Positions 1 to 64,000 of a DNA stretch of 64,000 nt are shown here, one piece after another (within the stretch, counting starts at the first letter, position 1; the number at the start of each line of letters is the position of its first letter). The DNA comes from Alphaproteobacteria bacterium (GTDB taxonomy: Bacteria; Pseudomonadota; Alphaproteobacteria; SP197): contig OZ245842.1 in assembly GCA_965228895.1 (NCBI GenBank), forward strand, positions 4,448,001-4,512,000, read 5' to 3'. The notes below the pieces were generated by a model that was given only the letters and a program-made list of their open reading frames with translations, ran no database searches and had not been told where the DNA came from. Made by a program: the position numbers and the translations under genes.

Positions 1-649
1 CGCGCAAGAACACGTCAAATGTCTTGCCCGACAAGACCTCGACCAGGTGGCCGAGCACATCGTTCGAGACGCCATAGGTCCATCGCGCGCCCGGGTGGTG
101 ATCGAGCGGCACGTCGGCAAGGCGCGCGACGACCTCGGCGAGCGGCCCGTCCTGGGGCTCGAAGTCGACATGGCGCTCCAGGTAGAGCCGGGTCAACGCC
201 TCACCGCCGGAGAACCCATAGGTGAAACCGGCGGTGTGCATGAAGAGATCGCGCACGGTGATTGCGCGGGCGGCTGGTTCGGTGTCGATGCTGTGTTCGT
301 CGGACCCGGTCCTGACCTCCATCTCGGCCAAGGCCGGGATAAAGGCGCCGACCGGATCGTCCATCTGGTAGAGACCTTCTTCATAAAGCATCAGCGCCGC
401 GACAGCGGTGACCGGTTTCGACATGGAATAGAAGCGCAGGATCGCGTCGTGCGTGATCGGCTTGGCGGCCTCGACATCGCCCATGCCAGCCGCGTCGACA
501 TAGACGATGTTGCCGCCGCGCGCGACCAGCGTCATTGCCCACGGCAGCTTGCCGGCATCGACATAGGACCGCATCCACGGGCCGATGCGCGCCAAGCGTT
601 CCGCCGACATGCCGACGTTCTCGGGCCGGGTCGTTATCTCAAGAGACAT
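1..649 (-). CDS. Serine hydrolase, beta-lactamase-like family (runs off the window edge)
   Basis: Manual translation from ATG 649: MSLEITTRPENVGMSAERLARI...RFYSMSKPVT (SxxK)...LLMHTAG. Absent from the ORF track because it has no stop inside the window. Confidence 0.85.
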   Translation of the reverse strand, partial: MSLEITTRPENVGMSAERLARIGPWMRSYVDAGKLPWAMTLVARGGNIVYVDAAGMGDVEAAKPITHDAILRFYSMSKPVTAVAALMLYEEGLYQMDDPVGAFIPALAEMEVRTGSDEHSIDTEPAARAITVRDLFMHTAGFTYGFSGGEALTRLYLERHVDFEPQDGPLAEVVARLADVPLDHHPGARWTYGVSNDVLGHLVEVLSGKTFDVFLR

Positions 650-654
650 CGCCG

Positions 655-1803
655 TTAGACCTGCTCGTTGCTGAGACCGCGCGGGATCAGCTTTTCGGCG
701 TCATAGAACGGCAGCGTCACGACCTCGCCGGCATGCTCCGCACCGTCGGGCAGACGCACGGTTACCTTTTCGCCAGGTCCGGAACCCGGGCGATCGAAAC
801 GCACGTAACCGACGCCAAACTCAAGGTAGGGCGACCAGGCGCCGGTCGTCGTCCAACCGGCGGGTTTGCCGTCGACCAGGACCTGGCTGCCGCGCACCGG
901 CGCTGCACCCGGCACCTTCAGGCCGTAGAAAAGGCAGGTCCTGTCTGCCTTTTCCAGCGCCGCCCGGCCAATGAAGTCGTCCTTATTGAGATCGACGAAC
1001 TTGCCGAGCCCGGCCTGGAACGGGGTCATCGACCTGTCCATGTCCGTGCCGTTATCCAGAATACCGCCTTCGATACGGCGGATGCCCATGGAATCGAGGC
1101 CGGTGCCGATCACGCTGTGGGGTTCGCCAGCCGCCATCAGGTCGTTCCAGAGTTTCGGTCCGTCGACATCGCCGAGGGTATAGAGCTCGAAGCCCATCTC
1201 GTTGGTCCAGCCGGTGCGCGAGACGACGAGATCCTGACCGCCGATGCGGCAGAAGGCGGTGTCGAAATAGCGGAAGGGATCAGGCAGGCCGCCCTCGGCG
1301 GCATCGGCCAGAATGTCGAGCGACTTCGGACCCTGTACCTGCAGCACCCAGGAGTTGGGATCCCTGACCGTCACGTCCATGCCGATGGCGTGCGCCATCA
1401 GCCAACCCATGAAGTCGCCGTCGGCCTGGACATAGAAGAAGCGATCTTGGGCAAGCCTTAAGAGAACGCCGTCCATCAGGATGCCGCCATCGGCCAGACA
1501 GGCGAGACCATAGCTGGCGCGCCCGACCTTCACCTTGCCGATGTCGCGGGTCAGCACCCGGTTCAGCAGACGCTCGGCATCCGGCCCGACGATCTCCAAT
1601 GGCGTCTCCGGCACGTCGTACATTGCGGCCGCCCGGCGCAGCGTCCAATAGTTGGCAACGACGTCGTCGCCCAAATGCCAGGGGTAGAGACGACGGTTAT
1701 AGACGCCGACCAGCGTGCCCGGCTTGGCATAGGCGTCATAGAACGGCGAAACCCGAAAACGGTGGGCTCGGATGTCGTAAGGCTGTTCGGCGGCGACGGG
1801 CAT
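655..1803 (-). CDS. GcvT/DmdA-like aminomethyltransferase family protein
   Basis: Motifs AAMYDVP..LEIVGPDA, DGGILMDG, QVQGPKS, SRTGWTNEMGFE, RRIEGG, TPFQAGLG, LPFYD. Start moved to ATG 1803 (MPVAAEQ) after an AGGA. Confidence 0.85.
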   Translation of the reverse strand: MPVAAEQPYDIRAHRFRVSPFYDAYAKPGTLVGVYNRRLYPWHLGDDVVANYWTLRRAAAMYDVPETPLEIVGPDAERLLNRVLTRDIGKVKVGRASYGLACLADGGILMDGVLLRLAQDRFFYVQADGDFMGWLMAHAIGMDVTVRDPNSWVLQVQGPKSLDILADAAEGGLPDPFRYFDTAFCRIGGQDLVVSRTGWTNEMGFELYTLGDVDGPKLWNDLMAAGEPHSVIGTGLDSMGIRRIEGGILDNGTDMDRSMTPFQAGLGKFVDLNKDDFIGRAALEKADRTCLFYGLKVPGAAPVRGSQVLVDGKPAGWTTTGAWSPYLEFGVGYVRFDRPGSGPGEKVTVRLPDGAEHAGEVVTLPFYDAEKLIPRGLSNEQV

Positions 1804-1865
1804 GACAATGTCCTGGAGTAGCGAAGCCAGCGACGCTAGCGCCAGCGCCCCGGAGAATCCAGCGA

Positions 1866-2135
1866 TCAGCGGTAGACGGCGTCGCCAAATTCCGTCTTCT
1901 TGGCTGTCCACGTATGGAAGTCGAGGACCTTGATGTCATAGCGCGTGACCAGATCGGCAAGACCGCCGGCGACCATCTCGTGGTACTGCGGCAGGCCGGT
2001 TTCATAGACAACGGTATGAACCTTGGCGGGGTCGGGCACTATATGACCGAGAACCGCCTTGCGGCCGTCAGGGCTCATTACGGTCATGAGATAGGCGCCG
2101 CCGTGACTGCCACCCATCAGGCCAAAAAGCTCCAT
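1866..2135 (-). CDS. Small hypothetical protein (89 aa)
   Basis: Fills the gap between prfC and the aminomethyltransferase on the same strand, with genome-typical codon usage. Confidence 0.55.
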   Translation of the reverse strand: MELFGLMGGSHGGAYLMTVMSPDGRKAVLGHIVPDPAKVHTVVYETGLPQYHEMVAGGLADLVTRYDIKVLDFHTWTAKKTEFGDAVYR

Positions 2136-2145
2136 CGCGGCCAGA

Positions 2146-3756
<1,611 letters not shown>

Positions 3757-4163
3757 GGTCTTAATCCGTTGTCTGGCGGGAACGATGTGGCGCCCACCGG
3801 TGTCTCGCGGCGTCTATGTCGTCTCTCCGGAGCGATTTGTCCAGTCGGCCGTCCCCGGCAACGTCGCGTTCTCAAGGCCGTTCGAACACCACTCCATTGC
3901 ATGCCAGATCGGAAGAGATCCCTAAAAACCATCCGCAGCCCAACGGACACGGCAGGCCGGGTGGATCCAGGTAACGTCTCCCACGGCGTCGGTCCGGCGA
4001 CACGCTTTGGCCAAGTTTCCTTGCCAAATCAACACATTACGTGTTCGCAAGCGGCTCTAACCGGGCCTCAACCCATTGTGAGTTTCCCAGATGAGGCGAT
4101 CGCGCGATATGTGGGTGGTCGTCACTGCAGAATTTGCCCCCAATCTGCTACGTTAGAGGCGAA

Positions 4164-4622
4164 ATGAAGCTGAATCGCACCTTTGCCGCCCTGGCGATCG
4201 CCACCGGCCTGATACTGTCTGGCCCTTCAGTGGCCTATGACGTCACCAGTATCGCTTCGCCCGGTGGCATGCAGGTGGAAGCCTGGATCGAGGGCGATAA
4301 TCGCCTGGTGATCGGCCTGATCCCCGGTGACGGCACCAAGCTGAACGGTCAGTTGGGTGTCGCGATCAGCGGCAAGGCATCGGATGCCTGGGACCAAGAG
4401 TTGCCGCTCGTGGTCACGGAAGAAGGCGATTACTTCGAGTTCCCCTTCAGCGAGACCGTCTCATTCGATCCCACCGCATTGAACGAACCCTCGACCCTGT
4501 CGGTCGAGTACGGCACCTGTCAGCTTGCCGCGGCGATCTGCATCTTCGAAGAGACGGAAATCGTCGTCCATCCCGCCGAAGACGGCGCGCCCTGGGTATC
4601 GCTCACGAATGTGATGCCCTAA
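4164..4622 (+). CDS. Secreted hypothetical protein; Cys pair loosely reminiscent of the DsbD N-terminal domain
   Basis: ATG 4164 after AGAGG. Signal peptide MKLNRTFAALAIATGLILSGPSVA; acidic, beta-rich body; YGTCQLAAAIC. Confidence 0.6.
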   Translation: MKLNRTFAALAIATGLILSGPSVAYDVTSIASPGGMQVEAWIEGDNRLVIGLIPGDGTKLNGQLGVAISGKASDAWDQELPLVVTEEGDYFEFPFSETVSFDPTALNEPSTLSVEYGTCQLAAAICIFEETEIVVHPAEDGAPWVSLTNVMP

Positions 4623-4667
4623 GCCGGTCGTCTCCCAAACGGTACGGCCCTTGACCGACGCTCTCAG

Positions 4668-6407
4668 CTAGCTTCCAGCACCAACTTTCTTTCGACCGCT
4701 TTTGCGAACCCGGCGTGTTGCCGCGTGGTCTGGCTTGCCGTCATTTCGAATGACGACGCCATAAGCGGTCCGGGCGGACTTCCTGCTTAAGAGACCGGCC
4801 GCAACATCACGCTGCACGTCCTCAGGCGGCCGTTCGAACGGGTCGCCGTATCCACCACCACCCGGCGTTTGAAAGATCAGACGTTCACCAGCTGGGATCT
4901 GCTGCTGGCCCTTGCCGCTGAACACGCGACCCGATGCCAATGCGATGTGGCCGGGTGCACCGCTTGCCCCACCGTCACGCCCGAGCGCCGGATACTTGAC
5001 CCGGTCGACCGAGGCGAACAGGGAGAACGGGGCGCCTTCCCGGTTCTCGACTTCGATGATCTGACCCAAACCACCGCGTGTTCGACCCGGGCCGCCTGAA
5101 TCCTCGCGCAGCTCGCGCCGGCGGATCAGCAGAGGCGTGATGCTTTCGCTGATCTCCACCTGGGACCCATAAACGCCGCTCGGGAACCCGGTGGCGGAGA
5201 GGCCATCCTTGGCCGGCCGCGCGCCGGTGCCGCCGTTATGGGTGAGTTCAATGGCGAAGGGTGTCGCGTTGCCGCGGCCGCCCGCGTCGAAGCCGCCACG
5301 AATTGGCAGGTCGTACATGCACGATGCGCCCTCGGCGGGGATCTGGCCCGGCAGGGCCTGGTGCAGGCAACCAAAGACAAGGTCGGGCATGATCTGGCCG
5401 ATGATGTGGCGCTGTGCCACCGGCGCCGGCCGCTGGGCATTGAGGATACAGCCTTCCGGCCCGGTCACGCGGAACGGCGCCAGCGAGCCCGCGTTGTTGG
5501 GCACCTCCGGCGCGACGATGCAGCGCAGCCCGAACACCGTATAGGCGGTCGCATAGTTCAGCGGCACGTTGATGCCGTAGCGCGAGCACGGCGAACTGCC
5601 ATCGAAGTCGACGACCATGTGGTCATCGTGGACACTAAGGCTGGCGACCAACTCGATCTCGAAATCGTAACCGTCCAGCATCATCGTGTTGCGGTAGACG
5701 CCGTTGGGGATGTCGCGAATGGCCTCGATGGTGACCGCGGACGACCGCTCAATGATGTAACCGGCCAGGGCATCCAGGCGGTCGATGGCGAACTCGTTCA
5801 TCATCGCCGCAAGGCGATCGGACGCGACGTCACAGCACGCGATCAGCGCATAGATATCGCCCTCGTTCTGCGACGGCGAACGGGAGTTCGACTTGATGAG
5901 GGTGAGCAATGTCTCGTTGATCTTGCCGGCATCGACCAGCTTGATCAGCGGGATCAACAGACCCTCGTCAAAGACGTCGCTGCCGTCGGGGCCCATGCCC
6001 AGACCGCCGAGGTCGACAAGATGCGATGTGCACGACACCAGCCCGACCAGTTGGCGGCCTTTGAACGAAGGCTGCACCAGTACGAAATCGTTCAAGTGGC
6101 CTGATCCCAGCCACGGATCGTTGGTCAGATAGGTGTCGCCAGGCTGCATGGTCTCAAGCGGGAAGGCCTCGATGAAGTACTTCACCGACTCCGCCATGGT
6201 GTTGATGTGGCCGGGCGTGCCGGTGACCGCCTGGGCCAGCATGTTGCCCTTAAGATCAAAAACGCCGGCGGAGATGTCGCCGCTCTCGCGCACGATTGGG
6301 CTGAATGCTGCGCGCATCAGCGTTTCCGACTGTTCGTTGACCACGGACAACAGCCGGTTCCACATCACCTGAAGGTCGATCGCGGCGGCTTGCGAGATTT
6401 TTTTCAC
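4668..6407 (-). CDS. Hydantoinase B / oxoprolinase family protein
   Basis: AFSPIVRESGD, TNDPWLGSGHLND, SHLVDLGG, DSGGPGRTRGG, TPGGGGYGDP. GTG start after GAGGAG. Confidence 0.93.
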   Translation of the reverse strand: MKKISQAAAIDLQVMWNRLLSVVNEQSETLMRAAFSPIVRESGDISAGVFDLKGNMLAQAVTGTPGHINTMAESVKYFIEAFPLETMQPGDTYLTNDPWLGSGHLNDFVLVQPSFKGRQLVGLVSCTSHLVDLGGLGMGPDGSDVFDEGLLIPLIKLVDAGKINETLLTLIKSNSRSPSQNEGDIYALIACCDVASDRLAAMMNEFAIDRLDALAGYIIERSSAVTIEAIRDIPNGVYRNTMMLDGYDFEIELVASLSVHDDHMVVDFDGSSPCSRYGINVPLNYATAYTVFGLRCIVAPEVPNNAGSLAPFRVTGPEGCILNAQRPAPVAQRHIIGQIMPDLVFGCLHQALPGQIPAEGASCMYDLPIRGGFDAGGRGNATPFAIELTHNGGTGARPAKDGLSATGFPSGVYGSQVEISESITPLLIRRRELREDSGGPGRTRGGLGQIIEVENREGAPFSLFASVDRVKYPALGRDGGASGAPGHIALASGRVFSGKGQQQIPAGERLIFQTPGGGGYGDPFERPPEDVQRDVAAGLLSRKSARTAYGVVIRNDGKPDHAATRRVRKSGRKKVGAGS

Positions 6408-6422
6408 GGTTCGACTCCTCAC

Positions 6423-8504
6423 CTAAGCCTGCCGGTTCATGACGATGTTGCCGCCGCGGTCGATCACCGCGTTGAAACGGGGACCGACCAGGGTCGTCGT
6501 CTGCGGTTCGACGATCAGCGCCGGTCCCTCGATACGGTCGCCGACCTTGAGGTTGTCGCGGTCAAAGGATGGCACTTTGGCCGCCCGCTTGGCGCCGCCA
6601 AGATAGACCGAGACGCTGCCGTTGGCGGCCGGCTTCGATGTCTTGCCGGGTTTTCTGAGTTTCGGAGCGGCGGTTTCTTCGGTCGAAACCGTGACCGCCC
6701 AATTCAGAATCTCAATGTCCACGTTGGGCACCGTCCGCCCGAACAGCTTCAGATAGAGTTCGGTGTAGGTAGCGAGCAGGATCCCGGCGGTTCTCGCGGT
6801 GACGCGGCCATTGGGGACAGGCACCTCGATCTCGTGGCCCTGGCCCATGTAGCGCATGAAGGCGACACGGTTCTTCTGAAGCGTGCCCTTGGACGCGCCG
6901 GCACGCACCACGCCCGTGGCCTTTTTCTCCATCGCCGCAAACAGGCGGCTGACCGCAGCAGCATTGAACGTTTCGATGGTCATGTAGAGGCTACGAATAA
7001 TCTCGAACGAGATCGGCGCACTCAAAAAGCCAACCGCCGAACCAACGCCCGGGTCCCTCGGGATGATGATCTGGGAGACGCCAATTTTGTCAGCCACGCG
7101 CGTCGCATGCAGAGGACCATTGCCGCCGAACGCAATCAGCGATCGCGTCGTCAGTTCTTTGGCATGTTCGACCGCGTGAACGCGCGCCGCGTTCGCCATG
7201 TTTTCGTCGACCATCTGCGAGATTCCATAGGCGGCGGTCGCGCTGGCGATGCCAAGCTGGCTGCCAACCTGTTCGTCGACAGCTGCCTTTGCCGCCCTGG
7301 TGTCGAGCGTCACGCGCCCTTCGGCAAATCGTTTGGGGTCGATCAAACCCAGGGCGACGTCGCTGTCGGTGACCGTCGGCGCGTCGCCGCCTCGGCCATA
7401 ACAGGCCGGGCCCGGATCGGCTCCAGCGCTTTCGGGTCCGACCGCGATACGGCCAAGCGAATCAACGGTCGCGACCGAACCGCCGCCGGCGCCGATTTCG
7501 ATCATCTCGATCACCGGGATGCGCACCGGCAGGCCGCTGCCTTTCATAAAGCGCGCGGCCCTGGCGATCTCGAACTCGCGCGACTTCTGCGGCTTGGCGT
7601 CATCGATCAGGCAGACCTTTGCCGTCGTGCCGCCCATGTCGAACGAGACGGCTTCGTGCACACCGCATTGCCGGGCGATCGTGCTGGCCAGGATGGCGCC
7701 GCCGCTCGGTCCCGATTCCACCAAGCGAATGGGGAAACGTATGGCCGTATCGACCGTCGTCATGCCGCCGCCGGAGGTCATGATGTAGAGCGGACAAGCG
7801 AACCCTTCGCGCACGAGCGCGTCTTGCAGGTCATGCAGGTAACGGCTCATCAGGGGTTTGATGTAGGCGTTCGCGATCGCCGTGCAGCAACGATCGTACT
7901 CGCGTATCTCCGGGCAGACTTTCGACGACAACGTGATTGAGATGTCAGGAAGCCGGGCACGGATGAGTTCGCGAAGCCGCTCCTCGTGCATCGAATTGGC
8001 GTAACTGTGCAGAAGACAAACCGCCAGACTTTCGACGCCGTCGGCCTTCAACCGTTCAACGACGTCGTCGATTTCCGACTCATCAAGCGGATCGACAACA
8101 TCGCCGTTCGCGTCCAAACGCTCGGCGATGGCATAGCAGCGCTCGCGCGGCACCAGCATATCCGGCTTGTCGAGATTGATGGCGTATTGGTCGTAGCGCC
8201 GCTCGTAGGCGATCTCCAGAATATCGCGAAAGCCGCGTGTGGTGATCAGACCAAGCTTCGCGCCCTTGCGTTCGATCAAGGCATTGGTTGCCAGCGTCGT
8301 GCCGTGGACAACCGACGTGACGTCGCGCGGCTCGACGCCGGAACTCGCCAGAATGGCGTGAACACCTTCCAGAACACCGTCGACCGGATGGGACGCGGTG
8401 GTCAGCGTCTTGGCCGTGGTTAGCGATCTGCCGAGCGCAAGCGCCGTATCGGTGAACGTCCCGCCGATGTCGATCGCCAGGCGGGCATTGTGTTGCGCGG
8501 CCAT
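6423..8504 (-). CDS. Hydantoinase A / oxoprolinase family protein
   Basis: IDIGGTFTD, HGTTLATNALIERKG, TTRGFRD, ESGPSGG, DMGGTT, IGAGGGS, GPESAGADPGPACY. Confidence 0.93.
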   Translation of the reverse strand: MAAQHNARLAIDIGGTFTDTALALGRSLTTAKTLTTASHPVDGVLEGVHAILASSGVEPRDVTSVVHGTTLATNALIERKGAKLGLITTRGFRDILEIAYERRYDQYAINLDKPDMLVPRERCYAIAERLDANGDVVDPLDESEIDDVVERLKADGVESLAVCLLHSYANSMHEERLRELIRARLPDISITLSSKVCPEIREYDRCCTAIANAYIKPLMSRYLHDLQDALVREGFACPLYIMTSGGGMTTVDTAIRFPIRLVESGPSGGAILASTIARQCGVHEAVSFDMGGTTAKVCLIDDAKPQKSREFEIARAARFMKGSGLPVRIPVIEMIEIGAGGGSVATVDSLGRIAVGPESAGADPGPACYGRGGDAPTVTDSDVALGLIDPKRFAEGRVTLDTRAAKAAVDEQVGSQLGIASATAAYGISQMVDENMANAARVHAVEHAKELTTRSLIAFGGNGPLHATRVADKIGVSQIIIPRDPGVGSAVGFLSAPISFEIIRSLYMTIETFNAAAVSRLFAAMEKKATGVVRAGASKGTLQKNRVAFMRYMGQGHEIEVPVPNGRVTARTAGILLATYTELYLKLFGRTVPNVDIEILNWAVTVSTEETAAPKLRKPGKTSKPAANGSVSVYLGGAKRAAKVPSFDRDNLKVGDRIEGPALIVEPQTTTLVGPRFNAVIDRGGNIVMNRQA

Positions 8505-8709
8505 CAGCGGCGCACGGTTTCGGCAATCAGCATGTTTTGAAACGACATGGCGTGGCCTCGGTTTCTCGACGGTGAATTCGACGACATATTTCAATCGCCG
8601 ATTCACGGTTCCAGCGACAACAATCACACGACATGCGCGGACCCGATTCCGACTCGCCGGGAACGCGTCGCAGTCAAATTCGGCCTTGGCTCGCCTGGCT
8701 TTCTCGGGC

Positions 8710-9729
8710 CTATGGACGGTCGATCGGGCGACCGTCGGAAGGCAACATAGTCGACATCGTTACGCGATCCTCGCTGGGCGGCAGACCAAACAGCCGACGA
8801 TAGCATCGGGCGAAGTACGACGTTGATTCGAAGCCACATGCCGCCGCGACCTCCAAGACCGGCATCGACGTTCCTTTCAAAAGCGTCCGCGCGCGATGCA
8901 GGCGCAGCTGCAGGTAATAGGCGCGCGGCGTGCAGTCCATGTGGCGGCGGAACAGTCGTTCGAGGTGACGCACGGAAACGTCGATCCGGCGCGCGATCTC
9001 CACCAGGCTGACCGGGACCTCCAAGTTTTCTTCCATGACCTCAACGGCGCGAACGATCGCCCGGTGCCGGATGCCCAGGCGAAACGGCAACTCCGAGCGT
9101 TGGTGTTCGCGTTCAGACCTGATCTCCTTGACGATCACCTGTTCGGCGACCTTAAGCGCCAGTTCGATACCGTGACGGGCCGCGACCATGGAGAGCAGCA
9201 TGTCCATCGCCGAGGTGCCGCCGGAGCACGTGAAGACGGAGCCATCGATCTCAAAAATCTCCGTCGAGACGTCGAGATGCGGATAGGTCTCCTGGAATGC
9301 AGCGAGATCTTCCCAGTGGATCGTGCAGCGCTTGCCGTCGAGCAGTCCGGCGCGGGCCAAGACCCAACTCCCGGTCGAGATCGCACCGATCCTGGCGCCG
9401 TGAGCATGTTGCCGGCGTAACCAGGCGCTGACACGTTCGTCACGAAACTGGTTGCCGCCAATGCCGCAGCACACGACGATCGATGATGGGCTGGGCGCGT
9501 CCACAAGCGTGTAGTCGGGAGCCACCTTGAACCCGCTGACGCTGTCGACGGTGCCCGCCTCGACGCCCACGGAAAACCAACGATAGAGCTGGCGGCCGCT
9601 GACATAGTTGGCCATGGCGAGCACGTCGGCGGCCGACGACAGGCCGACGAAGGAAAACCGCTCGATCAGCAGAAAGCCGAAGGTTTCGGTATCCAGGCTA
9701 TCGGCAAACGCTTTGGATTGAGGTGCCAT
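8710..9729 (-). CDS. GlxA-family (DJ-1/AraC) transcriptional regulator
   Basis: ISTGSWVLARAGLLDGKRCTIHWE, TCSGG, and a C-terminal AraC HTH (RHLERLF...ACGFESTSYFARCY). Confidence 0.9.
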   Translation of the reverse strand: MAPQSKAFADSLDTETFGFLLIERFSFVGLSSAADVLAMANYVSGRQLYRWFSVGVEAGTVDSVSGFKVAPDYTLVDAPSPSSIVVCCGIGGNQFRDERVSAWLRRQHAHGARIGAISTGSWVLARAGLLDGKRCTIHWEDLAAFQETYPHLDVSTEIFEIDGSVFTCSGGTSAMDMLLSMVAARHGIELALKVAEQVIVKEIRSEREHQRSELPFRLGIRHRAIVRAVEVMEENLEVPVSLVEIARRIDVSVRHLERLFRRHMDCTPRAYYLQLRLHRARTLLKGTSMPVLEVAAACGFESTSYFARCYRRLFGLPPSEDRVTMSTMLPSDGRPIDRP

Positions 9730-9805
9730 GGCCACGTGGAGCAGTGCCGCGCCGCTCCGTGGCCGGCGGAGACAAGACCTGGCCGCGCTGACGCGGCGTC
9801 GGGAT

Positions 9806-10192
9806 CTAGTCTGCGCCCAGGTAAGCCACACAATCCATCTTAATCAGCATGTCCCATACCTGGCCCGCGCCGACGGTTAGGCGCGCCGGATAGGGTTCGC
9901 TGAAGTATTCACCATAGACCGCGTTGAACGCTTCGTAGTCAGAACTCTCCTGCAGGTAGACGCTCATCTTGACGACGTCGTCCAGGCCCGCGCCGCACGC
10001 CCTCAGGATCGCCTCGATGTTCGCCATGGTGTGGCGCGTCTGCTCGGCGACCGTGTCCCCCAGGATGGCGTGGGTTTCGGGATGCAGCGCGCCGATGCCC
10101 GACAGGAAGACGAAGTCGCCGGCCTTCACCGCAGGCGCATAGGGACCGGCGCCATAGGGCGCATCGTCGGCAATCACGGCTGTTCGCGGCAT
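9806..10192 (-). CDS. RidA/YjgF family protein
   Basis: GPYAPAVKAGDFVFLSG, AEQTRHTMANI, FNAVYGEYF..PYPAR. Confidence 0.9.
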   Translation of the reverse strand: MPRTAVIADDAPYGAGPYAPAVKAGDFVFLSGIGALHPETHAILGDTVAEQTRHTMANIEAILRACGAGLDDVVKMSVYLQESSDYEAFNAVYGEYFSEPYPARLTVGAGQVWDMLIKMDCVAYLGAD

Positions 10193-10309
10193 GGCGCCCG
10201 TCTCCTCAAATCGGTTGGGCGGCCATGATGCGGCACCGGCCGCGTATCGACCGGCAGACCAGCGACATCAAGACGCCGGCAAACGACACCTTGTCTGCGA
10301 CCCCAGGCC

Positions 10310-11620
10310 CTAGCCGGGCACCTTGTGCCAAGCGCCGTCGAGACCCAGGAACTCCGCGCCATCGGCACGGTAAAACGAGGTTGCGCCGGCATCCTTCAGA
10401 ACCCGCAACATTTGCGGCAAGGGTTTGCCCTCGTCTTCCAGGCGCTCGATCACGGCAGCCGGGCCAATGACGTCCAGCATCTGGAACGGGCCGTTCTTCC
10501 ACGCGAAACCCCAGCGCATGGCGCGGTCGATATTGACGATATCGTCGGCGATCTGCGGGACCAGGTTGGCGGCATAGAGCAGCGCGCCGCCCATGAGGTC
10601 GCGGGCGAAGGCGCCCTGCACGTCTTCCGATCCCATCAGTGAGACGAGTTCGCTGTGGCCTTCGGCCAGCGCCACCTCATCGGCCAGACGCCAGTCGCCG
10701 GCATCCAGATCGAAGACTTCTTTGAGCCGCCCGCCATCCTCGGTCTTGGTGACGCGATAGAACCCGCCGCCGGTCTTGCGTCCCAACTGGCCGCGCTCCA
10801 GCATGGCCTGCTCTTCCGGCGGGAACTTGGTGTAGGCGTGGCCGGGGTCGCCCTGGGGCAGGTTGATCGCCAGGTTCTTGCCGACAAAGTCCATGACGTC
10901 GAGGCCGATCAAATCGATCAGGCCATAGAGGCCTGTCGGCGGCAGGCCGACCGGCATCGACATCAAGGCGTCGATCGTCTCCATCGAGAGGCCGGCGCCG
11001 CGCGCTTCCTTCGCCTTGTGCAGGCCCGACAGCATCCAGAAACAGCCAATGCGGTTGCCGATGAAGTTGACGGTGTCCTTGGCGTGCACGACACCCTTGC
11101 CGAGTTTTTCCGCGCCGAAGGTCGCCATCGCCTGAATGACGTCCGGCGTCGTCTCCTCGCCCGGCACCACCTCGAGCAGCTTCATCACCTTCACGGGATT
11201 GAAGAAGTGGGTGACCACGATGTCACGGCGCAGCCGTTCGGGCATGCCTTCGGTGATGGCGCTGAGCGGGATGCCCGACGTGTTGGTGCTGACGACCGAG
11301 CCTTCGTCCCGTGCGGCTTCCAGCTTCTCGAACAGGTCGCGTTTGGTGGCGAGGTCCTCGATCACGGCTTCGCAGATCCAGTCGTAACCCGCGATGCGGT
11401 CCAATTCATCAAAGGTGCCGGTTTCGATCAGCTCGGCCTTGGCGGGATCGTCCAGCGCCGGCGCGCGGCCGCCGGTGATGCGTTCCATCGACTTGTCGAC
11501 GGCCTCCTGATTGATATCCAGCAGCAGCACCTTGCAGTCGGCCATGGCGCACGCACCGGCAATGCCGGCGCCCATGGTACCGCCGCCCAGAACGGCAATC
11601 GAGGTGATCTCGCGGGTCAT
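10310..11620 (-). CDS. 3-hydroxyacyl-CoA dehydrogenase
   Basis: VLGGGTMGAGIA, EAVIEDL, STNTSGIP, HFFNP, FIGNRIG, GRKTGGGFY, MRWGFAWKNGPF. Confidence 0.92.
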   Translation of the reverse strand: MTREITSIAVLGGGTMGAGIAGACAMADCKVLLLDINQEAVDKSMERITGGRAPALDDPAKAELIETGTFDELDRIAGYDWICEAVIEDLATKRDLFEKLEAARDEGSVVSTNTSGIPLSAITEGMPERLRRDIVVTHFFNPVKVMKLLEVVPGEETTPDVIQAMATFGAEKLGKGVVHAKDTVNFIGNRIGCFWMLSGLHKAKEARGAGLSMETIDALMSMPVGLPPTGLYGLIDLIGLDVMDFVGKNLAINLPQGDPGHAYTKFPPEEQAMLERGQLGRKTGGGFYRVTKTEDGGRLKEVFDLDAGDWRLADEVALAEGHSELVSLMGSEDVQGAFARDLMGGALLYAANLVPQIADDIVNIDRAMRWGFAWKNGPFQMLDVIGPAAVIERLEDEGKPLPQMLRVLKDAGATSFYRADGAEFLGLDGAWHKVPG

Positions 11621-11767
11621 GATGGTCGCTCCCCAAAACACTATCGGGCGTTACCTAACCCATATTCCGCCGACTTGGAAACGCCACCTGATCGTGATGA
11701 CCTTCGCGCCTGGACCGCTGGTCACAGGGCGTTTAGGGTCGCCGCCGACAGCTCCAGGAGGCCGCCG

Positions 11768-13078
11768 ATGGCACTACCCAATTATCCCGGTTTCGACACG
11801 CTGACGCTGCATGCCGGTCAGCAGCCCGATCCCACGACCGGCGCGCGCGCCGTGCCGATCTACCAGACGACATCCTATGTCTTCCGCGACGTTGATCAGG
11901 CCGCCGCTCTCTTCAACCTGGAGCGGCCGGGCCATATCTATTCGCGCATCTCCAACCCGACCGTCGCGGTGCTGGAGGAACGGGTCGCGGCGCTCGAGGG
12001 CGGCGTCGGCGCGGTGTGCACGGCAAGCGGCCAGGCGGCGCTCCATCTGGCGATTGTCACCTTGATGGACCAGGGCAGCCACATCGTGGCGTCCGGCTCG
12101 ATCTATGGCGGCAGCCACAACATGTTCAACTACACCCTGCCGCGCTTCGGCATCGAGACGACCTTCGTCAACCCGCGTGACACCAAAGCGATCAAGAACG
12201 CGATCCGGCCGGAGACCCGCCTGATCTTCGGCGAAACCCTAGGCAACCCGGGCCTGGAGGTCATGGACATTCCGGTGGTCTCGACGATTGCCCACGATCA
12301 CGGTATTCCGCTGATGATCGACAACACCTTCGCCTCGCCGGCGCTGGCCCAGCCGCTCACCATGGGCGCCGACATCGTCATGCATTCGGCAACCAAGTTC
12401 ATGGGCGGTCATGGCGTTGCCATCGGCGGTGTCATTGTCGACCGCGGCGCCTTCGATTGGGAGGCCTCCGGCAAATTCCCGACCCTGACAGAACCTTACG
12501 CCGGTTATCACGGCATCGACTTCGCCGAGGAGTTCGGCCCCAACGCCATGCTGATGCGCGCCCGCGCCGAGGGCGTGCGCGACTTCGGCGCCTGCATGAG
12601 CCCGACCAACGCGTTCTATATCCTGCAGGGCGTCGAGACGTTGCCGCTGCGCATGGCGCGCCATGTCGAGAACACGCGGAAGATCGTCGCCTTTCTGGAC
12701 GGCCATGATGCCATCGAGTCTGTCGGCTACCCCGAGCTTGAAAGCCATCCCGATCATGCGCTCGCCAAGAAGCTGCTGCCGCACGGCTGCGGCGCCATCT
12801 TCAGCTTTGTCCTGAAGGGCGGCCGGCCGGCCGGCGCCAAGTTCATCGAGGCGCTGCAGCTCTTCTCCCATCTCGCCAATGTCGGCGATGCGAAGTCGCT
12901 GGTTATTCATCCGGCCAGCACGACGCACCAGCAGATGGACGCCGCCGCGCTTGAAGCCGCCGGCATCTCGGAAGGCCTGGTCCGGCTTTCGGTCGGGCTC
13001 GAGGATGCCAATGATCTGATCGAGGATCTCGAACGCGGCCTGCGCGCCGCCAAAAAGGCTTCAACCCATGGCGCTTGA
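11768..13078 (+). CDS. metY: O-acetylhomoserine aminocarboxypropyltransferase / cysteine synthase (MetY-like)
   Basis: TGARAVPIYQTTSY, YSRISNPT, HSATKF (PLP lysine), HLANVGDAKSLVIHPASTTH. ATG 11768 after GGAGG. The long N-terminal extension in the ORF track is spurious. Confidence 0.88.
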   Translation: MALPNYPGFDTLTLHAGQQPDPTTGARAVPIYQTTSYVFRDVDQAAALFNLERPGHIYSRISNPTVAVLEERVAALEGGVGAVCTASGQAALHLAIVTLMDQGSHIVASGSIYGGSHNMFNYTLPRFGIETTFVNPRDTKAIKNAIRPETRLIFGETLGNPGLEVMDIPVVSTIAHDHGIPLMIDNTFASPALAQPLTMGADIVMHSATKFMGGHGVAIGGVIVDRGAFDWEASGKFPTLTEPYAGYHGIDFAEEFGPNAMLMRARAEGVRDFGACMSPTNAFYILQGVETLPLRMARHVENTRKIVAFLDGHDAIESVGYPELESHPDHALAKKLLPHGCGAIFSFVLKGGRPAGAKFIEALQLFSHLANVGDAKSLVIHPASTTHQQMDAAALEAAGISEGLVRLSVGLEDANDLIEDLERGLRAAKKASTHGA

Positions 13079-13868
13079 TCTCACAGTCGATGGCAAAAAG
13101 GTCTTTGCGGCAACCGGCGGCAAGGTCTTCGATCCCGCGCTCCCGGTCATGATGTTCGTCCACGGCGCCAGCATGAACCGCACGGTCTGGGCGCTGCCGG
13201 CGCGTTACTTCGCCCATCACGGTTACGCGGTGATGGCGGTCGACCTGCCCGGCCACGGCAACTCCGAAGGCCCGCCGTTGCCGACGATCAACGCCATCGG
13301 CGACTGGCTTGTCGCAACGCTGGATGCCGCCGGTGTCGAGCGCGCCACCCTTGTCGGCCACTCCATGGGCACGCTGCCCTTGATCGATGCCGCCGCACGA
13401 CATGGCGACCGCATCGAGCGTGTCGTTCTGCTCGGCACGTCGGTGCCGATGCCGGTGGCCGACGCGCTGCTCGACAACGCCGAGGCCAACAACCACGCGG
13501 CGTTCGACATGGTGACGCTCTGGGGCTTCAGCAAAAAAGCGCAGATCGGCGGCAACCGGGCGCCGGGTACCTGGGTGACCGAAACCGGGCTGCGCCTTCT
13601 TGAACGTGGCGCGCCCGGCGTGCTGCATAACGACATGAAGGCGTGCAACGACTATCAGTCAGGCCTGGAGGATGCCGCCAAGATCGCGTGTCCGGCGGTG
13701 CTTATCCTGGGCGACCGCGACATGATGACACCGCCGCGCAACGCCAAGAGCCTGATGGAGGCCTTGCCGAACGGCCGCATGATTGTTCTGAAAGGCTGCG
13801 GCCACATGATGATGGCCGAGCAGCCCGACGAGACCCTGGACGCCATGATTGAGGCGATGGCAGCCTAA
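13068..13868 (+). CDS. Alpha/beta hydrolase
   Basis: FVHGA, DLPGHG, GHSMG nucleophile elbow, GHMM catalytic His region; overlaps the metY stop. Confidence 0.9.
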   Translation: MALDLTVDGKKVFAATGGKVFDPALPVMMFVHGASMNRTVWALPARYFAHHGYAVMAVDLPGHGNSEGPPLPTINAIGDWLVATLDAAGVERATLVGHSMGTLPLIDAAARHGDRIERVVLLGTSVPMPVADALLDNAEANNHAAFDMVTLWGFSKKAQIGGNRAPGTWVTETGLRLLERGAPGVLHNDMKACNDYQSGLEDAAKIACPAVLILGDRDMMTPPRNAKSLMEALPNGRMIVLKGCGHMMMAEQPDETLDAMIEAMAA

Positions 13869-13932
13869 AATCGGCCTGTCCCAAATTGCGACGCACATAG
13901 CCGGATCGATCCAGTTTTAGCGCCGGATGGGC

Positions 13933-14046
13933 TAGAGCCCGATCGCCTCGCCTTGGATCGAGGAGAGGCGTGAATCGGTCTCTGATTCATAGACTAGAGC
14001 AAGAGTCACGCTTCGGACGAGCCAAGTCCGAAACGATCTTGCTCTA
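13933..14046. repeat. Multi-hairpin palindromic intergenic element (TAGAGC...GCTCTA type), variant arms
   Basis: Termini TAGAGC/GCTCTA. Arms cgcctc..gaggcg and ttcggac..gtccgaa. Central TGAATCggtctct / agagcaagagtca. Same layout as the elements at 18465 and 58007. Confidence 0.7.
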
Positions 14047-14082
14047 TGGCCTCCGGCGCTTTTGCTGTTCGCCACAATTTCG

Positions 14083-14110
14083 CTTGATTTGTCTCCAAAA
14101 TCCCCCATGT
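14083..14110 (+). promoter_or_regulatory. RpoH (sigma32)-like promoter
   Basis: CTTGAT-N14-CCCCATGT versus the consensus CTTGAA-N13/14-CCCCATNT, about 50 nt upstream of the operon's first gene. Confidence 0.65.
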
Positions 14111-14127
14111 GTATACAAATGTAAACA
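14110..14127. promoter_or_regulatory. Putative operator: tandem near-palindromic octamers
   Basis: TGTATACA-aa-TGTAAACA immediately 3' of the -10 box; strongly AT-rich in a high-GC background. Confidence 0.5.
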
Positions 14128-14159
14128 TTCGCTGACATAAGCTTGGAGGCTTCAGCCCC

Positions 14160-14690
14160 GTGCCCAACAAGACCGTGCCCTTGAGCGTCCGTATCTCGGA
14201 GGCGGACGCCGATTTTCTCAATGGCCTCGCCATACCCGGCGCCACCACACACAGCGAAAAGCTGCGCGCCTTGATTGCCGAGGCCCGGCGCAGACGGTCA
14301 GGAAACCGCAGTTATGCGGATGTTTTGGCCGTTTTGCAGGATATCGAAGCACCGGCCGAGCGCCGGTTGCGCGATGCGGAGGGCCGCGTGAAGCAGCACT
14401 CCGAACTGCTGGCCCAGGCTGCGTCCTGGCTGCCAGACACCATGGCCTACCTGATGGGCAATCTGCCCAACGCCGATGACGACGAAGCGGCGGGCAAGCT
14501 CCAGGCGCTCGAAGACGGATTGGCCGACCGCGTATTTGTGTTTGTTGAGCGGGTCTTGCGTATGGCGGTAACGCGGCACAACCCCTGCTACGATAGCTCC
14601 GCTATCTCGCGTCGCATGGAACCCGTGGTTGAGCTTTGTGACATCATTCGTGCCCAAGTAGAGACGGAGAAAGGAAGGACCGATGGCTGA
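14160..14690 (+). CDS. Putative ribbon-helix-helix-like regulator heading the PspA operon
   Basis: N-terminal alternating strand TVPLSVRIS followed by two short helices (ADADFLNGL...SEKLRALI), then a helical body. GTG start after GGAGG; overlaps the PspA start. Confidence 0.6.
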   Translation: MPNKTVPLSVRISEADADFLNGLAIPGATTHSEKLRALIAEARRRRSGNRSYADVLAVLQDIEAPAERRLRDAEGRVKQHSELLAQAASWLPDTMAYLMGNLPNADDDEAAGKLQALEDGLADRVFVFVERVLRMAVTRHNPCYDSSAISRRMEPVVELCDIIRAQVETEKGRTDG

Positions 14691-15360
14691 TAATCTTGGA
14701 TCACGCGTTGGCCGTTTGATCAGCGGCGCTGCAAACCAACTCATCGACGCGGCGGAGAACATGGCGCCCGAGGCGGTCATGGAACAGGCCGTGCGCGAAA
14801 TCGATAAAGGAATCGACGACGTCCGCGCCGAACTCGGCAAGGTCGTCGCGCGCAAGCACCTGGCGTCAAACCGGCTTGCCGACGAGAATGCCAAACACAA
14901 CGCGCTGTCCGAAAAGGTCCAGCTGGCGGTCAAGGAAGGCCGCGAAGACCTGGCCGAGACAGCGGTCGGCAAACTGCTCGACATCGAGGCACAGATCCCG
15001 GTGCTCGAACAGTCGATTGCCCAGGCCGGCGAAGACGAAGCCGAGATGGAAGGTTTCATCACCGCGCTTCAAGGCCGCAAGCGTGAGATGCAAGACGAAC
15101 TCGCGCAGTTCCGCAAAGCACAGAAACAGAGCGGAGCGCAAAGCGTGACCGGAGGCAGCCCCGCCGGCCCCAGTGTCGCCGAGTCAGTGAGCCGCGCCGA
15201 GAAAGCCTTCGACCGCGTGATGGAGCGTTCGGCGGGTCTTGCCCCCGGCAGCTCGACGCCTGACGCGAAGACGGCCAAAGAGCTCGCCGAGCTCGATGAC
15301 CTCTCGCGCAAGAACCGCATTCAGGAGCGGTTGAGCCAGTTCAAGTCAAGCGCGTCCTGA
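14683..15360 (+). CDS. PspA/IM30 (ESCRT-III-like) family protein
   Basis: 225 aa coiled coil; PEAVMEQAVRE, GREDLAETA, C-terminal IQERLSQFK. Confidence 0.88.
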   Translation: MADNLGSRVGRLISGAANQLIDAAENMAPEAVMEQAVREIDKGIDDVRAELGKVVARKHLASNRLADENAKHNALSEKVQLAVKEGREDLAETAVGKLLDIEAQIPVLEQSIAQAGEDEAEMEGFITALQGRKREMQDELAQFRKAQKQSGAQSVTGGSPAGPSVAESVSRAEKAFDRVMERSAGLAPGSSTPDAKTAKELAELDDLSRKNRIQERLSQFKSSAS

Positions 15361-15388
15361 TCGCGCCCGAGGAGGGATAACCACAACC

Positions 15389-16126
15389 ATGTCCAGCCTG
15401 TTGCAGCCCGAGAACGTTCTTTTCACGACGGCCATCGTCGTGATGCTCGGCATCGCCGTCCTTGAAGGCGTCGCGACACTGCTGGGCATGGGTATGTCGT
15501 CGTTCATCGACAACATGCTTCCCGACACGCCCGATGTGGACGTGGACCTGGATGTCGACCTCGATGTCGACATGGATGTCGATATGGACATGGACCTCGA
15601 TGCCGATGCGGCCATCGACGCACCGGAGCTCGGACATGCCAGCGCGCTGTCATCCCTGTTGGGGTGGTTGTGTATCGGCAAGGTGCCGGCGCTGGTCCTG
15701 CTCGTGGTCCTGCTGACCGTGTTCGGTCTGGGCGGCTTGATCGTGCAATCCCTCATCGCCGGCGTGATCGGCGGCCCGCTTACCGCGTGGATCATCGCGC
15801 CCGTGGTGTTCATCGCCAGCTTGCCGGTGGTGCGCGTGTTCGGGCTCGGCTTTTCCAAGCTCATACCGAAGGAGGAAACATCCGCGGTGACGCGCGACAG
15901 CTTTATCGGCCGCGTCGCCACCATCACCCTGGGCACCGCCAAAAAAGGCATGCCGGCCCAGGCCAAGCTCACCGACCAGCACGGCCAGACCCACTACGTC
16001 ATGGTCGAGCCGGATGTCGACGGCGACACGTTCGATGCCGGCGACCAGGTGCTCTTGGTCAGCGGCGAAAGCGCGGTCTTCCGCGTCATCGCGGCGACCG
16101 GCGGGGTGCTCGATACCGATAGCTAA
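15389..16126 (+). CDS. YqiJ-family inner membrane protein (NfeD-like OB fold)
   Basis: N-terminal TM, LGWLCIGKVP, further TMs, FIGRVATITLGTA..G.PAQAKLTDQHGQTHYVMVEP. Confidence 0.85.
   Translation: MSSLLQPENVLFTTAIVVMLGIAVLEGVATLLGMGMSSFIDNMLPDTPDVDVDLDVDLDVDMDVDMDMDLDADAAIDAPELGHASALSSLLGWLCIGKVPALVLLVVLLTVFGLGGLIVQSLIAGVIGGPLTAWIIAPVVFIASLPVVRVFGLGFSKLIPKEETSAVTRDSFIGRVATITLGTAKKGMPAQAKLTDQHGQTHYVMVEPDVDGDTFDAGDQVLLVSGESAVFRVIAATGGVLDTDS
15533..15620 (+). repeat. Coding dipeptide repeat (D-V/L/M)n in the YqiJ-like protein
   Basis: DVDVDLDVDLDVDMDVDMDMDLDADAAID, encoded by imperfect hexamer repeats. Confidence 0.8.
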
Positions 16127-16185
16127 GCCAGCGCAAGAATGGCAGCCGTTAACCCCCTGACGACCAACAGACTGGAGTAGAGACC

Positions 16186-17919
16186 ATGGCCATTATCGAC
16201 ATCCTTATCTTAGCAGGCATCGCGCTTGTCGCCCTGCTAACCATCGGGCTGATCATGGCGCGGCTCTACCAGCGCGCGACCAAGGAAATCTCGTTTGTGC
16301 GTACCGGCATGGGCGGCCAGAAGGTCGTCATGAACGGGGGCAGCCTGGTCTTCCCCGTGCTGCACGACACCATTCCCGTCAACATGAACACGCTGCGGCT
16401 GGAAGTCCGGCGCAACGACCAGCAGGCGCTGATCACGCGCGACCGCATGCGCGTCGACGTGCTGGCCGAATTCTATGTCCGCGTCCAGCCGACCGCCGAC
16501 TCGATCGCGGCCGCCGCCCAGACGCTGGGCAAGCGCACCATGCATCCGGAGTCGCTGAAGGAACTGGTCGAAGGCAAGTTCGTCGATGCCTTGCGCGCCG
16601 TCGCCGCCGAGATGGCGATGGAAGAGTTGCACGAGCAACGCGTCCAGTTCGTCCAGAAGGTGCAGACCGCGGTGTCTGAGGATCTGTTGAAGAACGGCCT
16701 GGAGCTTGAGTCCGTGTCCTTGACCGGCCTCGACCAGACCGACCGCGACTTCTTCAACCCGAACAACGCGTTCGACGCCGCCGGTCTGACCAAGCTGACC
16801 GACGAGATCGAGGACCGCCGCAAGCGGCGCAACGAGATCGAGCGCGACACGAAGGTGGCGATCGAACTGAAGGATCTGGAGACCGAACGCCAGTCGCTGC
16901 AGATCGGCCGCGACACCGAATACGCTCGTCTTGAACAGACCCGCGAGGTCGAAGTCCGCCGCGCCTCTCAGGTCGCCGAGATCGCCAGGGAACAGGCCGA
17001 ACAGGAGCGTGAGGCCGAACAGGCGCGCATCATGGCGACCCGCGATGTCGAGCAGTCGAAGATCGAGGCCGAGCGAGAGGTCGAACAGGCGCGCATCGAA
17101 AAGGATCGCGAGGTCAAGGAACGCGACATCAACCGCAACAAGGCCATTGAACTGGCCAACCAGGACCGCGAGATCGCGGTTGCTGAAAAGTCGAAGGCGC
17201 AATCCGTCGCCCAGGCCGAGGCCGACCGCGCACGCGCCGAGGCCGTGCGCGAGGAGGAGCTCGTCATCACCTCGCGTGAAACCGAGCAGGCCGAGCGTCA
17301 GAAGATCGTCGAGCTGGTCGAGGCCCGTCGGGTCGCCGAACGCGAAGCGATCAAGATCAAAGTCGCGGCCGAGGCGCAGAAGGATGCCGCCAACGACGAG
17401 GCTGACGCCATCCGCACGCTGGCCGAGGCGGCGTCTGAGAAGGTGCGCATCGAAGCCAGCGGTGAGTCGGAGGCCGAAAAGCTGAAGGCGGTGGCAGCGG
17501 AGATCCGCTATGCCGTCGAAGCTGCCGGGCGCAAGGCGCTCAACGAGGCCGACAACACGCTGACGGAAGAGATCGTCGCGATGAAGGTGAAGCTCGCCAT
17601 CATCGAGAACCTGCAGTCGATCATCCGCGAATCCGTCAAACCGATGGAGCAGATCGACGGCATCAAGATCGTTCAGGTCGACGGCCTGACCGGCAACGGC
17701 GGCAACGGCGGCGGAAACGGTGGCGCTGCGATCGAAGGCGCCGGCGCTGGCGGCGGTGCCGGCCTCGCCGACCAGGTTGTCGCCAGCGCGCTGCGTTACC
17801 GCAGCCAGGCGCCGCTGATCGATGCGCTGATGAAAGAGGTCGGCCTCAACAGCGACAACCTCGACGGCTTCGTCGACAGCTTGAAGGACGAGGTCGGCCG
17901 TAACGACGCGGGAGGATAA
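16186..17919 (+). CDS. Flotillin family protein (YqiK-like)
   Basis: N-terminal TM, FVRTGMGGQKV, NMNTLRLEV, ALITRDRMRVDV, NGLELESVSLT, FNPNNAFDA.GL, EA-rich coiled coil, VKPMEQIDGIKI. Confidence 0.93.
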   Translation: MAIIDILILAGIALVALLTIGLIMARLYQRATKEISFVRTGMGGQKVVMNGGSLVFPVLHDTIPVNMNTLRLEVRRNDQQALITRDRMRVDVLAEFYVRVQPTADSIAAAAQTLGKRTMHPESLKELVEGKFVDALRAVAAEMAMEELHEQRVQFVQKVQTAVSEDLLKNGLELESVSLTGLDQTDRDFFNPNNAFDAAGLTKLTDEIEDRRKRRNEIERDTKVAIELKDLETERQSLQIGRDTEYARLEQTREVEVRRASQVAEIAREQAEQEREAEQARIMATRDVEQSKIEAEREVEQARIEKDREVKERDINRNKAIELANQDREIAVAEKSKAQSVAQAEADRARAEAVREEELVITSRETEQAERQKIVELVEARRVAEREAIKIKVAAEAQKDAANDEADAIRTLAEAASEKVRIEASGESEAEKLKAVAAEIRYAVEAAGRKALNEADNTLTEEIVAMKVKLAIIENLQSIIRESVKPMEQIDGIKIVQVDGLTGNGGNGGGNGGAAIEGAGAGGGAGLADQVVASALRYRSQAPLIDALMKEVGLNSDNLDGFVDSLKDEVGRNDAGG

Positions 17920-17928
17920 ACCCCCGTC

Positions 17929-17950
17929 AGGGGCGGCTTCGGCCGCCCCT
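17929..17950 (+). terminator. GC hairpin with cUUCGg loop and no U-tract (mRNA stabiliser or weak terminator)
   Basis: AGGGGCGGC-TTCG-GCCGCCCCT just after the flotillin stop. Confidence 0.55.
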
Positions 17951-17971
17951 CTAACAAAGGAGTGACGTGAC

Positions 17972-18211
17972 ATGAGTCTTCTGTTGTTCCTTGGCGTACC
18001 CCTAATCTTCTTCGGAGGCTGCCTGACCGCGGCCGGTTTCCTTGGGCCCGCCGGCAGCACGTTCGTCAGCGGCTACCGCACGTCCGGCGGGACACCGATC
18101 CAGAGCCGTGTCCACAACCAGCCCTATGACGGCGAACGCAAAAAGAAAATGCGCTGGCTGGGTCTGAAGCTAAGTGCCGTGGGCGCCGTGCTGGTTATCG
18201 TCGCGGGCTGA
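17972..18211 (+). CDS. Small two-TM hairpin protein 1
   Basis: AAGGAG upstream; hydrophobic N- and C-terminal segments around a polar loop. Confidence 0.7.
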   Translation: MSLLLFLGVPLIFFGGCLTAAGFLGPAGSTFVSGYRTSGGTPIQSRVHNQPYDGERKKKMRWLGLKLSAVGAVLVIVAG

Positions 18212-18248
18212 TTGGCCGACAACACTTAACCAGGAAGGAGATGTGATC

Positions 18249-18467
18249 ATGGGTGTTATAGGACTGGTGTTGGTCTGTCTCGGCTGCCTGATTACCGGCG
18301 TCGGCATCTTCTCAGCCGCCAACCTGTTCGGCCTCATTTCAAAGGACGAACGGTATCATGGGACGACCACGGACAAGGGTGTGCATCGCACCAACCTGTG
18401 GGTCCTGCTGACCGGCCTCGGTATGCTCGCGGTTGGCTTCGGCTTCATTTTTCTAACCAGCGCTTAG
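18249..18467 (+). CDS. Small two-TM hairpin protein 2
   Basis: GGAAGGAG RBS and ATG 18249; MGVIGLVLVCLGCLITGVGIFS...LLTGLGMLAVGFGFIFL. Confidence 0.75.
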   Translation: MGVIGLVLVCLGCLITGVGIFSAANLFGLISKDERYHGTTTDKGVHRTNLWVLLTGLGMLAVGFGFIFLTSA

Positions 18468-18602
18468 AGCAGATCCTGTTTTGATGGAATCGCTTCGCGA
18501 TGACATCAAGACGGGTGAATCCGCTCTACTCATTGATAAAGAGCGGATTCACATGGTTAGATGGGACCGTCAAGCGGTCCCATCTAACCATGATCCGCTC
18601 TA
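18465..18602. repeat. Multi-hairpin palindromic element (138 bp), copy A
   Basis: TAGAGCAGATC-[hairpin]-GTGAATCCGCTCT-N12-AGAGCGGATTCAC-[17 bp perfect hairpin ATGGTTAGATGGGACCG]-GATCCGCTCTA. Close reverse-complement match to 58007-58143. Confidence 0.9.
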
Positions 18603-18633
18603 GGCGCGTGATCGACGACAGGAGATTGCGATC

Positions 18634-18855
18634 ATGGAAATTGCCGCCGTTGTCTTTCTGACCTTAGGCATTCTCGTCATCGGCTTCGGCCTGCTGTCGC
18701 TTTGCAACATTCTGAATCTGCCCCTGACCGATCACCAGGCCAAGAACGCCGACATGACGACCAGCAGGTTTCAGGTCGCCCAGGCGAGGATCATGCTGCT
18801 GGGTGCGGCCCTGCTTGCCATCGGCATCGTGCTGTTTGTCCTGACAGGGGCATAG
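18634..18855 (+). CDS. Small two-TM hairpin protein 3
   Basis: AGGAG RBS; LGILVIGFGLLSLCN...LLGAALLAIG. Confidence 0.78.
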   Translation: MEIAAVVFLTLGILVIGFGLLSLCNILNLPLTDHQAKNADMTTSRFQVAQARIMLLGAALLAIGIVLFVLTGA

Positions 18856-18867
18856 GCGGGTGACACC

Positions 18868-19089
18868 ATGGCCATCTCCGCCATCATGTTGCTCATCCTC
18901 GGGATAGCCCTGATCTGCTTTGGCGGCCTGTCGTTCCAGAATTTCAGCAACATGCCGTTCATGGACGACGACATGGATCAAGCCCACAAGGCAGGGAAAC
19001 GTTTTGCGGCCCTACACATCAAGGTCTCGCTGATCGGTGCTATCCTGCTTGCCATCGGCGCCGCCTTGGCCTCGCTCAGCGAGGTTTGA
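18868..19089 (+). CDS. Small two-TM hairpin protein 4 (paralog of protein 3)
   Basis: LGIALICFGGLSFQN...LIGAILLAIG. Shares the 16-mer CCTGCTTGCCATCGGC with gene 3 (18810-18825 and 19044-19059). Confidence 0.78.
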   Translation: MAISAIMLLILGIALICFGGLSFQNFSNMPFMDDDMDQAHKAGKRFAALHIKVSLIGAILLAIGAALASLSEV

Positions 19090-19338
19090 GTGTACTGGAC
19101 AATTGAAACCCTTAGCACGACAAGCGGCATCGGAGGCCTGATGGTGCTCATCGGACTGGTGTTTGCTGCGACAGTCTTCTTCCCAAACGGACTAACCAAA
19201 GGGCATGTCCATCACTCCTCTTACTCGCTTGACCGCGACTATCCAATCTGGCGGTGGTTCAAGATCGGCATTGCAATACTGGGAATCTGTCTGGCCATTG
19301 CGGGAACGCTGATACAGGTGTATTGGCCCGACGCATGA
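19090..19338 (+). CDS. Small two-TM hairpin protein 5
   Basis: GTG directly after the previous stop, with GAGG upstream. Two hydrophobic segments; its stop overlaps the next ATG (ATGA). Confidence 0.65.
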   Translation: MYWTIETLSTTSGIGGLMVLIGLVFAATVFFPNGLTKGHVHHSSYSLDRDYPIWRWFKIGIAILGICLAIAGTLIQVYWPDA

Positions 19339-20303
19339 CCTCGACCCTTCACATTCGCTGCGGTTCGGACATTCGTGACGGCCTGGCCCAAGCCGGCATA
19401 CCCGGCGACTTCCTGGAGTTTTCCGATCCCGTTTGCAAAGGCGGCACGCCCGATGGCGACGATGACGTCTTTCATGCCGCGCGTCTGGCCTATCTGACCG
19501 GCGAGCTCGGTGTGTCGCCTGCGCCAACGGATACAGGATTGCGCGAGGCGATGAGTCGCCTCGAACAGACACGAGACTACGAGCGTCTCGTGCTGTGGTT
19601 CGAACATGATATCTACGATCAGGCGGTTCTGATCCGTTTGCTCTCCTGGTTTGCGGAACGGCCCGACCTGGAGCCGCGCCTCAACATGATCGCCATCGAC
19701 CGCTTCCCCGGCATCGACCGTTTCATCGGTCTTGGTCAGCTCGATCCAAATCAGCTGAAATCGTTATGGGGCAGCGAGCAGCCGGTAACACGGGCGCAGA
19801 TCGCGCTCGGCCAACGCGCCTGGCAGGCGTTTCGCGCGCCGGAACCCCTCTCGCTGTTCGATCTTGCCGCAGCGGGCACGCCCAATCTGCCGTTCCTGGC
19901 GCCCGCCCTGATGCGGCACCTTCAAGAGCTGCCGTGGACGACCGACGGGCTCTCGCTCACCGAACGGCTGACGCTGCGCGCTATCGCCGAAGGCGCTGCA
20001 ACGCCCGGCCAGTGTTTCCGCGACCTGCACGGCCGTCTCGAGCCGCAGCCCTTCCTGGGCGACATCATGTATTGGCCGATCGTCACCAACCTCGCCCGCG
20101 GCAAGGCGGGCGCGGTTACCGAGCCGGAGACCTGGAAGTCTCCGATCGCGCTGACGTCGTTTGGCAGAGACCTGCTCGCCGGCACGGCCGACTGGATCGA
20201 GACCAACGGCATCGACCGCTGGGTCGGCGGCGTGCACGTCACGCCCGGCAACCTCTGGCGTTGGGACGCGGCGGCCAGCCGCCCTGTAAGAGACTCGGGC
20301 TAG
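19335..20303 (+). CDS. DUF1835-like protein
   Basis: LHIRCGSD, F.DPVC.G, LVLWFEHDIYDQ, FIGLGQL, RHLQELPWTTDGLSLTE, PFLGD, IDRWVGGV. Confidence 0.8.
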   Translation: MTSTLHIRCGSDIRDGLAQAGIPGDFLEFSDPVCKGGTPDGDDDVFHAARLAYLTGELGVSPAPTDTGLREAMSRLEQTRDYERLVLWFEHDIYDQAVLIRLLSWFAERPDLEPRLNMIAIDRFPGIDRFIGLGQLDPNQLKSLWGSEQPVTRAQIALGQRAWQAFRAPEPLSLFDLAAAGTPNLPFLAPALMRHLQELPWTTDGLSLTERLTLRAIAEGAATPGQCFRDLHGRLEPQPFLGDIMYWPIVTNLARGKAGAVTEPETWKSPIALTSFGRDLLAGTADWIETNGIDRWVGGVHVTPGNLWRWDAAASRPVRDSG

Positions 20304-22072
20304 GCGAACACCGCATCCGGCGCGTCGTGCACGGCTGCCGCGCCTTGCGTCACGATGGCGGCGAGAGCCGCAGCCTTGGGCAGTTCCTGATCCATGTAGA
20401 ACTGAGCCGTCGCTCGCTTAGCGGCCAAAAAATCGCGATCGGCGAGGTCCGATCCGTCCAGAGCGGCCAGTGCCTGACGCACCATTTGCCAGCCGCCGGC
20501 GACGGTGCCGAACAGTGCCAGATAGGTCGTTGCCGAGGCGAGCGCCAGATCGTTGTCGGTCGCGGCCGTCGCGATGACCCAGTCTGTCGCATGACGCAGA
20601 TGGCCGAGCGCGTCCGCCAATTGGTCGGCAAAACGTTCGAGGCCATTATCGCGCGCCCTACCGATGACACCGTCGATATCATCGAACAGCGCGCCGGCCA
20701 TTGCGCCGCCGTCGCGTACGATCTTGCGGCCGACAAGATCGATCGCCTGGATGCCGTTGGTGCCTTCGTAGATCGGCAGGATGCGCACGTCGCGATAGTG
20801 CTGGGCTGCGCCCGTTTCCTCGATGAAACCCATGCCCCCGTGGACCTGCAGGGCCATCGACGTTATGTCGGCGGCGTTGTCGGTACACCAGCCCTTGGTG
20901 ATCGGCGTCAGGAGGTCGAAGCGCGCGTGGGCCGCCTCGCGTACTACCGGATCGGGGTGCTTCGAGGCGCGGTCGAAAGCCGCCGCCGCGCTCAACGTTA
21001 GCCCGCGTCCCGCCTCGATGCGCGCCTTCATCGACAGCAGCATGCGCCGGACATCCGGATGCTCGATGATCGTGGCGTCGGCGCCGTTGCGCCGACCCTG
21101 CACCCGCTCCCGCGCGAAGGTCAATGCCTGCTGATAGGCGCGTTCGGCAATCGCGATGCCTTGCACGGCAACGGCGACGCGGGCGTTGTTCATCATGGTA
21201 AACATGTACTCGAGCCCGCGGTTCTCCTCACCGACCAGGAAACCGGTGGCGCCGCCGTCATCGCCATAGGCCATGACGCAGGTCGGGCTGCCGACGATGC
21301 CGAGCTTGTGCTCCAGCGATACGGCGCGCAGATCGTTGCGCGCGCCCGGCGTGCCGTCGTCCTTTGGCAGGTACTTCGGCACGATGAAAAGCGAGATGCC
21401 TTTCACGCCGGCCGGCGCGTCGGGCAGCCGGGCAAGCACCAGATGCACGATATTCTCGGTCAGCTCGTGCTCGCCATAGGTGATGAAGATCTTCTGACCC
21501 GTCACGGCGTAGATACCGTCATCGCGCCGTTCGGCGCGGGTCCGGATACGCGCGAGATCGGTGCCGGCCTGGGGCTCCGTCAGGTTCATGGTGCCCGACC
21601 AGGTGCCGGCGATCATGTTCGGCAGATAGACCGCCTTCTGCTCGGACGATCCGTGATGGCTCAGCAGTTCGACGGCGCCGCGCGTCAGCAGCGTACCGGT
21701 CGAAAACGCCATGTTGGCCGCTTCGAACATTTCCTGGACCACCAGCGACAGCGTCCACGGCAAACCCTGACCGCCGTAATCGGGATCGAAGGAGAGGCTG
21801 TTCCAACCACCTTCGACATAGGCGCGGTAGGCGGCGTGGAAACCATCCGGCAGCCGGACCACGCCGTTTTCCAGACGGGCACCTTCAAGATCGCCGGCCC
21901 GGTTGGTCGGCGCCAACACCTCGCCGGCGAGCTTGCCCGCCTCCTCCAGAAGCGCCGCCACGAGGCCGTCGTCGGCCGCCTCGAACCCGGGGAGGCTGAC
22001 CAGCTCGTCGAAACCCGCTTGGGCTAACAGGGCAAATCGAATGTCTTCTAGCGGCGCGGTGTAATCACTCAT
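20300..22072 (-). CDS. Acyl-CoA dehydrogenase
   Basis: GGQGLP, WSGTMNLTEPQAGTDL, GQKIFITYGEH, EHKLGI.GSPTC, MFTMMNNAR, QVHGGMGFIEETG, IYEGTNGIQA. Confidence 0.95.
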   Translation of the reverse strand: MSDYTAPLEDIRFALLAQAGFDELVSLPGFEAADDGLVAALLEEAGKLAGEVLAPTNRAGDLEGARLENGVVRLPDGFHAAYRAYVEGGWNSLSFDPDYGGQGLPWTLSLVVQEMFEAANMAFSTGTLLTRGAVELLSHHGSSEQKAVYLPNMIAGTWSGTMNLTEPQAGTDLARIRTRAERRDDGIYAVTGQKIFITYGEHELTENIVHLVLARLPDAPAGVKGISLFIVPKYLPKDDGTPGARNDLRAVSLEHKLGIVGSPTCVMAYGDDGGATGFLVGEENRGLEYMFTMMNNARVAVAVQGIAIAERAYQQALTFARERVQGRRNGADATIIEHPDVRRMLLSMKARIEAGRGLTLSAAAAFDRASKHPDPVVREAAHARFDLLTPITKGWCTDNAADITSMALQVHGGMGFIEETGAAQHYRDVRILPIYEGTNGIQAIDLVGRKIVRDGGAMAGALFDDIDGVIGRARDNGLERFADQLADALGHLRHATDWVIATAATDNDLALASATTYLALFGTVAGGWQMVRQALAALDGSDLADRDFLAAKRATAQFYMDQELPKAAALAAIVTQGAAAVHDAPDAVFA

Positions 22073-22206
22073 CACAACAGACTTTCAAATCGATCGATCC
22101 CGCACGTTGGCATAGGTTCCACGAGTGATTCCAGTACGAGACATCCAACTGGCGGTGGGCCCAGTCATCGATTAGCCTGGACCCAGCCTCGCGGACTGGC
22201 CGTGGG

Positions 22207-22353
22207 GCGTGTTCTCAGGGCGGGGTGGAAGTCCCCACCGGCGGTGAGCACAGCCTGTGCAAGCCCGCGAGCGCCTTCCGGTGCCAGCCGGAAGGGTCAG
22301 CTGACCCGGTGCAATTCCGGGGCCGACGGTCAAAGTCCGGATGGGAGAGAACA
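22207..22353 (+). ncRNA. FMN riboswitch (RFN element)
   Basis: TCAGGGCGGGGTGGAAGTCCCCACCGGCGGT...AGCCCGCGAGCG...GTCAGCTGACCCGGTGCAATTCCGGGGCCGACGGTCAAAGTCCGGATGGGAGAGAAC, upstream of a lumazine synthase. Confidence 0.95.
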
Positions 22354-22430
22354 ATCAACGTAGCCCGGCCGTTCCGGTCCGGACTAACGCGTGATTGCAC
22401 GCCCTGATTCAGGTCAAACGGAGTGATGAC

Positions 22431-22943
22431 ATGAATCAGACCACGCAGACACACGACAACGACAACATCGCGTTCATCAAGGCGCGCTGGCACAGCGACA
22501 TCGTCGATCGCTGCGAAGAAGGGTTTTTGGATGAACTTCGCAAGCGCTCTTGGTGCGCGGGCAGGGTCGACACCTTCGCGGTGCCTGGCTCGTTGGAGAT
22601 ACCGCTATTGGCCCGCCAGCTTGCGCTGCGCGGTGACCATGCGGCGATCGTCGCATCCGGCTTTGTCGTCGACGGCGGCATTTACCGCCACGACTTCGTC
22701 GCCGCAACGGTGATCAACGCGCTCATGCAGGTTCAGTTGGAGACTGGCGTTCCCGTCTTGTCGGCGGTACTGACGCCGCATCATTTTCACGAAGGTTCGC
22801 CACATGATGTGTTCTTTGCCGAACACTTCGTGACCAAGGGCCGGGAGGCCGCCGAAGCCTGTCTGGCGACCATCGAGGGGTTGGCGCGCCTGACCCAGGT
22901 AGGCCGCGTGGACTTTCGGGCAACGGCAGCCATGACGAGCTAG
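22431..22943 (+). CDS. ribH: 6,7-dimethyl-8-ribityllumazine synthase, type II (RibH2-like)
   Basis: IAFIKARWHSDIV, VPGSLEIPL, VVDGGIYRHDFVA, VPVLSAVLTPHHFH; controlled by an FMN riboswitch. Confidence 0.92.
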   Translation: MNQTTQTHDNDNIAFIKARWHSDIVDRCEEGFLDELRKRSWCAGRVDTFAVPGSLEIPLLARQLALRGDHAAIVASGFVVDGGIYRHDFVAATVINALMQVQLETGVPVLSAVLTPHHFHEGSPHDVFFAEHFVTKGREAAEACLATIEGLARLTQVGRVDFRATAAMTS

Positions 22944-23020
22944 ACCCCGTCGTATTGCCGGGATGCCATCGCGTGAGTTTGTGCTCTAAGGTGCGCGTCC
23001 CGGCAGAACGGAGAGACACC

Positions 23021-23269
23021 ATGAGCGAAGGCGGCGGTGAACAGTCGCAACATCTCGACTTGGCCAACCGGTTCGTCGAGATCGCCAACGATATGCTGCA
23101 GTCCGGCGGCGACGCCGAGGCCATCGGCCTGGCCATGACCCACGCCGCCGCCAACTTCACGGCCTTTGCCGCCGTCCAGATGGAAGGCAGTGAGGAAGAG
23201 CTGAGGAATGTCGTCGGCGAGTTCGAACGTCTCCTCTTTGCCTATTACAAGAACCGTCAGCCGCTCTAG
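23021..23269 (+). CDS. DUF3144-like small protein
   Basis: GGAGAG RBS; LANRFVEIAN...AMTHAAANFTAF. Confidence 0.7.
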   Translation: MSEGGGEQSQHLDLANRFVEIANDMLQSGGDAEAIGLAMTHAAANFTAFAAVQMEGSEEELRNVVGEFERLLFAYYKNRQPL

Positions 23270-23299
23270 GCGCATGCTTTCTGAAGGGTCCGCGTAATC

Positions 23300-24196
23300 A
23301 TGGCAGCGCCGTCGGCGCCGCTGCATCGCCACGCGCCGGCCCAGGCGATCCTTCTATGGTGTTTCGCCGCGCTGCTGTTCACCAGCCAAGGCGCCATCCT
23401 GAAGTGGCTGTCGGACGGCTATCACTTCTCGGAGATTCTGTTCTTCCGCTCGGTCGTGGTCGTCGCCATTCTGACGATCTTCCTGGCGCGAGGACCGGGA
23501 CTCGGTGCGCCGTTCCGCACCCGGCACGCCAAACTCCATGTTGCCCGCTTCCTGTGTTTCCTGGTGGCGCTGACCTGTTTTATCGAGGCCGTCAAACGGA
23601 TCTCGTTGAGCGACGCCATCGCCGTCACCTTCGCCGCACCGCTCTTGATGACGGCACTTGCCGTGCCACTGCTGCGCGAACGTATCGGGCCACGGCGATG
23701 GACCGCTGTTATCATTGGTCTTGGCGGCGTCCTTGTCATCGGCAACCCCAGCACCGGCATCTTCGAGGTGGCGGCATTGTGGGCTTTGGGAGCGGCACTC
23801 GGCTACGCGCTCGCGATCATCGTGACCCGCATGCTGACCGGCACCGACCCGACAGTCGTGATCGTCTGGACTCTCAACGCGCTCTACCTGGTCACGATGC
23901 CGTTCTTTATCCCCTTCACCTGGGTCGGGCCGACATGGCCAGATCTCGGTCTGATGGCCTTCGGCGGGCTGGTCGTTTTGGTCGCGCAACTGGGCGCGGT
24001 CCATGCCTGCCGGCTGGCGCCACCCCAGGTGCTGGCCCCGTTCGACTACACGGCAATGATATGGGCGGTGCTGCTCGATCTGGTCATCTGGCATGTGCTG
24101 CCATCGCTGACCGTGATTGGCGGCGCGGCAATCCTGATCGCCAGCGGTATCTATATTCTCTACCGCGAGGCCAAGGTGTCGAAGAATACGCCCTAA
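23300..24196 (+). CDS. DMT/EamA family transporter
   Basis: About 10 hydrophobic segments; EILFFRS, FAAPL, LRERIGPRRW, LAPFDYT. Confidence 0.9.
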   Translation: MAAPSAPLHRHAPAQAILLWCFAALLFTSQGAILKWLSDGYHFSEILFFRSVVVVAILTIFLARGPGLGAPFRTRHAKLHVARFLCFLVALTCFIEAVKRISLSDAIAVTFAAPLLMTALAVPLLRERIGPRRWTAVIIGLGGVLVIGNPSTGIFEVAALWALGAALGYALAIIVTRMLTGTDPTVVIVWTLNALYLVTMPFFIPFTWVGPTWPDLGLMAFGGLVVLVAQLGAVHACRLAPPQVLAPFDYTAMIWAVLLDLVIWHVLPSLTVIGGAAILIASGIYILYREAKVSKNTP

Positions 24197-25371
24197 GGTC
24201 GCGTCAGTTCCCTGGCGATCCATCCGGCGACGTGCCGGTTGTGCGCCTCCAGGTTACTGAGCGGTGCCCGCTGCGCCCAGGCGCTCTGCAATCCCTTCTG
24301 AATAGCCGCGTTGACGACGTAGTCCTCCTCGTTGAACTGGTGAAAGAACGCAACGGCTTCAGCCAGTCTGGCGTCGAAGTCCGGCAGTTCTCTTGCGGAA
24401 GGCGGAACGAAGAAATCCACATACATCCGGATGCGGCCCGCGGCGGTCGGGAACATACGGATTTTCATCCCGTAGTCAGGCTGCAGATAGATAAAGAAGT
24501 TGGGGAGGACGTAGACCAGCATGAAGTTGATCCGCTGCCGCTCGGTCAGCCCCGGGACGGGTTCAAAATACAAGGGCACATAGTCCAGGCCGTCGGCGTG
24601 CCGGGTTCTCTTGCTTTCCCTGGCCTCGCACCACTGAATGACGGTCGGGCCCTCGCACTGGGTGACGGTGGTGCGCGCGGGAAAGTTCGCTTCGAAGGTC
24701 TCGGCGTGCGCACCGATGTGGTGGTAGCACTCGCCGTTATCCTGCATGACCTTCCAGTCCCACGGGTACTCGCCGCAATCGACCGTCTCCACGACCTCCC
24801 AGGTTTGGATGCCGAACTCGGCGATCTCCTTATCGACGCCGGTCAGTTGCGGTCCCAACGGTTCGGCGTTGCCGTCCAGGTTGATGTAGACGAAACCCTG
24901 CCAGACCTCATGACGGACAACCGGCAGCGCGACGGTCTTGGGATCGAAGCCCGGACAATCCTTCATCGCGACGGCGCCACGCAACGTGCCGTCCAACTCA
25001 TAGGTCCAGGCGTGGTAGGGACAGACAAAGGCATCGCGATTGCCCGATCCGTCGCACACTTTCATCCAGCGGTGACGGCAGACATTGGAGAGCACCCGGA
25101 CGTCACCGTTCTTGTCGCGCACCAGGACAATCGGCTCGCCGACTACGTCCAGTGCCATAAAATCACCGGGGTTGGCGACCTGATCGACCCGACCGATGCA
25201 CAGCCAGTGACGGCGGAAGATCCGGTCGACCTCCAGGGCGTGCAGCTCGGGCGAAAAATAGGCTTCCGGCGGCAGGCTCCGCCACGCGCTGTTCTCCGAT
25301 TGCGCGATCTCTCGCAGGGACTCCAGCAAACTGGCCGTCTGGCCGGACCCGAACTCTTCGGCAAGCGACAC
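24193..25371 (-). CDS. Rieske non-heme iron oxygenase alpha subunit
   Basis: NVCRHR...CPYHAWTY Rieske motif; DNGECYHH..AH mononuclear iron motif. Confidence 0.92.
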   Translation of the reverse strand: MSLAEEFGSGQTASLLESLREIAQSENSAWRSLPPEAYFSPELHALEVDRIFRRHWLCIGRVDQVANPGDFMALDVVGEPIVLVRDKNGDVRVLSNVCRHRWMKVCDGSGNRDAFVCPYHAWTYELDGTLRGAVAMKDCPGFDPKTVALPVVRHEVWQGFVYINLDGNAEPLGPQLTGVDKEIAEFGIQTWEVVETVDCGEYPWDWKVMQDNGECYHHIGAHAETFEANFPARTTVTQCEGPTVIQWCEARESKRTRHADGLDYVPLYFEPVPGLTERQRINFMLVYVLPNFFIYLQPDYGMKIRMFPTAAGRIRMYVDFFVPPSARELPDFDARLAEAVAFFHQFNEEDYVVNAAIQKGLQSAWAQRAPLSNLEAHNRHVAGWIARELTRP

Positions 25372-25463
25372 GTTTCTGCCTCACATCAAATTGTAACTCG
25401 ATTTGGCAAGACAGTATCGAAGCGGACCGCGGCTTTCCAGTCGCAGAATCACAACCTGTCGGG

Positions 25464-26993
25464 CTAGTCGACCAGAAGCGTGTCGTAGAACGGCCGCGCT
25501 GAATCCGTCTCGACCAGACGGCCCCGTTCGATCACGAAGAAACGGTTGGCGACATCGTCGACGAAACGCCGGTCGTGGCTGACCATGACGGCGGTCAGGT
25601 CGCGGGTCAGGATCTCGTCTTCCAGGCGCTCGCGCCCGTCGATATCCAGATGGTTGGTCGGCTCATCCAAGATCAACATGTTTGGCCGTTCGAACTTAAG
25701 GAGCAGAAACAGCAGGCGCGCGCGTTCGCCGCCGCTCAGGCTTTTGATCGCCCGGTCGTGCTCGACAAACGGAAACCCGGCGCGCACCAGTTCGGCGCGC
25801 ACGCGCGTATCGGCGACCGAGAATGTGCGCGCGAAGAACGCGAACATCGCCTGGTTGTCCGGCAGGCGCGAGAGGTCCTGATCGAAATAGCCGGCCTCGA
25901 CCTGCGGATTGAAATAAACCGGCGCGGTCTCGGCGATCCGGTCGCCGTGATCGGCGTATTCGGCCAACAGATGGCGCAGGAAGGTCGACTTGCCGGAACC
26001 GTTGATGCCCAGGATCACCGCGCGGTCGCCGCGCGCCAGCGCCAGGCGATCGATCGCGAAAAGTTCGCTGCCGTCCGGCGCATCGATCGTCAGGTTGTTA
26101 CAGCGCAGCAGGATGTTCGACTGTACCTGGCCGTCGGCGAGTTCCAGGTTGCGTCTGTCGTCGGCGGCGACCGCGGTCATCGTGTCCTTCAGCTTGTCGA
26201 TGCGCTTTTCCATGCTGCGCGCGCGCCGGGAGAACTTCTCGTTGTCGAAGACCTTACCCCAGGTCGCCAACCGCTTGGCGCTCCGTTCCAGCCGCTTGAC
26301 CTCCGCCTCCTCGGCCTCGCGCGCCCGCGCAGCGGCCAGGTCGTGCTCGGTCAAAAGCCGGCGTGCCTCTGTATAGGGTGCGGCGAAGTCATGGAGCTTG
26401 GTGTCGCGCAAAAAGAGCGTCCGCCGGGTCACCCAGTCCAGCACCTCACGGTCATGGCTGACCACGATCAGGCCGCCGCGCACCTCGTCCGCCAGCCAGC
26501 GTTCGAGATGCAGGATCTTGGCGAGGTCCAGATGGTTGGTCGGTTCGTCGAGCAGCAACAGGTCGGGCTCGTTGATCGCGGCGCGCGCGATCAGCGCCAG
26601 CCTCTGCCAGCCGCCGCTGAGCGCACCGAGCGCGCGGTCATGGAACTCATGAGGAAAGCCAAGCCCGCTCATGATGACGTCGACGCGCCACGCCTCGTCG
26701 TCCTGAAGTGTCGCCGGCAGCGCAGCCAGCACCGCGTCGCGCAATGTTACGTCTGTCAGGCTTTCGGGCAGCTCCTGCTCGGCATAACCGATGGTGAGCC
26801 CGCGTTTGAACGCCAGTTTGCCGCTATCGGCCTCGTGTTCGCCGGCCAGGACCCTTAGGAGTGTGGATTTTCCGCTGCCGTTGGCGCCGACCAAGCCCAC
26901 GCGGTCGCCATCGCCGATCGAAAAACCGGCGTTCCGAAGCACGGTCGTCGCACCATGGGCGACGCCGAGATCAGAGGCGATGACAAGCGACAT
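25464..26993 (-). CDS. ABC-F family ATP-binding protein
   Basis: Two NBDs (GANGSGKST/LSGGW/LDEPTNHLD and GINGSGKST/LSGGE/LDEPTNHLD), a helical linker and no TM segments. Confidence 0.93.
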   Translation of the reverse strand: MSLVIASDLGVAHGATTVLRNAGFSIGDGDRVGLVGANGSGKSTLLRVLAGEHEADSGKLAFKRGLTIGYAEQELPESLTDVTLRDAVLAALPATLQDDEAWRVDVIMSGLGFPHEFHDRALGALSGGWQRLALIARAAINEPDLLLLDEPTNHLDLAKILHLERWLADEVRGGLIVVSHDREVLDWVTRRTLFLRDTKLHDFAAPYTEARRLLTEHDLAAARAREAEEAEVKRLERSAKRLATWGKVFDNEKFSRRARSMEKRIDKLKDTMTAVAADDRRNLELADGQVQSNILLRCNNLTIDAPDGSELFAIDRLALARGDRAVILGINGSGKSTFLRHLLAEYADHGDRIAETAPVYFNPQVEAGYFDQDLSRLPDNQAMFAFFARTFSVADTRVRAELVRAGFPFVEHDRAIKSLSGGERARLLFLLLKFERPNMLILDEPTNHLDIDGRERLEDEILTRDLTAVMVSHDRRFVDDVANRFFVIERGRLVETDSARPFYDTLLVD

Positions 26994-27180
26994 CTCACGT
27001 GGGTCTGAGCCCCGGTTCAAATCAAGAGGGCGGCCCTTTTACTGTGAGACGCGCGCAACGTCGACCCCGGAACGTGAAAAAGTCGCCCCGGGGCGATGAC
27101 GAGGGCCATGACCGTGGCGATGGCAACCCATCCACACTACATTAACCAAGACCGCTCGGACGAACGATGGAGGCTCCACC

Positions 27181-27954
27181 ATGCTTGCTGTGATTTCACC
27201 CGCCAAGGCGCTTGATTTCGAACGGCCGACCAACGGTCTGGACAAGAGCGAGCCGCTCTTTATCGACGACACGAGAAAACTCGCGAAGACCGCGCGGCAG
27301 CTCTCCAGGCGCAAGCTCTCCCAGATGATGGATATCAGCGCCGATCTGGCCGACCTCAACTGGCGCCGCTTCCAGGCCTTCGAGGCGGAGCCCCAGCCGG
27401 AAGCCGTCAAGCCCGCCGCGCTCGCCTTCAACGGCGACACTTATCGCGGTCTGGACGCACCGACGCTGAGCCACGACGACATGGACTACGCCCAGGACCA
27501 CCTGCGCATCCTATCCGGCCTCTATGGCCTCCTGCGCCCGCTCGACGTCATTCAGCCCTATCGTTTGGAGATGGGCGTAAAAATCCACACGCGCCGCGGC
27601 GAGACACTCTATGACTTCTGGGGCGATCGGATCAGCAAGGCGCTCAACAAGGCGAGCGAGGACCATGACGACCGCACGCTGATCAACCTGGCCTCGGCCG
27701 AATACTTCAAGGCGGTCAAGCCGAAGAAACTGGCCGGTCCGGTGCTGACCATGGCGTTCAAGGAAGAAAGCGGCGGCATGACAAAGATGATCGGTTTCCT
27801 CGCCAAACAGGCGCGCGGATCAATGGCCCGCTACATGGTACAGAACCGCATCGACCGGCCCGAAGGCCTCAAGGATTTCGACGGCGGCGGTTACCGCTAT
27901 CAGCCCGCCATGTCGTCAGACAAGGAATGGGTTTTCACCCGGCCGGCGGCCTGA
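27181..27954 (+). CDS. yaaA: Peroxide stress protein YaaA
   Basis: ISPAK.LD, AFNGDTY.GL, LRILSGLYGLLRPLD.IQPYRLEMG, NLASAEY, AKQARG. Confidence 0.93.
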   Translation: MLAVISPAKALDFERPTNGLDKSEPLFIDDTRKLAKTARQLSRRKLSQMMDISADLADLNWRRFQAFEAEPQPEAVKPAALAFNGDTYRGLDAPTLSHDDMDYAQDHLRILSGLYGLLRPLDVIQPYRLEMGVKIHTRRGETLYDFWGDRISKALNKASEDHDDRTLINLASAEYFKAVKPKKLAGPVLTMAFKEESGGMTKMIGFLAKQARGSMARYMVQNRIDRPEGLKDFDGGGYRYQPAMSSDKEWVFTRPAA

Positions 27955-27967
27955 GGAGAGATAGCCG

Positions 27968-28249
27968 ATGGTAAGGATTGTCGTGACGTCCGAGGTTGAA
28001 GACTAGGCGGCCTGGGAAAAGGCCTTCACGACCCACGGCCCGCTGCTGAAAAAGCAGGGTGTCATCAGTCCGTGCGGCTACGGCTATGCGACCGAGGGCA
28101 ACAAAGTCTCGCTTTGCTTCGAGGTCGACGACGTCGACGCCTTGAAAGAGGCGTTGAAGGACCAGTCTGCCCTCAACGCGATGGCCGAAGACGGCGTCAT
28201 ACCCGGCACCTACTCGCTGTTCGTGATCGACAAGAACCTCGACTTCTAG
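27968..28249 (+). pseudogene. Small protein (possible dimeric alpha+beta barrel) interrupted by an in-frame TAG at codon 13
   Basis: GAGGAG RBS, then MVRIVVTSEVED*AAWEKAF...AMAEDGV...DKNLDF*. TAG at 28004-28006; the frame stays open to 28249. Confidence 0.7.
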
Positions 28250-28345
28250 TCGCAATCTTCGAAGCACGTCGCGACGACACGATAGACGCGCAAAGACACC
28301 CTCTATAGATCCTTGTTAGCCTTGTGCCGGACAAGGAGGTCGGAC

Positions 28346-28639
28346 ATGGCTACTTACATTCTGCTCGCCAACTGGACGGAGGCGGGTTTTCGCGAGATCA
28401 AGGATTCACCGGACCGTCTCGACGGGTTCAAGGCGGCGTGTCGGGAACACGGCGGCGAGATCCTCGGCTACTACATGACGATGGGCCCGTACGACATGGT
28501 CATCATTGTCGACGCGCCGGATGACGAGACGATCGCACTACTGGCGCTGGCCGGTGGCGCCCAAGGGCGGACGCGGACGTTGACGCTCAAGGCGTTCAAC
28601 GAGGACGAATACCGCAAGCTTGTGAGCGCGCTTCCTTAA
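28346..28639 (+). CDS. GYD domain protein
   Basis: AAGGAGG RBS; YILLANWT..G, TMGPYDMVIIVDAPD, RTLTLKAF. Confidence 0.88.
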   Translation: MATYILLANWTEAGFREIKDSPDRLDGFKAACREHGGEILGYYMTMGPYDMVIIVDAPDDETIALLALAGGAQGRTRTLTLKAFNEDEYRKLVSALP

Positions 28640-28647
28640 CAGAGCGA

Positions 28648-28675
28648 TTTCCTCTCCCCCGGAGGGGAGAGGAAA
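28648..28675. terminator. Hairpin between convergent genes (terminator or REP-like)
   Basis: TTTCCTCTCCCC-CGGA-GGGGAGAGGAAA, 12 bp stem. Confidence 0.6.
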
Positions 28676-28697
28676 AACGTCATGCTGATACCTGTGC

Positions 28698-29819
28698 CTA
28701 GGCGCCGGCGCGCAGTTCGTCGACCATGTTGAGGTACTTTTCGCGCCACGGTGATTCGATTGTCTCGAAGTAGACGCCGGTCGCCAGCGCCTCCTCCGGA
28801 TTGGCAATGCCGATACCTGCCAGCATTTCCTGATCGACCAGTTCGAAGGACTTGCGGTTGGCGGCGCCGAAGCCATAGGTGTTCAAGAGCGCGACGCCGG
28901 CCTCGACCGAGATCACCGCGTCCATGAAGTCATAGGCCATCTGTTCGTCGCCGGCACTGCCCTCGACCAGACAGTAGCCGTCGGTCCAGGTCAGGATGCC
29001 CTCGACCGGCACCATGTAGCCCGTCGGCACGCCGTGGTTGGCGAGCGCGGCGGCCGTCGAGTTCCAGCCATAGGCGGCGACCACCTCGCCCGACGCCATG
29101 GCCTGGGCGACATCGGTCTCGCTTTGCCAGTAGTAACGCAGCAAGGGGCGCTGTTTGACCAGGAACTCCTTGACCTCGGCAATCTCCTCGTCGGTCATGG
29201 CGAACGGGTTCTCGATGCCGAGCACCAAGGCGGCGGGAATGACGATCGAATCCATCTGGTCGTTGGTCGCCAGCCGGCCGGCATAGCGCTCGTCCCACAG
29301 GATCTTCCAGGTGTTGTTCTCGATGTATTCGGGATCGACGAGGTCGGGCCGGTAGACGACGGACGACGTGCCCCAGTCCCACGGCACGTACCAGGTTTGG
29401 TCGCCGAACACGGTGCCGTCGACGGTCTTCAAACCCTCCAGCATGTCCGGCCAATTGGACAGGCGCGAGGTATCGATCGGCTTGATGATGCCGGCGTCGT
29501 GGAACTTCTTGACCAGCGGGTTCGACGGGCAGACGAGATCGGGGCGAAAGCCCGCGTTGACCTTCTGGAAGGCCTCGTCGTTGTCGGCGTAGAAGCTGAA
29601 ATCGGGATCGGTGCCGTACTTCTCCGTGTAGGCCTCATAGAACTCGGGCAGCTCATAACCGCTCCACGTGAAGACGGAGAGATTGGCCGCCGCAGAGGCC
29701 GGCCGGCGCAGGACCGGCATGGAGACCGACGCCAAACCGACCGCCGACATGGCGGTCATGATGTCGCGCCGGCTCAGCTTGCCGTCGGTCAGGTCACGCA
29801 GAAATTGCTTGGTGTCCAT
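28698..29819 (-). CDS. PotD/PotF-like extracellular solute-binding protein with Tat signal
   Basis: LSRRD Tat-like motif, FTWSGY, IDTSRLSNW, VPWDWG, YMVP.EG...W.D. Confidence 0.88.
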   Translation of the reverse strand: MDTKQFLRDLTDGKLSRRDIMTAMSAVGLASVSMPVLRRPASAAANLSVFTWSGYELPEFYEAYTEKYGTDPDFSFYADNDEAFQKVNAGFRPDLVCPSNPLVKKFHDAGIIKPIDTSRLSNWPDMLEGLKTVDGTVFGDQTWYVPWDWGTSSVVYRPDLVDPEYIENNTWKILWDERYAGRLATNDQMDSIVIPAALVLGIENPFAMTDEEIAEVKEFLVKQRPLLRYYWQSETDVAQAMASGEVVAAYGWNSTAAALANHGVPTGYMVPVEGILTWTDGYCLVEGSAGDEQMAYDFMDAVISVEAGVALLNTYGFGAANRKSFELVDQEMLAGIGIANPEEALATGVYFETIESPWREKYLNMVDELRAGA

Positions 29820-29923
29820 GGGCGGGGTCCCCCTGCTTATTGAAGAAGTCAGTTAGACTAACAAGTTGGGGTGACACCGCAAACCACACGTTTCGGTGAC
29901 CCCGGTCACCATGGCGCGCGGCC

Positions 29924-30763
29924 TCAGTTCAGGCCGTGATCCGCCAGGAGATCGGGCCAAACGTCGACCCAGCAGCAGTTATGGGCCATGCCGTCAACGA
30001 CGACGATCTCCGTTTGGGCGTCATCCGGCATGCGCGCGAGGTAGGCTTCGGCGACAAGCGCCGGCACATTGGTGTCGTTGGCGCCGACGAAGTGGACCTG
30101 GGGCACCCGCGCGAGGTCGACGGCAACATCGGCGGCGTTCAAGGAATCCCTTAGGTGGGAGATGCCGTGAAACGAGGTCCACGTCTCGTGGTCCAGATTG
30201 GCCGCGACGGTGACGATCTGCGCGACATCATCGCGGTCGGCGGCGACAAGGGCAGCAATCACGCCGCCGCCGGAATAGCCGAACAAGCGGACCTGCCGGG
30301 TTTTGGTCCTCCTGACGAAGCCATCGATCATCAGGTCGATCGATGCCACGACCTCCGGCGCGTAACGCGCCATGAACCAGTAGTCCGGCGAACAGGCGGC
30401 GAGCGACTCGGCATCCAGAAACTGGCAGGGCCGCGCGATATACACGCGGTTGGGTGACGGATCGCGCACCGCCAGTTCGAACGTGCGCGGCACGCGCGGC
30501 GTCGGATCGGCGGGCGGTTGGGTCGGCGACGGCCATGCGGCGCCATCGCCGCCGATATAGACCGCAAGCGTCGGGTCCGTGGGATCACCGATCAGGCTAT
30601 AGGCGGTCAGCAAAAAGTCGCCGGCCTGCATCTGATGGTACTGCCAGCCATGGGTCTCGGCGAGCCGTGTTGCGGCGGTCCGTCCGTCATCGTCGGTCTC
30701 GGAGCATGACGGCGCGGCGAGCGCCAGGCAGACAAAAACAAGTTGTGCAAACAGACGGTTCAG
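29924..30763 (-). CDS. Alpha/beta hydrolase, probably exported; start uncertain (CTG 30763 or ATG 30631)
   Basis: VYIGGDG, IARPCQF, GYSGGG nucleophile, TVAANLDH, HNCCW. The upstream in-frame segment looks like a signal peptide. Confidence 0.75.
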   Translation of the reverse strand: MNRLFAQLVFVCLALAAPSCSETDDDGRTAATRLAETHGWQYHQMQAGDFLLTAYSLIGDPTDPTLAVYIGGDGAAWPSPTQPPADPTPRVPRTFELAVRDPSPNRVYIARPCQFLDAESLAACSPDYWFMARYAPEVVASIDLMIDGFVRRTKTRQVRLFGYSGGGVIAALVAADRDDVAQIVTVAANLDHETWTSFHGISHLRDSLNAADVAVDLARVPQVHFVGANDTNVPALVAEAYLARMPDDAQTEIVVVDGMAHNCCWVDVWPDLLADHGLN

Positions 30764-31695
30764 GATGCGCCCCGGGGCGGCACCACGCCGGTCGTCTCAA
30801 CGATCAGGCTGTAGTGCTCGGGCCGGCGATGGGCGGCGAAGTTGAAGACGCTGCTCTTGAGATAGTTGCCGGCGTCGAGATCGCAGTCAGTGACAATCAA
30901 CTCATCCTCCAGCGTCACCGCCTGGGCGGCGATCTCGCCGTTGGGCGAGACAATGGCGCTGCCGCCCATCAGATCGAAACCGTCCTCGCGACCCGCCTTG
31001 GCGATACAGGCGACCCAGGTGGCGTTCTGATAGGCGCCCGCCAGCATGGAGAGCGTGTTGTGATAGGCGCGCAGATGCGGTGGCTCGAAGACCTGGCCGT
31101 TCAGCGTCGGCGTGTTGTAGCCGATCATCACCAGCTCGACGCCCTGCAGGCCCAGCGCGCGGAAGGCTTCGGGCCAGCGGCGGTCGTTGCAGATCAGCAT
31201 GCCGAGCTTGCCGCCCATGACCTCCCAGACCGGGAAACCGAGATCACCAACCTCGAAGTAGCGTTTCTCCAGATGCTGGAAGTCACGATCGGCCTCGTAT
31301 TCCGCGTGTCCGGGCAGATGGATCTTGCGATACTTGGCGACGATCTCGCCCGCCTTATCGACCAGGATCGCCGTGTTGAACCGATGCTCACCGGCGATCT
31401 CCGCGTAACCCAAATGAAAGCCGATGCCGAGCTCCTTCGCCGTATCGAACAGTGGCTGGACATCGGCATTCGGCATGGTCGCTTCAAAGTTGGCATCGAT
31501 CTCGGCCGGGTCTTCGATCAGCCAGCGCGGAAAGAAGGTCGTCAACGCAAGCTCGGGGTAGACCACGAGGTCGCAACCGCGTCCCGCCGCCTGGCGCATC
31601 AGGTCGACCAGCCGCGCGACGGCGGAGGCTTTCGTCTCCGCGCGCTGGATCGGCCCAAGCTGCGCGCCGCCGACCGTCAGTACCCTGGATGCCAT
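30760..31695 (-). CDS. N-carbamoyl-D-amino acid hydrolase (nitrilase superfamily)
   Basis: AQLGPIQ, YPELALTTFFPRW, YRKIHLPGH, HLEKRYF, ICNDRRWPE, GYNTP. Confidence 0.93.
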   Translation of the reverse strand: MASRVLTVGGAQLGPIQRAETKASAVARLVDLMRQAAGRGCDLVVYPELALTTFFPRWLIEDPAEIDANFEATMPNADVQPLFDTAKELGIGFHLGYAEIAGEHRFNTAILVDKAGEIVAKYRKIHLPGHAEYEADRDFQHLEKRYFEVGDLGFPVWEVMGGKLGMLICNDRRWPEAFRALGLQGVELVMIGYNTPTLNGQVFEPPHLRAYHNTLSMLAGAYQNATWVACIAKAGREDGFDLMGGSAIVSPNGEIAAQAVTLEDELIVTDCDLDAGNYLKSSVFNFAAHRRPEHYSLIVETTGVVPPRGAS

Positions 31696-31707
31696 ACGAT
31701 CGTCTCC

Positions 31708-32370
31708 TTACTGACGCGCCGCCTGCACGGCGCCGATTGCCAATGATGTCGCGGCCTGGGTCGGGTCGATGACCGGGATGCCGAGGTCACGCTCCAAGTC
31801 CGCGCGATACTGCGCCATGCCGGCACAGCCCATGACCAGGACGTCGCAGCCATAGTCGTCGCGCAGTTCGCTGCCGACTTCTGTCATGCGTCCGCGAACC
31901 TTGTCGCTCTGGTGAAGCTCCGTTACGCCAAGCTCGATGGCGATATCGCCACCCAACCGGTCGAGCAGACCGAGCGACGCGATCTGGCGGCGGTGGCGCG
32001 TCACCGAGCGCGACAGGATCGAGATGACCCCAAACCGGTCGCCACGCGTCAACGCTGTCGCATAACCGCTCTCGCCGATGCCGAAGACCGGCACCCGGCT
32101 CGCCTCGCGCGCCGCATGAATGCCGGGATCGGAAAAACAGGCGATGACAAAGGCCGACGTCCGGTTCTGCTCGCGCTCAACGGTTGTCGTAATCGGCCCG
32201 GCGACCTCGGCAATATGTCGATCGGTCTCGATGCCGGGCGGGCCTTCGGCCAGGGTCATGCAGTCGACGACCGGGCCGTCCTCGAACCGCAACCCGTCGA
32301 GCGCCGCCGACATGCGCTGGGTGACGTCCTCGCTGCTGTTGGGATTGATGACCAGAATGCGTTCGCTCAT
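31708..32370 (-). CDS. Asp/Glu/hydantoin racemase
   Basis: ILVINPNS, IACFSDPG, MGCAGM, PVIDP. Confidence 0.92.
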   Translation of the reverse strand: MSERILVINPNSSEDVTQRMSAALDGLRFEDGPVVDCMTLAEGPPGIETDRHIAEVAGPITTTVEREQNRTSAFVIACFSDPGIHAAREASRVPVFGIGESGYATALTRGDRFGVISILSRSVTRHRRQIASLGLLDRLGGDIAIELGVTELHQSDKVRGRMTEVGSELRDDYGCDVLVMGCAGMAQYRADLERDLGIPVIDPTQAATSLAIGAVQAARQ

Positions 32371-32377
32371 GGTGACC

Positions 32378-33718
32378 TCACGACGGCCGGACAAAGCGGC
32401 CGGTTCCGGCGGGTGCCGTCATGGCCTCGCCGTCGAAGACCTTGGTGCCGCGCACCCAGACATCGCCAACCCGGAAACCGAGCTCACGGCCATGATAAGG
32501 CGTCCAGGGCGCCAACTCACAATGAAGCTTGTTTTCGTCCACCTTATGGCGCTCACGCCGCAGAATGGCGAAGTCGGCGTCAGCGCCGATCCTTATCGTA
32601 CCCTTTTGCGGATAAAGACCGAAGTGGCGCGCCGGCGCTTCGCACAGCATGTCGGCGACCACACTCACATCGTGGCCGCGCCTGATCATCGCCTCATCGG
32701 CCATGACCGGAAACAGACACTCGATACCGGGCGCGCCGGGCGCAGCCTGGAAGATGTCGTCATCCGGCTTGCGCGCAAGCGGCCACGAGCAGTGGTCCGA
32801 CGAGACGAAGGCGACCTCACCGTCCAGGATCTTCTGCCAGATCAAGTCTTTCTGGTCAGGCCGGATCGGCGGGTTCACCTTGCCGCGCGCGCCCATCTCG
32901 ATCACGTCGGCCTCGTCGAAAATCAGATAGTGCAGACAGGTTTCGGCCGTCGCGCGGTAACCCTGGTCGCGGTAGCTGCGCGCCATGTCGAAGCCGCGCG
33001 CCAGCGACGAGTGCACGATATGCGCACGCGCACCGGTCGCCGCGCCGATTTCCAGGATGATGCTGTTGGCCAGCAGTTCCGACAGCGGCGGCCGCGACGG
33101 ATGGTGTTCGTTCGCGCCCTGCTTACCGGCTTCCTTGAACCGCGCAATCGCATCGTCGACGATTTCCTGATCTTCGTTGTGCACGGCAACGGTCAGGCCG
33201 GTCTCGGCGATGGCGGCGAAGGCGCGCTCCATCTGGTGATGGGGAATGCGCGGGAAACGTTCGCTGGCGTGATAGGTCGACATCTTGAAGGCGCAGGCGC
33301 CGGCGTCTGTCTGGCGTGCAATCTCGTCGGTGTCGACATCCGGCTTTACGCCGCCATAAATCGCGACGTCGCAATAGGCGACCTTGTCTGCCGTCACCGC
33401 CTTTTCTGCCAACAGCGCGCCCGTCGTCACGGGGTCGGGCGAATCGAACGGCATGTCGACGATGGTCGTGACACCACCCGCCGCCGCGCTGCGCGTGAGA
33501 TCTTCCAATCCACCGAAACCGGCGATCGACCCGGCATGGGTTTGACCGTCTACAATGCCGGGAAAGACCAGACCGTCGGCGGTGACGTGTTCGGCGGCGT
33601 CCGGCACTTCGCCTTCGCCGATCGCGGCGACCTTGCCGTCGGTCACGGCCACCCAGCCGTTTTCCTTGACGCCATCGGGCAGCACGAGATCGCCCGCGAT
33701 GACCAAGTCGAACCTCAT
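32378..33718 (-). CDS. Dihydroorotase/allantoinase-like cyclic amidohydrolase
   Basis: PGIVDGQTH, AAAGGVTTIVDMP, VHNED, ETCLHYL, KVNPPIR, SSDH, KGTIRIGADADF. Confidence 0.88.
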   Translation of the reverse strand: MRFDLVIAGDLVLPDGVKENGWVAVTDGKVAAIGEGEVPDAAEHVTADGLVFPGIVDGQTHAGSIAGFGGLEDLTRSAAAGGVTTIVDMPFDSPDPVTTGALLAEKAVTADKVAYCDVAIYGGVKPDVDTDEIARQTDAGACAFKMSTYHASERFPRIPHHQMERAFAAIAETGLTVAVHNEDQEIVDDAIARFKEAGKQGANEHHPSRPPLSELLANSIILEIGAATGARAHIVHSSLARGFDMARSYRDQGYRATAETCLHYLIFDEADVIEMGARGKVNPPIRPDQKDLIWQKILDGEVAFVSSDHCSWPLARKPDDDIFQAAPGAPGIECLFPVMADEAMIRRGHDVSVVADMLCEAPARHFGLYPQKGTIRIGADADFAILRRERHKVDENKLHCELAPWTPYHGRELGFRVGDVWVRGTKVFDGEAMTAPAGTGRFVRPS

Positions 33719-33787
33719 GGGTCTCTCCTCCAATCGAACATCAGCCTAACAGGTCTTCGCCCGCTTCGGCATCAACGGCACGTCACA

Positions 33788-35293
33788 CTAGGACGGCGGC
33801 ACCATGCGTTGAACATGATAGGGCCGGCTTGAGAAACAAATGCAGTGATCGGCAACCAGCGGCTCAAGTGCGCGCACCAGCTCCCTGCGTTCCGCCGTCA
33901 CCGCGTTCAGCCGTTCCATGGCGCGCTCGACATCACGCTTCAGTTTCTCTTCATCGATCGTCGTGAAACGCCGATCCCGATAGACGAACCTGCCGCCCAC
34001 CATGACCGACTCGACGGCGCCGCCGTCATCGGCATAGACGATCTGATTGACCGGATCGTTCAGCGGCACATAGGTGATGTCGGCGAGGTCCAGGAACACG
34101 ATATCGGCGGCAAAACCTGTTTCCAGCCGTCCGGTAAAGTCCTCCATGCCGATGGTCCGCGCGCTGCCGGCGGTTGCCATGGTCAGCGCTTCGGCCGATG
34201 ACACCCACTCTCTGAGATCGTGGGTCATCGCGCGCGACACATAAGCGGCCAAACGCGTCGCCTCGAACATGTTCTGGTTATCCGATGAATTCGAACCATC
34301 GGTGCCAATGCCGACATTGACGCCGGCGTCGATCATCTCGCGCACCGCGGCGATGCCCGAACCCAGCCGCAGGTTACTGCCGGGATTGTGGGCGACAGAC
34401 GCGCTGCGGTCGGCCATGCGTTTCATGTCGTCGCCATCGAGCCAGACACCGTGGCCGGCGGTGAACCGTTCGGTCACAAGGCCGAGGTCATCGAAATGGG
34501 CAAGCAGCGTCTTGCCATAGTGTTCGTGACCGGCGAGCGCCTGGAGTTTCGACTCCGCCATGTGCGTATGCACGGGACAGGCGAACTCGTCGGCGAGATT
34601 CTTGCAGGCGACAAGAAAGTCGTCGGTGCAGTGCATGGGAATGGTCGGCGCGATACCGAAGCGCAGGCGGTCGGTGTCGAACGGCCACGATTTCAGCAGA
34701 TCGCGACAGGCATCGATGGCCGACTGGAATGGATCGAGCGCGAGTTTGTCGACGTCCTTGCGTAGGCCGGGCGGCAAGCTGTCGCGCAAGCCGGGAACGA
34801 TATCGTAGAACGACAGGTCGGCCATCATCGGCGTGATCAAGGCGCGCATGCCGATGTCGTCATAGGCGCGCGCCACCGCGTGCATGCCGTCGACCGTCGG
34901 CCGGGGCTGCTCCCAGGTCAGATCGTAGACGCCGGTCGCGCCGCGCCGGATCATGTCGGCGGCGTTCAGCAGCGTCGCCAGATAGCGGTCCTCATCGTTG
35001 CGCCCGCCGCTGATCCACGGCCCCGCGTTCAACAGCAGCTCCAGGGACCACTGGTCGCCGCGCCCTTTGCCGAACGCGCCGTGTCCATGGGTGTGCGCGT
35101 TGATCATGCCGGGCATCATCAACGTGCCGTCGACGCGATACTCTTCGGCGTCGTCGGGCACGGCCATGCCGGGATCACCGATGGCGGCAATACGCCCGTC
35201 GGTGCCGATCAAGAGATCGCGCAACGGCGCGGCGTGACCGTCGATATCTAAAAGTCGGCCGCCGCGCAGGACGAGAGGTCGTTCGAGACTCAT
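33788..35293 (-). CDS. Amidohydrolase (AtzA/cytosine deaminase-like)
   Basis: PGMINAHTH, HTHMAES, GHGVWL, HNPGSNLRLGSG, GIGTDG. Confidence 0.9.
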   Translation of the reverse strand: MSLERPLVLRGGRLLDIDGHAAPLRDLLIGTDGRIAAIGDPGMAVPDDAEEYRVDGTLMMPGMINAHTHGHGAFGKGRGDQWSLELLLNAGPWISGGRNDEDRYLATLLNAADMIRRGATGVYDLTWEQPRPTVDGMHAVARAYDDIGMRALITPMMADLSFYDIVPGLRDSLPPGLRKDVDKLALDPFQSAIDACRDLLKSWPFDTDRLRFGIAPTIPMHCTDDFLVACKNLADEFACPVHTHMAESKLQALAGHEHYGKTLLAHFDDLGLVTERFTAGHGVWLDGDDMKRMADRSASVAHNPGSNLRLGSGIAAVREMIDAGVNVGIGTDGSNSSDNQNMFEATRLAAYVSRAMTHDLREWVSSAEALTMATAGSARTIGMEDFTGRLETGFAADIVFLDLADITYVPLNDPVNQIVYADDGGAVESVMVGGRFVYRDRRFTTIDEEKLKRDVERAMERLNAVTAERRELVRALEPLVADHCICFSSRPYHVQRMVPPS

Positions 35294-35297
35294 GTCT

Positions 35298-36233
35298 TCA
35301 TCCCGCCTGGATCACCTGGTTCAGATAGTCTTCCCAGGTGTCGTTGGGTTCCCAGCCCAGCGCCTCGCGCGTTGATGCGATGTCATAAGCACTGGCGCGC
35401 GGGTCGTTGGCATAGATCGCGGGATGTTTGAGATCAGGCACCACGCCGCAGCCGCGCTCCACCGCCTCGACCGTCGGCAGACCGGTACAGGTATCGCTGG
35501 ACGTGACGAAGTAGACGCCATAACACAGACCCGGCGCGGCGAGCGCGGCGCGAAACGCGCGCGCGACATCACTGGGCGAGACGAACGCGCGGGTCGGCGA
35601 CAATCCTTCGCGCAGTTCCCGCCAAGCCGCACCCGATGCCGGCGGCGGCGGTTCAAGATTGTCGGTTTCGGCTGCGATTTCGGCCATGCTGTAGACGATA
35701 TCGGCTTGCGCCACGAGACAGGGGCGCAGGCAGACCACCTCCAGCTTGCCGCGCTTGACGATCCCCTGCGCCAGCAGTTCGATCGTGCGTTTACTGAGGC
35801 CATAGGCGCCGGTCGGCACCGCCGGATGTGCGATGTCGACCGGCAGATAGGCCGGCGGGTTGTCCGACGACAAGCCGACGGCGGCAGTACTGGAGCAGAT
35901 CACCGCGCGCTCCAGGCCCAGTTCTTCGGCGGCCTGCAGCACGTTCCAGGTGCCCTGAATGTTGACCTTGATGTAGTCCTCTTCGTTGTCGGCAACACCG
36001 TCGTCCAGCGCGGCCAGATGGACCACCGCCTGCTGGCCTTTAAGCGCCTCGGTAACGGCGCCAATGTCGAGCACATCGACGTTCGCATATGCTAAGCCTT
36101 CGTCGGCGGGCGGCGCGATATCCATCACCAGGACTTCGGCGTCGCGCGCGAGCTCCCGGACGACAAAACGGCCCAGCAGCCCGCTGCCACCGGTGACGCA
36201 AACCCGGTCGAACGGCAGTGTTGGATTAGACAA
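35298..36233 (-). CDS. NAD-dependent epimerase/dehydratase (extended SDR)
   Basis: VTGGSGLLG, VVHLAA, NIQGTWNVL, YGLSK. TTG start overlapping the Rieske gene stop. Confidence 0.88.
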   Translation of the reverse strand: MSNPTLPFDRVCVTGGSGLLGRFVVRELARDAEVLVMDIAPPADEGLAYANVDVLDIGAVTEALKGQQAVVHLAALDDGVADNEEDYIKVNIQGTWNVLQAAEELGLERAVICSSTAAVGLSSDNPPAYLPVDIAHPAVPTGAYGLSKRTIELLAQGIVKRGKLEVVCLRPCLVAQADIVYSMAEIAAETDNLEPPPPASGAAWRELREGLSPTRAFVSPSDVARAFRAALAAPGLCYGVYFVTSSDTCTGLPTVEAVERGCGVVPDLKHPAIYANDPRASAYDIASTREALGWEPNDTWEDYLNQVIQAG

Positions 36234-37341
36234 GCTCCAGCTCCTCGGCGACACGACGGCGAAAGCGCGCCTGCGAGACCTCCCAGCGTGGCGCCGGCGC
36301 GGGCAAGCCGCGCGCGGCCGGCGAATGCATGGCGGCCTGCAGATCGGCCAACACGTCAAAATCCTGCCGGTTGATCGTATCCCATGCCTGGTGGGACATG
36401 CGCCGCCCTTCCTCCAGATCCGGGTTATCAGCATCATCGCCCAGATAATAGAAACTCAACAGCTCGCGCGTGCGTGTCGGCGACACCGGTTCGACCCGAA
36501 AGAACATGACATGCTCCGGCATGAACTCCAGCAGCGTGTTGGGGAACAGCATCGAGATGTCCTGGCTCAAAAGCTGGTCGCCCTCGAAACCTGGAAACGT
36601 ATGGAAGCCGGTATCGCCCTTGTTCTTGTCGGCGGCACCGGAGAGATAGTGGATTCCGATCACCCGGCCTTGTTCATCGATGTCCTCAAAATTCTGCGCC
36701 GCCTCGAGCGGGCCGAGCTGGGTATGGATGAACGGCAGATGATAGGTGTCCAGGTAGTTTTCGATGATCAGTTTCCAGTTGACCTCGAGGTCATAGGAAA
36801 GTGCGCCGCCAAAACGCAGAAGCGAAAGATCGGCGTGCGCCCAACGCCGGGCCAACGGCGCGATGTGCTGCTCGAAGTCAGGACCGTCGTCATCGAGGCA
36901 CAGGAAGATCTGGTCGCACCACACCGCCGAGCGTACCGGTCTCAGGCCGAACGAACCCTTGTCGAAACTTTCCGGTCCGGTCCCGTCCTTGGGGTCCCAA
37001 TAGGGAGTCGAGCGAAGCTCGCCGTCCAGACTGTAGGCCCAGCCGTGATAGGGGCATGTCATCACCGCCTTGGTGTTGCAGGCTTCGCGCACCAGCCGTG
37101 CGCCGCGATGCCGGCAGATATTGTGAAACGCCGCGATATCGCCCGATCGCTGACGCACCAGGATCAGGGGCAGACCGGCCAGGGTGACCGGATGGCAATC
37201 GCCGGCCGCGGGCAACTGATGGCCGCTCGCCACGTGAATCCAGGACTTCGAGAACAGCTTTTCGTCCTCCAAGGCAGCGAAGTCGTCACCGCAATAGGCG
37301 TCGAGCGGCAGTTCGACCGGCCGAAAATTGAGTGTCGTCAC
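36226..37341 (-). CDS. Rieske oxygenase alpha subunit (choline monooxygenase-like)
   Basis: NICRHRG...CPYHGWAY; NWKLIIENYLDTYHLPFIH. Start GTG 37341 or ATG 37407. Confidence 0.9.
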   Translation of the reverse strand: MTTLNFRPVELPLDAYCGDDFAALEDEKLFSKSWIHVASGHQLPAAGDCHPVTLAGLPLILVRQRSGDIAAFHNICRHRGARLVREACNTKAVMTCPYHGWAYSLDGELRSTPYWDPKDGTGPESFDKGSFGLRPVRSAVWCDQIFLCLDDDGPDFEQHIAPLARRWAHADLSLLRFGGALSYDLEVNWKLIIENYLDTYHLPFIHTQLGPLEAAQNFEDIDEQGRVIGIHYLSGAADKNKGDTGFHTFPGFEGDQLLSQDISMLFPNTLLEFMPEHVMFFRVEPVSPTRTRELLSFYYLGDDADNPDLEEGRRMSHQAWDTINRQDFDVLADLQAAMHSPAARGLPAPAPRWEVSQARFRRRVAEELELV

Positions 37342-37516
37342 CTCAGCGTCCTCTAGCAGCGGCAAGGAATGTGCCGCGTGGTTCGTTAAGCCCAGCTTTT
37401 GTGTCAAACTGTGTCATTCGTCGAATTCAGCAGCATGTCTCCGGCTCGGACGGTCATCAACTAAGAACTTCCACATGGATCATGTAGAAAAACTGAATAA
37501 ATACGAAGGTCGGCGG

Positions 37517-38431
37517 ATGCCGTCGCTGAACGCGCTGCGCGCGTTCGAGGCGGCCGCCCGCCATCTCAGCGTCGCCCGGGCTGCCGACGAGCTGCGCGTC
37601 ACGCCGCCGGCCATCAGCGGCCAGATCAGGAGCCTGGAAGCCTATCTGGGTATCCCGCTCTTCGTCCGCGCCAACCGGCGCCTGGCGTTGACCGAAGCCG
37701 GCCGCGCCGCCCTGCCCCGGCTGAGCGACGGTTTCGACGCCTTGGCCGAGGCCGTCCGCCTGGCGCGCGCCCATGGCCGCGATCGACCCGGCGAGGATCG
37801 CCAGCGCCTGACCGTCACCATCCCGCCATCGCTCGCCACCCGATGGCTGGTGCCGCGTCTGGAGTCGTTTGCCGGTGCGTATCCCGAGATCGATGTGCGG
37901 CTGGATGCCACCATGGCCCTGCTCGACCCCGACGATGTCGAGGTCGATGTTGCCATCCGCTACGGCCCGGGCGGCTACACGGGATTGGCGTGCGAACGCC
38001 TGTTGGAGGAATGGACGGTCGCGGTGTGCAGCCCATCGGTCGCAACCCGCCTTACGTCACCCGACGACCTCAACGATGTGACGCTGCTGCACGTACACGA
38101 CACCGTCCATGGACGGGACGGCGCACCGGACTGGCGGCGCGGGCTGGAGATCCTTGGCGTGAACGACCGCGACCCGGACCGTGGGCCGACATTCAGCCTG
38201 CAGGGCCTCGCCGCCCAGGCTGCCATCGAAGGACAGGGTATTGCCCTGTTGGGTCATGCGGTCGTCGATCTTGATTTGCGCGCCGGTCGCCTGGTGGAGC
38301 CGTTTGCCACGCGCTTTCCGGTCGACCACGCGATCTGGTTCCTGTGCCGGCCGGAACGGCGCGACCAAAGCCCGGTCGCCGAGTTCCGGCAATGGTTGTT
38401 CGACGCGGTCGCGCGGGATAATCCGGCCTAG
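37517..38431 (+). CDS. LysR-family regulator (GcvA-like)
   Basis: PSLNALRAFEAAARHLS..RAADEL.VT..AIS.QIRSLE..LG..LF.R; WLVPRL; DVAIRYG.G. Divergent from the Rieske cluster. Confidence 0.92.
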   Translation: MPSLNALRAFEAAARHLSVARAADELRVTPPAISGQIRSLEAYLGIPLFVRANRRLALTEAGRAALPRLSDGFDALAEAVRLARAHGRDRPGEDRQRLTVTIPPSLATRWLVPRLESFAGAYPEIDVRLDATMALLDPDDVEVDVAIRYGPGGYTGLACERLLEEWTVAVCSPSVATRLTSPDDLNDVTLLHVHDTVHGRDGAPDWRRGLEILGVNDRDPDRGPTFSLQGLAAQAAIEGQGIALLGHAVVDLDLRAGRLVEPFATRFPVDHAIWFLCRPERRDQSPVAEFRQWLFDAVARDNPA

Positions 38432-40518
38432 CCTGCCTTACGCGGCACAACGACCGCGTCGACCGCCATGGTTTTCTCCGGCCCAGCGATCAACGGATTG
38501 ACGTCGAGTTCGGCGATCAAGTCGCCATAGGCCATCGCCAGGCGCGACAGCGCGGTCAGGCTGTGGCTCAGCCAGTCCAGTTCTACCGGCGGCGCGCCGC
38601 GGACACCGGCCAGCAGGCGGCTCACCTTCAGCCGGGCGAGCGCGCGTTTGGCATCGGCCATGTCGAAGGGCGGCAGCAGGAAGACGCGGTCTTCCATCAC
38701 CTCGATCAGCACGCCGCCGGCGGCGACCATGACCAGCGGCCCGAACTGCGTGTCGTTCACAATGCCAGCAGCAAGCTCGACGCCCTGAGGCGCCATTTCG
38801 GCGATCAGCACGCGCTCGCCAAGCCGGCCCGCTAGGTCGTCATAGGTCCGGCCGACCGCCTCGTCGCCTTCGACGTTCAGCCGGATGCCGTCGACCTCGG
38901 TCTTGTGCAGGATGCCCGGCGCCGCCGTCTTCATCGCCAGCGCGCCGCCGATGTCTTGGGCAAAACGAAGGGCTTCGTCGCGGTTGTAGGCAATCCGGCG
39001 TTGGGGCGCGCCCATGCCGAACGTCGCGACCAACGCCAGCGCTTCGTCCTCGTCAAACGGCTCGCCGGTTTTCAGGCGCTTGCGCCAATGTTGGATGCGG
39101 TCCTTGCCAACCGTGTAGTGGTCGACCTGGGGTTCGGCTTGAAGCCTATCGCGGTAGTCCATCGCATGGCGCACGGCCTTCAAAAACGTGTGCGAACCGT
39201 CAAAGATCGGGATGCCGGCGTCAGCCGCGGCGTCGAGGATCGCTTTGGGCGGTGTCCGGCTCCAATGCTGGCAGATGCCGACCGGCTTTGTCGTGTTGTC
39301 GTGCACGCTTTTGCAGATATCGACCATTTCGCCGGTCAACGTGTCGGTCATGCCAAGGTCGGAGAACATCATGGCGATCGCCGTATCCGGGTCGTCGATC
39401 AGCGCCTGAAGACAACCGCCAAAGACCTTGTCCCAGTCCTTGCCCGTGCCCCAGCAGTCGGTCGGATTGACCGGATCCAGGCCGTACTCGAGCAAGCCTG
39501 CGAGCTTGTCGGTCGTTGTCTCGTTGACATCGGAAAACGGCACGCCTTCCCGGTCAGCGAGATCGATCAGCATGCCCCGCGCACCGCCGGAATCCATCGT
39601 GCCGGCCAAGCCGCCAGCCGCCAACGAACGGTCGAGGGAGAGCAGCTGGGCGGTCGCCGCCAACTCGTCGAAACTCTCGACCCGCAGGACTCCATAGTGA
39701 TCGAACACTGCTTCATAGGCGGCGTCGTTGCCGGCCATCGCGCCCGAGTGGCTCTGCGCCAGGATGGCGCTCTTTTCCGTCCGCCCGACCTTGAGCGTGA
39801 CGACGGGAATGCCGCGATCCCGCGCCTTGCCGAGCGCCGCGCAAAAGCCTTCGGGGTCTCTGACAGTCTCCAGAAACAGCATGATGACGCGGGTCGACTC
39901 AAGCTCGAGCGCGTAGTCGATGTAGTCGGCGGCCGTCACCGTCATTTCCTGGCCGGCCGAGACCACGAGGTTGTAGCGCTTGCGCGGGTCGACGAACTGG
40001 AGAGTCAGGAAGGCAACGCCGGAATGGGTGATGAACGTCGCCGAGCCGGGATCCGGCCACTCGTTCATCATCGTCCAGGTCGCGCGCATGCCCGATGTCC
40101 GGTTCACAACACCCATGCAGTTGGCGCCGCAGATCTTCAGGTCCGCCTCGCGTGCCATATCGGTCACCCGCTGCTTCAGCTTCGGTTCGCCCGTATCGCC
40201 TTCCAGGTAACAACTGGCGAAGATCGTCGCTGCTCCAACACCGGCCTTGATCGCCTCACCGATTTGCTCCTCAAGGCGATCGTTGGCGATCGAGATGACC
40301 GCGTGATCGACCGGTTCGGGAACCTCCGACAGGCGCGGGAAACAGGCGTGACCGTCGATCTCGTCGTGATTGGGATTGACCGCGTAGACGGTGCCGGTGA
40401 ACTCAGGATTGGCGGCGTTGCGCAGGGTCCAAAGACCGAACGAGTCTTCGCGCGTGGAAGCGCCGACGACCGCCATCGTCTTGGGTTCAAGCAGAGGAGA
40501 CAGGGGGTGTTTGCTCAT
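38428..40518 (-). CDS. Acetate--CoA ligase (ADP-forming) family, fused alpha/beta
   Basis: AVVGAS, GANCMG, LKVGRT...[39 protein letters not shown]. Confidence 0.9.
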
Positions 40519-40674
40519 GACGGCGGCGAGACTAGCACCGGAAACTCGGCCCGCCACCCCGATCTTCGCCCGCCGATGCCGTCATCACTTCCCGATGATC
40601 ATGCATGCGCGGTCTTTCGGCGTGAACACGGTCGGGCTAGACTGATTTCAGCGACACCGTGTGTGGAGCGCGCA

Positions 40675-42069
40675 TTGAGCTTTAAGTCCCAGATTCCTTC
40701 TGTCGATCGGCTGCTCGGTCTGCCTGACCTGCAAGCGCTGACAGCAAGTCACGGCCAGACGCTTGCGACCGACGCGGTACGCCGGGTGCTGGCCGACCTG
40801 CGGGCCCTACCCGATGACGCGACGCCTGATCTGGACGACGCGGCCTTGGTCGGTCGGATCATGGATGTGGCGCACCAACGCATGGCGCTCTCCTTGCGCC
40901 CGGTCTTCAACCTGACGGGGACTGTGCTGCATACCAATCTCGGCCGCGCATCCTTGCCAGAAAGCGCGATCGAGGCGATGGCGTCGGTTGCGCGCGGTGC
41001 CAGCAACCTGGAGTTCGACGTCGCCGCCGGCAAACGCGGCGACCGGGACGAACATATCGAGGAACGGTTGTGCCGTCTGACCGGCGCCGAGGCGGCGACG
41101 GTCGTGAACAACAATGCGGCGGCCGTCCTGCTTGCGCTCAACGCGTTGGCCGCGCGCAAGGAGGTGCCGGTCTCTCGCGGCGAACTGATCGAGATCGGCG
41201 GCGCCTTTCGCCTGCCCGACATCATGCGCCGCGCCGGTACACGCCTGGTCGAGGTCGGGACGACCAACCGGACCCACGCCCGCGACTATGAGGCGGCGAT
41301 CGGCGAACGCACCGCGCTCTTGATGAAGGTCCACACCAGCAACTACGCGGTCGAGGGTTTCACCGCGGCGGTCGCGGAGTCCGAACTCGCGGCCCTGGCC
41401 CATCAGCATGACTTGCCGCTAATGACCGATCTGGGCAGCGGTACCCTGGTCGACCTGACGGCCTATGGCTTGCCCGCCGAACCGACCGTCAGCGGCATGA
41501 TCCGGGCCGGCGCCGACCTCGTAACCTTTTCCGGCGACAAGCTGCTCGGCGGACCGCAGGCCGGCCTCATCGTTGGCCGGACCGACCTGATCGCGCGGCT
41601 GAAGAAGAACCCCATGAAGCGGGCGCTGCGTTGCGACAAGGTCACGTTGGCAGCGCTGGAAGCGGTCCTCGTCCTCTACGAAGACCCCGACAGTCTGCCT
41701 GATCGTCTACCGGCGCTGCGGTTGCTGACACGTCCGGAAACAGCGATCCGAGCACAGGCCGAGGCCTTGCTGCCGGCAATAGAAAAAACCCTCGACGCTC
41801 ACGCCGAGGTCGATGTCGTCGCGGTCAAGAGCCAGATCGGCAGCGGCGCGCTGCCGGTCGATCTGCTGCCCAGTGCCGCCCTGCGCCTGCGCAGCAACGC
41901 GCCAAAGAAACGCCAGGGCCGCGCTCTCAAGGAACTCGCTGCGGCCTTCCGCGACCTGCCGTGTCCGGTGATCGGTCGGGTCAGTGACAACGCTCTGATC
42001 TTCGACCTGCGCTGCCTGGACGACGCGGCCGCTTTCGCCGCGCAACTCGACCGGCTGGCCCTGCCGTGA
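40675..42069 (+). CDS. selA: L-seryl-tRNA(Sec) selenium transferase
   Basis: [76 protein letters not shown] start after GGAG. Confidence 0.96.
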
Positions 42070-44012
42070 TCGTCGCCACGGCCGGCCATGTGGACCATGG
42101 CAAGACGGCGCTGATCCGCGCGCTGACCGGCGTCGAAACCGACCGGCTGCCGGAAGAAAAGAAGCGCGGGCTGACCATCGATCTCGGCTTCGCCTATCTG
42201 CCGCTCGAGGACGGCTCGGTTCTGGGGTTTATCGACGTGCCCGGCCACGAAAAGTTTCTGCGCAACATGGTGGCCGGTGTCGCCGGCATCGACATCGCAC
42301 TCCTCGTCGTCGCCGCCGATGACGGTGTCATGCCGCAGACAATCGAACACCTCGCGGTCCTGGATCTGCTCGGCGTGCGGGAGGGTCTGGTCGCCTTGAC
42401 CAAGACCGACATCGTCGACAGCAGCCGGGTCGCCTCGGTCAAGAACGACATCGGCGCACTGTTGGCCGATACCAGCCTCGCCGACAGTCCCGTGTTTCCG
42501 GTTGCCGCACCGGCCGGAACCGGCATCGACGACCTGCGCGACCACCTGGAATCACTCGCCGGTGCTGTAAGCGAACGACGAGACACCGGCAACTTCCGAC
42601 TGGCCGTCGACCGCAGCTTCACCATTCCGGGCGCCGGCACGGTTGTGACCGGCACGGTGTTCTCCGGACACGCTTCGACCGGTGGCCGCCTCTATGTCGC
42701 GCCCGCCATGCGCGAGGTCAGGTTGCGCGGGATACACGCCCAGGATCGCCCATCGGACGATGCGCGCGCAGGCTGGCGCTGCGCGCTTAACCTCGTCGGC
42801 ATCGAACGCGACGAGGTCGCGCGCGGCGACTGGATCGTCGCGGCGGGCGCGCCGCCGCCATCGCGTCGTCTCGACATTCGTCTTCGCGTGCTCGGCAGCG
42901 AAGACAAACCGCTGAAGCATTGGGCACCCGTTCATGTCCACCACGGCGCGGCCCACATGCACGGCCATGTCGCGGTGATCGGCGCAGGATCGATCGCACC
43001 CGGCGAGACTGGCCTTGCGCAGCTCGTGCTCGACACGCCGGCCGTCGCGGCAAGCGGCGATGCGGTCGTGCTGCGCGATCAATCGGCGCAGCGCACCCTA
43101 GGCGGCGGCCGGGTCATCGACCCAGGCGGCCCTGCCCGCGGCCGCGCGCGGCCGTCGCGGGTTGCCGCGCTCGACGCCTTGGAAACCCGCGATAACGCGG
43201 CCGCTCTTGCCGCCATGCTCGCGTTGCCGGGCGCGGGCGTGGCGCTGGAGGGATTTCGCCGCAACCGCAATCTTACGGACGATGAGGCCCGCGCACTGTT
43301 CGCCGAAGCCGACCTCAAGATCACCGGACGCAGCGACGACACGATCGGCCTGTCGCCCGCCAGATGGACCGTCCTGCTCGACACGGTCGAACAAGCGGTC
43401 GGACGCTGGCACGGCGACCACCCCGACCGGCTTGGCCCGACGCCGGAGGAACTGCGCCGCGCCGCCGCGTGGGGCCAGGACCGCAACCTGTTGCAGGAGA
43501 TACTGGCTACGTTGGTCGGCGAAGGCCGGCTTCAGCGTCGTGGCATGGTGGTCCACAAACCCGATCACGATGTCCGGCTCAACGCCAAGGACGACGCACT
43601 GTGGCAGCAGGTCCGTGCCCACCTCTCACCCGACCACGGCAGCCCGCCGGCGCTATGGCAGCTCGCCGAAACCATCGGCAGCGAGCCGGAAACGCTTGAC
43701 CGGTTTCTCGGCCGCCTCGCCGGCATGGGTCTTGTCATGCGCGTTGCGCGCAACCGTTATCTCACACCCGAAGACGCCGCCCGCTACGGCCGCGTCGCCG
43801 AGAAACTCGCGACCACCGACGAGCCCGGCCTGACCGCCGCCAGCTTTCGCGATGCCGCCGGTGTCGGACGCAACTTCGCCATCGACCTCCTGGAGTTTCT
43901 TGACCGCGCCGGTCTAACCCTTAGACAGGGTGCGCGGCGCAGCCTGCGCCGTTCCGCCGCCGATGTCTTTGGCGCGGATAGTTCGGCCACCAAAGACCGT
44001 GCCCATGCTTAA
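42066..44012 (+). CDS. selB: Selenocysteine-specific elongation factor
   Basis: [36 protein letters not shown]-terminal winged helix ([21 protein letters not shown]). Confidence 0.96.
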
Positions 44013-45174
44013 GTCGTTCTCTGTCGAAGCGCTCGCCGCCGGCCTGCTCGCCTCGTTTGTCGGGTTCGCCAGTTCGTTCGCCGTCATCATCCAAGGGCTG
44101 ACCGCGGTCGGCGCGACCCAGGCCGAAGCCGCGTCCGGCCTCATCGCGCTCTCGATCTCCATGGGCCTGTGCGCGATCTGGCTCAGCCTCAGATCCAAGC
44201 TGCCGATATCGGTTGCCTGGTCGACCCCTGGCGCCGCGCTCTTGGCAACCACAGGTGCGATCGAAGGCGGTTTCTCTGCGGCGGTCGGCGCCTTCATCGT
44301 CACCGGCGTGCTGCTGGTGGTTGCGGGTTTGTGGAAACCGCTCGGCCGCTGGGTCGCCGCGATCCCCGCGCCGCTGGCCAATGCCATGCTGGCGGGCGTG
44401 ATCCTAGGATTGTGCCTGGCGCCGGTCAAAGCGGTCGCCGAACTGCCGGCGCTTGCCTTGCCGATTGTCATCGTCTGGGCCGTGGTCGCGCGGTTCAGCA
44501 GGATCTACGCCGTGCCGGTCGCCGTCGTCGTGACAGCGGTGATCATCGGCGTCACCACAGACGTGTCGAGCATGAAAATGGGATCGCTGTGGCCGGAGCC
44601 GGTCCTGGTCATGCCGACCTTCCCGCCCGCCGCGATGATCGGCATAGCCTTGCCGCTCTTCATCGTCACCATGGCATCGCAAAACATTCCGGGCATGGCG
44701 GTCTTGAACGCCAACGGTTATCGGCCCAACCCCAGCCCGCTCTTCGCCACCACCGGCTTGTTCAGCCTGTTCTCCGCGCCATTCGGCGGCCATGCGGTGA
44801 ACCTGGCAGCAATCACCGCGTCACTGTGCGCCAGCGACAACGCCCATCCCGATCCGGCGCGCCGCTACTGGGCCGCCGTCGTCGCAGGCGTCGGCTATGT
44901 CCTGTTCGGTCTGATGGCGGGTGCAGCGACGGCGTTCATCGCGGTTTCGCCGCCCATCCTGATCCAGGCGGTCGCCGGCCTTGCTCTGCTGGGCGCGCTC
45001 GGCACCTCCATGGTCCAGGCGCTGAGCGAGGCCAGGGATCGCGAAGCCGCCATCGTCACCTTTCTGGTAACCGCGTCGGGCTTGGCGTTTCTCGGCATCA
45101 GCGGCGCGTTCTGGGGGTTGATCGCCGGCGGCGCGGTGATGGCGCTGACACGTTGGCGGCGCGGCAAGGCATGA
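44005..45174 (+). CDS. BenE-family (benzoate/H+ symporter-like) transporter
   Basis: PISVAWSTPGAALL, LANAMLAG, LPLFIVTMASQNIPG, NLAAITA, FLVTASG, AFWGL. ATG overlaps the selB stop. Confidence 0.92.
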   Translation: MLKSFSVEALAAGLLASFVGFASSFAVIIQGLTAVGATQAEAASGLIALSISMGLCAIWLSLRSKLPISVAWSTPGAALLATTGAIEGGFSAAVGAFIVTGVLLVVAGLWKPLGRWVAAIPAPLANAMLAGVILGLCLAPVKAVAELPALALPIVIVWAVVARFSRIYAVPVAVVVTAVIIGVTTDVSSMKMGSLWPEPVLVMPTFPPAAMIGIALPLFIVTMASQNIPGMAVLNANGYRPNPSPLFATTGLFSLFSAPFGGHAVNLAAITASLCASDNAHPDPARRYWAAVVAGVGYVLFGLMAGAATAFIAVSPPILIQAVAGLALLGALGTSMVQALSEARDREAAIVTFLVTASGLAFLGISGAFWGLIAGGAVMALTRWRRGKA

Positions 45175-45191
45175 ACCATGGTCAACGACAT

Positions 45192-45286
45192 GGAAAGGGG
45201 TCGCATCCGGTGATGCGCCCGGTCTTCAAAACCGGTGAGACGCGTTCAACGGGTCTGGTGGGTTCGACTCCCACCCCTTTCCGCCA
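45192..45286 (+). tRNA. selC: tRNA-Sec (UCA)
   Basis: 8 bp acceptor stem GGAAAGGG/CCCTTTCC plus GCCA; D-arm CGCATC-CGGT-GATGCG; anticodon arm CCGGT-CT-TCA-AA-ACCGG (TCA at 45226-45228); long variable arm; GTGGG-TTCGACT-CCCAC. 95 nt. Confidence 0.97.
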
Positions 45287-45304
45287 AACCCTTCCGATGG
45301 GCCG

Positions 45305-47500
45305 ATGACGCCAGCCGAACCGGTGACCTCAGACATCGTGCTGGTCGGCGGCGGTCACGCCCATGTCGAGGTCATCCGCCGCTTCGCCATGGAGCCTGAG
45401 CCCGGCGTGCGTCTGACGATCGTCGCGCGCGACACCTTCACGCCCTATTCCGGCATGCTGCCGGGCTATCTTGCCGGTCACTATGACCACACCGCCTGCC
45501 ATATCGACCTGAGGCCTCTGGCACGCCTGGCCCGCGCCCGCTTGATCCACGCGCCGGCGACCGGCCTTGATCCGATCGCGCAAACCGTCGCCATCGAGGG
45601 CCGTCCGCCGATCCCCTATGACCTCGCGTCGATCGATATCGGCTCAGTGCCGACCAAACTGGGCATCGACGGCGCCGATGACCACGCCATCCCGGTCAAG
45701 CCGGTCGACCAATTCCTGACCCGATGGCAGAACGTCGAAGCGCGTTTGACCGAAACCAGCGGCCCATTTCGCCTGACGATCGTGGGCGGCGGTGCGGGCG
45801 GTGTCGAGGTGGCGCTTTCCCTACGCCACCGGCTGCGCCGTTACCTCGCCGAGAACGCTGGTGACCCCGACCGTCTCGCCGTCACCGTCATCACCGACCG
45901 CGACACCGTCCTGCATCAGCATGCCATGCCGGTTCGCCGCGCGATGATCCGCGCACTCGACCAGCGGGACGTGACGATCGTGACGGGCCACAAGGTGGTG
46001 GCGTTTCACGCCGACCGCGTTGCCTGCGATCCCCAGATGGAGATTACCAGCGACGCCGCCGTCCTGGTGACCCATGCGGCCGCCCATCCCTGGCTGGCAT
46101 CGACCGGACTTGATCTGGACGACAGCGGCTTCATCAAGGTCGGGCCAACGCTGCAGTCGGTGTCGCACGCCGGGGTGTTCGCCGCCGGCGATGTCGCGGC
46201 GTTCACCACCCAGCCGCTCGCCAAAAGTGGGGTCTATGCCGTGCGCAAGGGGCCGATCCTGGCCGACAACCTGCGACGCTTGGCGCGCGGGTTACGGCCG
46301 CAGCCCTATCGTCCGCAGGGCCGCACCCTCGCGCTGATCTCGACCGGCGACCAGAATGCGGTGGCGTCCTGGGGACCCCTTGCGGTCGAAGGCGCCTGGG
46401 TCTGGCGTTGGAAAGACCGCATCGACCGGCGCTGGATGGCGGTCTACCAGGATATCGAGCCCATGCCCGAGGATCCCGCGGATCCCATGCGGTGCGGCGG
46501 CTGTGGCGCCAAGGCGCCGGCGGTCGTCCTGGATCGCGCGCTCGAGCGCCTCGACATCAAAGCCAACGCATCACTGGTCGCCGGCCTCGATGCACCGGAC
46601 GATGCCGCCGTCTTCACGCCGCCCGCCGGTCAGGTTGCCGTGCAGACCGTCGACCAATTTCGCGCGCTCGTCGACGATCCCCATCTGTTCGGACGGCTCA
46701 TGGCGGTCCACGGTCTGGGCGATCTTCATGCCATGGGCGCAACACCCGCCGTTGCCTTAGCGCTGGTCGGCCTGCCGTTTGCCGACCCGGATCGCATGGA
46801 GTCGGATCTCGTGCAGGTGCTCTCGGGCGCGCTTCAGGTTCTGAACGACGAAGACTGCGTGCTGGCCGGCGGCCACACCAGCGAGGCCCAAGAGTTCACC
46901 TTCGGCTTGGCGTTGACCGGCTTTGCCCGTCAGGACGAGCTACTTGTGAAGGGAGGCTTGCGTTCGGGTGACGACCTGATCCTGACCAAGCCCTTGGGCA
47001 CCGGCGTGTTGTTCGCCGCCGACATGCGCGGCGCGGCCAAGAGTGCCTGGATCGAGGCGGCACTGGCCTCGATGCTGCAATCGAGTGCGATGGCCGCCAC
47101 CTGCCTGAAAACCCACGGCGCAACCGCGGCGACCGATGTCACCGGCTTCGGCCTGGCCGGACATCTCGGCGAAATGGTGCGGGCGTCGTCAGTCGATGCC
47201 GAGTTGTGGTTGGAGTCACTTCCAATATTGGCGGGCGCGCGCGACCTGTTCGCGCGCGGTATTGCCAGCACGCTGCAGCCGGCCAACTTCGAAAGCTCAG
47301 CAACCGCGCTAAGCGACGGCACCGACCCCATCCTGTTCGATCCGCAGACCGCCGGCGGCCTGCTGGCTGGCATCCCACACGACAGAACCGCCGCATGCCT
47401 GAAAGACCTCAACGACGCGGGCTATCAATCAGCCCGCGTCGTAGGGCGTGTCACGGAGTCAGGCTCTGGTCAGATCGCGATTAGAGCGGATCTCCTCTAG
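45305..47500 (+). CDS. selD: Selenide, water dikinase fused to an N-terminal FAD-dependent (NADH dehydrogenase-like) oxidoreductase
   Basis: N-terminal LVGGGHAH, YSGMLPG, GGGAGGVE, FAAGD. C-terminal MRCGGCGAK, DDAAV, QTVD, AGGHT, ILTKPLGTG, TDVTGFGLAGH, DPQTAGGLL. Confidence 0.94.
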   Translation: MTPAEPVTSDIVLVGGGHAHVEVIRRFAMEPEPGVRLTIVARDTFTPYSGMLPGYLAGHYDHTACHIDLRPLARLARARLIHAPATGLDPIAQTVAIEGRPPIPYDLASIDIGSVPTKLGIDGADDHAIPVKPVDQFLTRWQNVEARLTETSGPFRLTIVGGGAGGVEVALSLRHRLRRYLAENAGDPDRLAVTVITDRDTVLHQHAMPVRRAMIRALDQRDVTIVTGHKVVAFHADRVACDPQMEITSDAAVLVTHAAAHPWLASTGLDLDDSGFIKVGPTLQSVSHAGVFAAGDVAAFTTQPLAKSGVYAVRKGPILADNLRRLARGLRPQPYRPQGRTLALISTGDQNAVASWGPLAVEGAWVWRWKDRIDRRWMAVYQDIEPMPEDPADPMRCGGCGAKAPAVVLDRALERLDIKANASLVAGLDAPDDAAVFTPPAGQVAVQTVDQFRALVDDPHLFGRLMAVHGLGDLHAMGATPAVALALVGLPFADPDRMESDLVQVLSGALQVLNDEDCVLAGGHTSEAQEFTFGLALTGFARQDELLVKGGLRSGDDLILTKPLGTGVLFAADMRGAAKSAWIEAALASMLQSSAMAATCLKTHGATAATDVTGFGLAGHLGEMVRASSVDAELWLESLPILAGARDLFARGIASTLQPANFESSATALSDGTDPILFDPQTAGGLLAGIPHDRTAACLKDLNDAGYQSARVVGRVTESGSGQIAIRADLL

Positions 47501-48705
47501 GCGCGATAGCCGTCCGGCACCATCATGAAGTCGCCGACGTCGTAAAGCGCGGGATCGGTCTCTTGTAGCAAGTCTTTGCGCAGCGACTGCAGCAATTCGG
47601 CCAACGACGTCTCGTGCCACAGCCAGTCGGTGAGCTCCTTCTGATCGACCATGCCCGGCCGCGCGGTCGCCGCTTCCAGATAAAAGGCCTTCAGGTCCTC
47701 GGCCGACAAACGCAAGGCATCGGCGCTGCCGACCGTCTCGATCGGACTTTCGCGGGTGTCACCGGCGAGCCAACCGTCCAAAAAACGGGCGGCATCGGTC
47801 ATCTCTAGGCCGCTCAAGCCAACCGACGTGCGGCCGCGCCGGTCGCGGCCGACGTCATACCACGGCTGCAACTGACCGATCTCGGCCAGCACGGCTTCGC
47901 GCAGACCGGTCCGGTCTTCCGGTGCCGGCGGTTTGGGGAAACTCACCGGGCAAACCCAGCTCTCCATGCCCTCATCCGCCACTTCTTCCGGTGCGTCTTC
48001 GGGGAAGTCGACCAGCACCGGACCCTCCGGCGCGTCGAACAGGTCGAGCGCGGCCTTCAGAACCTTCGTCTGAAAGGCCGGATTGTTCGGCACGCCGAAC
48101 GGGCGCCCCAGAGGGAACGGCACCCAAAGCGCACGCGGCGGCATGAGCTTTTCGTTGTGCTCACGCACCAGCGCGATGATCACCGTCGCCAGGCCTTCGT
48201 CTTCCAAATACTTCGCTAGTCCGCCAACGGCGCACGTACAAAGCGGTCAGACGGGGGCGAGGACGACCGTGTTGACGCCGTCGGCCTTCAGGATACCGGC
48301 GAGCTCGCGAACCGCCGGCTCCATCAAGGTCGGGTCGGTCGCGCCCATGAACGAATAGTGGAAGTCGGCAACCGAACCGATCGTTCCTTCATCGGCCAGT
48401 TCGTTCAGCCGGTGCAACGGAAACGCGATGTTGACGTCCTGATGGAAACCCGTGCGGTCGTGGGTGGTCGAAACATGATCCATGACCACATCGTCGACCC
48501 TGTCCGCCGGGATCACGCGATAGTCCGCCGCGTCGGCGGCGAACGGCTGGTCACTCTTCAGCTTGAGGCCCGCCGAAGAGATCAATGCCACCCGCCGCTC
48601 CTTGGCCGGAGCCGGCTCGGTCCAGGGCTCGATCTCTATCTCGGGCACCGCCCAGTCTTCCAGGAACTCTCTTGCATCGGCGTCGAGGTCCGCCAGTCTC
48701 ACCAT
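47497..48705 (-). CDS. GrdB/PrdB-like selenoprotein (Sec at TGA 48249-48247), about 402 aa with a C-terminal extension
   Basis: ORFs 48705-48247 and 48207-47497 are in the same frame, with the open bridge VVLAPV-U-PLCTCAVGGLAKYLEDEGLATV. N-half RVALISSAG...DVNIAFPL.RL.EL...G.IG; C-half PPRALWVPFPLGRPFG. Sec genes are adjacent. Confidence 0.88.
48211..48243 (-). promoter_or_regulatory. Putative bacterial SECIS element
   Basis: Sequence 3' of the UGA folds by hand as CUUUG/CGAAG, UA/UA, GU/AC, CGCC/GGCG with an apical GUU loop whose G is at +19. Confidence 0.7.
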
Positions 48706-48759
48706 GTCTTCTCTCCTTCCCCGATCCGGTTGTGAGCCTCGCGGACAAGCAGAAGCCTG

Positions 48760-50214
48760 TCAACTCACGGCTTCACGGGTCGGCAACATCATCGGCGCCA
48801 TCTCGTCGGCCGTGCGGCCCGCCCAATCGAGTTCCGACACGCGTTCCAGCATGCGCGCCTGGGCGCGCTGCAGGCGTTCGGACTCCTCCGCAAGATCGAT
48901 GGTTGTCAGCTTGCCGTCTTGTACCACCGCCTCGCCGTCCACATAGACATCGCGGACCGCGCGTTCGGCGGCGACCACCAACAGGCTGCGCAGCGGTTCA
49001 CGCACCGGCATCATCGCGGGGTGTTCGAGGTCAACGACAACAAAGTCGGCCCGGGCGCCCGGCGCCAGCCGGCCGATATCGTCGCGGCGCAGCGCCTTGG
49101 CGCCGCCTGATGTCGCGGCGTTGAAGACATCGAGATAGTCGAGGTCCGCGACACTTTCACCGATGACACGCGCGGCGACCGCCGCGGTGCGCATTTCCTC
49201 CAGCATGTTGTGCGGGTAGGTGTCGGTGCCGATCCCCATGTTGACGCCGCGCCGGACGTATTCGCCGAACGTGCGCAGCGTGATGCCGCGCCGCGAAAAC
49301 ACGGTCGGACAATGGGCGACGGCCGCGCCGCGCTCGGCCATCAGGTCGAGATCGCGGTGCGACGACCAGTGCAGCCAGGGATGGTGATCCAGAAAGATGC
49401 AGTGGGCGATGATGCTGCGTTCGTCCAGCACGCCCAAGTCGGCCATCCACTGGATCGGCGTCTTGCCGTGACGGCGCTGCATCTCCAGAAACTCGGTCAC
49501 CGACTGCGCCGCATGAATGGTCCACGGCAGGTTGCGTTCGGCGGCGTAGGCGTGGCTGTCGCGTAGCAAACCTTCGCCACACGTATCGACTTGGGACGGC
49601 GAGAGCATGCCATCGAGACGGCCGGAAGGGTGCTGGCGCGCCAGTTCGATCACCCGGCAGGCGGCATCGAACCGTTCGCGCCCGGCCTTTTCGTCCCAAT
49701 CGTATTGCAGCTTGTAGCCGTCGGATGTGTACCAGCGGGCATCGCGAAAGAACGGCGCAGCCACCGCGCGGATGCCGCTATCGGCGAGCGCGTCGAGCCA
49801 GCCATCGAAGGCCGCCGACAGATCGACCACGGTGGTGACGCCCGATAGCAGCAGTTCCGCCAACGCGACCTTCAGGCATGCCATGCGCCCCTCGTCATCG
49901 GCGGGGTCGAAAACCGGCAGATGTTCATAGAGCGAGCTGTGCCAAAACCCCGGTGAGTGGGTTTCATCGGTGATGCCCTTGCGCATGGTCTCGCTGGTCG
50001 GATGGCTGTGGACGTTGATCAGGCCCGGCATCACCAAACGCCCGGAACCGTCGATCTCCATCCCGGCCGGACCGTCATAGCCTTTGCCGACAAACGTGAC
50101 GGCACCGCCGGAGAAAGCGAGGTCGGCGTTACGCAGATAGACATGGCGTGCCTCGGCCGCATCCCAGGCGACCAGCCAGTCAATGCCACGGATAACGGTC
50201 GTCTCGCTCATCAC
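48760..50214 (-). CDS. Amidohydrolase (chlorohydrolase/deaminase-like)
   Basis: PGLINVHSH, ELLLSGVTT, IHAAQS, AHC, AHCP, GIGTDT, GRLAPGARAD. Confidence 0.9.
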   Translation of the reverse strand: MMSETTVIRGIDWLVAWDAAEARHVYLRNADLAFSGGAVTFVGKGYDGPAGMEIDGSGRLVMPGLINVHSHPTSETMRKGITDETHSPGFWHSSLYEHLPVFDPADDEGRMACLKVALAELLLSGVTTVVDLSAAFDGWLDALADSGIRAVAAPFFRDARWYTSDGYKLQYDWDEKAGRERFDAACRVIELARQHPSGRLDGMLSPSQVDTCGEGLLRDSHAYAAERNLPWTIHAAQSVTEFLEMQRRHGKTPIQWMADLGVLDERSIIAHCIFLDHHPWLHWSSHRDLDLMAERGAAVAHCPTVFSRRGITLRTFGEYVRRGVNMGIGTDTYPHNMLEEMRTAAVAARVIGESVADLDYLDVFNAATSGGAKALRRDDIGRLAPGARADFVVVDLEHPAMMPVREPLRSLLVVAAERAVRDVYVDGEAVVQDGKLTTIDLAEESERLQRAQARMLERVSELDWAGRTADEMAPMMLPTREAVS

Positions 50215-50318
50215 ATCTCTCCCCTGCCGCCTGAAACTTGGCCTACACTGTCACTCTATGACACGACGCGGTGCATCATTATGCTGCACCGCGTCGGCGT
50301 TGACAGGGAGGATAACCG

Positions 50319-51275
50319 TTGACCGCAACCGATCTCTACCCGCCATACGAGCCGTGGGACAGTTTCGCGCTTCCGGTCAGCGATCTTCACACGCTTCATG
50401 TCGAGCAAGGCGGCAAGGCGGACGGGGTCCCGGTTGTCTTTCTGCATGGCGGGCCGGGCGATATCTGGTCGCCGGCGATCTACCGCTTCTTTGATCCCGA
50501 CCACTATCGCGTCATCGCGTTCGATCAGCGCGGCGTCAATCGGTCGACGCCGGCCGGCGAACTCCGTGACAACACGACGCCCCATCTGATCGCCGATATC
50601 GAGGCGATCCGGCAGCATCTGGGCATTGAACGGTGGATTGTCTTCGGCGGATCCTGGGGCAGCGCCCTGGCCCTGGCCTATGCCCTGGAACATCGTGACA
50701 GCGTTCTGGCGCTTGTCGTGCGCGGTATCTATCTGGGCGATCCCGACGACGACATCTGGGGTTTCAGCCATTGTCGGAACATCCTGCCGGAGGCCTGGGA
50801 TGAACTCGCAAGCCACTTTCCGGCCGGCGACCACGACAATCTCTTCGCCGCCTGCGCGCGCGATATCGATGATGACGACGACGCACGTGCGATGGAAGTC
50901 GCCAAAGCGTTCGACGTTTTCTCCGGCTTGCTCTGCGGCAACACGACAAAGCGCGACGACATTCCCCTACACAAGTCAACCGACGCGGAGACCCTGGTCA
51001 CGTCGCGTCTGTCGCTCGCCTATTTCGCCAACGATATCTACCTGCCGCCCATGCACTTGCCGAACAACGTGCACAAGCTCGCCGGCATACCCGGCGCGAT
51101 CGTGCAGGGCCGCCGCGACCTCATCTGTCCGGCGCGCAATGCCTGGCTCTTGCACAAGGCCTGGCCGGAGGCGACGCTGACGATCAGCGACGAGGCCGGT
51201 CACGCGCCGTTCGAGGACGGAAACCGCGAGGCCCTTGTGACTGCGATGGAAACCTTGAAGGATCTGAAGCTGTGA
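50319..51275 (+). CDS. pip: Proline iminopeptidase (S33 family)
   Basis: FLHGGPG, FDQRG..RSTP, DNTTPHLIADIE, FGGSWGS, LRG-like VRGIYL, VQGR.DLICP, AGH. Confidence 0.82.
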   Translation: MTATDLYPPYEPWDSFALPVSDLHTLHVEQGGKADGVPVVFLHGGPGDIWSPAIYRFFDPDHYRVIAFDQRGVNRSTPAGELRDNTTPHLIADIEAIRQHLGIERWIVFGGSWGSALALAYALEHRDSVLALVVRGIYLGDPDDDIWGFSHCRNILPEAWDELASHFPAGDHDNLFAACARDIDDDDDARAMEVAKAFDVFSGLLCGNTTKRDDIPLHKSTDAETLVTSRLSLAYFANDIYLPPMHLPNNVHKLAGIPGAIVQGRRDLICPARNAWLLHKAWPEATLTISDEAGHAPFEDGNREALVTAMETLKDLKL

Positions 51276-52357
51276 ACCCGTCGCGTTTGATCGAACCGGA
51301 TGAACTGGAGCCGCTTGCCACCGGCGCCTGGATTCTGGGCGCGGGCGGCGGTGGTTCACCCTATGACGGTTACCTCAATCTCAGGCGGCTCTACCGGAAC
51401 GGCGCTCAGGTGGAACTCCTGGACCCCATGGCGCTCGACGATGACGATCTGGTCGCTGTCGTGTCGACCATGGGCGCGCCGCTGGTTGGCCAGGAACGCC
51501 TTGCCGATCCCGCCCTGTCGGTCAAACCGGTCGTCGCCATGCAGGACTATCTGGGGCGAACTTTCCGTGCGGTCATGCCGGTTGAAATCGGCGGCGGCAA
51601 CGGGCTGGAGCCGATGCTTGTCGCGTCCCAGCTCGATATCCCGGTGGTCGACGCCGACGCCATGGGCCGCGCGTTCCCGGAAGCCCAGATGACCAGCTTC
51701 GCCATTCATGGCCTTAAGATGTACCCAATGGCGCTGGGCGATATCCGGGGCAACGCCGTGATCGTCCAGAAAGCCGAAAACCCGAAATGGGTCGAACGCA
51801 CCAGCCGCGCCGTCTGCACCGCGCTGGGCAGCACCGCGCCAACCGCCAAGGCGCCGCGCACCGGCCGCGAGGTGAAGGACTGCGGCATCCTCTATTCGGT
51901 GACCCGCGCCATCAACCTGGGCCGCACGGTCCACGACGCGCGCGAGCGACATGTCGATCCCGTCACTGCCGTTCTGGACGGCGAAGGTGGCGCGTTGATG
52001 TTCACCGGCAAGATCCAGGACGTCGATCGGCGGACGACAGCCGGTTTCCTGCGTGGGTCGGCGCGCCTTGAAGGGCTCGACGGCGATCACGGCGCGACGT
52101 TCGAGGTCGACTTCCAGAACGAATACCTGATCGGCCGGCGCGACGGTCAGCCGACCGTCATGGTGCCGGACATCATCTGTCTGATGGATAGCGAGACCGG
52201 CGAAGCGGTGGGAACGGAGACCCTGCGTTACGGCCAGCGTATCGCCGTCATCGCGCTGCCGGCGCCACCGGTCCTCTCAACGCCGGACGGCCTGGCGCTG
52301 GTCGGCCCGCGCGCCTTCAACTACGACATCGACTACCGCCCGGCATTCAACGCCTGA
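51272..52357 (+). CDS. DUF917-family protein
   Basis: GAWILGAGGGG, MGAP, EIGGGNG, VDADAMGRAFPE.QM, QNEYL, VPDII, TETLRYGQR. Confidence 0.88.
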   Translation: MNPSRLIEPDELEPLATGAWILGAGGGGSPYDGYLNLRRLYRNGAQVELLDPMALDDDDLVAVVSTMGAPLVGQERLADPALSVKPVVAMQDYLGRTFRAVMPVEIGGGNGLEPMLVASQLDIPVVDADAMGRAFPEAQMTSFAIHGLKMYPMALGDIRGNAVIVQKAENPKWVERTSRAVCTALGSTAPTAKAPRTGREVKDCGILYSVTRAINLGRTVHDARERHVDPVTAVLDGEGGALMFTGKIQDVDRRTTAGFLRGSARLEGLDGDHGATFEVDFQNEYLIGRRDGQPTVMVPDIICLMDSETGEAVGTETLRYGQRIAVIALPAPPVLSTPDGLALVGPRAFNYDIDYRPAFNA

Positions 52358-52542
52358 CAAGCCATCTCGGCCGCGCGCTGTGGTGCGGCCTCACGAACGC
52401 CGAGCAAGCCTTTGACGGGAGTCCGTTCGATCGATGCATCGACCGATCACCAAAACGTATGGAATTTCTTGATCACCGTATTTTTTTCGGTATTTATGAA
52501 ATCTAGAGACTCGGAAGTTTCTGTTTGGAGGCGGCGGCAAAG

Positions 52543-53157
52543 TTGAGCAAACGGACGGCAAGCGTGCCAAAACAAACGCCTGTCGAACGCGACGGCATCG
52601 ATGACCCAGCGGCGCTCTATGCCATCGGCGGCATGATCCGCCAGCGCCGGAGGGAACTGGGACAGACCCTTGAGCACGTCGCCTCGTCAGCCGGCATCGG
52701 CATCGGTTTCCTTAGCGACATCGAACGCAACAAGGCATCGCCATCCGTGGCGACACTCTTCAAGATCTGCGACGTCTTGGGTATCTCCATCGGTTCGCTC
52801 TTCAAGAGTGAGCAGTCCTTTCTCGTGCGCGCCGGTGAACGCGAGACCATGCGTTATGGCGGGCAGGACATTCTTTTCGAGTTGCTGAACGCGCGCCAGT
52901 CGCGATCGATCGCGGCGGTGCTCGGCCAGTTGGAGCCGAACGGCATGTCAGGCGAGGATCTGCATGTCTTGGATAGCGAGGAGGAGTTTGTCTTCGTCAT
53001 CGAAGGCGAGTTGGTGTGGGAGTTCGAGGACGAGACCCTGCACCTGAAAGAAGGCGATGCCCTGACGGTCAACCCGAACCGGCGGCATCGTTACTACAAC
53101 CCGTCTCCGGATAAGATTTGCCGCGCCCTCTGCATCATCTCACCACCGCCGAGGTGA
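52543..53157 (+). CDS. XRE-family HTH plus cupin transcriptional regulator
   Basis: IRQRRRELGQTL...FLSDIERNKASPSVATL; EEFVFVIEG...L..GD...H.Y.N. Start uncertain. Confidence 0.9.
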   Translation: MSKRTASVPKQTPVERDGIDDPAALYAIGGMIRQRRRELGQTLEHVASSAGIGIGFLSDIERNKASPSVATLFKICDVLGISIGSLFKSEQSFLVRAGERETMRYGGQDILFELLNARQSRSIAAVLGQLEPNGMSGEDLHVLDSEEEFVFVIEGELVWEFEDETLHLKEGDALTVNPNRRHRYYNPSPDKICRALCIISPPPR

Positions 53158-53163
53158 ACGTAA

Positions 53164-54639
53164 ATGCCTCACCCGCAGAACCGTCTGCCCCAGGTTTCCC
53201 GCGAGCCCGTCACGGTCTTGTGGAATGGCAAACACGTGCCCGGCCTCAAGGGCGACACCCTTGCCGCAACGCTCTATGGCCATGGCATTCGCGCGGTGGC
53301 GAGGTCGCGGAAGTTCCATCAGCCGCGAGGGTTGTCGGGAAGTTTTGTCGCCGGTCACCTGGCAACGGTGGACGGCGTTCCACACTGCCGCCTTGACCGT
53401 ACCGCCACAGCGGAGGGCCAACGGGTCGATCTCGAGAACGTCTGGCCGTCCGCCCGGTTCGACCTCATGTCCCTGGCACGATTTCTCCCGCGAAAGATGG
53501 TGCGCGCGGGTTTCGAACATCCGCGCTGCATACCCGACGGCTCGTTCGCATGGAAGATCTGGGAGCGAACGCTATGGCAGATGGCAGGTGAAGCGGATGC
53601 ACCGGCTCCTTCGAGCGCCAGCGAGACTTTGGCCAGGCATCTGAAGGCCGACACCCTGGTGATCGGCGGCGGACCAGCGGGCATAAAGGCCGCGACATCC
53701 GCATCTGGCAGCGTGGTTCTGGTGACCCGGTCCAGGGAACTCGGCGGGATGGCGTTTGGCGCCGACAACACGTACCCGCCTCTACCGGAAACCGTGACCG
53801 TCCTGACCAACCACGAAGTCTACGCTTTGTTCGACGAGGCCCGAATCGCCATGGCCGCGCCCAACAACCCGCGGGAACCGTGCGTTCTCATCGAAGCCGA
53901 CAAGGTTATCCTCGCGACCGGCACCTGCTCGACGCCGCCGCTGGTGGCTGGTGCGGCTCTGCCCGGCGTTCTCGATGCGCGGACGGCATTACATCTTGCG
54001 GCGCGCTACGGCGTGCCTCCCGGCAAGCGCACCGTGGTCATCGGCACGGCGCGCGGCGGAGCCGTCGCGGAGCGGCTGGTCGCACTGGGATGCGACATCA
54101 TCGACGTCATCGATGTTGCAGATGTCGACCGCATCGACGGACGCGACTGCGTTTCGGCGGTCCGCGCCGGCGGACGAAGCATAGCCTGCGACGCGGTCGT
54201 TCACGCCAGCCCATGGCGCGCCGATCCCACCTTGCCGTTTCAGGCATGCGCCGATGGCGAGCTTCGGTTGGCCGCCGGCAACCTGCCCGGCCATGTCTCC
54301 CAAGTCGGCGCCTGTAGCGAACCGGATGAGGCCGTCTCGTTTGGCCGCGCCCTAAGTCGAGACGCCCTTGTCTGCCCGTGCATGGACGTGACTGTCGACG
54401 AAATCCTGGACCTGATCGATCGCGGTATCGGTCATGTGGAGGAGCTGAAACGGCGCTCGACCTGCGGAATGGGTACCTGCCAGGGGGTGCCATGCTGGAG
54501 TTATCTGGGCGCCGTCCTTGCCGATGCGACCGGGCGGTCCCTCGACGACATCGGCCATCCGACCTATCGGCCGCCCCGCGCGGCATTGACCGTGGGACAG
54601 GCGGCCGGGTTGGCGGAAATCACGGAGGTCGAACCATGA
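53164..54639 (+). CDS. Sarcosine oxidase alpha / opine oxidase-like subunit (short form)
   Basis: GDTLAATL...RSRKFHQPRG, IGGGPAG, ILATG, C-terminal CPCMDV...ELKRR.TCGMGTCQG..C and RPP. Confidence 0.8.
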   Translation: MPHPQNRLPQVSREPVTVLWNGKHVPGLKGDTLAATLYGHGIRAVARSRKFHQPRGLSGSFVAGHLATVDGVPHCRLDRTATAEGQRVDLENVWPSARFDLMSLARFLPRKMVRAGFEHPRCIPDGSFAWKIWERTLWQMAGEADAPAPSSASETLARHLKADTLVIGGGPAGIKAATSASGSVVLVTRSRELGGMAFGADNTYPPLPETVTVLTNHEVYALFDEARIAMAAPNNPREPCVLIEADKVILATGTCSTPPLVAGAALPGVLDARTALHLAARYGVPPGKRTVVIGTARGGAVAERLVALGCDIIDVIDVADVDRIDGRDCVSAVRAGGRSIACDAVVHASPWRADPTLPFQACADGELRLAAGNLPGHVSQVGACSEPDEAVSFGRALSRDALVCPCMDVTVDEILDLIDRGIGHVEELKRRSTCGMGTCQGVPCWSYLGAVLADATGRSLDDIGHPTYRPPRAALTVGQAAGLAEITEVEP

Positions 54640-55805
54640 GCCTGCCGAACCGCAGTGAGATCGTTGTCGTCGGCGCCGGCATTCAAGGACTTTTGCTTGC
54701 CTTCAATCTCGCGGATCGTGGCAAGACGGATGTCCTCGTTCTGGACGCGGGCTACTGGCAGGGCGGTTCATCGGGACGAAATGGCACGCTCGTGCGCGGC
54801 GGTTTTTCGTCGCCCGAATGGACAGGGCTGTTCCAGCACTCGGTCGAACAGTGGAAGGGCCTTTCCTCGCGCCTGCGCCGCAACGTCATGTTTACCCGCC
54901 GGGGATACACCATCATCGCGGAATCCGATAAGACGCGCACGATGCTGGATGGCGCCTTCGACACGCAGAAGGCGCTGGGTGTCAAATCGGAGATGCTGAC
55001 GGAACGACGCCTGAGAGATCTTCTGCCGGCGATCCAACACGGCCGCATCAAAGGCGCCATTCATCTCGCTGAGGGCGGGACCGCGCCGCATCATGCCGTC
55101 ATGAAGGCGGCGTTGGACGCGGCGCGGGAAAAGAGTGTCCAAATTCATTATCAAACGGCGGTGACGGGTATCGAGACGACGGCGGGCAGGGTATCCGCCG
55201 TGTTGGTCGGCGATCAGCGGATCGAGTCCGACCTGACCGTCATCGCCGCCGGCGGCTTCTCCACCGACCTCGCCCGGATGGCGGGCGTGGACCTCGACGC
55301 CATGCCTTTCCGTATCGAGGCGGCCGCGACCGAACCGCTGCGGCCCTTGATCTATCCGGCGATCGCCCTGATCGATCGCTTGACCTATCTCCATCAAACC
55401 GCGCGCGGTGAAATCGTCGGCGGCAGCGAATTGCCGGGTGAGCGTGGCAAGCGCAATCTCAAATCCACCGCCTATGTCTTGCCGCGTTACGCCAAGCATC
55501 TCCTGGAGATGTTCCCGCAACTACGCGACATTCGTATCCTGCGGCAGTGGTCCGGCCTTCTCCATCCGGCACCCGACGGCGGACCGCTGCTGGGAGTCCA
55601 TCCTGATATCCGTGACCTCTGGTTCTCGGCAGGATGGACATACGGAATCGCGGGCGCGCCAGGCGCGGCGGACCTGTTGTCGAAGGCCATGCTGACGGGC
55701 AAGGTCGACAGCCGGATGGCTGCCTTCTCGGTCGATCGTTTTCGGCGCGGAAAGCCTTGCCTGGAAGCGTCCGCCGTCATCGACAACGCCAGCGTGGCGG
55801 CGTGA
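54636..55805 (+). CDS. FAD-dependent oxidoreductase, sarcosine oxidase beta / D-amino acid oxidase-like
   Basis: VVGAGIQG, GSSGRNG, TEPL, YLHQT.RG, ILRQWSG, PDGGPLLG. ATGA overlap with the upstream gene. Confidence 0.85.
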   Translation: MSLPNRSEIVVVGAGIQGLLLAFNLADRGKTDVLVLDAGYWQGGSSGRNGTLVRGGFSSPEWTGLFQHSVEQWKGLSSRLRRNVMFTRRGYTIIAESDKTRTMLDGAFDTQKALGVKSEMLTERRLRDLLPAIQHGRIKGAIHLAEGGTAPHHAVMKAALDAAREKSVQIHYQTAVTGIETTAGRVSAVLVGDQRIESDLTVIAAGGFSTDLARMAGVDLDAMPFRIEAAATEPLRPLIYPAIALIDRLTYLHQTARGEIVGGSELPGERGKRNLKSTAYVLPRYAKHLLEMFPQLRDIRILRQWSGLLHPAPDGGPLLGVHPDIRDLWFSAGWTYGIAGAPGAADLLSKAMLTGKVDSRMAAFSVDRFRRGKPCLEASAVIDNASVAA

Positions 55806-55839
55806 CCTCGTAGCGTTTTCGATTTAGACACGGCCTCGA

Positions 55840-55955
55840 TTACGGAATCTTCGAGCCACGGGCCTCGCGCACGCTTTCGCCGAGGCGGGCGATGCCGGCT
55901 TCGATCTCCTCGAGCGTGAGGTAACCAAACGCCAGGCGAATGAAGGAGCCGGCGT
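55840..55955 (-). pseudogene. Diverged duplicate of the 3' end of the neighbouring aminotransferase
   Basis: AGSFIRLAFGYLTLEEIEAGIARLGESVREARGS versus AGPFIRLAFGYPTVDEIEAGIARLGESVRQARGS; ungapped alignment of 55855-55955 with 56881-56981. Confidence 0.88.
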
Positions 55956-56251
55956 TGACGTGACGCTTGAGATTGAGGAAGGCGCCTTCCACGTCTGGCA
56001 TCACGCCGCGCCCGTGGTGCCCGAGGCACAGTCGGCGATATCGCGCATCGGCGCCTTTGTTTTGAAACACACGAGCTGATCGCCAATCCTGAGAAACCTG
56101 ACGAGGAGAACGCGGTTGTTGCTGCGAACCACTGGGCACCCACTCAACAACAGCTTGTGGCTACAAGCGGCCCTCCGCGTCGAACCGGAAGGATGTCCGC
56201 CTTCCACCCAAACGCTGACACCGTGGACCCGCTCTAGGACCACTATTGACC

Positions 56252-56725
56252 CTACGCGGACGTGTGCTCGTCGAGTGCTTTCGTCATCAGGACGAAAGGG
56301 CCCTCAGGGTACGATTGGAATTCGACAAACTCATATCCGAGAGCCTCGTAGAATGGCCGCGCGGTAACTGAGGAATGAACCATCAATTCTGAGATCGCAT
56401 TTTGTCGCGCGATCTCTTCAATCTCGGCAACAAGTACTTTCCCCAACCCTTGTCTCTGATAGGTGGGCTCTATGAACATCGAACGCAGATAGTCACGTCT
56501 TAGCCCCGCCGTGCCAACAAGGTCGACTCCTACAAAGCCAAGAAGAATGTGTTCATTTGCAATTCTTTCAGCGACCGGCTCCGGCTCAAAAATTGAGCAC
56601 AACAAGTCAATTGACTGTTGATCGTAATCTTTGGAATTCGACACGCGAATAGTACGCCGGATCAGTCCACTAAGCGGAACCGCATCGGCATCCGTTGCTT
56701 TGCGAATTTCGATCGGCTTCATCAC
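56252..56725 (-). CDS. GNAT N-acetyltransferase (visibly lower GC)
   Basis: IRKAT..D, MFIEPTYQRQGLGK, SSVTARPFYEALGY. Confidence 0.88.
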   Translation of the reverse strand: MMKPIEIRKATDADAVPLSGLIRRTIRVSNSKDYDQQSIDLLCSIFEPEPVAERIANEHILLGFVGVDLVGTAGLRRDYLRSMFIEPTYQRQGLGKVLVAEIEEIARQNAISELMVHSSVTARPFYEALGYEFVEFQSYPEGPFVLMTKALDEHTSA

Positions 56726-56865
56726 GGCAACTGTATCCGGTCAAATGCGACGTCCGCAATCGGCCATCCTCCGGCAGGCGGAGCCACAATCGGGACGTCC
56801 GGGTTGCTCCGACCAGCGGGCATCATGGTCCGTCGGGCCGCACGCTCAGTTGATGAGTACGCACC

Positions 56866-57990
56866 TTAAAGCGTTGCAGAACCACGCGCCTGCCGCACGC
56901 TCTCGCCAAGACGGGCGATGCCGGCCTCGATTTCGTCGACGGTCGGGTAGCCGAAGGCCAGGCGAATGAACGGGCCGGCGTCGTTACGGATATGGAAGTC
57001 CGATCCGTGGGCGATGCTGACCTCGTTTTCCTCCGCGATCTCCTGCACGCGGCCGGGATCGACGTCGTCCGGCAAGCGCACCCAGATGAAGAGGCCGCCG
57101 GGCGGATGGGAGAACGAACATTCGTTGCCGAGATGCCGGTTAAGCGCATTCAGCATGGTGTCGCGCTTTTGCTTGAGCGCATCGTTGGCCATCTCGACAT
57201 GCTGCCAGAGCTTGTCATGCAGATATTCGTAGGTGATGGCCGCCGCGAGCGTATTGGGACCGGCGTCGTGGCGGCGCGCCAAGACCCGTTCCAGGAGCGC
57301 CGGCGACGCGGTCAGATAACCGAGCCGGACACCGGGCGCGAAGATCTTGGAAAGCGAACACAGGTAAATGTGCCGGGGATCGTCGTCGAGGGCGTAGAGC
57401 GCCGGCTGTTTGTCGCCGTCGAAATGCACATCGCCATAGCAGTTGTCTTCGACGACGATGCAATCGTAACGCCGTGCGAGCTCGATCAGCTTCAGCCGCC
57501 GCTCGCGCGACATGACCGCGCCGGTCGGGTTTTGGTATGTCGCGAGCGTGTAGATGAAGGGCGTTGGGCGACCCTCCTGGGCCAACCGCTCCAACGTCTC
57601 CGCCAGAGCATCCATGCGCATGCCCTCCTCATCGAGTGGCACGCCGACCATTTCGATGCCCATGGCATCAAAGGCCCTGATGCTGCCGACATAGGAGTAT
57701 TCCTCCATCACGACGAGGTCGTTGCCCTGGCTCGCGACTTCGGCGGCCAGCGTCACCGCCTGCATCGAGCCGTTGGTCAGGACGATGTGATCGGGATCGA
57801 TACGCACGCCCTCACGGTCGAACTCGCGCTCGGCCATCAGCCGGCGCATGCCTTCATGACCGAGCTTCCCGGGGTATTGGTTGAGATCCGCGGCCATGGT
57901 CGGCAGAACGCGGGCCGCCGCCTCGCCGAAGGCGTCGGCCGGAAAGGTCTCAGGGTTCGTGTTGCCGGTAGCGAAACTGAAACGGATCAC
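56866..57990 (-). CDS. PLP-dependent aminotransferase class I/II (LysN/MocR-like, no HTH)
   Basis: TNGSMQA, YQNPTG, VEDNCY, SLSKIFAPGVRLG, PPGGLFIW, IRLAF. GTG 57990 after GGGAG. Confidence 0.9.
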   Translation of the reverse strand: MIRFSFATGNTNPETFPADAFGEAAARVLPTMAADLNQYPGKLGHEGMRRLMAEREFDREGVRIDPDHIVLTNGSMQAVTLAAEVASQGNDLVVMEEYSYVGSIRAFDAMGIEMVGVPLDEEGMRMDALAETLERLAQEGRPTPFIYTLATYQNPTGAVMSRERRLKLIELARRYDCIVVEDNCYGDVHFDGDKQPALYALDDDPRHIYLCSLSKIFAPGVRLGYLTASPALLERVLARRHDAGPNTLAAAITYEYLHDKLWQHVEMANDALKQKRDTMLNALNRHLGNECSFSHPPGGLFIWVRLPDDVDPGRVQEIAEENEVSIAHGSDFHIRNDAGPFIRLAFGYPTVDEIEAGIARLGESVRQARGSATL

Positions 57991-58006
57991 GGCGTGATGT
58001 CTCCCG

Positions 58007-58143
58007 TAGAGCGGATCATGGTTAGGTGGAACCGTTTGACGGTCCCATCTAACCATGTGAATTCGCTCTCATCTATGAGAAGAGCAGATTCACCTCCTCC
58101 GACGGAATCGCGAAGCGATTCCGTCAAAACAGGATCTGCTCTT
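58007..58143. repeat. Multi-hairpin palindromic element, copy B (inverted relative to 18465-18602)
   Basis: TAGAGCGGATCATGGTTAG...CCATCTAACCATGTGAATTCGCTCT...AGAGCAGATTCAC...GACGGAATCGCGAAGCGATTCCGTC...GATCTGCTCTT. Confidence 0.9.
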
Positions 58144-58248
58144 GGACGAAGATTCATACTGGCATTGTCGCGGCGACTCAGCTAGCGATGCCTTCCGCTG
58201 CTGGTGGACCAGCTTTCTTTTGCCAGACCCGCGAATGGAGATGACGTG

Positions 58249-59160
58249 ATGAAAGTCGGCTATATCGGGCTTGGCGTCATGGGCGGGCCCATGGCGCTCA
58301 ACATCGCCAAAGCCGGGTTCGACCTGGTGGTGAACGATATCGATCGCGCCAAGGCCGAACCACAGACCGACGCCGGCGCGGTCTGGGCATCGACGCCGCG
58401 TGAGGTTGCCGAGGCCGCCGACATCATCCTGACATCGGTGCCCGGCCCGCCCCAGGTCGCCGCCGTCGCCGATGGTCCTGACGGCCTGTTGGCCGGCCTA
58501 AGCGATGGCAAAGTCTGGGCGGACATGACGACCAACCGGCCGTCCTTCGTCCGCGAGCTCGGCGACAAGGTGGCCGCCAGGGGTGCCGACATGCTGGACG
58601 CACCGGTGACCGGCGCGGTCGACGGCGCGCGGCGCGGCGAACTCACCATCTTTGTCGGCGGCGAGGCGGAAATCCTGGCCCGTTGCCAACCGATCTTCGA
58701 TGTCATGGGCAAGACCGTCGCAAGCGGCAAGCTTGGCGACGGCAATGTCGTCAAGCTGATCACCAACCAGCTTTGGTTCACCCATGCTCGTATCCTGGGC
58801 GAAGGTCTGGCGCTCGGCGCCAAGGCAGGCGTTGACATCCTGGTCCTGTGGGAAGCGATCAAGGCCAGCGTCGGCGACAGTTTTGTCGCCCACCACGATG
58901 CGCCCTCCATCTTCGCCGGTCACTACGATCCCTCGTTCTCGGTCGCGCTGTGCCTGAAAGACCTCGGGCTGACGACCGAGCTGGCGCGCGACATCGGCGT
59001 TCCCGTCGCGTTGACGGAAAAGGTCGAGGAACTCTTCGGCGACGCGAAGACAGCCTATGGCGGCGACGCGCCGGAGTTGACCGTCGTCAAACTGGTCGAG
59101 GACGCCGCCGGTGTCAGCCTGCGCGCCGAGGGTGACTGGGTACCGCATTGGGAGAAATGA
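58249..59160 (+). CDS. NAD(P)-dependent 3-hydroxyisobutyrate dehydrogenase family oxidoreductase
   Basis: GYIGLGVMGGPMA.N, LDAPVTG, VKLITNQL, KDL.L. Confidence 0.92.
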   Translation: MKVGYIGLGVMGGPMALNIAKAGFDLVVNDIDRAKAEPQTDAGAVWASTPREVAEAADIILTSVPGPPQVAAVADGPDGLLAGLSDGKVWADMTTNRPSFVRELGDKVAARGADMLDAPVTGAVDGARRGELTIFVGGEAEILARCQPIFDVMGKTVASGKLGDGNVVKLITNQLWFTHARILGEGLALGAKAGVDILVLWEAIKASVGDSFVAHHDAPSIFAGHYDPSFSVALCLKDLGLTTELARDIGVPVALTEKVEELFGDAKTAYGGDAPELTVVKLVEDAAGVSLRAEGDWVPHWEK

Positions 59161-59170
59161 ACACAACACC

Positions 59171-59674
59171 ATGTCCGGCAAACACGCCCTTGAACTGCGC
59201 CATGTCGATATCAACAACTTCCGCGATGTCGGCCAGCTGAAGGTCGGCAAAAAACAAGCACGCTTCGTATGGAGCGGCGGCAGTCCCGTGGTCAACTGGC
59301 AGATCCTGGCTGACGCCGCCTATATCCCCGACTGCGAGCCGCGCGCGGCTTACGTAAAGAACAAGCTGGTCGGTCTCGTCGTGTGGTGCCGGCACCATCC
59401 CGGCGGCCGTTTTCTTGAACCGGCCATTCCCGGCGAATATGCCATCGATCACGTGATGATCGACAAGCGCCACCAAGGAAAGGGATTCGGCCGCCAACTC
59501 ATCGACGCGATCGTCGCCGAGTTGTTGGAACAACAAGACTGCCGGCGCATCGTGTTGTCGGTCGATCCAGACAACAAGAGCGCCATCAAGCTATACAAGC
59601 GCGCGGGGTTCCGTATCTATGGCCACGACGACGACGGCGATGTCTTGATGGAGTACATTTTGGATGAACGATAG
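59171..59674 (+). CDS. GNAT N-acetyltransferase (polyamine acetyltransferase-like)
   Basis: IDHVMIDKRHQGKGFGR, LSVDPDNKSAIKLYKRAGF. Confidence 0.88.
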   Translation: MSGKHALELRHVDINNFRDVGQLKVGKKQARFVWSGGSPVVNWQILADAAYIPDCEPRAAYVKNKLVGLVVWCRHHPGGRFLEPAIPGEYAIDHVMIDKRHQGKGFGRQLIDAIVAELLEQQDCRRIVLSVDPDNKSAIKLYKRAGFRIYGHDDDGDVLMEYILDER

Positions 59675-60161
59675 CCGTCAGGGGGAACCTGACCTCCATC
59701 TGCGCGATGTCGATCTCGGCAACTACTACCCGATCATGATGCTGGAACTGGCCGACGATCAGCGCGACTACGTCTGGACCAACAGCGGGCCGCTGGCGGA
59801 AGCCGCCTATGTGCCGGGCTTCAGGCCGCGCGCGCTGTACCTGGGCAATGACCCGATCGGCCTTGGCCTTTGGGGGCCCTACTATCCCAGTTATGCCTAT
59901 GAAAGTGCGCCCGAAACCGGTGCCTACATCATCGACCACGTGATGATCGACAAACACCATCAAGGTCGGGGCTTCGGCCGTCGGCTGGTCGAAATGATGA
60001 TCGCCGAGATGCATGGCATCGCCGATTGCAAGCGCATCCTGCTCGCTGTCGATCCACGTAACGCAAACGCCATCGCGCTCTATCAAAAGCTGGGTTTCGA
60101 CGATGTCGGCCGCACCCACGAGGATGACGTCCTCATGGAACTGAAGGCAACGGCGACCTGA
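59664..60161 (+). CDS. GNAT N-acetyltransferase, paralog of the preceding gene
   Basis: IDHVMIDKHHQGRGFGR, LAVDPRNANAIALYQKLGF. Confidence 0.88.
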   Translation: MNDSRQGEPDLHLRDVDLGNYYPIMMLELADDQRDYVWTNSGPLAEAAYVPGFRPRALYLGNDPIGLGLWGPYYPSYAYESAPETGAYIIDHVMIDKHHQGRGFGRRLVEMMIAEMHGIADCKRILLAVDPRNANAIALYQKLGFDDVGRTHEDDVLMELKATAT

Positions 60162-60164
60162 CCG

Positions 60165-60818
60165 TCACCAACTGACCGACAGTGGCGTGTCCGGCCCCAG
60201 GTCGATCGACCGGCCCTGATGCCGGTGATCGAGCTCGATATGAACATGCGGCGCCATCGCAACCTCGACGCGGCACAGCTTGTGATGCGACAGCATTGTC
60301 AGGGCCGGCGAAACAGAGGGCGTGACCGTTGAGGTGACCACCACATCGCTCACAGCCTTCGCGCCGCAGGCATGACTTGGACCGCTGCCGTGAGCCGCTA
60401 GATCGGGCGGCACGACGAAGACCAGCGGCACGCCGCGCGTCGCTGGTTCATCGGCCAGCAGAATGGCCGATGGCTCGGGCAGATATGCCGGCCGATAGGG
60501 GATGTAGGGAAAGGGAACAGCGCCACCGGCTTCCGGGCCGCCACGCAACGCGATACCGAACGGCGAGGCCGCTGTTTCCCGCCACCGTGAGCGCTCATCG
60601 AGTTCCGTTGGCTGTGTCGTGGCCGAACAGACTTCCGCGCGGTCCGCCACCCACAGGAGTTCCAGATAGCCATTCTCAAAGAAGACACACCGATTGGCGG
60701 TGCCTTGTCCCGGATGATTACGCTGCGTCGAAACCGCAAAACCGGCTTCGGCCAGACGCGCCATCGCGTCTTCGTGCGCGTCGGTCAGGACGAAGATGTG
60801 ATCGAGACGATAACCCAC
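60165..60818 (-). CDS. VOC / glyoxalase-like protein
   Basis: LDHIFV, HPGQGTANRCVFFENGYLELL, PFGIALR. Confidence 0.85.
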   Translation of the reverse strand: MGYRLDHIFVLTDAHEDAMARLAEAGFAVSTQRNHPGQGTANRCVFFENGYLELLWVADRAEVCSATTQPTELDERSRWRETAASPFGIALRGGPEAGGAVPFPYIPYRPAYLPEPSAILLADEPATRGVPLVFVVPPDLAAHGSGPSHACGAKAVSDVVVTSTVTPSVSPALTMLSHHKLCRVEVAMAPHVHIELDHRHQGRSIDLGPDTPLSVSW

Positions 60819-60847
60819 AATGCCACCTCAACCGGGCGGCAGGTCGG

Positions 60848-62500
60848 TCAAGACGTACGCGCCTTGGCGTCGATCTCGAAGAGGTCGCCGCGTTCGCGCA
60901 GCACCGTATCCAGCCAGTCCGTGCGCATCTCCGGCACCGAGGCCAAAAGCTTGCGGGTGTAGTCCTCTTTCTGCGGCGGCGTGAAGATATCCTCGGTCGG
61001 CCCCTGCTCGACGACGCCGCCCTTCCACATCACCACGGTTCGGTCGGCGATATTGCGGACGATGCCGAGGTCGTGGGTGATGAACATGTAAGCGATGTCG
61101 GTTTCTTTCTGCAGACGCTCCAGCAGTTCCAGAATGCCAGCGGCGACCACCTGATCCAGGGCCGACGTCACCTCGTCGCAGATAATCATCTCGGGATCGG
61201 CGGCAAGCGCGCGCGCGATGCACACGCGCTGCTTCTGTCCGCCGGAAAGCTGACCCGGAAACCGCTCGGCATACTCCGGACCCATGTCAATCTGGGCCAG
61301 CAGCTCTCGCACGCGCTCGTCGCGCTTCTTGCCGGTCAGCCCGAAGTAGAAGGACAACGGTCGGCCAATGATCTCGGCCACGGTCTGGCGCGGGTTAATC
61401 GCGACATCCGGCATCTGATAGATCATCTGGACCTTGCGCAATTCGTCGCGCTTGCGGTCCTTCAGCGCATGGCTGAACGCCTGACCTTCATATTCGACCA
61501 CGCCCTTGAACGGCGGCAACAGGCCGGTGACAACACGCGCCAGCGTCGACTTGCCGCTTCCCGACTCGCCCACCACGGCCACGGTTTCACCTTTGGCGAT
61601 GTGGACGTTGATGTCCTCCAGCACGTTGACCTTGCCGTCATAGCTGGCCGAGACATCCTTGATCGCCAGAAGCGGCGGATCGGGCATCTTAACGTCGACC
61701 TTCGGCTTCGGTTCGCCCTTGCGCGCGGAGATCAGCTCCTTCGTATAGGGCTCATGCGGATCTTCCAGGATCTGTTGGGTCTCGCCGACTTCGATCAGGT
61801 CGCCGTAACGCAACACCATGATGCGGTCGGCAATCTGGGCGACGACGGCGAGGTCATGGGTGATGTAGAGCGCTGACGTGTTGTTGTTGCGGATGAGGTC
61901 ACGCACAGTCGCCAGAACCTCGATCTGCGTCGTCACGTCGAGCGCCGTGGTCGGCTCGTCCAACACCAGCAGGTCGGGTCCGCAGGTCATCGCCATGGCC
62001 GACATGACGCGTTGCAGCTGGCCGCCGGAGACCTGATGAGGATAACGGGCACCGATTGTTTCGGGCGACGGCAGGTCTAGCCGGGTATAGAGCTCGATCG
62101 CACGGGCCGTCGCGTCCTTCTCGTTCATCACCTCGTGACGGATCGCAGTCTCGCAAACCTGGTCGTTCAGACGTTTTGCCGGATTGAACGACGCCGCCGC
62201 ACTCTGCGCGATGTAGGCGGCGCGCACGCCGCGCATCTCACGGCGCAACTCCTCATCCAGCGTCATCAGATCGGTGCCATCGAAGAAGATCTTGCCGCCG
62301 GTAATTTTGCAGCCCGGACGTGCATAGGCCATGGAGGCCAGGCCGATGGTCGACTTGCCGGCGCCGGACTCACCGATCAGGCCGAGCACCTCGCCACGTT
62401 TCAATTGCAGATCGACATCGTTGACGATCCGATTTGTGCCGCCTTCGCCGCCCTGGGCTTCGATTCTCAGGGCCTGCATTTCGAGAAGATAGTCGCTCAA
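60848..62500 (-). CDS. Dipeptide/oligopeptide-type ABC transporter ATP-binding protein (fused double NBD)
   Basis: GESGAGKST, YPHQVSGGQLQR, DEPTTALDVTTQ; GESGSGKST, LSGGQKQR, DEVTSALD. Confidence 0.93.
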   Translation of the reverse strand: MSDYLLEMQALRIEAQGGEGGTNRIVNDVDLQLKRGEVLGLIGESGAGKSTIGLASMAYARPGCKITGGKIFFDGTDLMTLDEELRREMRGVRAAYIAQSAAASFNPAKRLNDQVCETAIRHEVMNEKDATARAIELYTRLDLPSPETIGARYPHQVSGGQLQRVMSAMAMTCGPDLLVLDEPTTALDVTTQIEVLATVRDLIRNNNTSALYITHDLAVVAQIADRIMVLRYGDLIEVGETQQILEDPHEPYTKELISARKGEPKPKVDVKMPDPPLLAIKDVSASYDGKVNVLEDINVHIAKGETVAVVGESGSGKSTLARVVTGLLPPFKGVVEYEGQAFSHALKDRKRDELRKVQMIYQMPDVAINPRQTVAEIIGRPLSFYFGLTGKKRDERVRELLAQIDMGPEYAERFPGQLSGGQKQRVCIARALAADPEMIICDEVTSALDQVVAAGILELLERLQKETDIAYMFITHDLGIVRNIADRTVVMWKGGVVEQGPTEDIFTPPQKEDYTRKLLASVPEMRTDWLDTVLRERGDLFEIDAKARTS

Positions 62501-63348
62501 TGCTCCGCCTCCTCAAACTCTGCGGCCACCGACCGGTTCTGTTTGGCCAAGATGAAATCGACCAGAAGGTTGACGCCCACGGTCAGGATACCAATGGCTG
62601 CTGCGGGATAAAGCGGCGCGGCGATGCCATAGGTGATGGCGGCGCTGTTCTCGCGCACCATGCCGCCCCAGTCCGCGTAGGGCGGCTGGATACCGAGGCC
62701 CAGGAAGCTCAACGACGCGATGAACAGGAACGCAAAGCTGAAGCGCAGGCCGAACTCGGCGATCAACGGCGTTACCGTGTTCGGCAGAACTTCACGGCGC
62801 ATGATCCACCACAGGCCCTCGCCGCGCAGGCGCGCCGCCTCGACAAACTCCATGACCGCCACATCCATCGCTATCGCGCGTGACAGACGGAAGACGCGGG
62901 TCGAGTCGAGGACCGCGATGACCAGGATCAGGATGTAGATCTCAGACCCCAACACGGAGATGACGACCAGCGCCAGGATCAAGGTCGGGATCGCCATCAG
63001 GGCGTCGACGATGCGGCTCAACACCTGATCGATGGCACCGCGTAAGACGGCCGCCGTGAAACCGGCCAGAATGCCCATGGTAAACGACAGGATCGTTGCG
63101 ATCAGAGCAACCGTGATGGTCGTCTGCGCGCCATAGATCATGCGCGTCAACATGTCGCGGCCAAGCTGATCGCCACCCAGCCAGTGCGCGGCGCTGGGCG
63201 GCTCCCACACGCCGGTGACCAGGGCGGTCTCGCCATAGGGCGCGATCCACTGGGCGCAGATCACGACGAACGCGTTGATCAAGATGATGATGACGCCGAT
63301 CTTCGACGTGATCGGCATTTCGCGAAAGAGGGCCAGTGCTTTTTTCAT
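62497..63348 (-). CDS. ABC transporter permease (DppC-like)
   Basis: HWLGGDQLGRD, EFVEAARLRGE, LSFLGLGIQPP..DWG. Confidence 0.93.
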   Translation of the reverse strand: MKKALALFREMPITSKIGVIIILINAFVVICAQWIAPYGETALVTGVWEPPSAAHWLGGDQLGRDMLTRMIYGAQTTITVALIATILSFTMGILAGFTAAVLRGAIDQVLSRIVDALMAIPTLILALVVISVLGSEIYILILVIAVLDSTRVFRLSRAIAMDVAVMEFVEAARLRGEGLWWIMRREVLPNTVTPLIAEFGLRFSFAFLFIASLSFLGLGIQPPYADWGGMVRENSAAITYGIAAPLYPAAAIGILTVGVNLLVDFILAKQNRSVAAEFEEAEH

Positions 63349-63354
63349 GGCGAC

Positions 63355-64000
63355 CTACTTCGGATGCCGCAAACGCGGATTGGCGAGAATCGACAGGATG
63401 TCGGCAGTCAGATTGAGTCCGACATAGGTCATGGCGAAGATCAGACCACAGGCCTGCACGATCGGTACGTCGCGTTTCGACACCGCGTCGACCATGTATT
63501 GCCCCATGCCCGGATAGGTGAAGACCACCTCGACCACGACAACGCCGACAACCAGATAGGCCAAGTTCAAAACCACGACGTTAATGATCGGCGACAGCGC
63601 GTTGGGCAGGGCGTGCTGCACGACAACACGCCAATTCTTGATGCCCTTAAGATGCGCCATCTCGATGTAAGGACTGTTCATCACCGAAATGACCGCCGCG
63701 CGCGTCATGCGCATCATGTGCGCCAAGACGACCAGGGTAAGCGTTATCGCCGGCAAGATGAGCGCCGCCAGCAACTCGCCGAAATCCATACGGTCGTTGA
63801 TGTTGGACAGGCTGGGCAGCCAGCCAAGCTTGACCGCGACAAACAGGATGAGGACGTAACCGACAAAGAACTCGGGCACCGAGATGATCATCAGCGTGGA
63901 AACCGAGATCGACTTGTCGAACGCCGTGCCCTGCTTGATCGCGGCGATCAGGCCCAGGGTAATCGCGAACGGAACGGCGATGATGGCGGCCAGGCCGGCC
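63355..64000 (-). CDS. ABC transporter permease (DppB-like); 5' end lies outside the window
   Basis: ISVPEF, LILPAITL, RMTRA, YIEMAHLKG, HALPNA, VEVVF.YPG, RDVP.VQ. Confidence 0.9.
   Translation of the reverse strand, partial: AGLAAIIAVPFAITLGLIAAIKQGTAFDKSISVSTLMIISVPEFFVGYVLILFVAVKLGWLPSLSNINDRMDFGELLAALILPAITLTLVVLAHMMRMTRAAVISVMNSPYIEMAHLKGIKNWRVVVQHALPNALSPIINVVVLNLAYLVVGVVVVEVVFTYPGMGQYMVDAVSKRDVPIVQACGLIFAMTYVGLNLTADILSILANPRLRHPK

Follow-up and report, generated by a model that had tools for sequence, protein, structure and literature searches.

Beside a set of selenocysteine (Sec) genes in the window, i.e. the whole 64,000-nucleotide stretch of DNA analysed here, two open reading frames (ORFs) lie on the minus strand at 48247..48705 (152 aa) and 47497..48207 (236 aa). 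The question is whether they form one selenoprotein gene and, if so, what kind of enzyme it encodes. With TGA read as U they become a single frame of 402 codons (47497..48705, stop codon TAG at 47499-47497), whose sole interruption is the in-frame TGA at 48249-48247, the putative Sec153 of a U-P-L-C motif in the local reading VVLAPV-U-PLCTC-AVGG. A Shine-Dalgarno-like stretch read from the sequence, GGAAGGAGAG (48711..48720, minus strand), ends 5 nt upstream of the start codon (ATG, 48705), from which its AGGAG core is 7 nt away. At the other end, the stop codon overlaps that of a convergent 731-aa ORF in plus-strand CTAG at 47497-47500. The preliminary description had proposed one frame split only by this TGA and ending tail-to-tail with selD, and translation bears out both points.

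The convergent ORF (45305..47500, plus strand) encodes a pyridine-nucleotide-disulfide oxidoreductase fused to SelD (TIGR03169, 460 bits against a cut-off of 310; selD model TIGR00476, 277 against 125). The other Sec genes precede it on the plus strand, placing selA, selB, selC and selD all within the window. selA is at 40687..42069, with an approximate start, as the listed ORF of 1054 aa continues upstream to 38905; Pfam SelA matches its residues 667-1038 (7.3e-161) and Se-cys_synth_N its residues 595-633. selB is at 42066..44012 (TIGR00475, 451 bits against a cut-off of 242), and tRNA-Sec is at 45192..45286 (ARAGORN anticodon TCA; Rfam RF01852, 82.4 bits).

Among species-representative genomes, 605 pattern matches yielded 558 confirmed relatives, from which 80 loci were sampled. 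All 80, from many phyla, have TGA in the same column, flanked on each side by open frame, and a TGA lies within 48 of the 50 family matches among 33 genomes of the host's order. Cys replaces Sec in seven of eight homologues aligned at this column, and the Cys forms are full-length proteins spanning both halves, which bears out the Sec-or-Cys identity of the column and the fusion of the halves in the way that the preliminary description had expected. U/C153 and C156 are invariant in an alignment of 38 sequences, and Sec forms are more numerous than Cys forms in the present sample. The additional Cys of U-x-x-C-x-C, once put forward as a defining feature, did not hold up as one; 12 of the 80 loci have it, all within certain lineages, and Arg is the commonest residue there, being present in most loci. 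Judged by sequence, the family is widespread and mostly Sec-containing, with a core in common with PrdB and GrdB. A genome-wide scan that used codon-position GC to find further genes with an in-frame TGA was set aside: its strict filter gave 48 candidates and missed the target gene, while the loose filter gave 2023 (684 with a redox-like motif), mostly false positives. The other selenoproteins of this genome include a SelW-like one.

A SECIS-like hairpin (48210..48244, minus strand; alignment columns 6-40) follows the UGA. Its upper stem pairs 48235-48229 with 48225-48219, and the loop between them (48228-48226) opens with an invariant G-U; this G is the 19th base past the UGA (alignment column 22, window position 48228), just where a G-initiated loop had been described, and all 81 aligned sequences carry G22 and T23. 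A 63-nt segment starting just ahead of the UGA folds at -22 kcal/mol (z = -2.1), and 5 of 200 shuffles were as stable. Across homologues the hairpin is kept with some compensatory change: its upper-stem pairs are retained in 61-81 of the 81 sequences, 14 of which have U-A in place of C-G, and paired cells amount to 71% in the hairpin against 32-50% in slid controls. Codons +4, +5, +6 and +8 show almost no synonymous variation, each being the same codon in 96-98% of sequences. The earlier remark that codons here are atypically AT-ending is right in part, as GC3 falls from 0.93 over the 40 codons before the UGA to 0.70 over the 40 after it, but the hairpin codons are GC-ending and nearly fixed. 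No Rfam family matches the hairpin.

Translated with Sec, the protein passes the Pfam model GRDB (PF07355) at 33.6 bits against a gathering score of 22 (residues 12-150 on positions 200-345 of the 347-position profile); the genome has no second match of this kind. Together with the single frame and the conserved TGA column, this upholds the proposal that a selenoprotein of the GrdB/PrdB superfamily is hidden here. Among curated models, that of PrdB from Clostridium sticklandii and Clostridioides difficile matches best (NCBIfam TIGR04483, 6.7e-30); the two proteins have in common the U-x-x-C Sec motif and the alpha/beta core, but the score of 104.3 bits is one third of the cut-off of 300. The GrdB/GrdF/GrdH models were missed too, with 34.1 bits against 602 for TIGR01917, 40.1 against 65.45 for TIGR01918, 44.6 against 800 for NF040794 and 47.4 against 775 for NF040795; the protein thus reaches none of the curated NCBIfam thresholds set for PrdB and GrdB. 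With GrdB, GrdF and GrdH (PF07355) it shares the U-x-x-C center, its match being restricted to the final third of the GRDB profile, and the U-x-x-C-x-C of its subclade resembles the UxxCxxC given for GrdB in the part of PMC13188914 available to us. The extra sequence is N-terminal in GrdB, whereas that of the window protein is C-terminal and unrelated. On the evidence of the reading frame, column and profiles, the call that the two small ORFs are one gene for a Sec enzyme related to PrdB and GrdB is sound.

The TIGR04483 match covers residues 32-222 (profile 25-217 of 238) and coincides with a PrdB-like alpha/beta core at about residues 33-222 (48040..48609, minus strand). Some 180 residues lie beyond it, so the C-terminal extension noted earlier is real; a helical domain there accounts for the length of 402 residues compared with the 238 positions of the PrdB profile. 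An AF2 model of the whole protein (mean pLDDT 91.9) places U153 between a strand (146-150) and a helix (154-169), with Cys156 in the first turn of the helix. The predicted C-terminal domain, about residues 245-402 (47500..47973, minus strand), has six helices after a conserved Cys-Pro (C252). It gave a pLDDT of 91.9 when folded alone, and C, E, W, R, D, P, W and T positions within it are invariant in 24 sequences. Pfam searches with the C-terminal 167 and 236 residues gave no match at E up to 10, and comparison of the domain with the PDB identified no relative (best Z 5.3, Foldseek E 0.96), which is not proof of a new fold. A PDB sequence search likewise found no relative, its best match (E 0.46) being spurious. 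For the whole model, Foldseek and VIA-align returned generic Rossmann-like, periplasmic-binding-protein-like and SDR-like matches only (Z 7-9, maximum 8.9, residues 32-243). With a generically Rossmann-like core and a C-terminal domain lacking matches, structure gives no functional clue.

Partner proteins were sought in the host genome, a single contig of 5.53 Mb that is 98.7% complete. The GrdE/PrdA family (PF09338) had no match there, nor in any of 33 genomes of the order; the search is able to detect the family, as it found a match in one of five other genomes. That sole match, in genome G037, is an orphan 278-residue GrdG-like ORF without an adjacent GrdB, and tblastn with this protein yielded no homologue, either among 101 loci (best E 0.087) or from the host genome (best E 1.6). 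GrdA (PF04723) had no match in the window genome in a search lacking a positive control, the control genomes also being without a match. Thus neither GrdA nor GrdE homologues, the partners of GrdB systems, were found in this genome, and the locus also differs from the PrdB system in the lack of PrdA and in a context without prd operon genes. The host carries three haem-copper oxidase subunit I genes and can respire oxygen, in accord with the aerobic lifestyle suggested for it and again unlike the PrdB system. The stand-alone claim of the preliminary description is therefore supported, as far as homologues of the known partners go. The FarB/FarE-type fluoroacetate reductases of Synergistota (PMC10838667, PMC12366334) illustrate how GrdB-like selenoproteins have been put to use in reductive cleavages of another kind; as described in the portions of those papers at hand, these systems retain the multi-subunit glycine-reductase architecture, in contrast to the window locus, which lacks a FarE/GrdE-type subunit.

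Directly upstream on the same strand, after a gap of 54 nt, is a gene for an amidohydrolase of the chlorohydrolase/deaminase family (48760..50214; Pfam Amidohydro_1 3.6e-43; NCBIfam PRK06151 375 bits, below the cut-off of 416). It stands at the same place in 8 of the 80 loci, all from close relatives; within the order, at least 6 of 10 orthologue loci have it as well. Its spacing, shared strand and conservation, the last in close relatives only, make it a likely operon partner of the selenoprotein gene, although a link seen in one order could be inherited synteny. The contexts vary by lineage, and among them are an amidohydrolase with DUF917, a CoA-transferase III with a D-2-hydroxyacid dehydrogenase, a GMC oxidoreductase with transporters, and EamA with an SDR. 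No conserved partner or substrate emerges from the gene neighborhoods across lineages, and the placing of paralogues in other gene contexts suggests different substrates.

The explanation that we think best, and hold with moderate confidence, is a single 402-residue selenoprotein having its own C-terminal domain and acting without PrdA, GrdE or GrdA. The UGA at 48249-48247 would be recoded as Sec by SelB, tRNA-Sec and the hairpin that follows it. Unlike PrdB and GrdB, the resulting protein would carry its own helical C-terminal domain, and it would work without a pyruvoyl proprotein (PrdA/GrdE) or GrdA. A catalytic cycle can be drawn by analogy with the chemistry of PrdB and GrdB, which attack the alpha-carbon of the substrate, as summarized in the accessible part of PMC13188914. 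Sec153, at the N-terminal end of its helix, would be the nucleophile, attacking an electrophilic center of a small substrate. Cys156, one helical turn away, would resolve the adduct, leaving a selenenyl-sulfide and releasing the reduced product, and the Se-S bond might then be re-reduced by a dithiol donor such as thioredoxin, or by the conserved Cys252 on its flexible linker. D-proline bound to PrdA is an unlikely substrate; in the window lineage it may instead be a product of the co-oriented amidohydrolase. The earlier suggestion of a one-component enzyme with a different chemistry is plausible.

Other explanations can be set against this one-component selenoprotein. If the TGA were a genuine stop, the locus would be a pseudogene in decay or else a pair of small, separate genes, and public gene calls do give only the halves, most database matches being C-terminal pieces of 230-250 residues called 'hypothetical protein'. 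Yet the TGA with its open flanking frame recurs in every sampled locus across many phyla, Cys homologues are fused, RNA-level constraint continues past the codon, the downstream piece has its first start, a TTG, 14 codons past the TGA, and full Sec machinery lies alongside; we give this reading almost no credence. It is also very improbable that the protein is the B subunit of a true D-proline (or glycine or betaine) reductase, with a PrdA/GrdE partner so diverged or so remote as to escape recognition. A prolyl aminopeptidase and an imino-acid-oxidase-like gene set do lie within 7 kb, and PrdB is the best curated match; however, prolyl aminopeptidase is near just 1 of the 80 related loci, the PrdB, GrdB and subfamily cut-offs are all missed, PF09338 had no match in the host genome or in 33 genomes of the order in a search that matched elsewhere, and 180 C-terminal residues are additional.

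Selenoprotein genes often adjoin Sec machinery, the tie being one of decoding only, and this tempers the idea of a redox or selenium-handling protein of the Sec pathway, e.g. one that carries or reduces Se species for the convergent oxidoreductase-SelD. Of 10 orthologue loci of the order, 7 have that layout, and a U-x-x-C at the N-terminal end of a helix is in general a redox motif; within 8 kb of the related loci, a SelD homologue occurs at 13 of 80, selB at 10 and selA at 7. The remaining 67 loci are without a nearby selD, Cys-form homologues exist, and 15 of the 33 genomes of the order have two or three paralogues in unrelated metabolic contexts, which substrate diversification fits better, leaving the selenium-handling role improbable. 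A two-component enzyme, in which a neighbor's product (here the amidohydrolase) binds or activates the substrate and the selenoprotein performs the reductive step, would agree with the close, co-oriented placing of the two genes, the strong ribosome-binding site of the downstream one and the recurrence of the pair noted above, as well as with a CoA-transferase III gene directly upstream on the same strand at 9 loci of another lineage. Canonical PrdB and GrdB, moreover, are always paired with a second, substrate-binding subunit, as is established and as stated in the part of PMC13188914 seen. Against it, the upstream gene varies by lineage, many loci have no common co-oriented neighbor, and only close relatives show the amidohydrolase link; a search among longer proteins for fused homologues gave none, which is weak evidence. 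We consider this arrangement unlikely, and retain the one-component selenoprotein.

The high novelty first attributed to the gene has to be given up. A PrdB UxxC/pfam07355 selenoprotein was already counted in marine metagenomes by Zhang, Fomenko & Gladyshev in 2005 (PMC1088965), Zhang et al. in 2006 (PMC1794560) and Zhang & Gladyshev in 2008 (PMC2398784). In the sections of these papers available to us, this 'proline reductase PrdB' family is among the most abundant marine selenoproteins (PMC1088965, PMC2398784), with 235 Sec forms and 110 Cys forms in the GOS data, and it occurs also in Anaeromyxobacter and Geobacter. The window protein very probably belongs to it, matching in motif, pfam07355 label, non-clostridial (including marine) hosts and an excess of Sec over Cys forms. 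Those same sections accept the D-proline reductase function and mention neither the missing PrdA nor the C-terminal domain. Our literature search found no biochemistry for any member of the family, and nothing on 'thiohydantoin desulfurase'.

For annotation, the gene is cut at the UGA in public calls, and the correction covers the whole family, at least 558 loci in species-representative genomes. Since the family is probably the abundant marine 'PrdB' and yet lacks the partner that defines D-proline reductase, it represents one of the commonest uses of selenium in aerobic environmental bacteria, and one without a known reaction. The host's order, where 30 of 33 genomes carry the gene, often in two or three copies and beside Sec machinery, is a reasonable lineage in which to find the function. 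More tentatively, the long PrdB-like proteins might be self-sufficient Sec reductases, with the C-terminal domain, a hitherto undescribed one, binding the substrate in place of the pyruvoyl subunit and with paralogues specialized by substrate. If so, the substrates of the paralogues would be amidohydrolase products, CoA-activated 2-hydroxy acids, and osmolyte-like amines where the gene is next to GMC oxidoreductases, and the hosts of the specialized paralogues would be oxygen-respiring heterotrophs. This would explain the abundance of 'PrdB' in the ocean, where Stickland fermentation is not expected, and would mean that the survey label PrdB names the wrong reaction.

The two minus-strand ORFs listed at 48247..48705 (152 aa) and 47497..48207 (236 aa) are one reading frame split by a TGA, as the preliminary description had proposed: translation of 48705..47497 (-) with TGA read as selenocysteine (Sec, U) gives a single unbroken protein of 402 residues in which U153 is the sole recoded codon, in the context VVLAPV-U-PLCTC-AVGGLAKYLEDEG. 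The ATG at 48705 on the minus strand is preceded, at a distance of 5 nt, by a Shine-Dalgarno-like sequence, GGAAGGAGAG, whose AGGAG core is 7 nt from the ATG. The gene meets a convergent 731-codon ORF (45305..47500) tail to tail, the two stops overlapping in the plus-strand CTAG at 47497-47500, also as first described. The remark that codons following the UGA are AT-ending held in part: the 40 codons that follow the UGA have a GC3 of 0.70, compared with 0.93 for the 40 that precede it, but the codons of the hairpin itself are GC-ending.

A pattern scan in which each prokaryote species was represented by one genome returned at least 605 matches, at least 558 of which encode a relative. Among the best 80 of these, the set analysed here, the codon aligned with U153 is TGA in all 80 loci, the frame is open over nearly its full length, and the motif reads U-P-x-C-T. 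The hosts, as labelled, are Alphaproteobacteria, Gamma- and Betaproteobacteria, Dehalococcoidia/Chloroflexota, Desulfobacterota, Geobacter and one Nitrosopumilus-labelled bin. Most matches in protein databases are C-terminal pieces of 230-250 residues that begin immediately downstream of the Sec and are often called 'hypothetical protein', as expected when gene callers cut at a UGA. Full-length homologues (369-470 residues) have Cys in place of the Sec, so the expectation that homologues would show Cys or Sec there, with the two halves fused, was borne out. One database entry has W at this column, evidently from TGA read as Trp. Neither U/C153 nor C156 varies in an alignment of 38 sequences. 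At loci L010, L013 and L014 (about 8001-10430) and L079 (331-2108) the gene is duplicated in tandem, with an in-frame TGA in both copies.

The RNA after the UGA is under selection. Folding the 63 nt from the UGA yields a hairpin of -22 kcal/mol (z-score -2.1; 5 of 200 shuffles were as stable). Across 81 sequences the 60 nt from the UGA align gap-free; the loop opens with G22 and T23 in every one, and the upper-stem pairs are preserved in 61 to 81 of the 81 sequences, position 17-29 excepted; the lower stem is far less regular. Paired cells make up 71% of the total in these sequences, a share that drops to 32-50% on sliding the 3' partners by 1-3 columns, and none of 500 shuffles matched the observed pairing or covariation score, figures that are biased in favour of the tested structure by its having been taken from the window's own fold. 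Pair 16-30 (window 48234 and 48220) is C-G in 64 and U-A in 14 of the 81 sequences, some compensatory change of the kind that had been sought. The switch to U-A consists of an Arg-to-Cys (or Ser) codon change at +5 plus a silent change in the opposing Gly codon. It is this Arg-to-Cys change, accompanied by the silent G-to-A at the pairing base, that is the source of the 'extra Cys' in U-x-x-C-x-C. Codons +4 (ACG), +5 (CGC), +6 (GCC) and +8 (GGC) are each a single codon in 96-98% of the sequences sharing the amino acid, while the commonest codon at flanking four-fold-degenerate positions reaches only 37-63%; these frozen synonymous codons point to selection on the RNA, whatever its structure.

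The window contains a complete decoding machinery, namely selA, selB, tRNA-Sec (found by ARAGORN; Rfam 82.4 bits) and selD. Together with the conserved TGA, the Cys homologues and the RNA constraint, this shows the initial selenoprotein call, and the observation under it, to be correct. Here selD is part of a fusion gene (45305-47500, +) with a pyridine-nucleotide-disulfide oxidoreductase domain at the N-terminus; both TIGR03169 and selD are above their cut-offs, and the fusion is found again beside the PrdB-like gene in relatives. The ORF containing selA (38905-42069, +) has some 590 codons upstream of the SelA domains; the opposite strand carries an ADP-forming acyl-CoA synthetase gene (38428-40557, -) overlapping this extension, which is therefore probably a GC-rich shadow ORF. 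A BenE-family benzoate transporter gene (43930-45174, +), shared by only one of the 80 loci (the best 80 of at least 558), lies between selB and tRNA-Sec; it probably starts later than its longest ORF, which shares about 80 nt with the end of selB. Outside the window, a SelW-like match (Pfam Rdx, PF10262) with one in-frame TGA at G000:C1:1134364-1134564 (-) means that the PrdB-like gene is not the host genome's sole selenoprotein. Nine molybdopterin-oxidoreductase and ten CMD/AhpD-like matches in that genome have no internal stop.

Translated with Sec, the protein passes the Pfam GRDB profile (PF07355), as had been anticipated, at 33.6 bits against a cut-off of 22, through the last part of the profile only. 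The top curated match is PrdB (TIGR04483; 6.7e-30, residues 32-222), whose 104 bits are well under the cut-off of 300; GrdB, GrdF, GrdH and subfamily models fall short of their cut-offs by more. An AlphaFold model from 38 sequences (mean pLDDT 91.9) predicts an alpha/beta core in which Sec153 sits between strand 146-150 and helix 154-169, with Cys156 in the first helical turn, then a lower-confidence linker at about residues 241-260 bearing a conserved Cys-Pro (C252), and, from residue 265 on, six helices. Among solved structures no relative by sequence was found, and fold searches with the core gave generic Rossmann-like matches only (Z up to 8.9). Pfam searches up to E 10 match nothing in the predicted C-terminal domain; folded alone, the domain again reaches pLDDT 91.9, with top PDB matches at Z 5.3 and Foldseek E 0.96. 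Pfam and PDB fold searches thus yield no relative for it, and we do not claim the modelled fold as new. Invariant residues of this domain include E275, D337, Y342, E344, W361 and T366.

The proposal that this protein stands alone survives the tests run. In the host genome (one contig of 5.53 Mb, 98.7% complete) there is no match to the GrdE/PrdA proprotein family (PF09338), nor, in a search run without a positive control, to GrdA (PF04723); the PrdB-like gene is its only PF07355 match. Of 33 genomes of the host's order, 30 have the gene, 15 of them in 2-3 copies, with a TGA inside 48 of 50 matches, and none has PF09338, which is likewise absent from 14 standard control genomes. The PF09338 search is able to detect the family: among five other genomes with the PrdB-like family one (G037) gave a match, at 281 bits, 1.35 Mb from the family gene. 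This match, in a Desulfobacterales genome, is an orphan 278-residue GrdG-like ORF (locus L103, 10317-11153) with no adjoining GrdB-like gene; searched with it by tblastn, neither a set of 101 loci (best E 0.087) nor the host genome (best E 1.6) gave a match. Three haem-copper oxidase subunit I genes in the host genome and a Rieske oxygenase in the window indicate that aerobic respiration is open to the host, in keeping with its first description as aerobic.

Upstream of the gene by 54 nt, on the same strand, is an amidohydrolase of the chlorohydrolase/deaminase group (PRK06151, 375 bits, slightly below the cut-off of 416); in the host and its closest relatives a DUF917 / S-Me-THD-like gene is divergent and the oxidoreductase-SelD fusion convergent. 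Within 8-kb flanks of the best 80 of at least 558 relatives, an amidohydrolase occurs at 8 loci, DUF917 at 7, a SelD homologue at 13, selB at 10, selA at 7 and prolyl aminopeptidase at one; the loci with amidohydrolase and DUF917 neighbours are in every case from close alphaproteobacterial relatives. In another lineage the gene is preceded by a CoA-transferase III and followed by a D-2-hydroxyacid dehydrogenase, both on its strand and each at 9 loci, and a Bmp-type ABC transporter accompanies them. In the host's order (G007-G028, loci L083-L092), paralogue 2 lies between GMC oxidoreductase and SBP_bac_8 ABC / TAXI-TRAP transporter genes, paralogue 3 adjoins EamA, SDR and aldo-keto reductase genes, and each paralogue in the multi-copy genomes keeps the TGA. 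No partner gene common to the whole family was found among the annotated loci, where ORF calls are crude in GC-rich loci and annotation covers cluster representatives. Divergent from the amidohydrolase in the window, 50319-55805 (+) encodes prolyl aminopeptidase, the DUF917 / S-Me-THD-like gene, an HTH-cupin regulator and a Fer2_4 + Pyr_redox_2/BFD + DAO set, which we take to resemble opine or imino-acid dehydrogenase genes. A second amidohydrolase paralogue (33788-35293, -) is near a Rieske ring-hydroxylating oxygenase (36226-37407) and an NAD-dependent epimerase/dehydratase-family gene (35298-36437).

The protein is homologous to the selenoprotein subunit of D-proline/glycine reductases, with its conserved U-x-x-C pair modelled at a helix N-terminus. 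The chemistry of those enzymes, as treated in PMC13188914, suggests a most likely cycle in which the selenolate would attack an electrophilic centre of the substrate, Cys156 would resolve the adduct to a selenenyl-sulfide, and a dithiol donor would restore the enzyme. Any assignment of the substrate, the donor, roles for Cys252 and the helical domain, or substrate supply by the neighbouring amidohydrolase would be conjectural.

Zhang, Fomenko and Gladyshev 2005 (PMC1088965) list 'proline reductase (PrdB)' (UXXC, 42 genes) as the third most abundant Sargasso Sea selenoprotein family; the GOS 2008 survey (PMC2398784) has a 'Proline reductase PrdB' entry (pfam07355, UxxC) that counts 235 selenoproteins across 38 samples, besides 110 Cys homologues; and a 2006 genome survey (PMC1794560) credits Anaeromyxobacter dehalogenans and Geobacter uraniumreducens with a 'proline reductase' selenoprotein. 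Reviews of 2022 and 2026 still have D-proline reductase (TIGR04483) as the sole entry, and in the passages of the three surveys and two reviews that treat the family we found no mention of a missing PrdA or of a C-terminal domain. Literature searches for PrdB-like, GrdB-like, selenoprotein B-like and proline reductase-like proteins returned only work on fluoroacetate reduction in Synergistota. Since motif, Pfam label, hosts and Sec/Cys ratio agree, we infer that the PrdB-like family is the surveys' 'PrdB'. Rather than a system of a new kind, the locus represents a long variant of an already catalogued family, whose recorded name probably describes the wrong reaction, and the significance lies in the family's reaction, not in the gene's existence.
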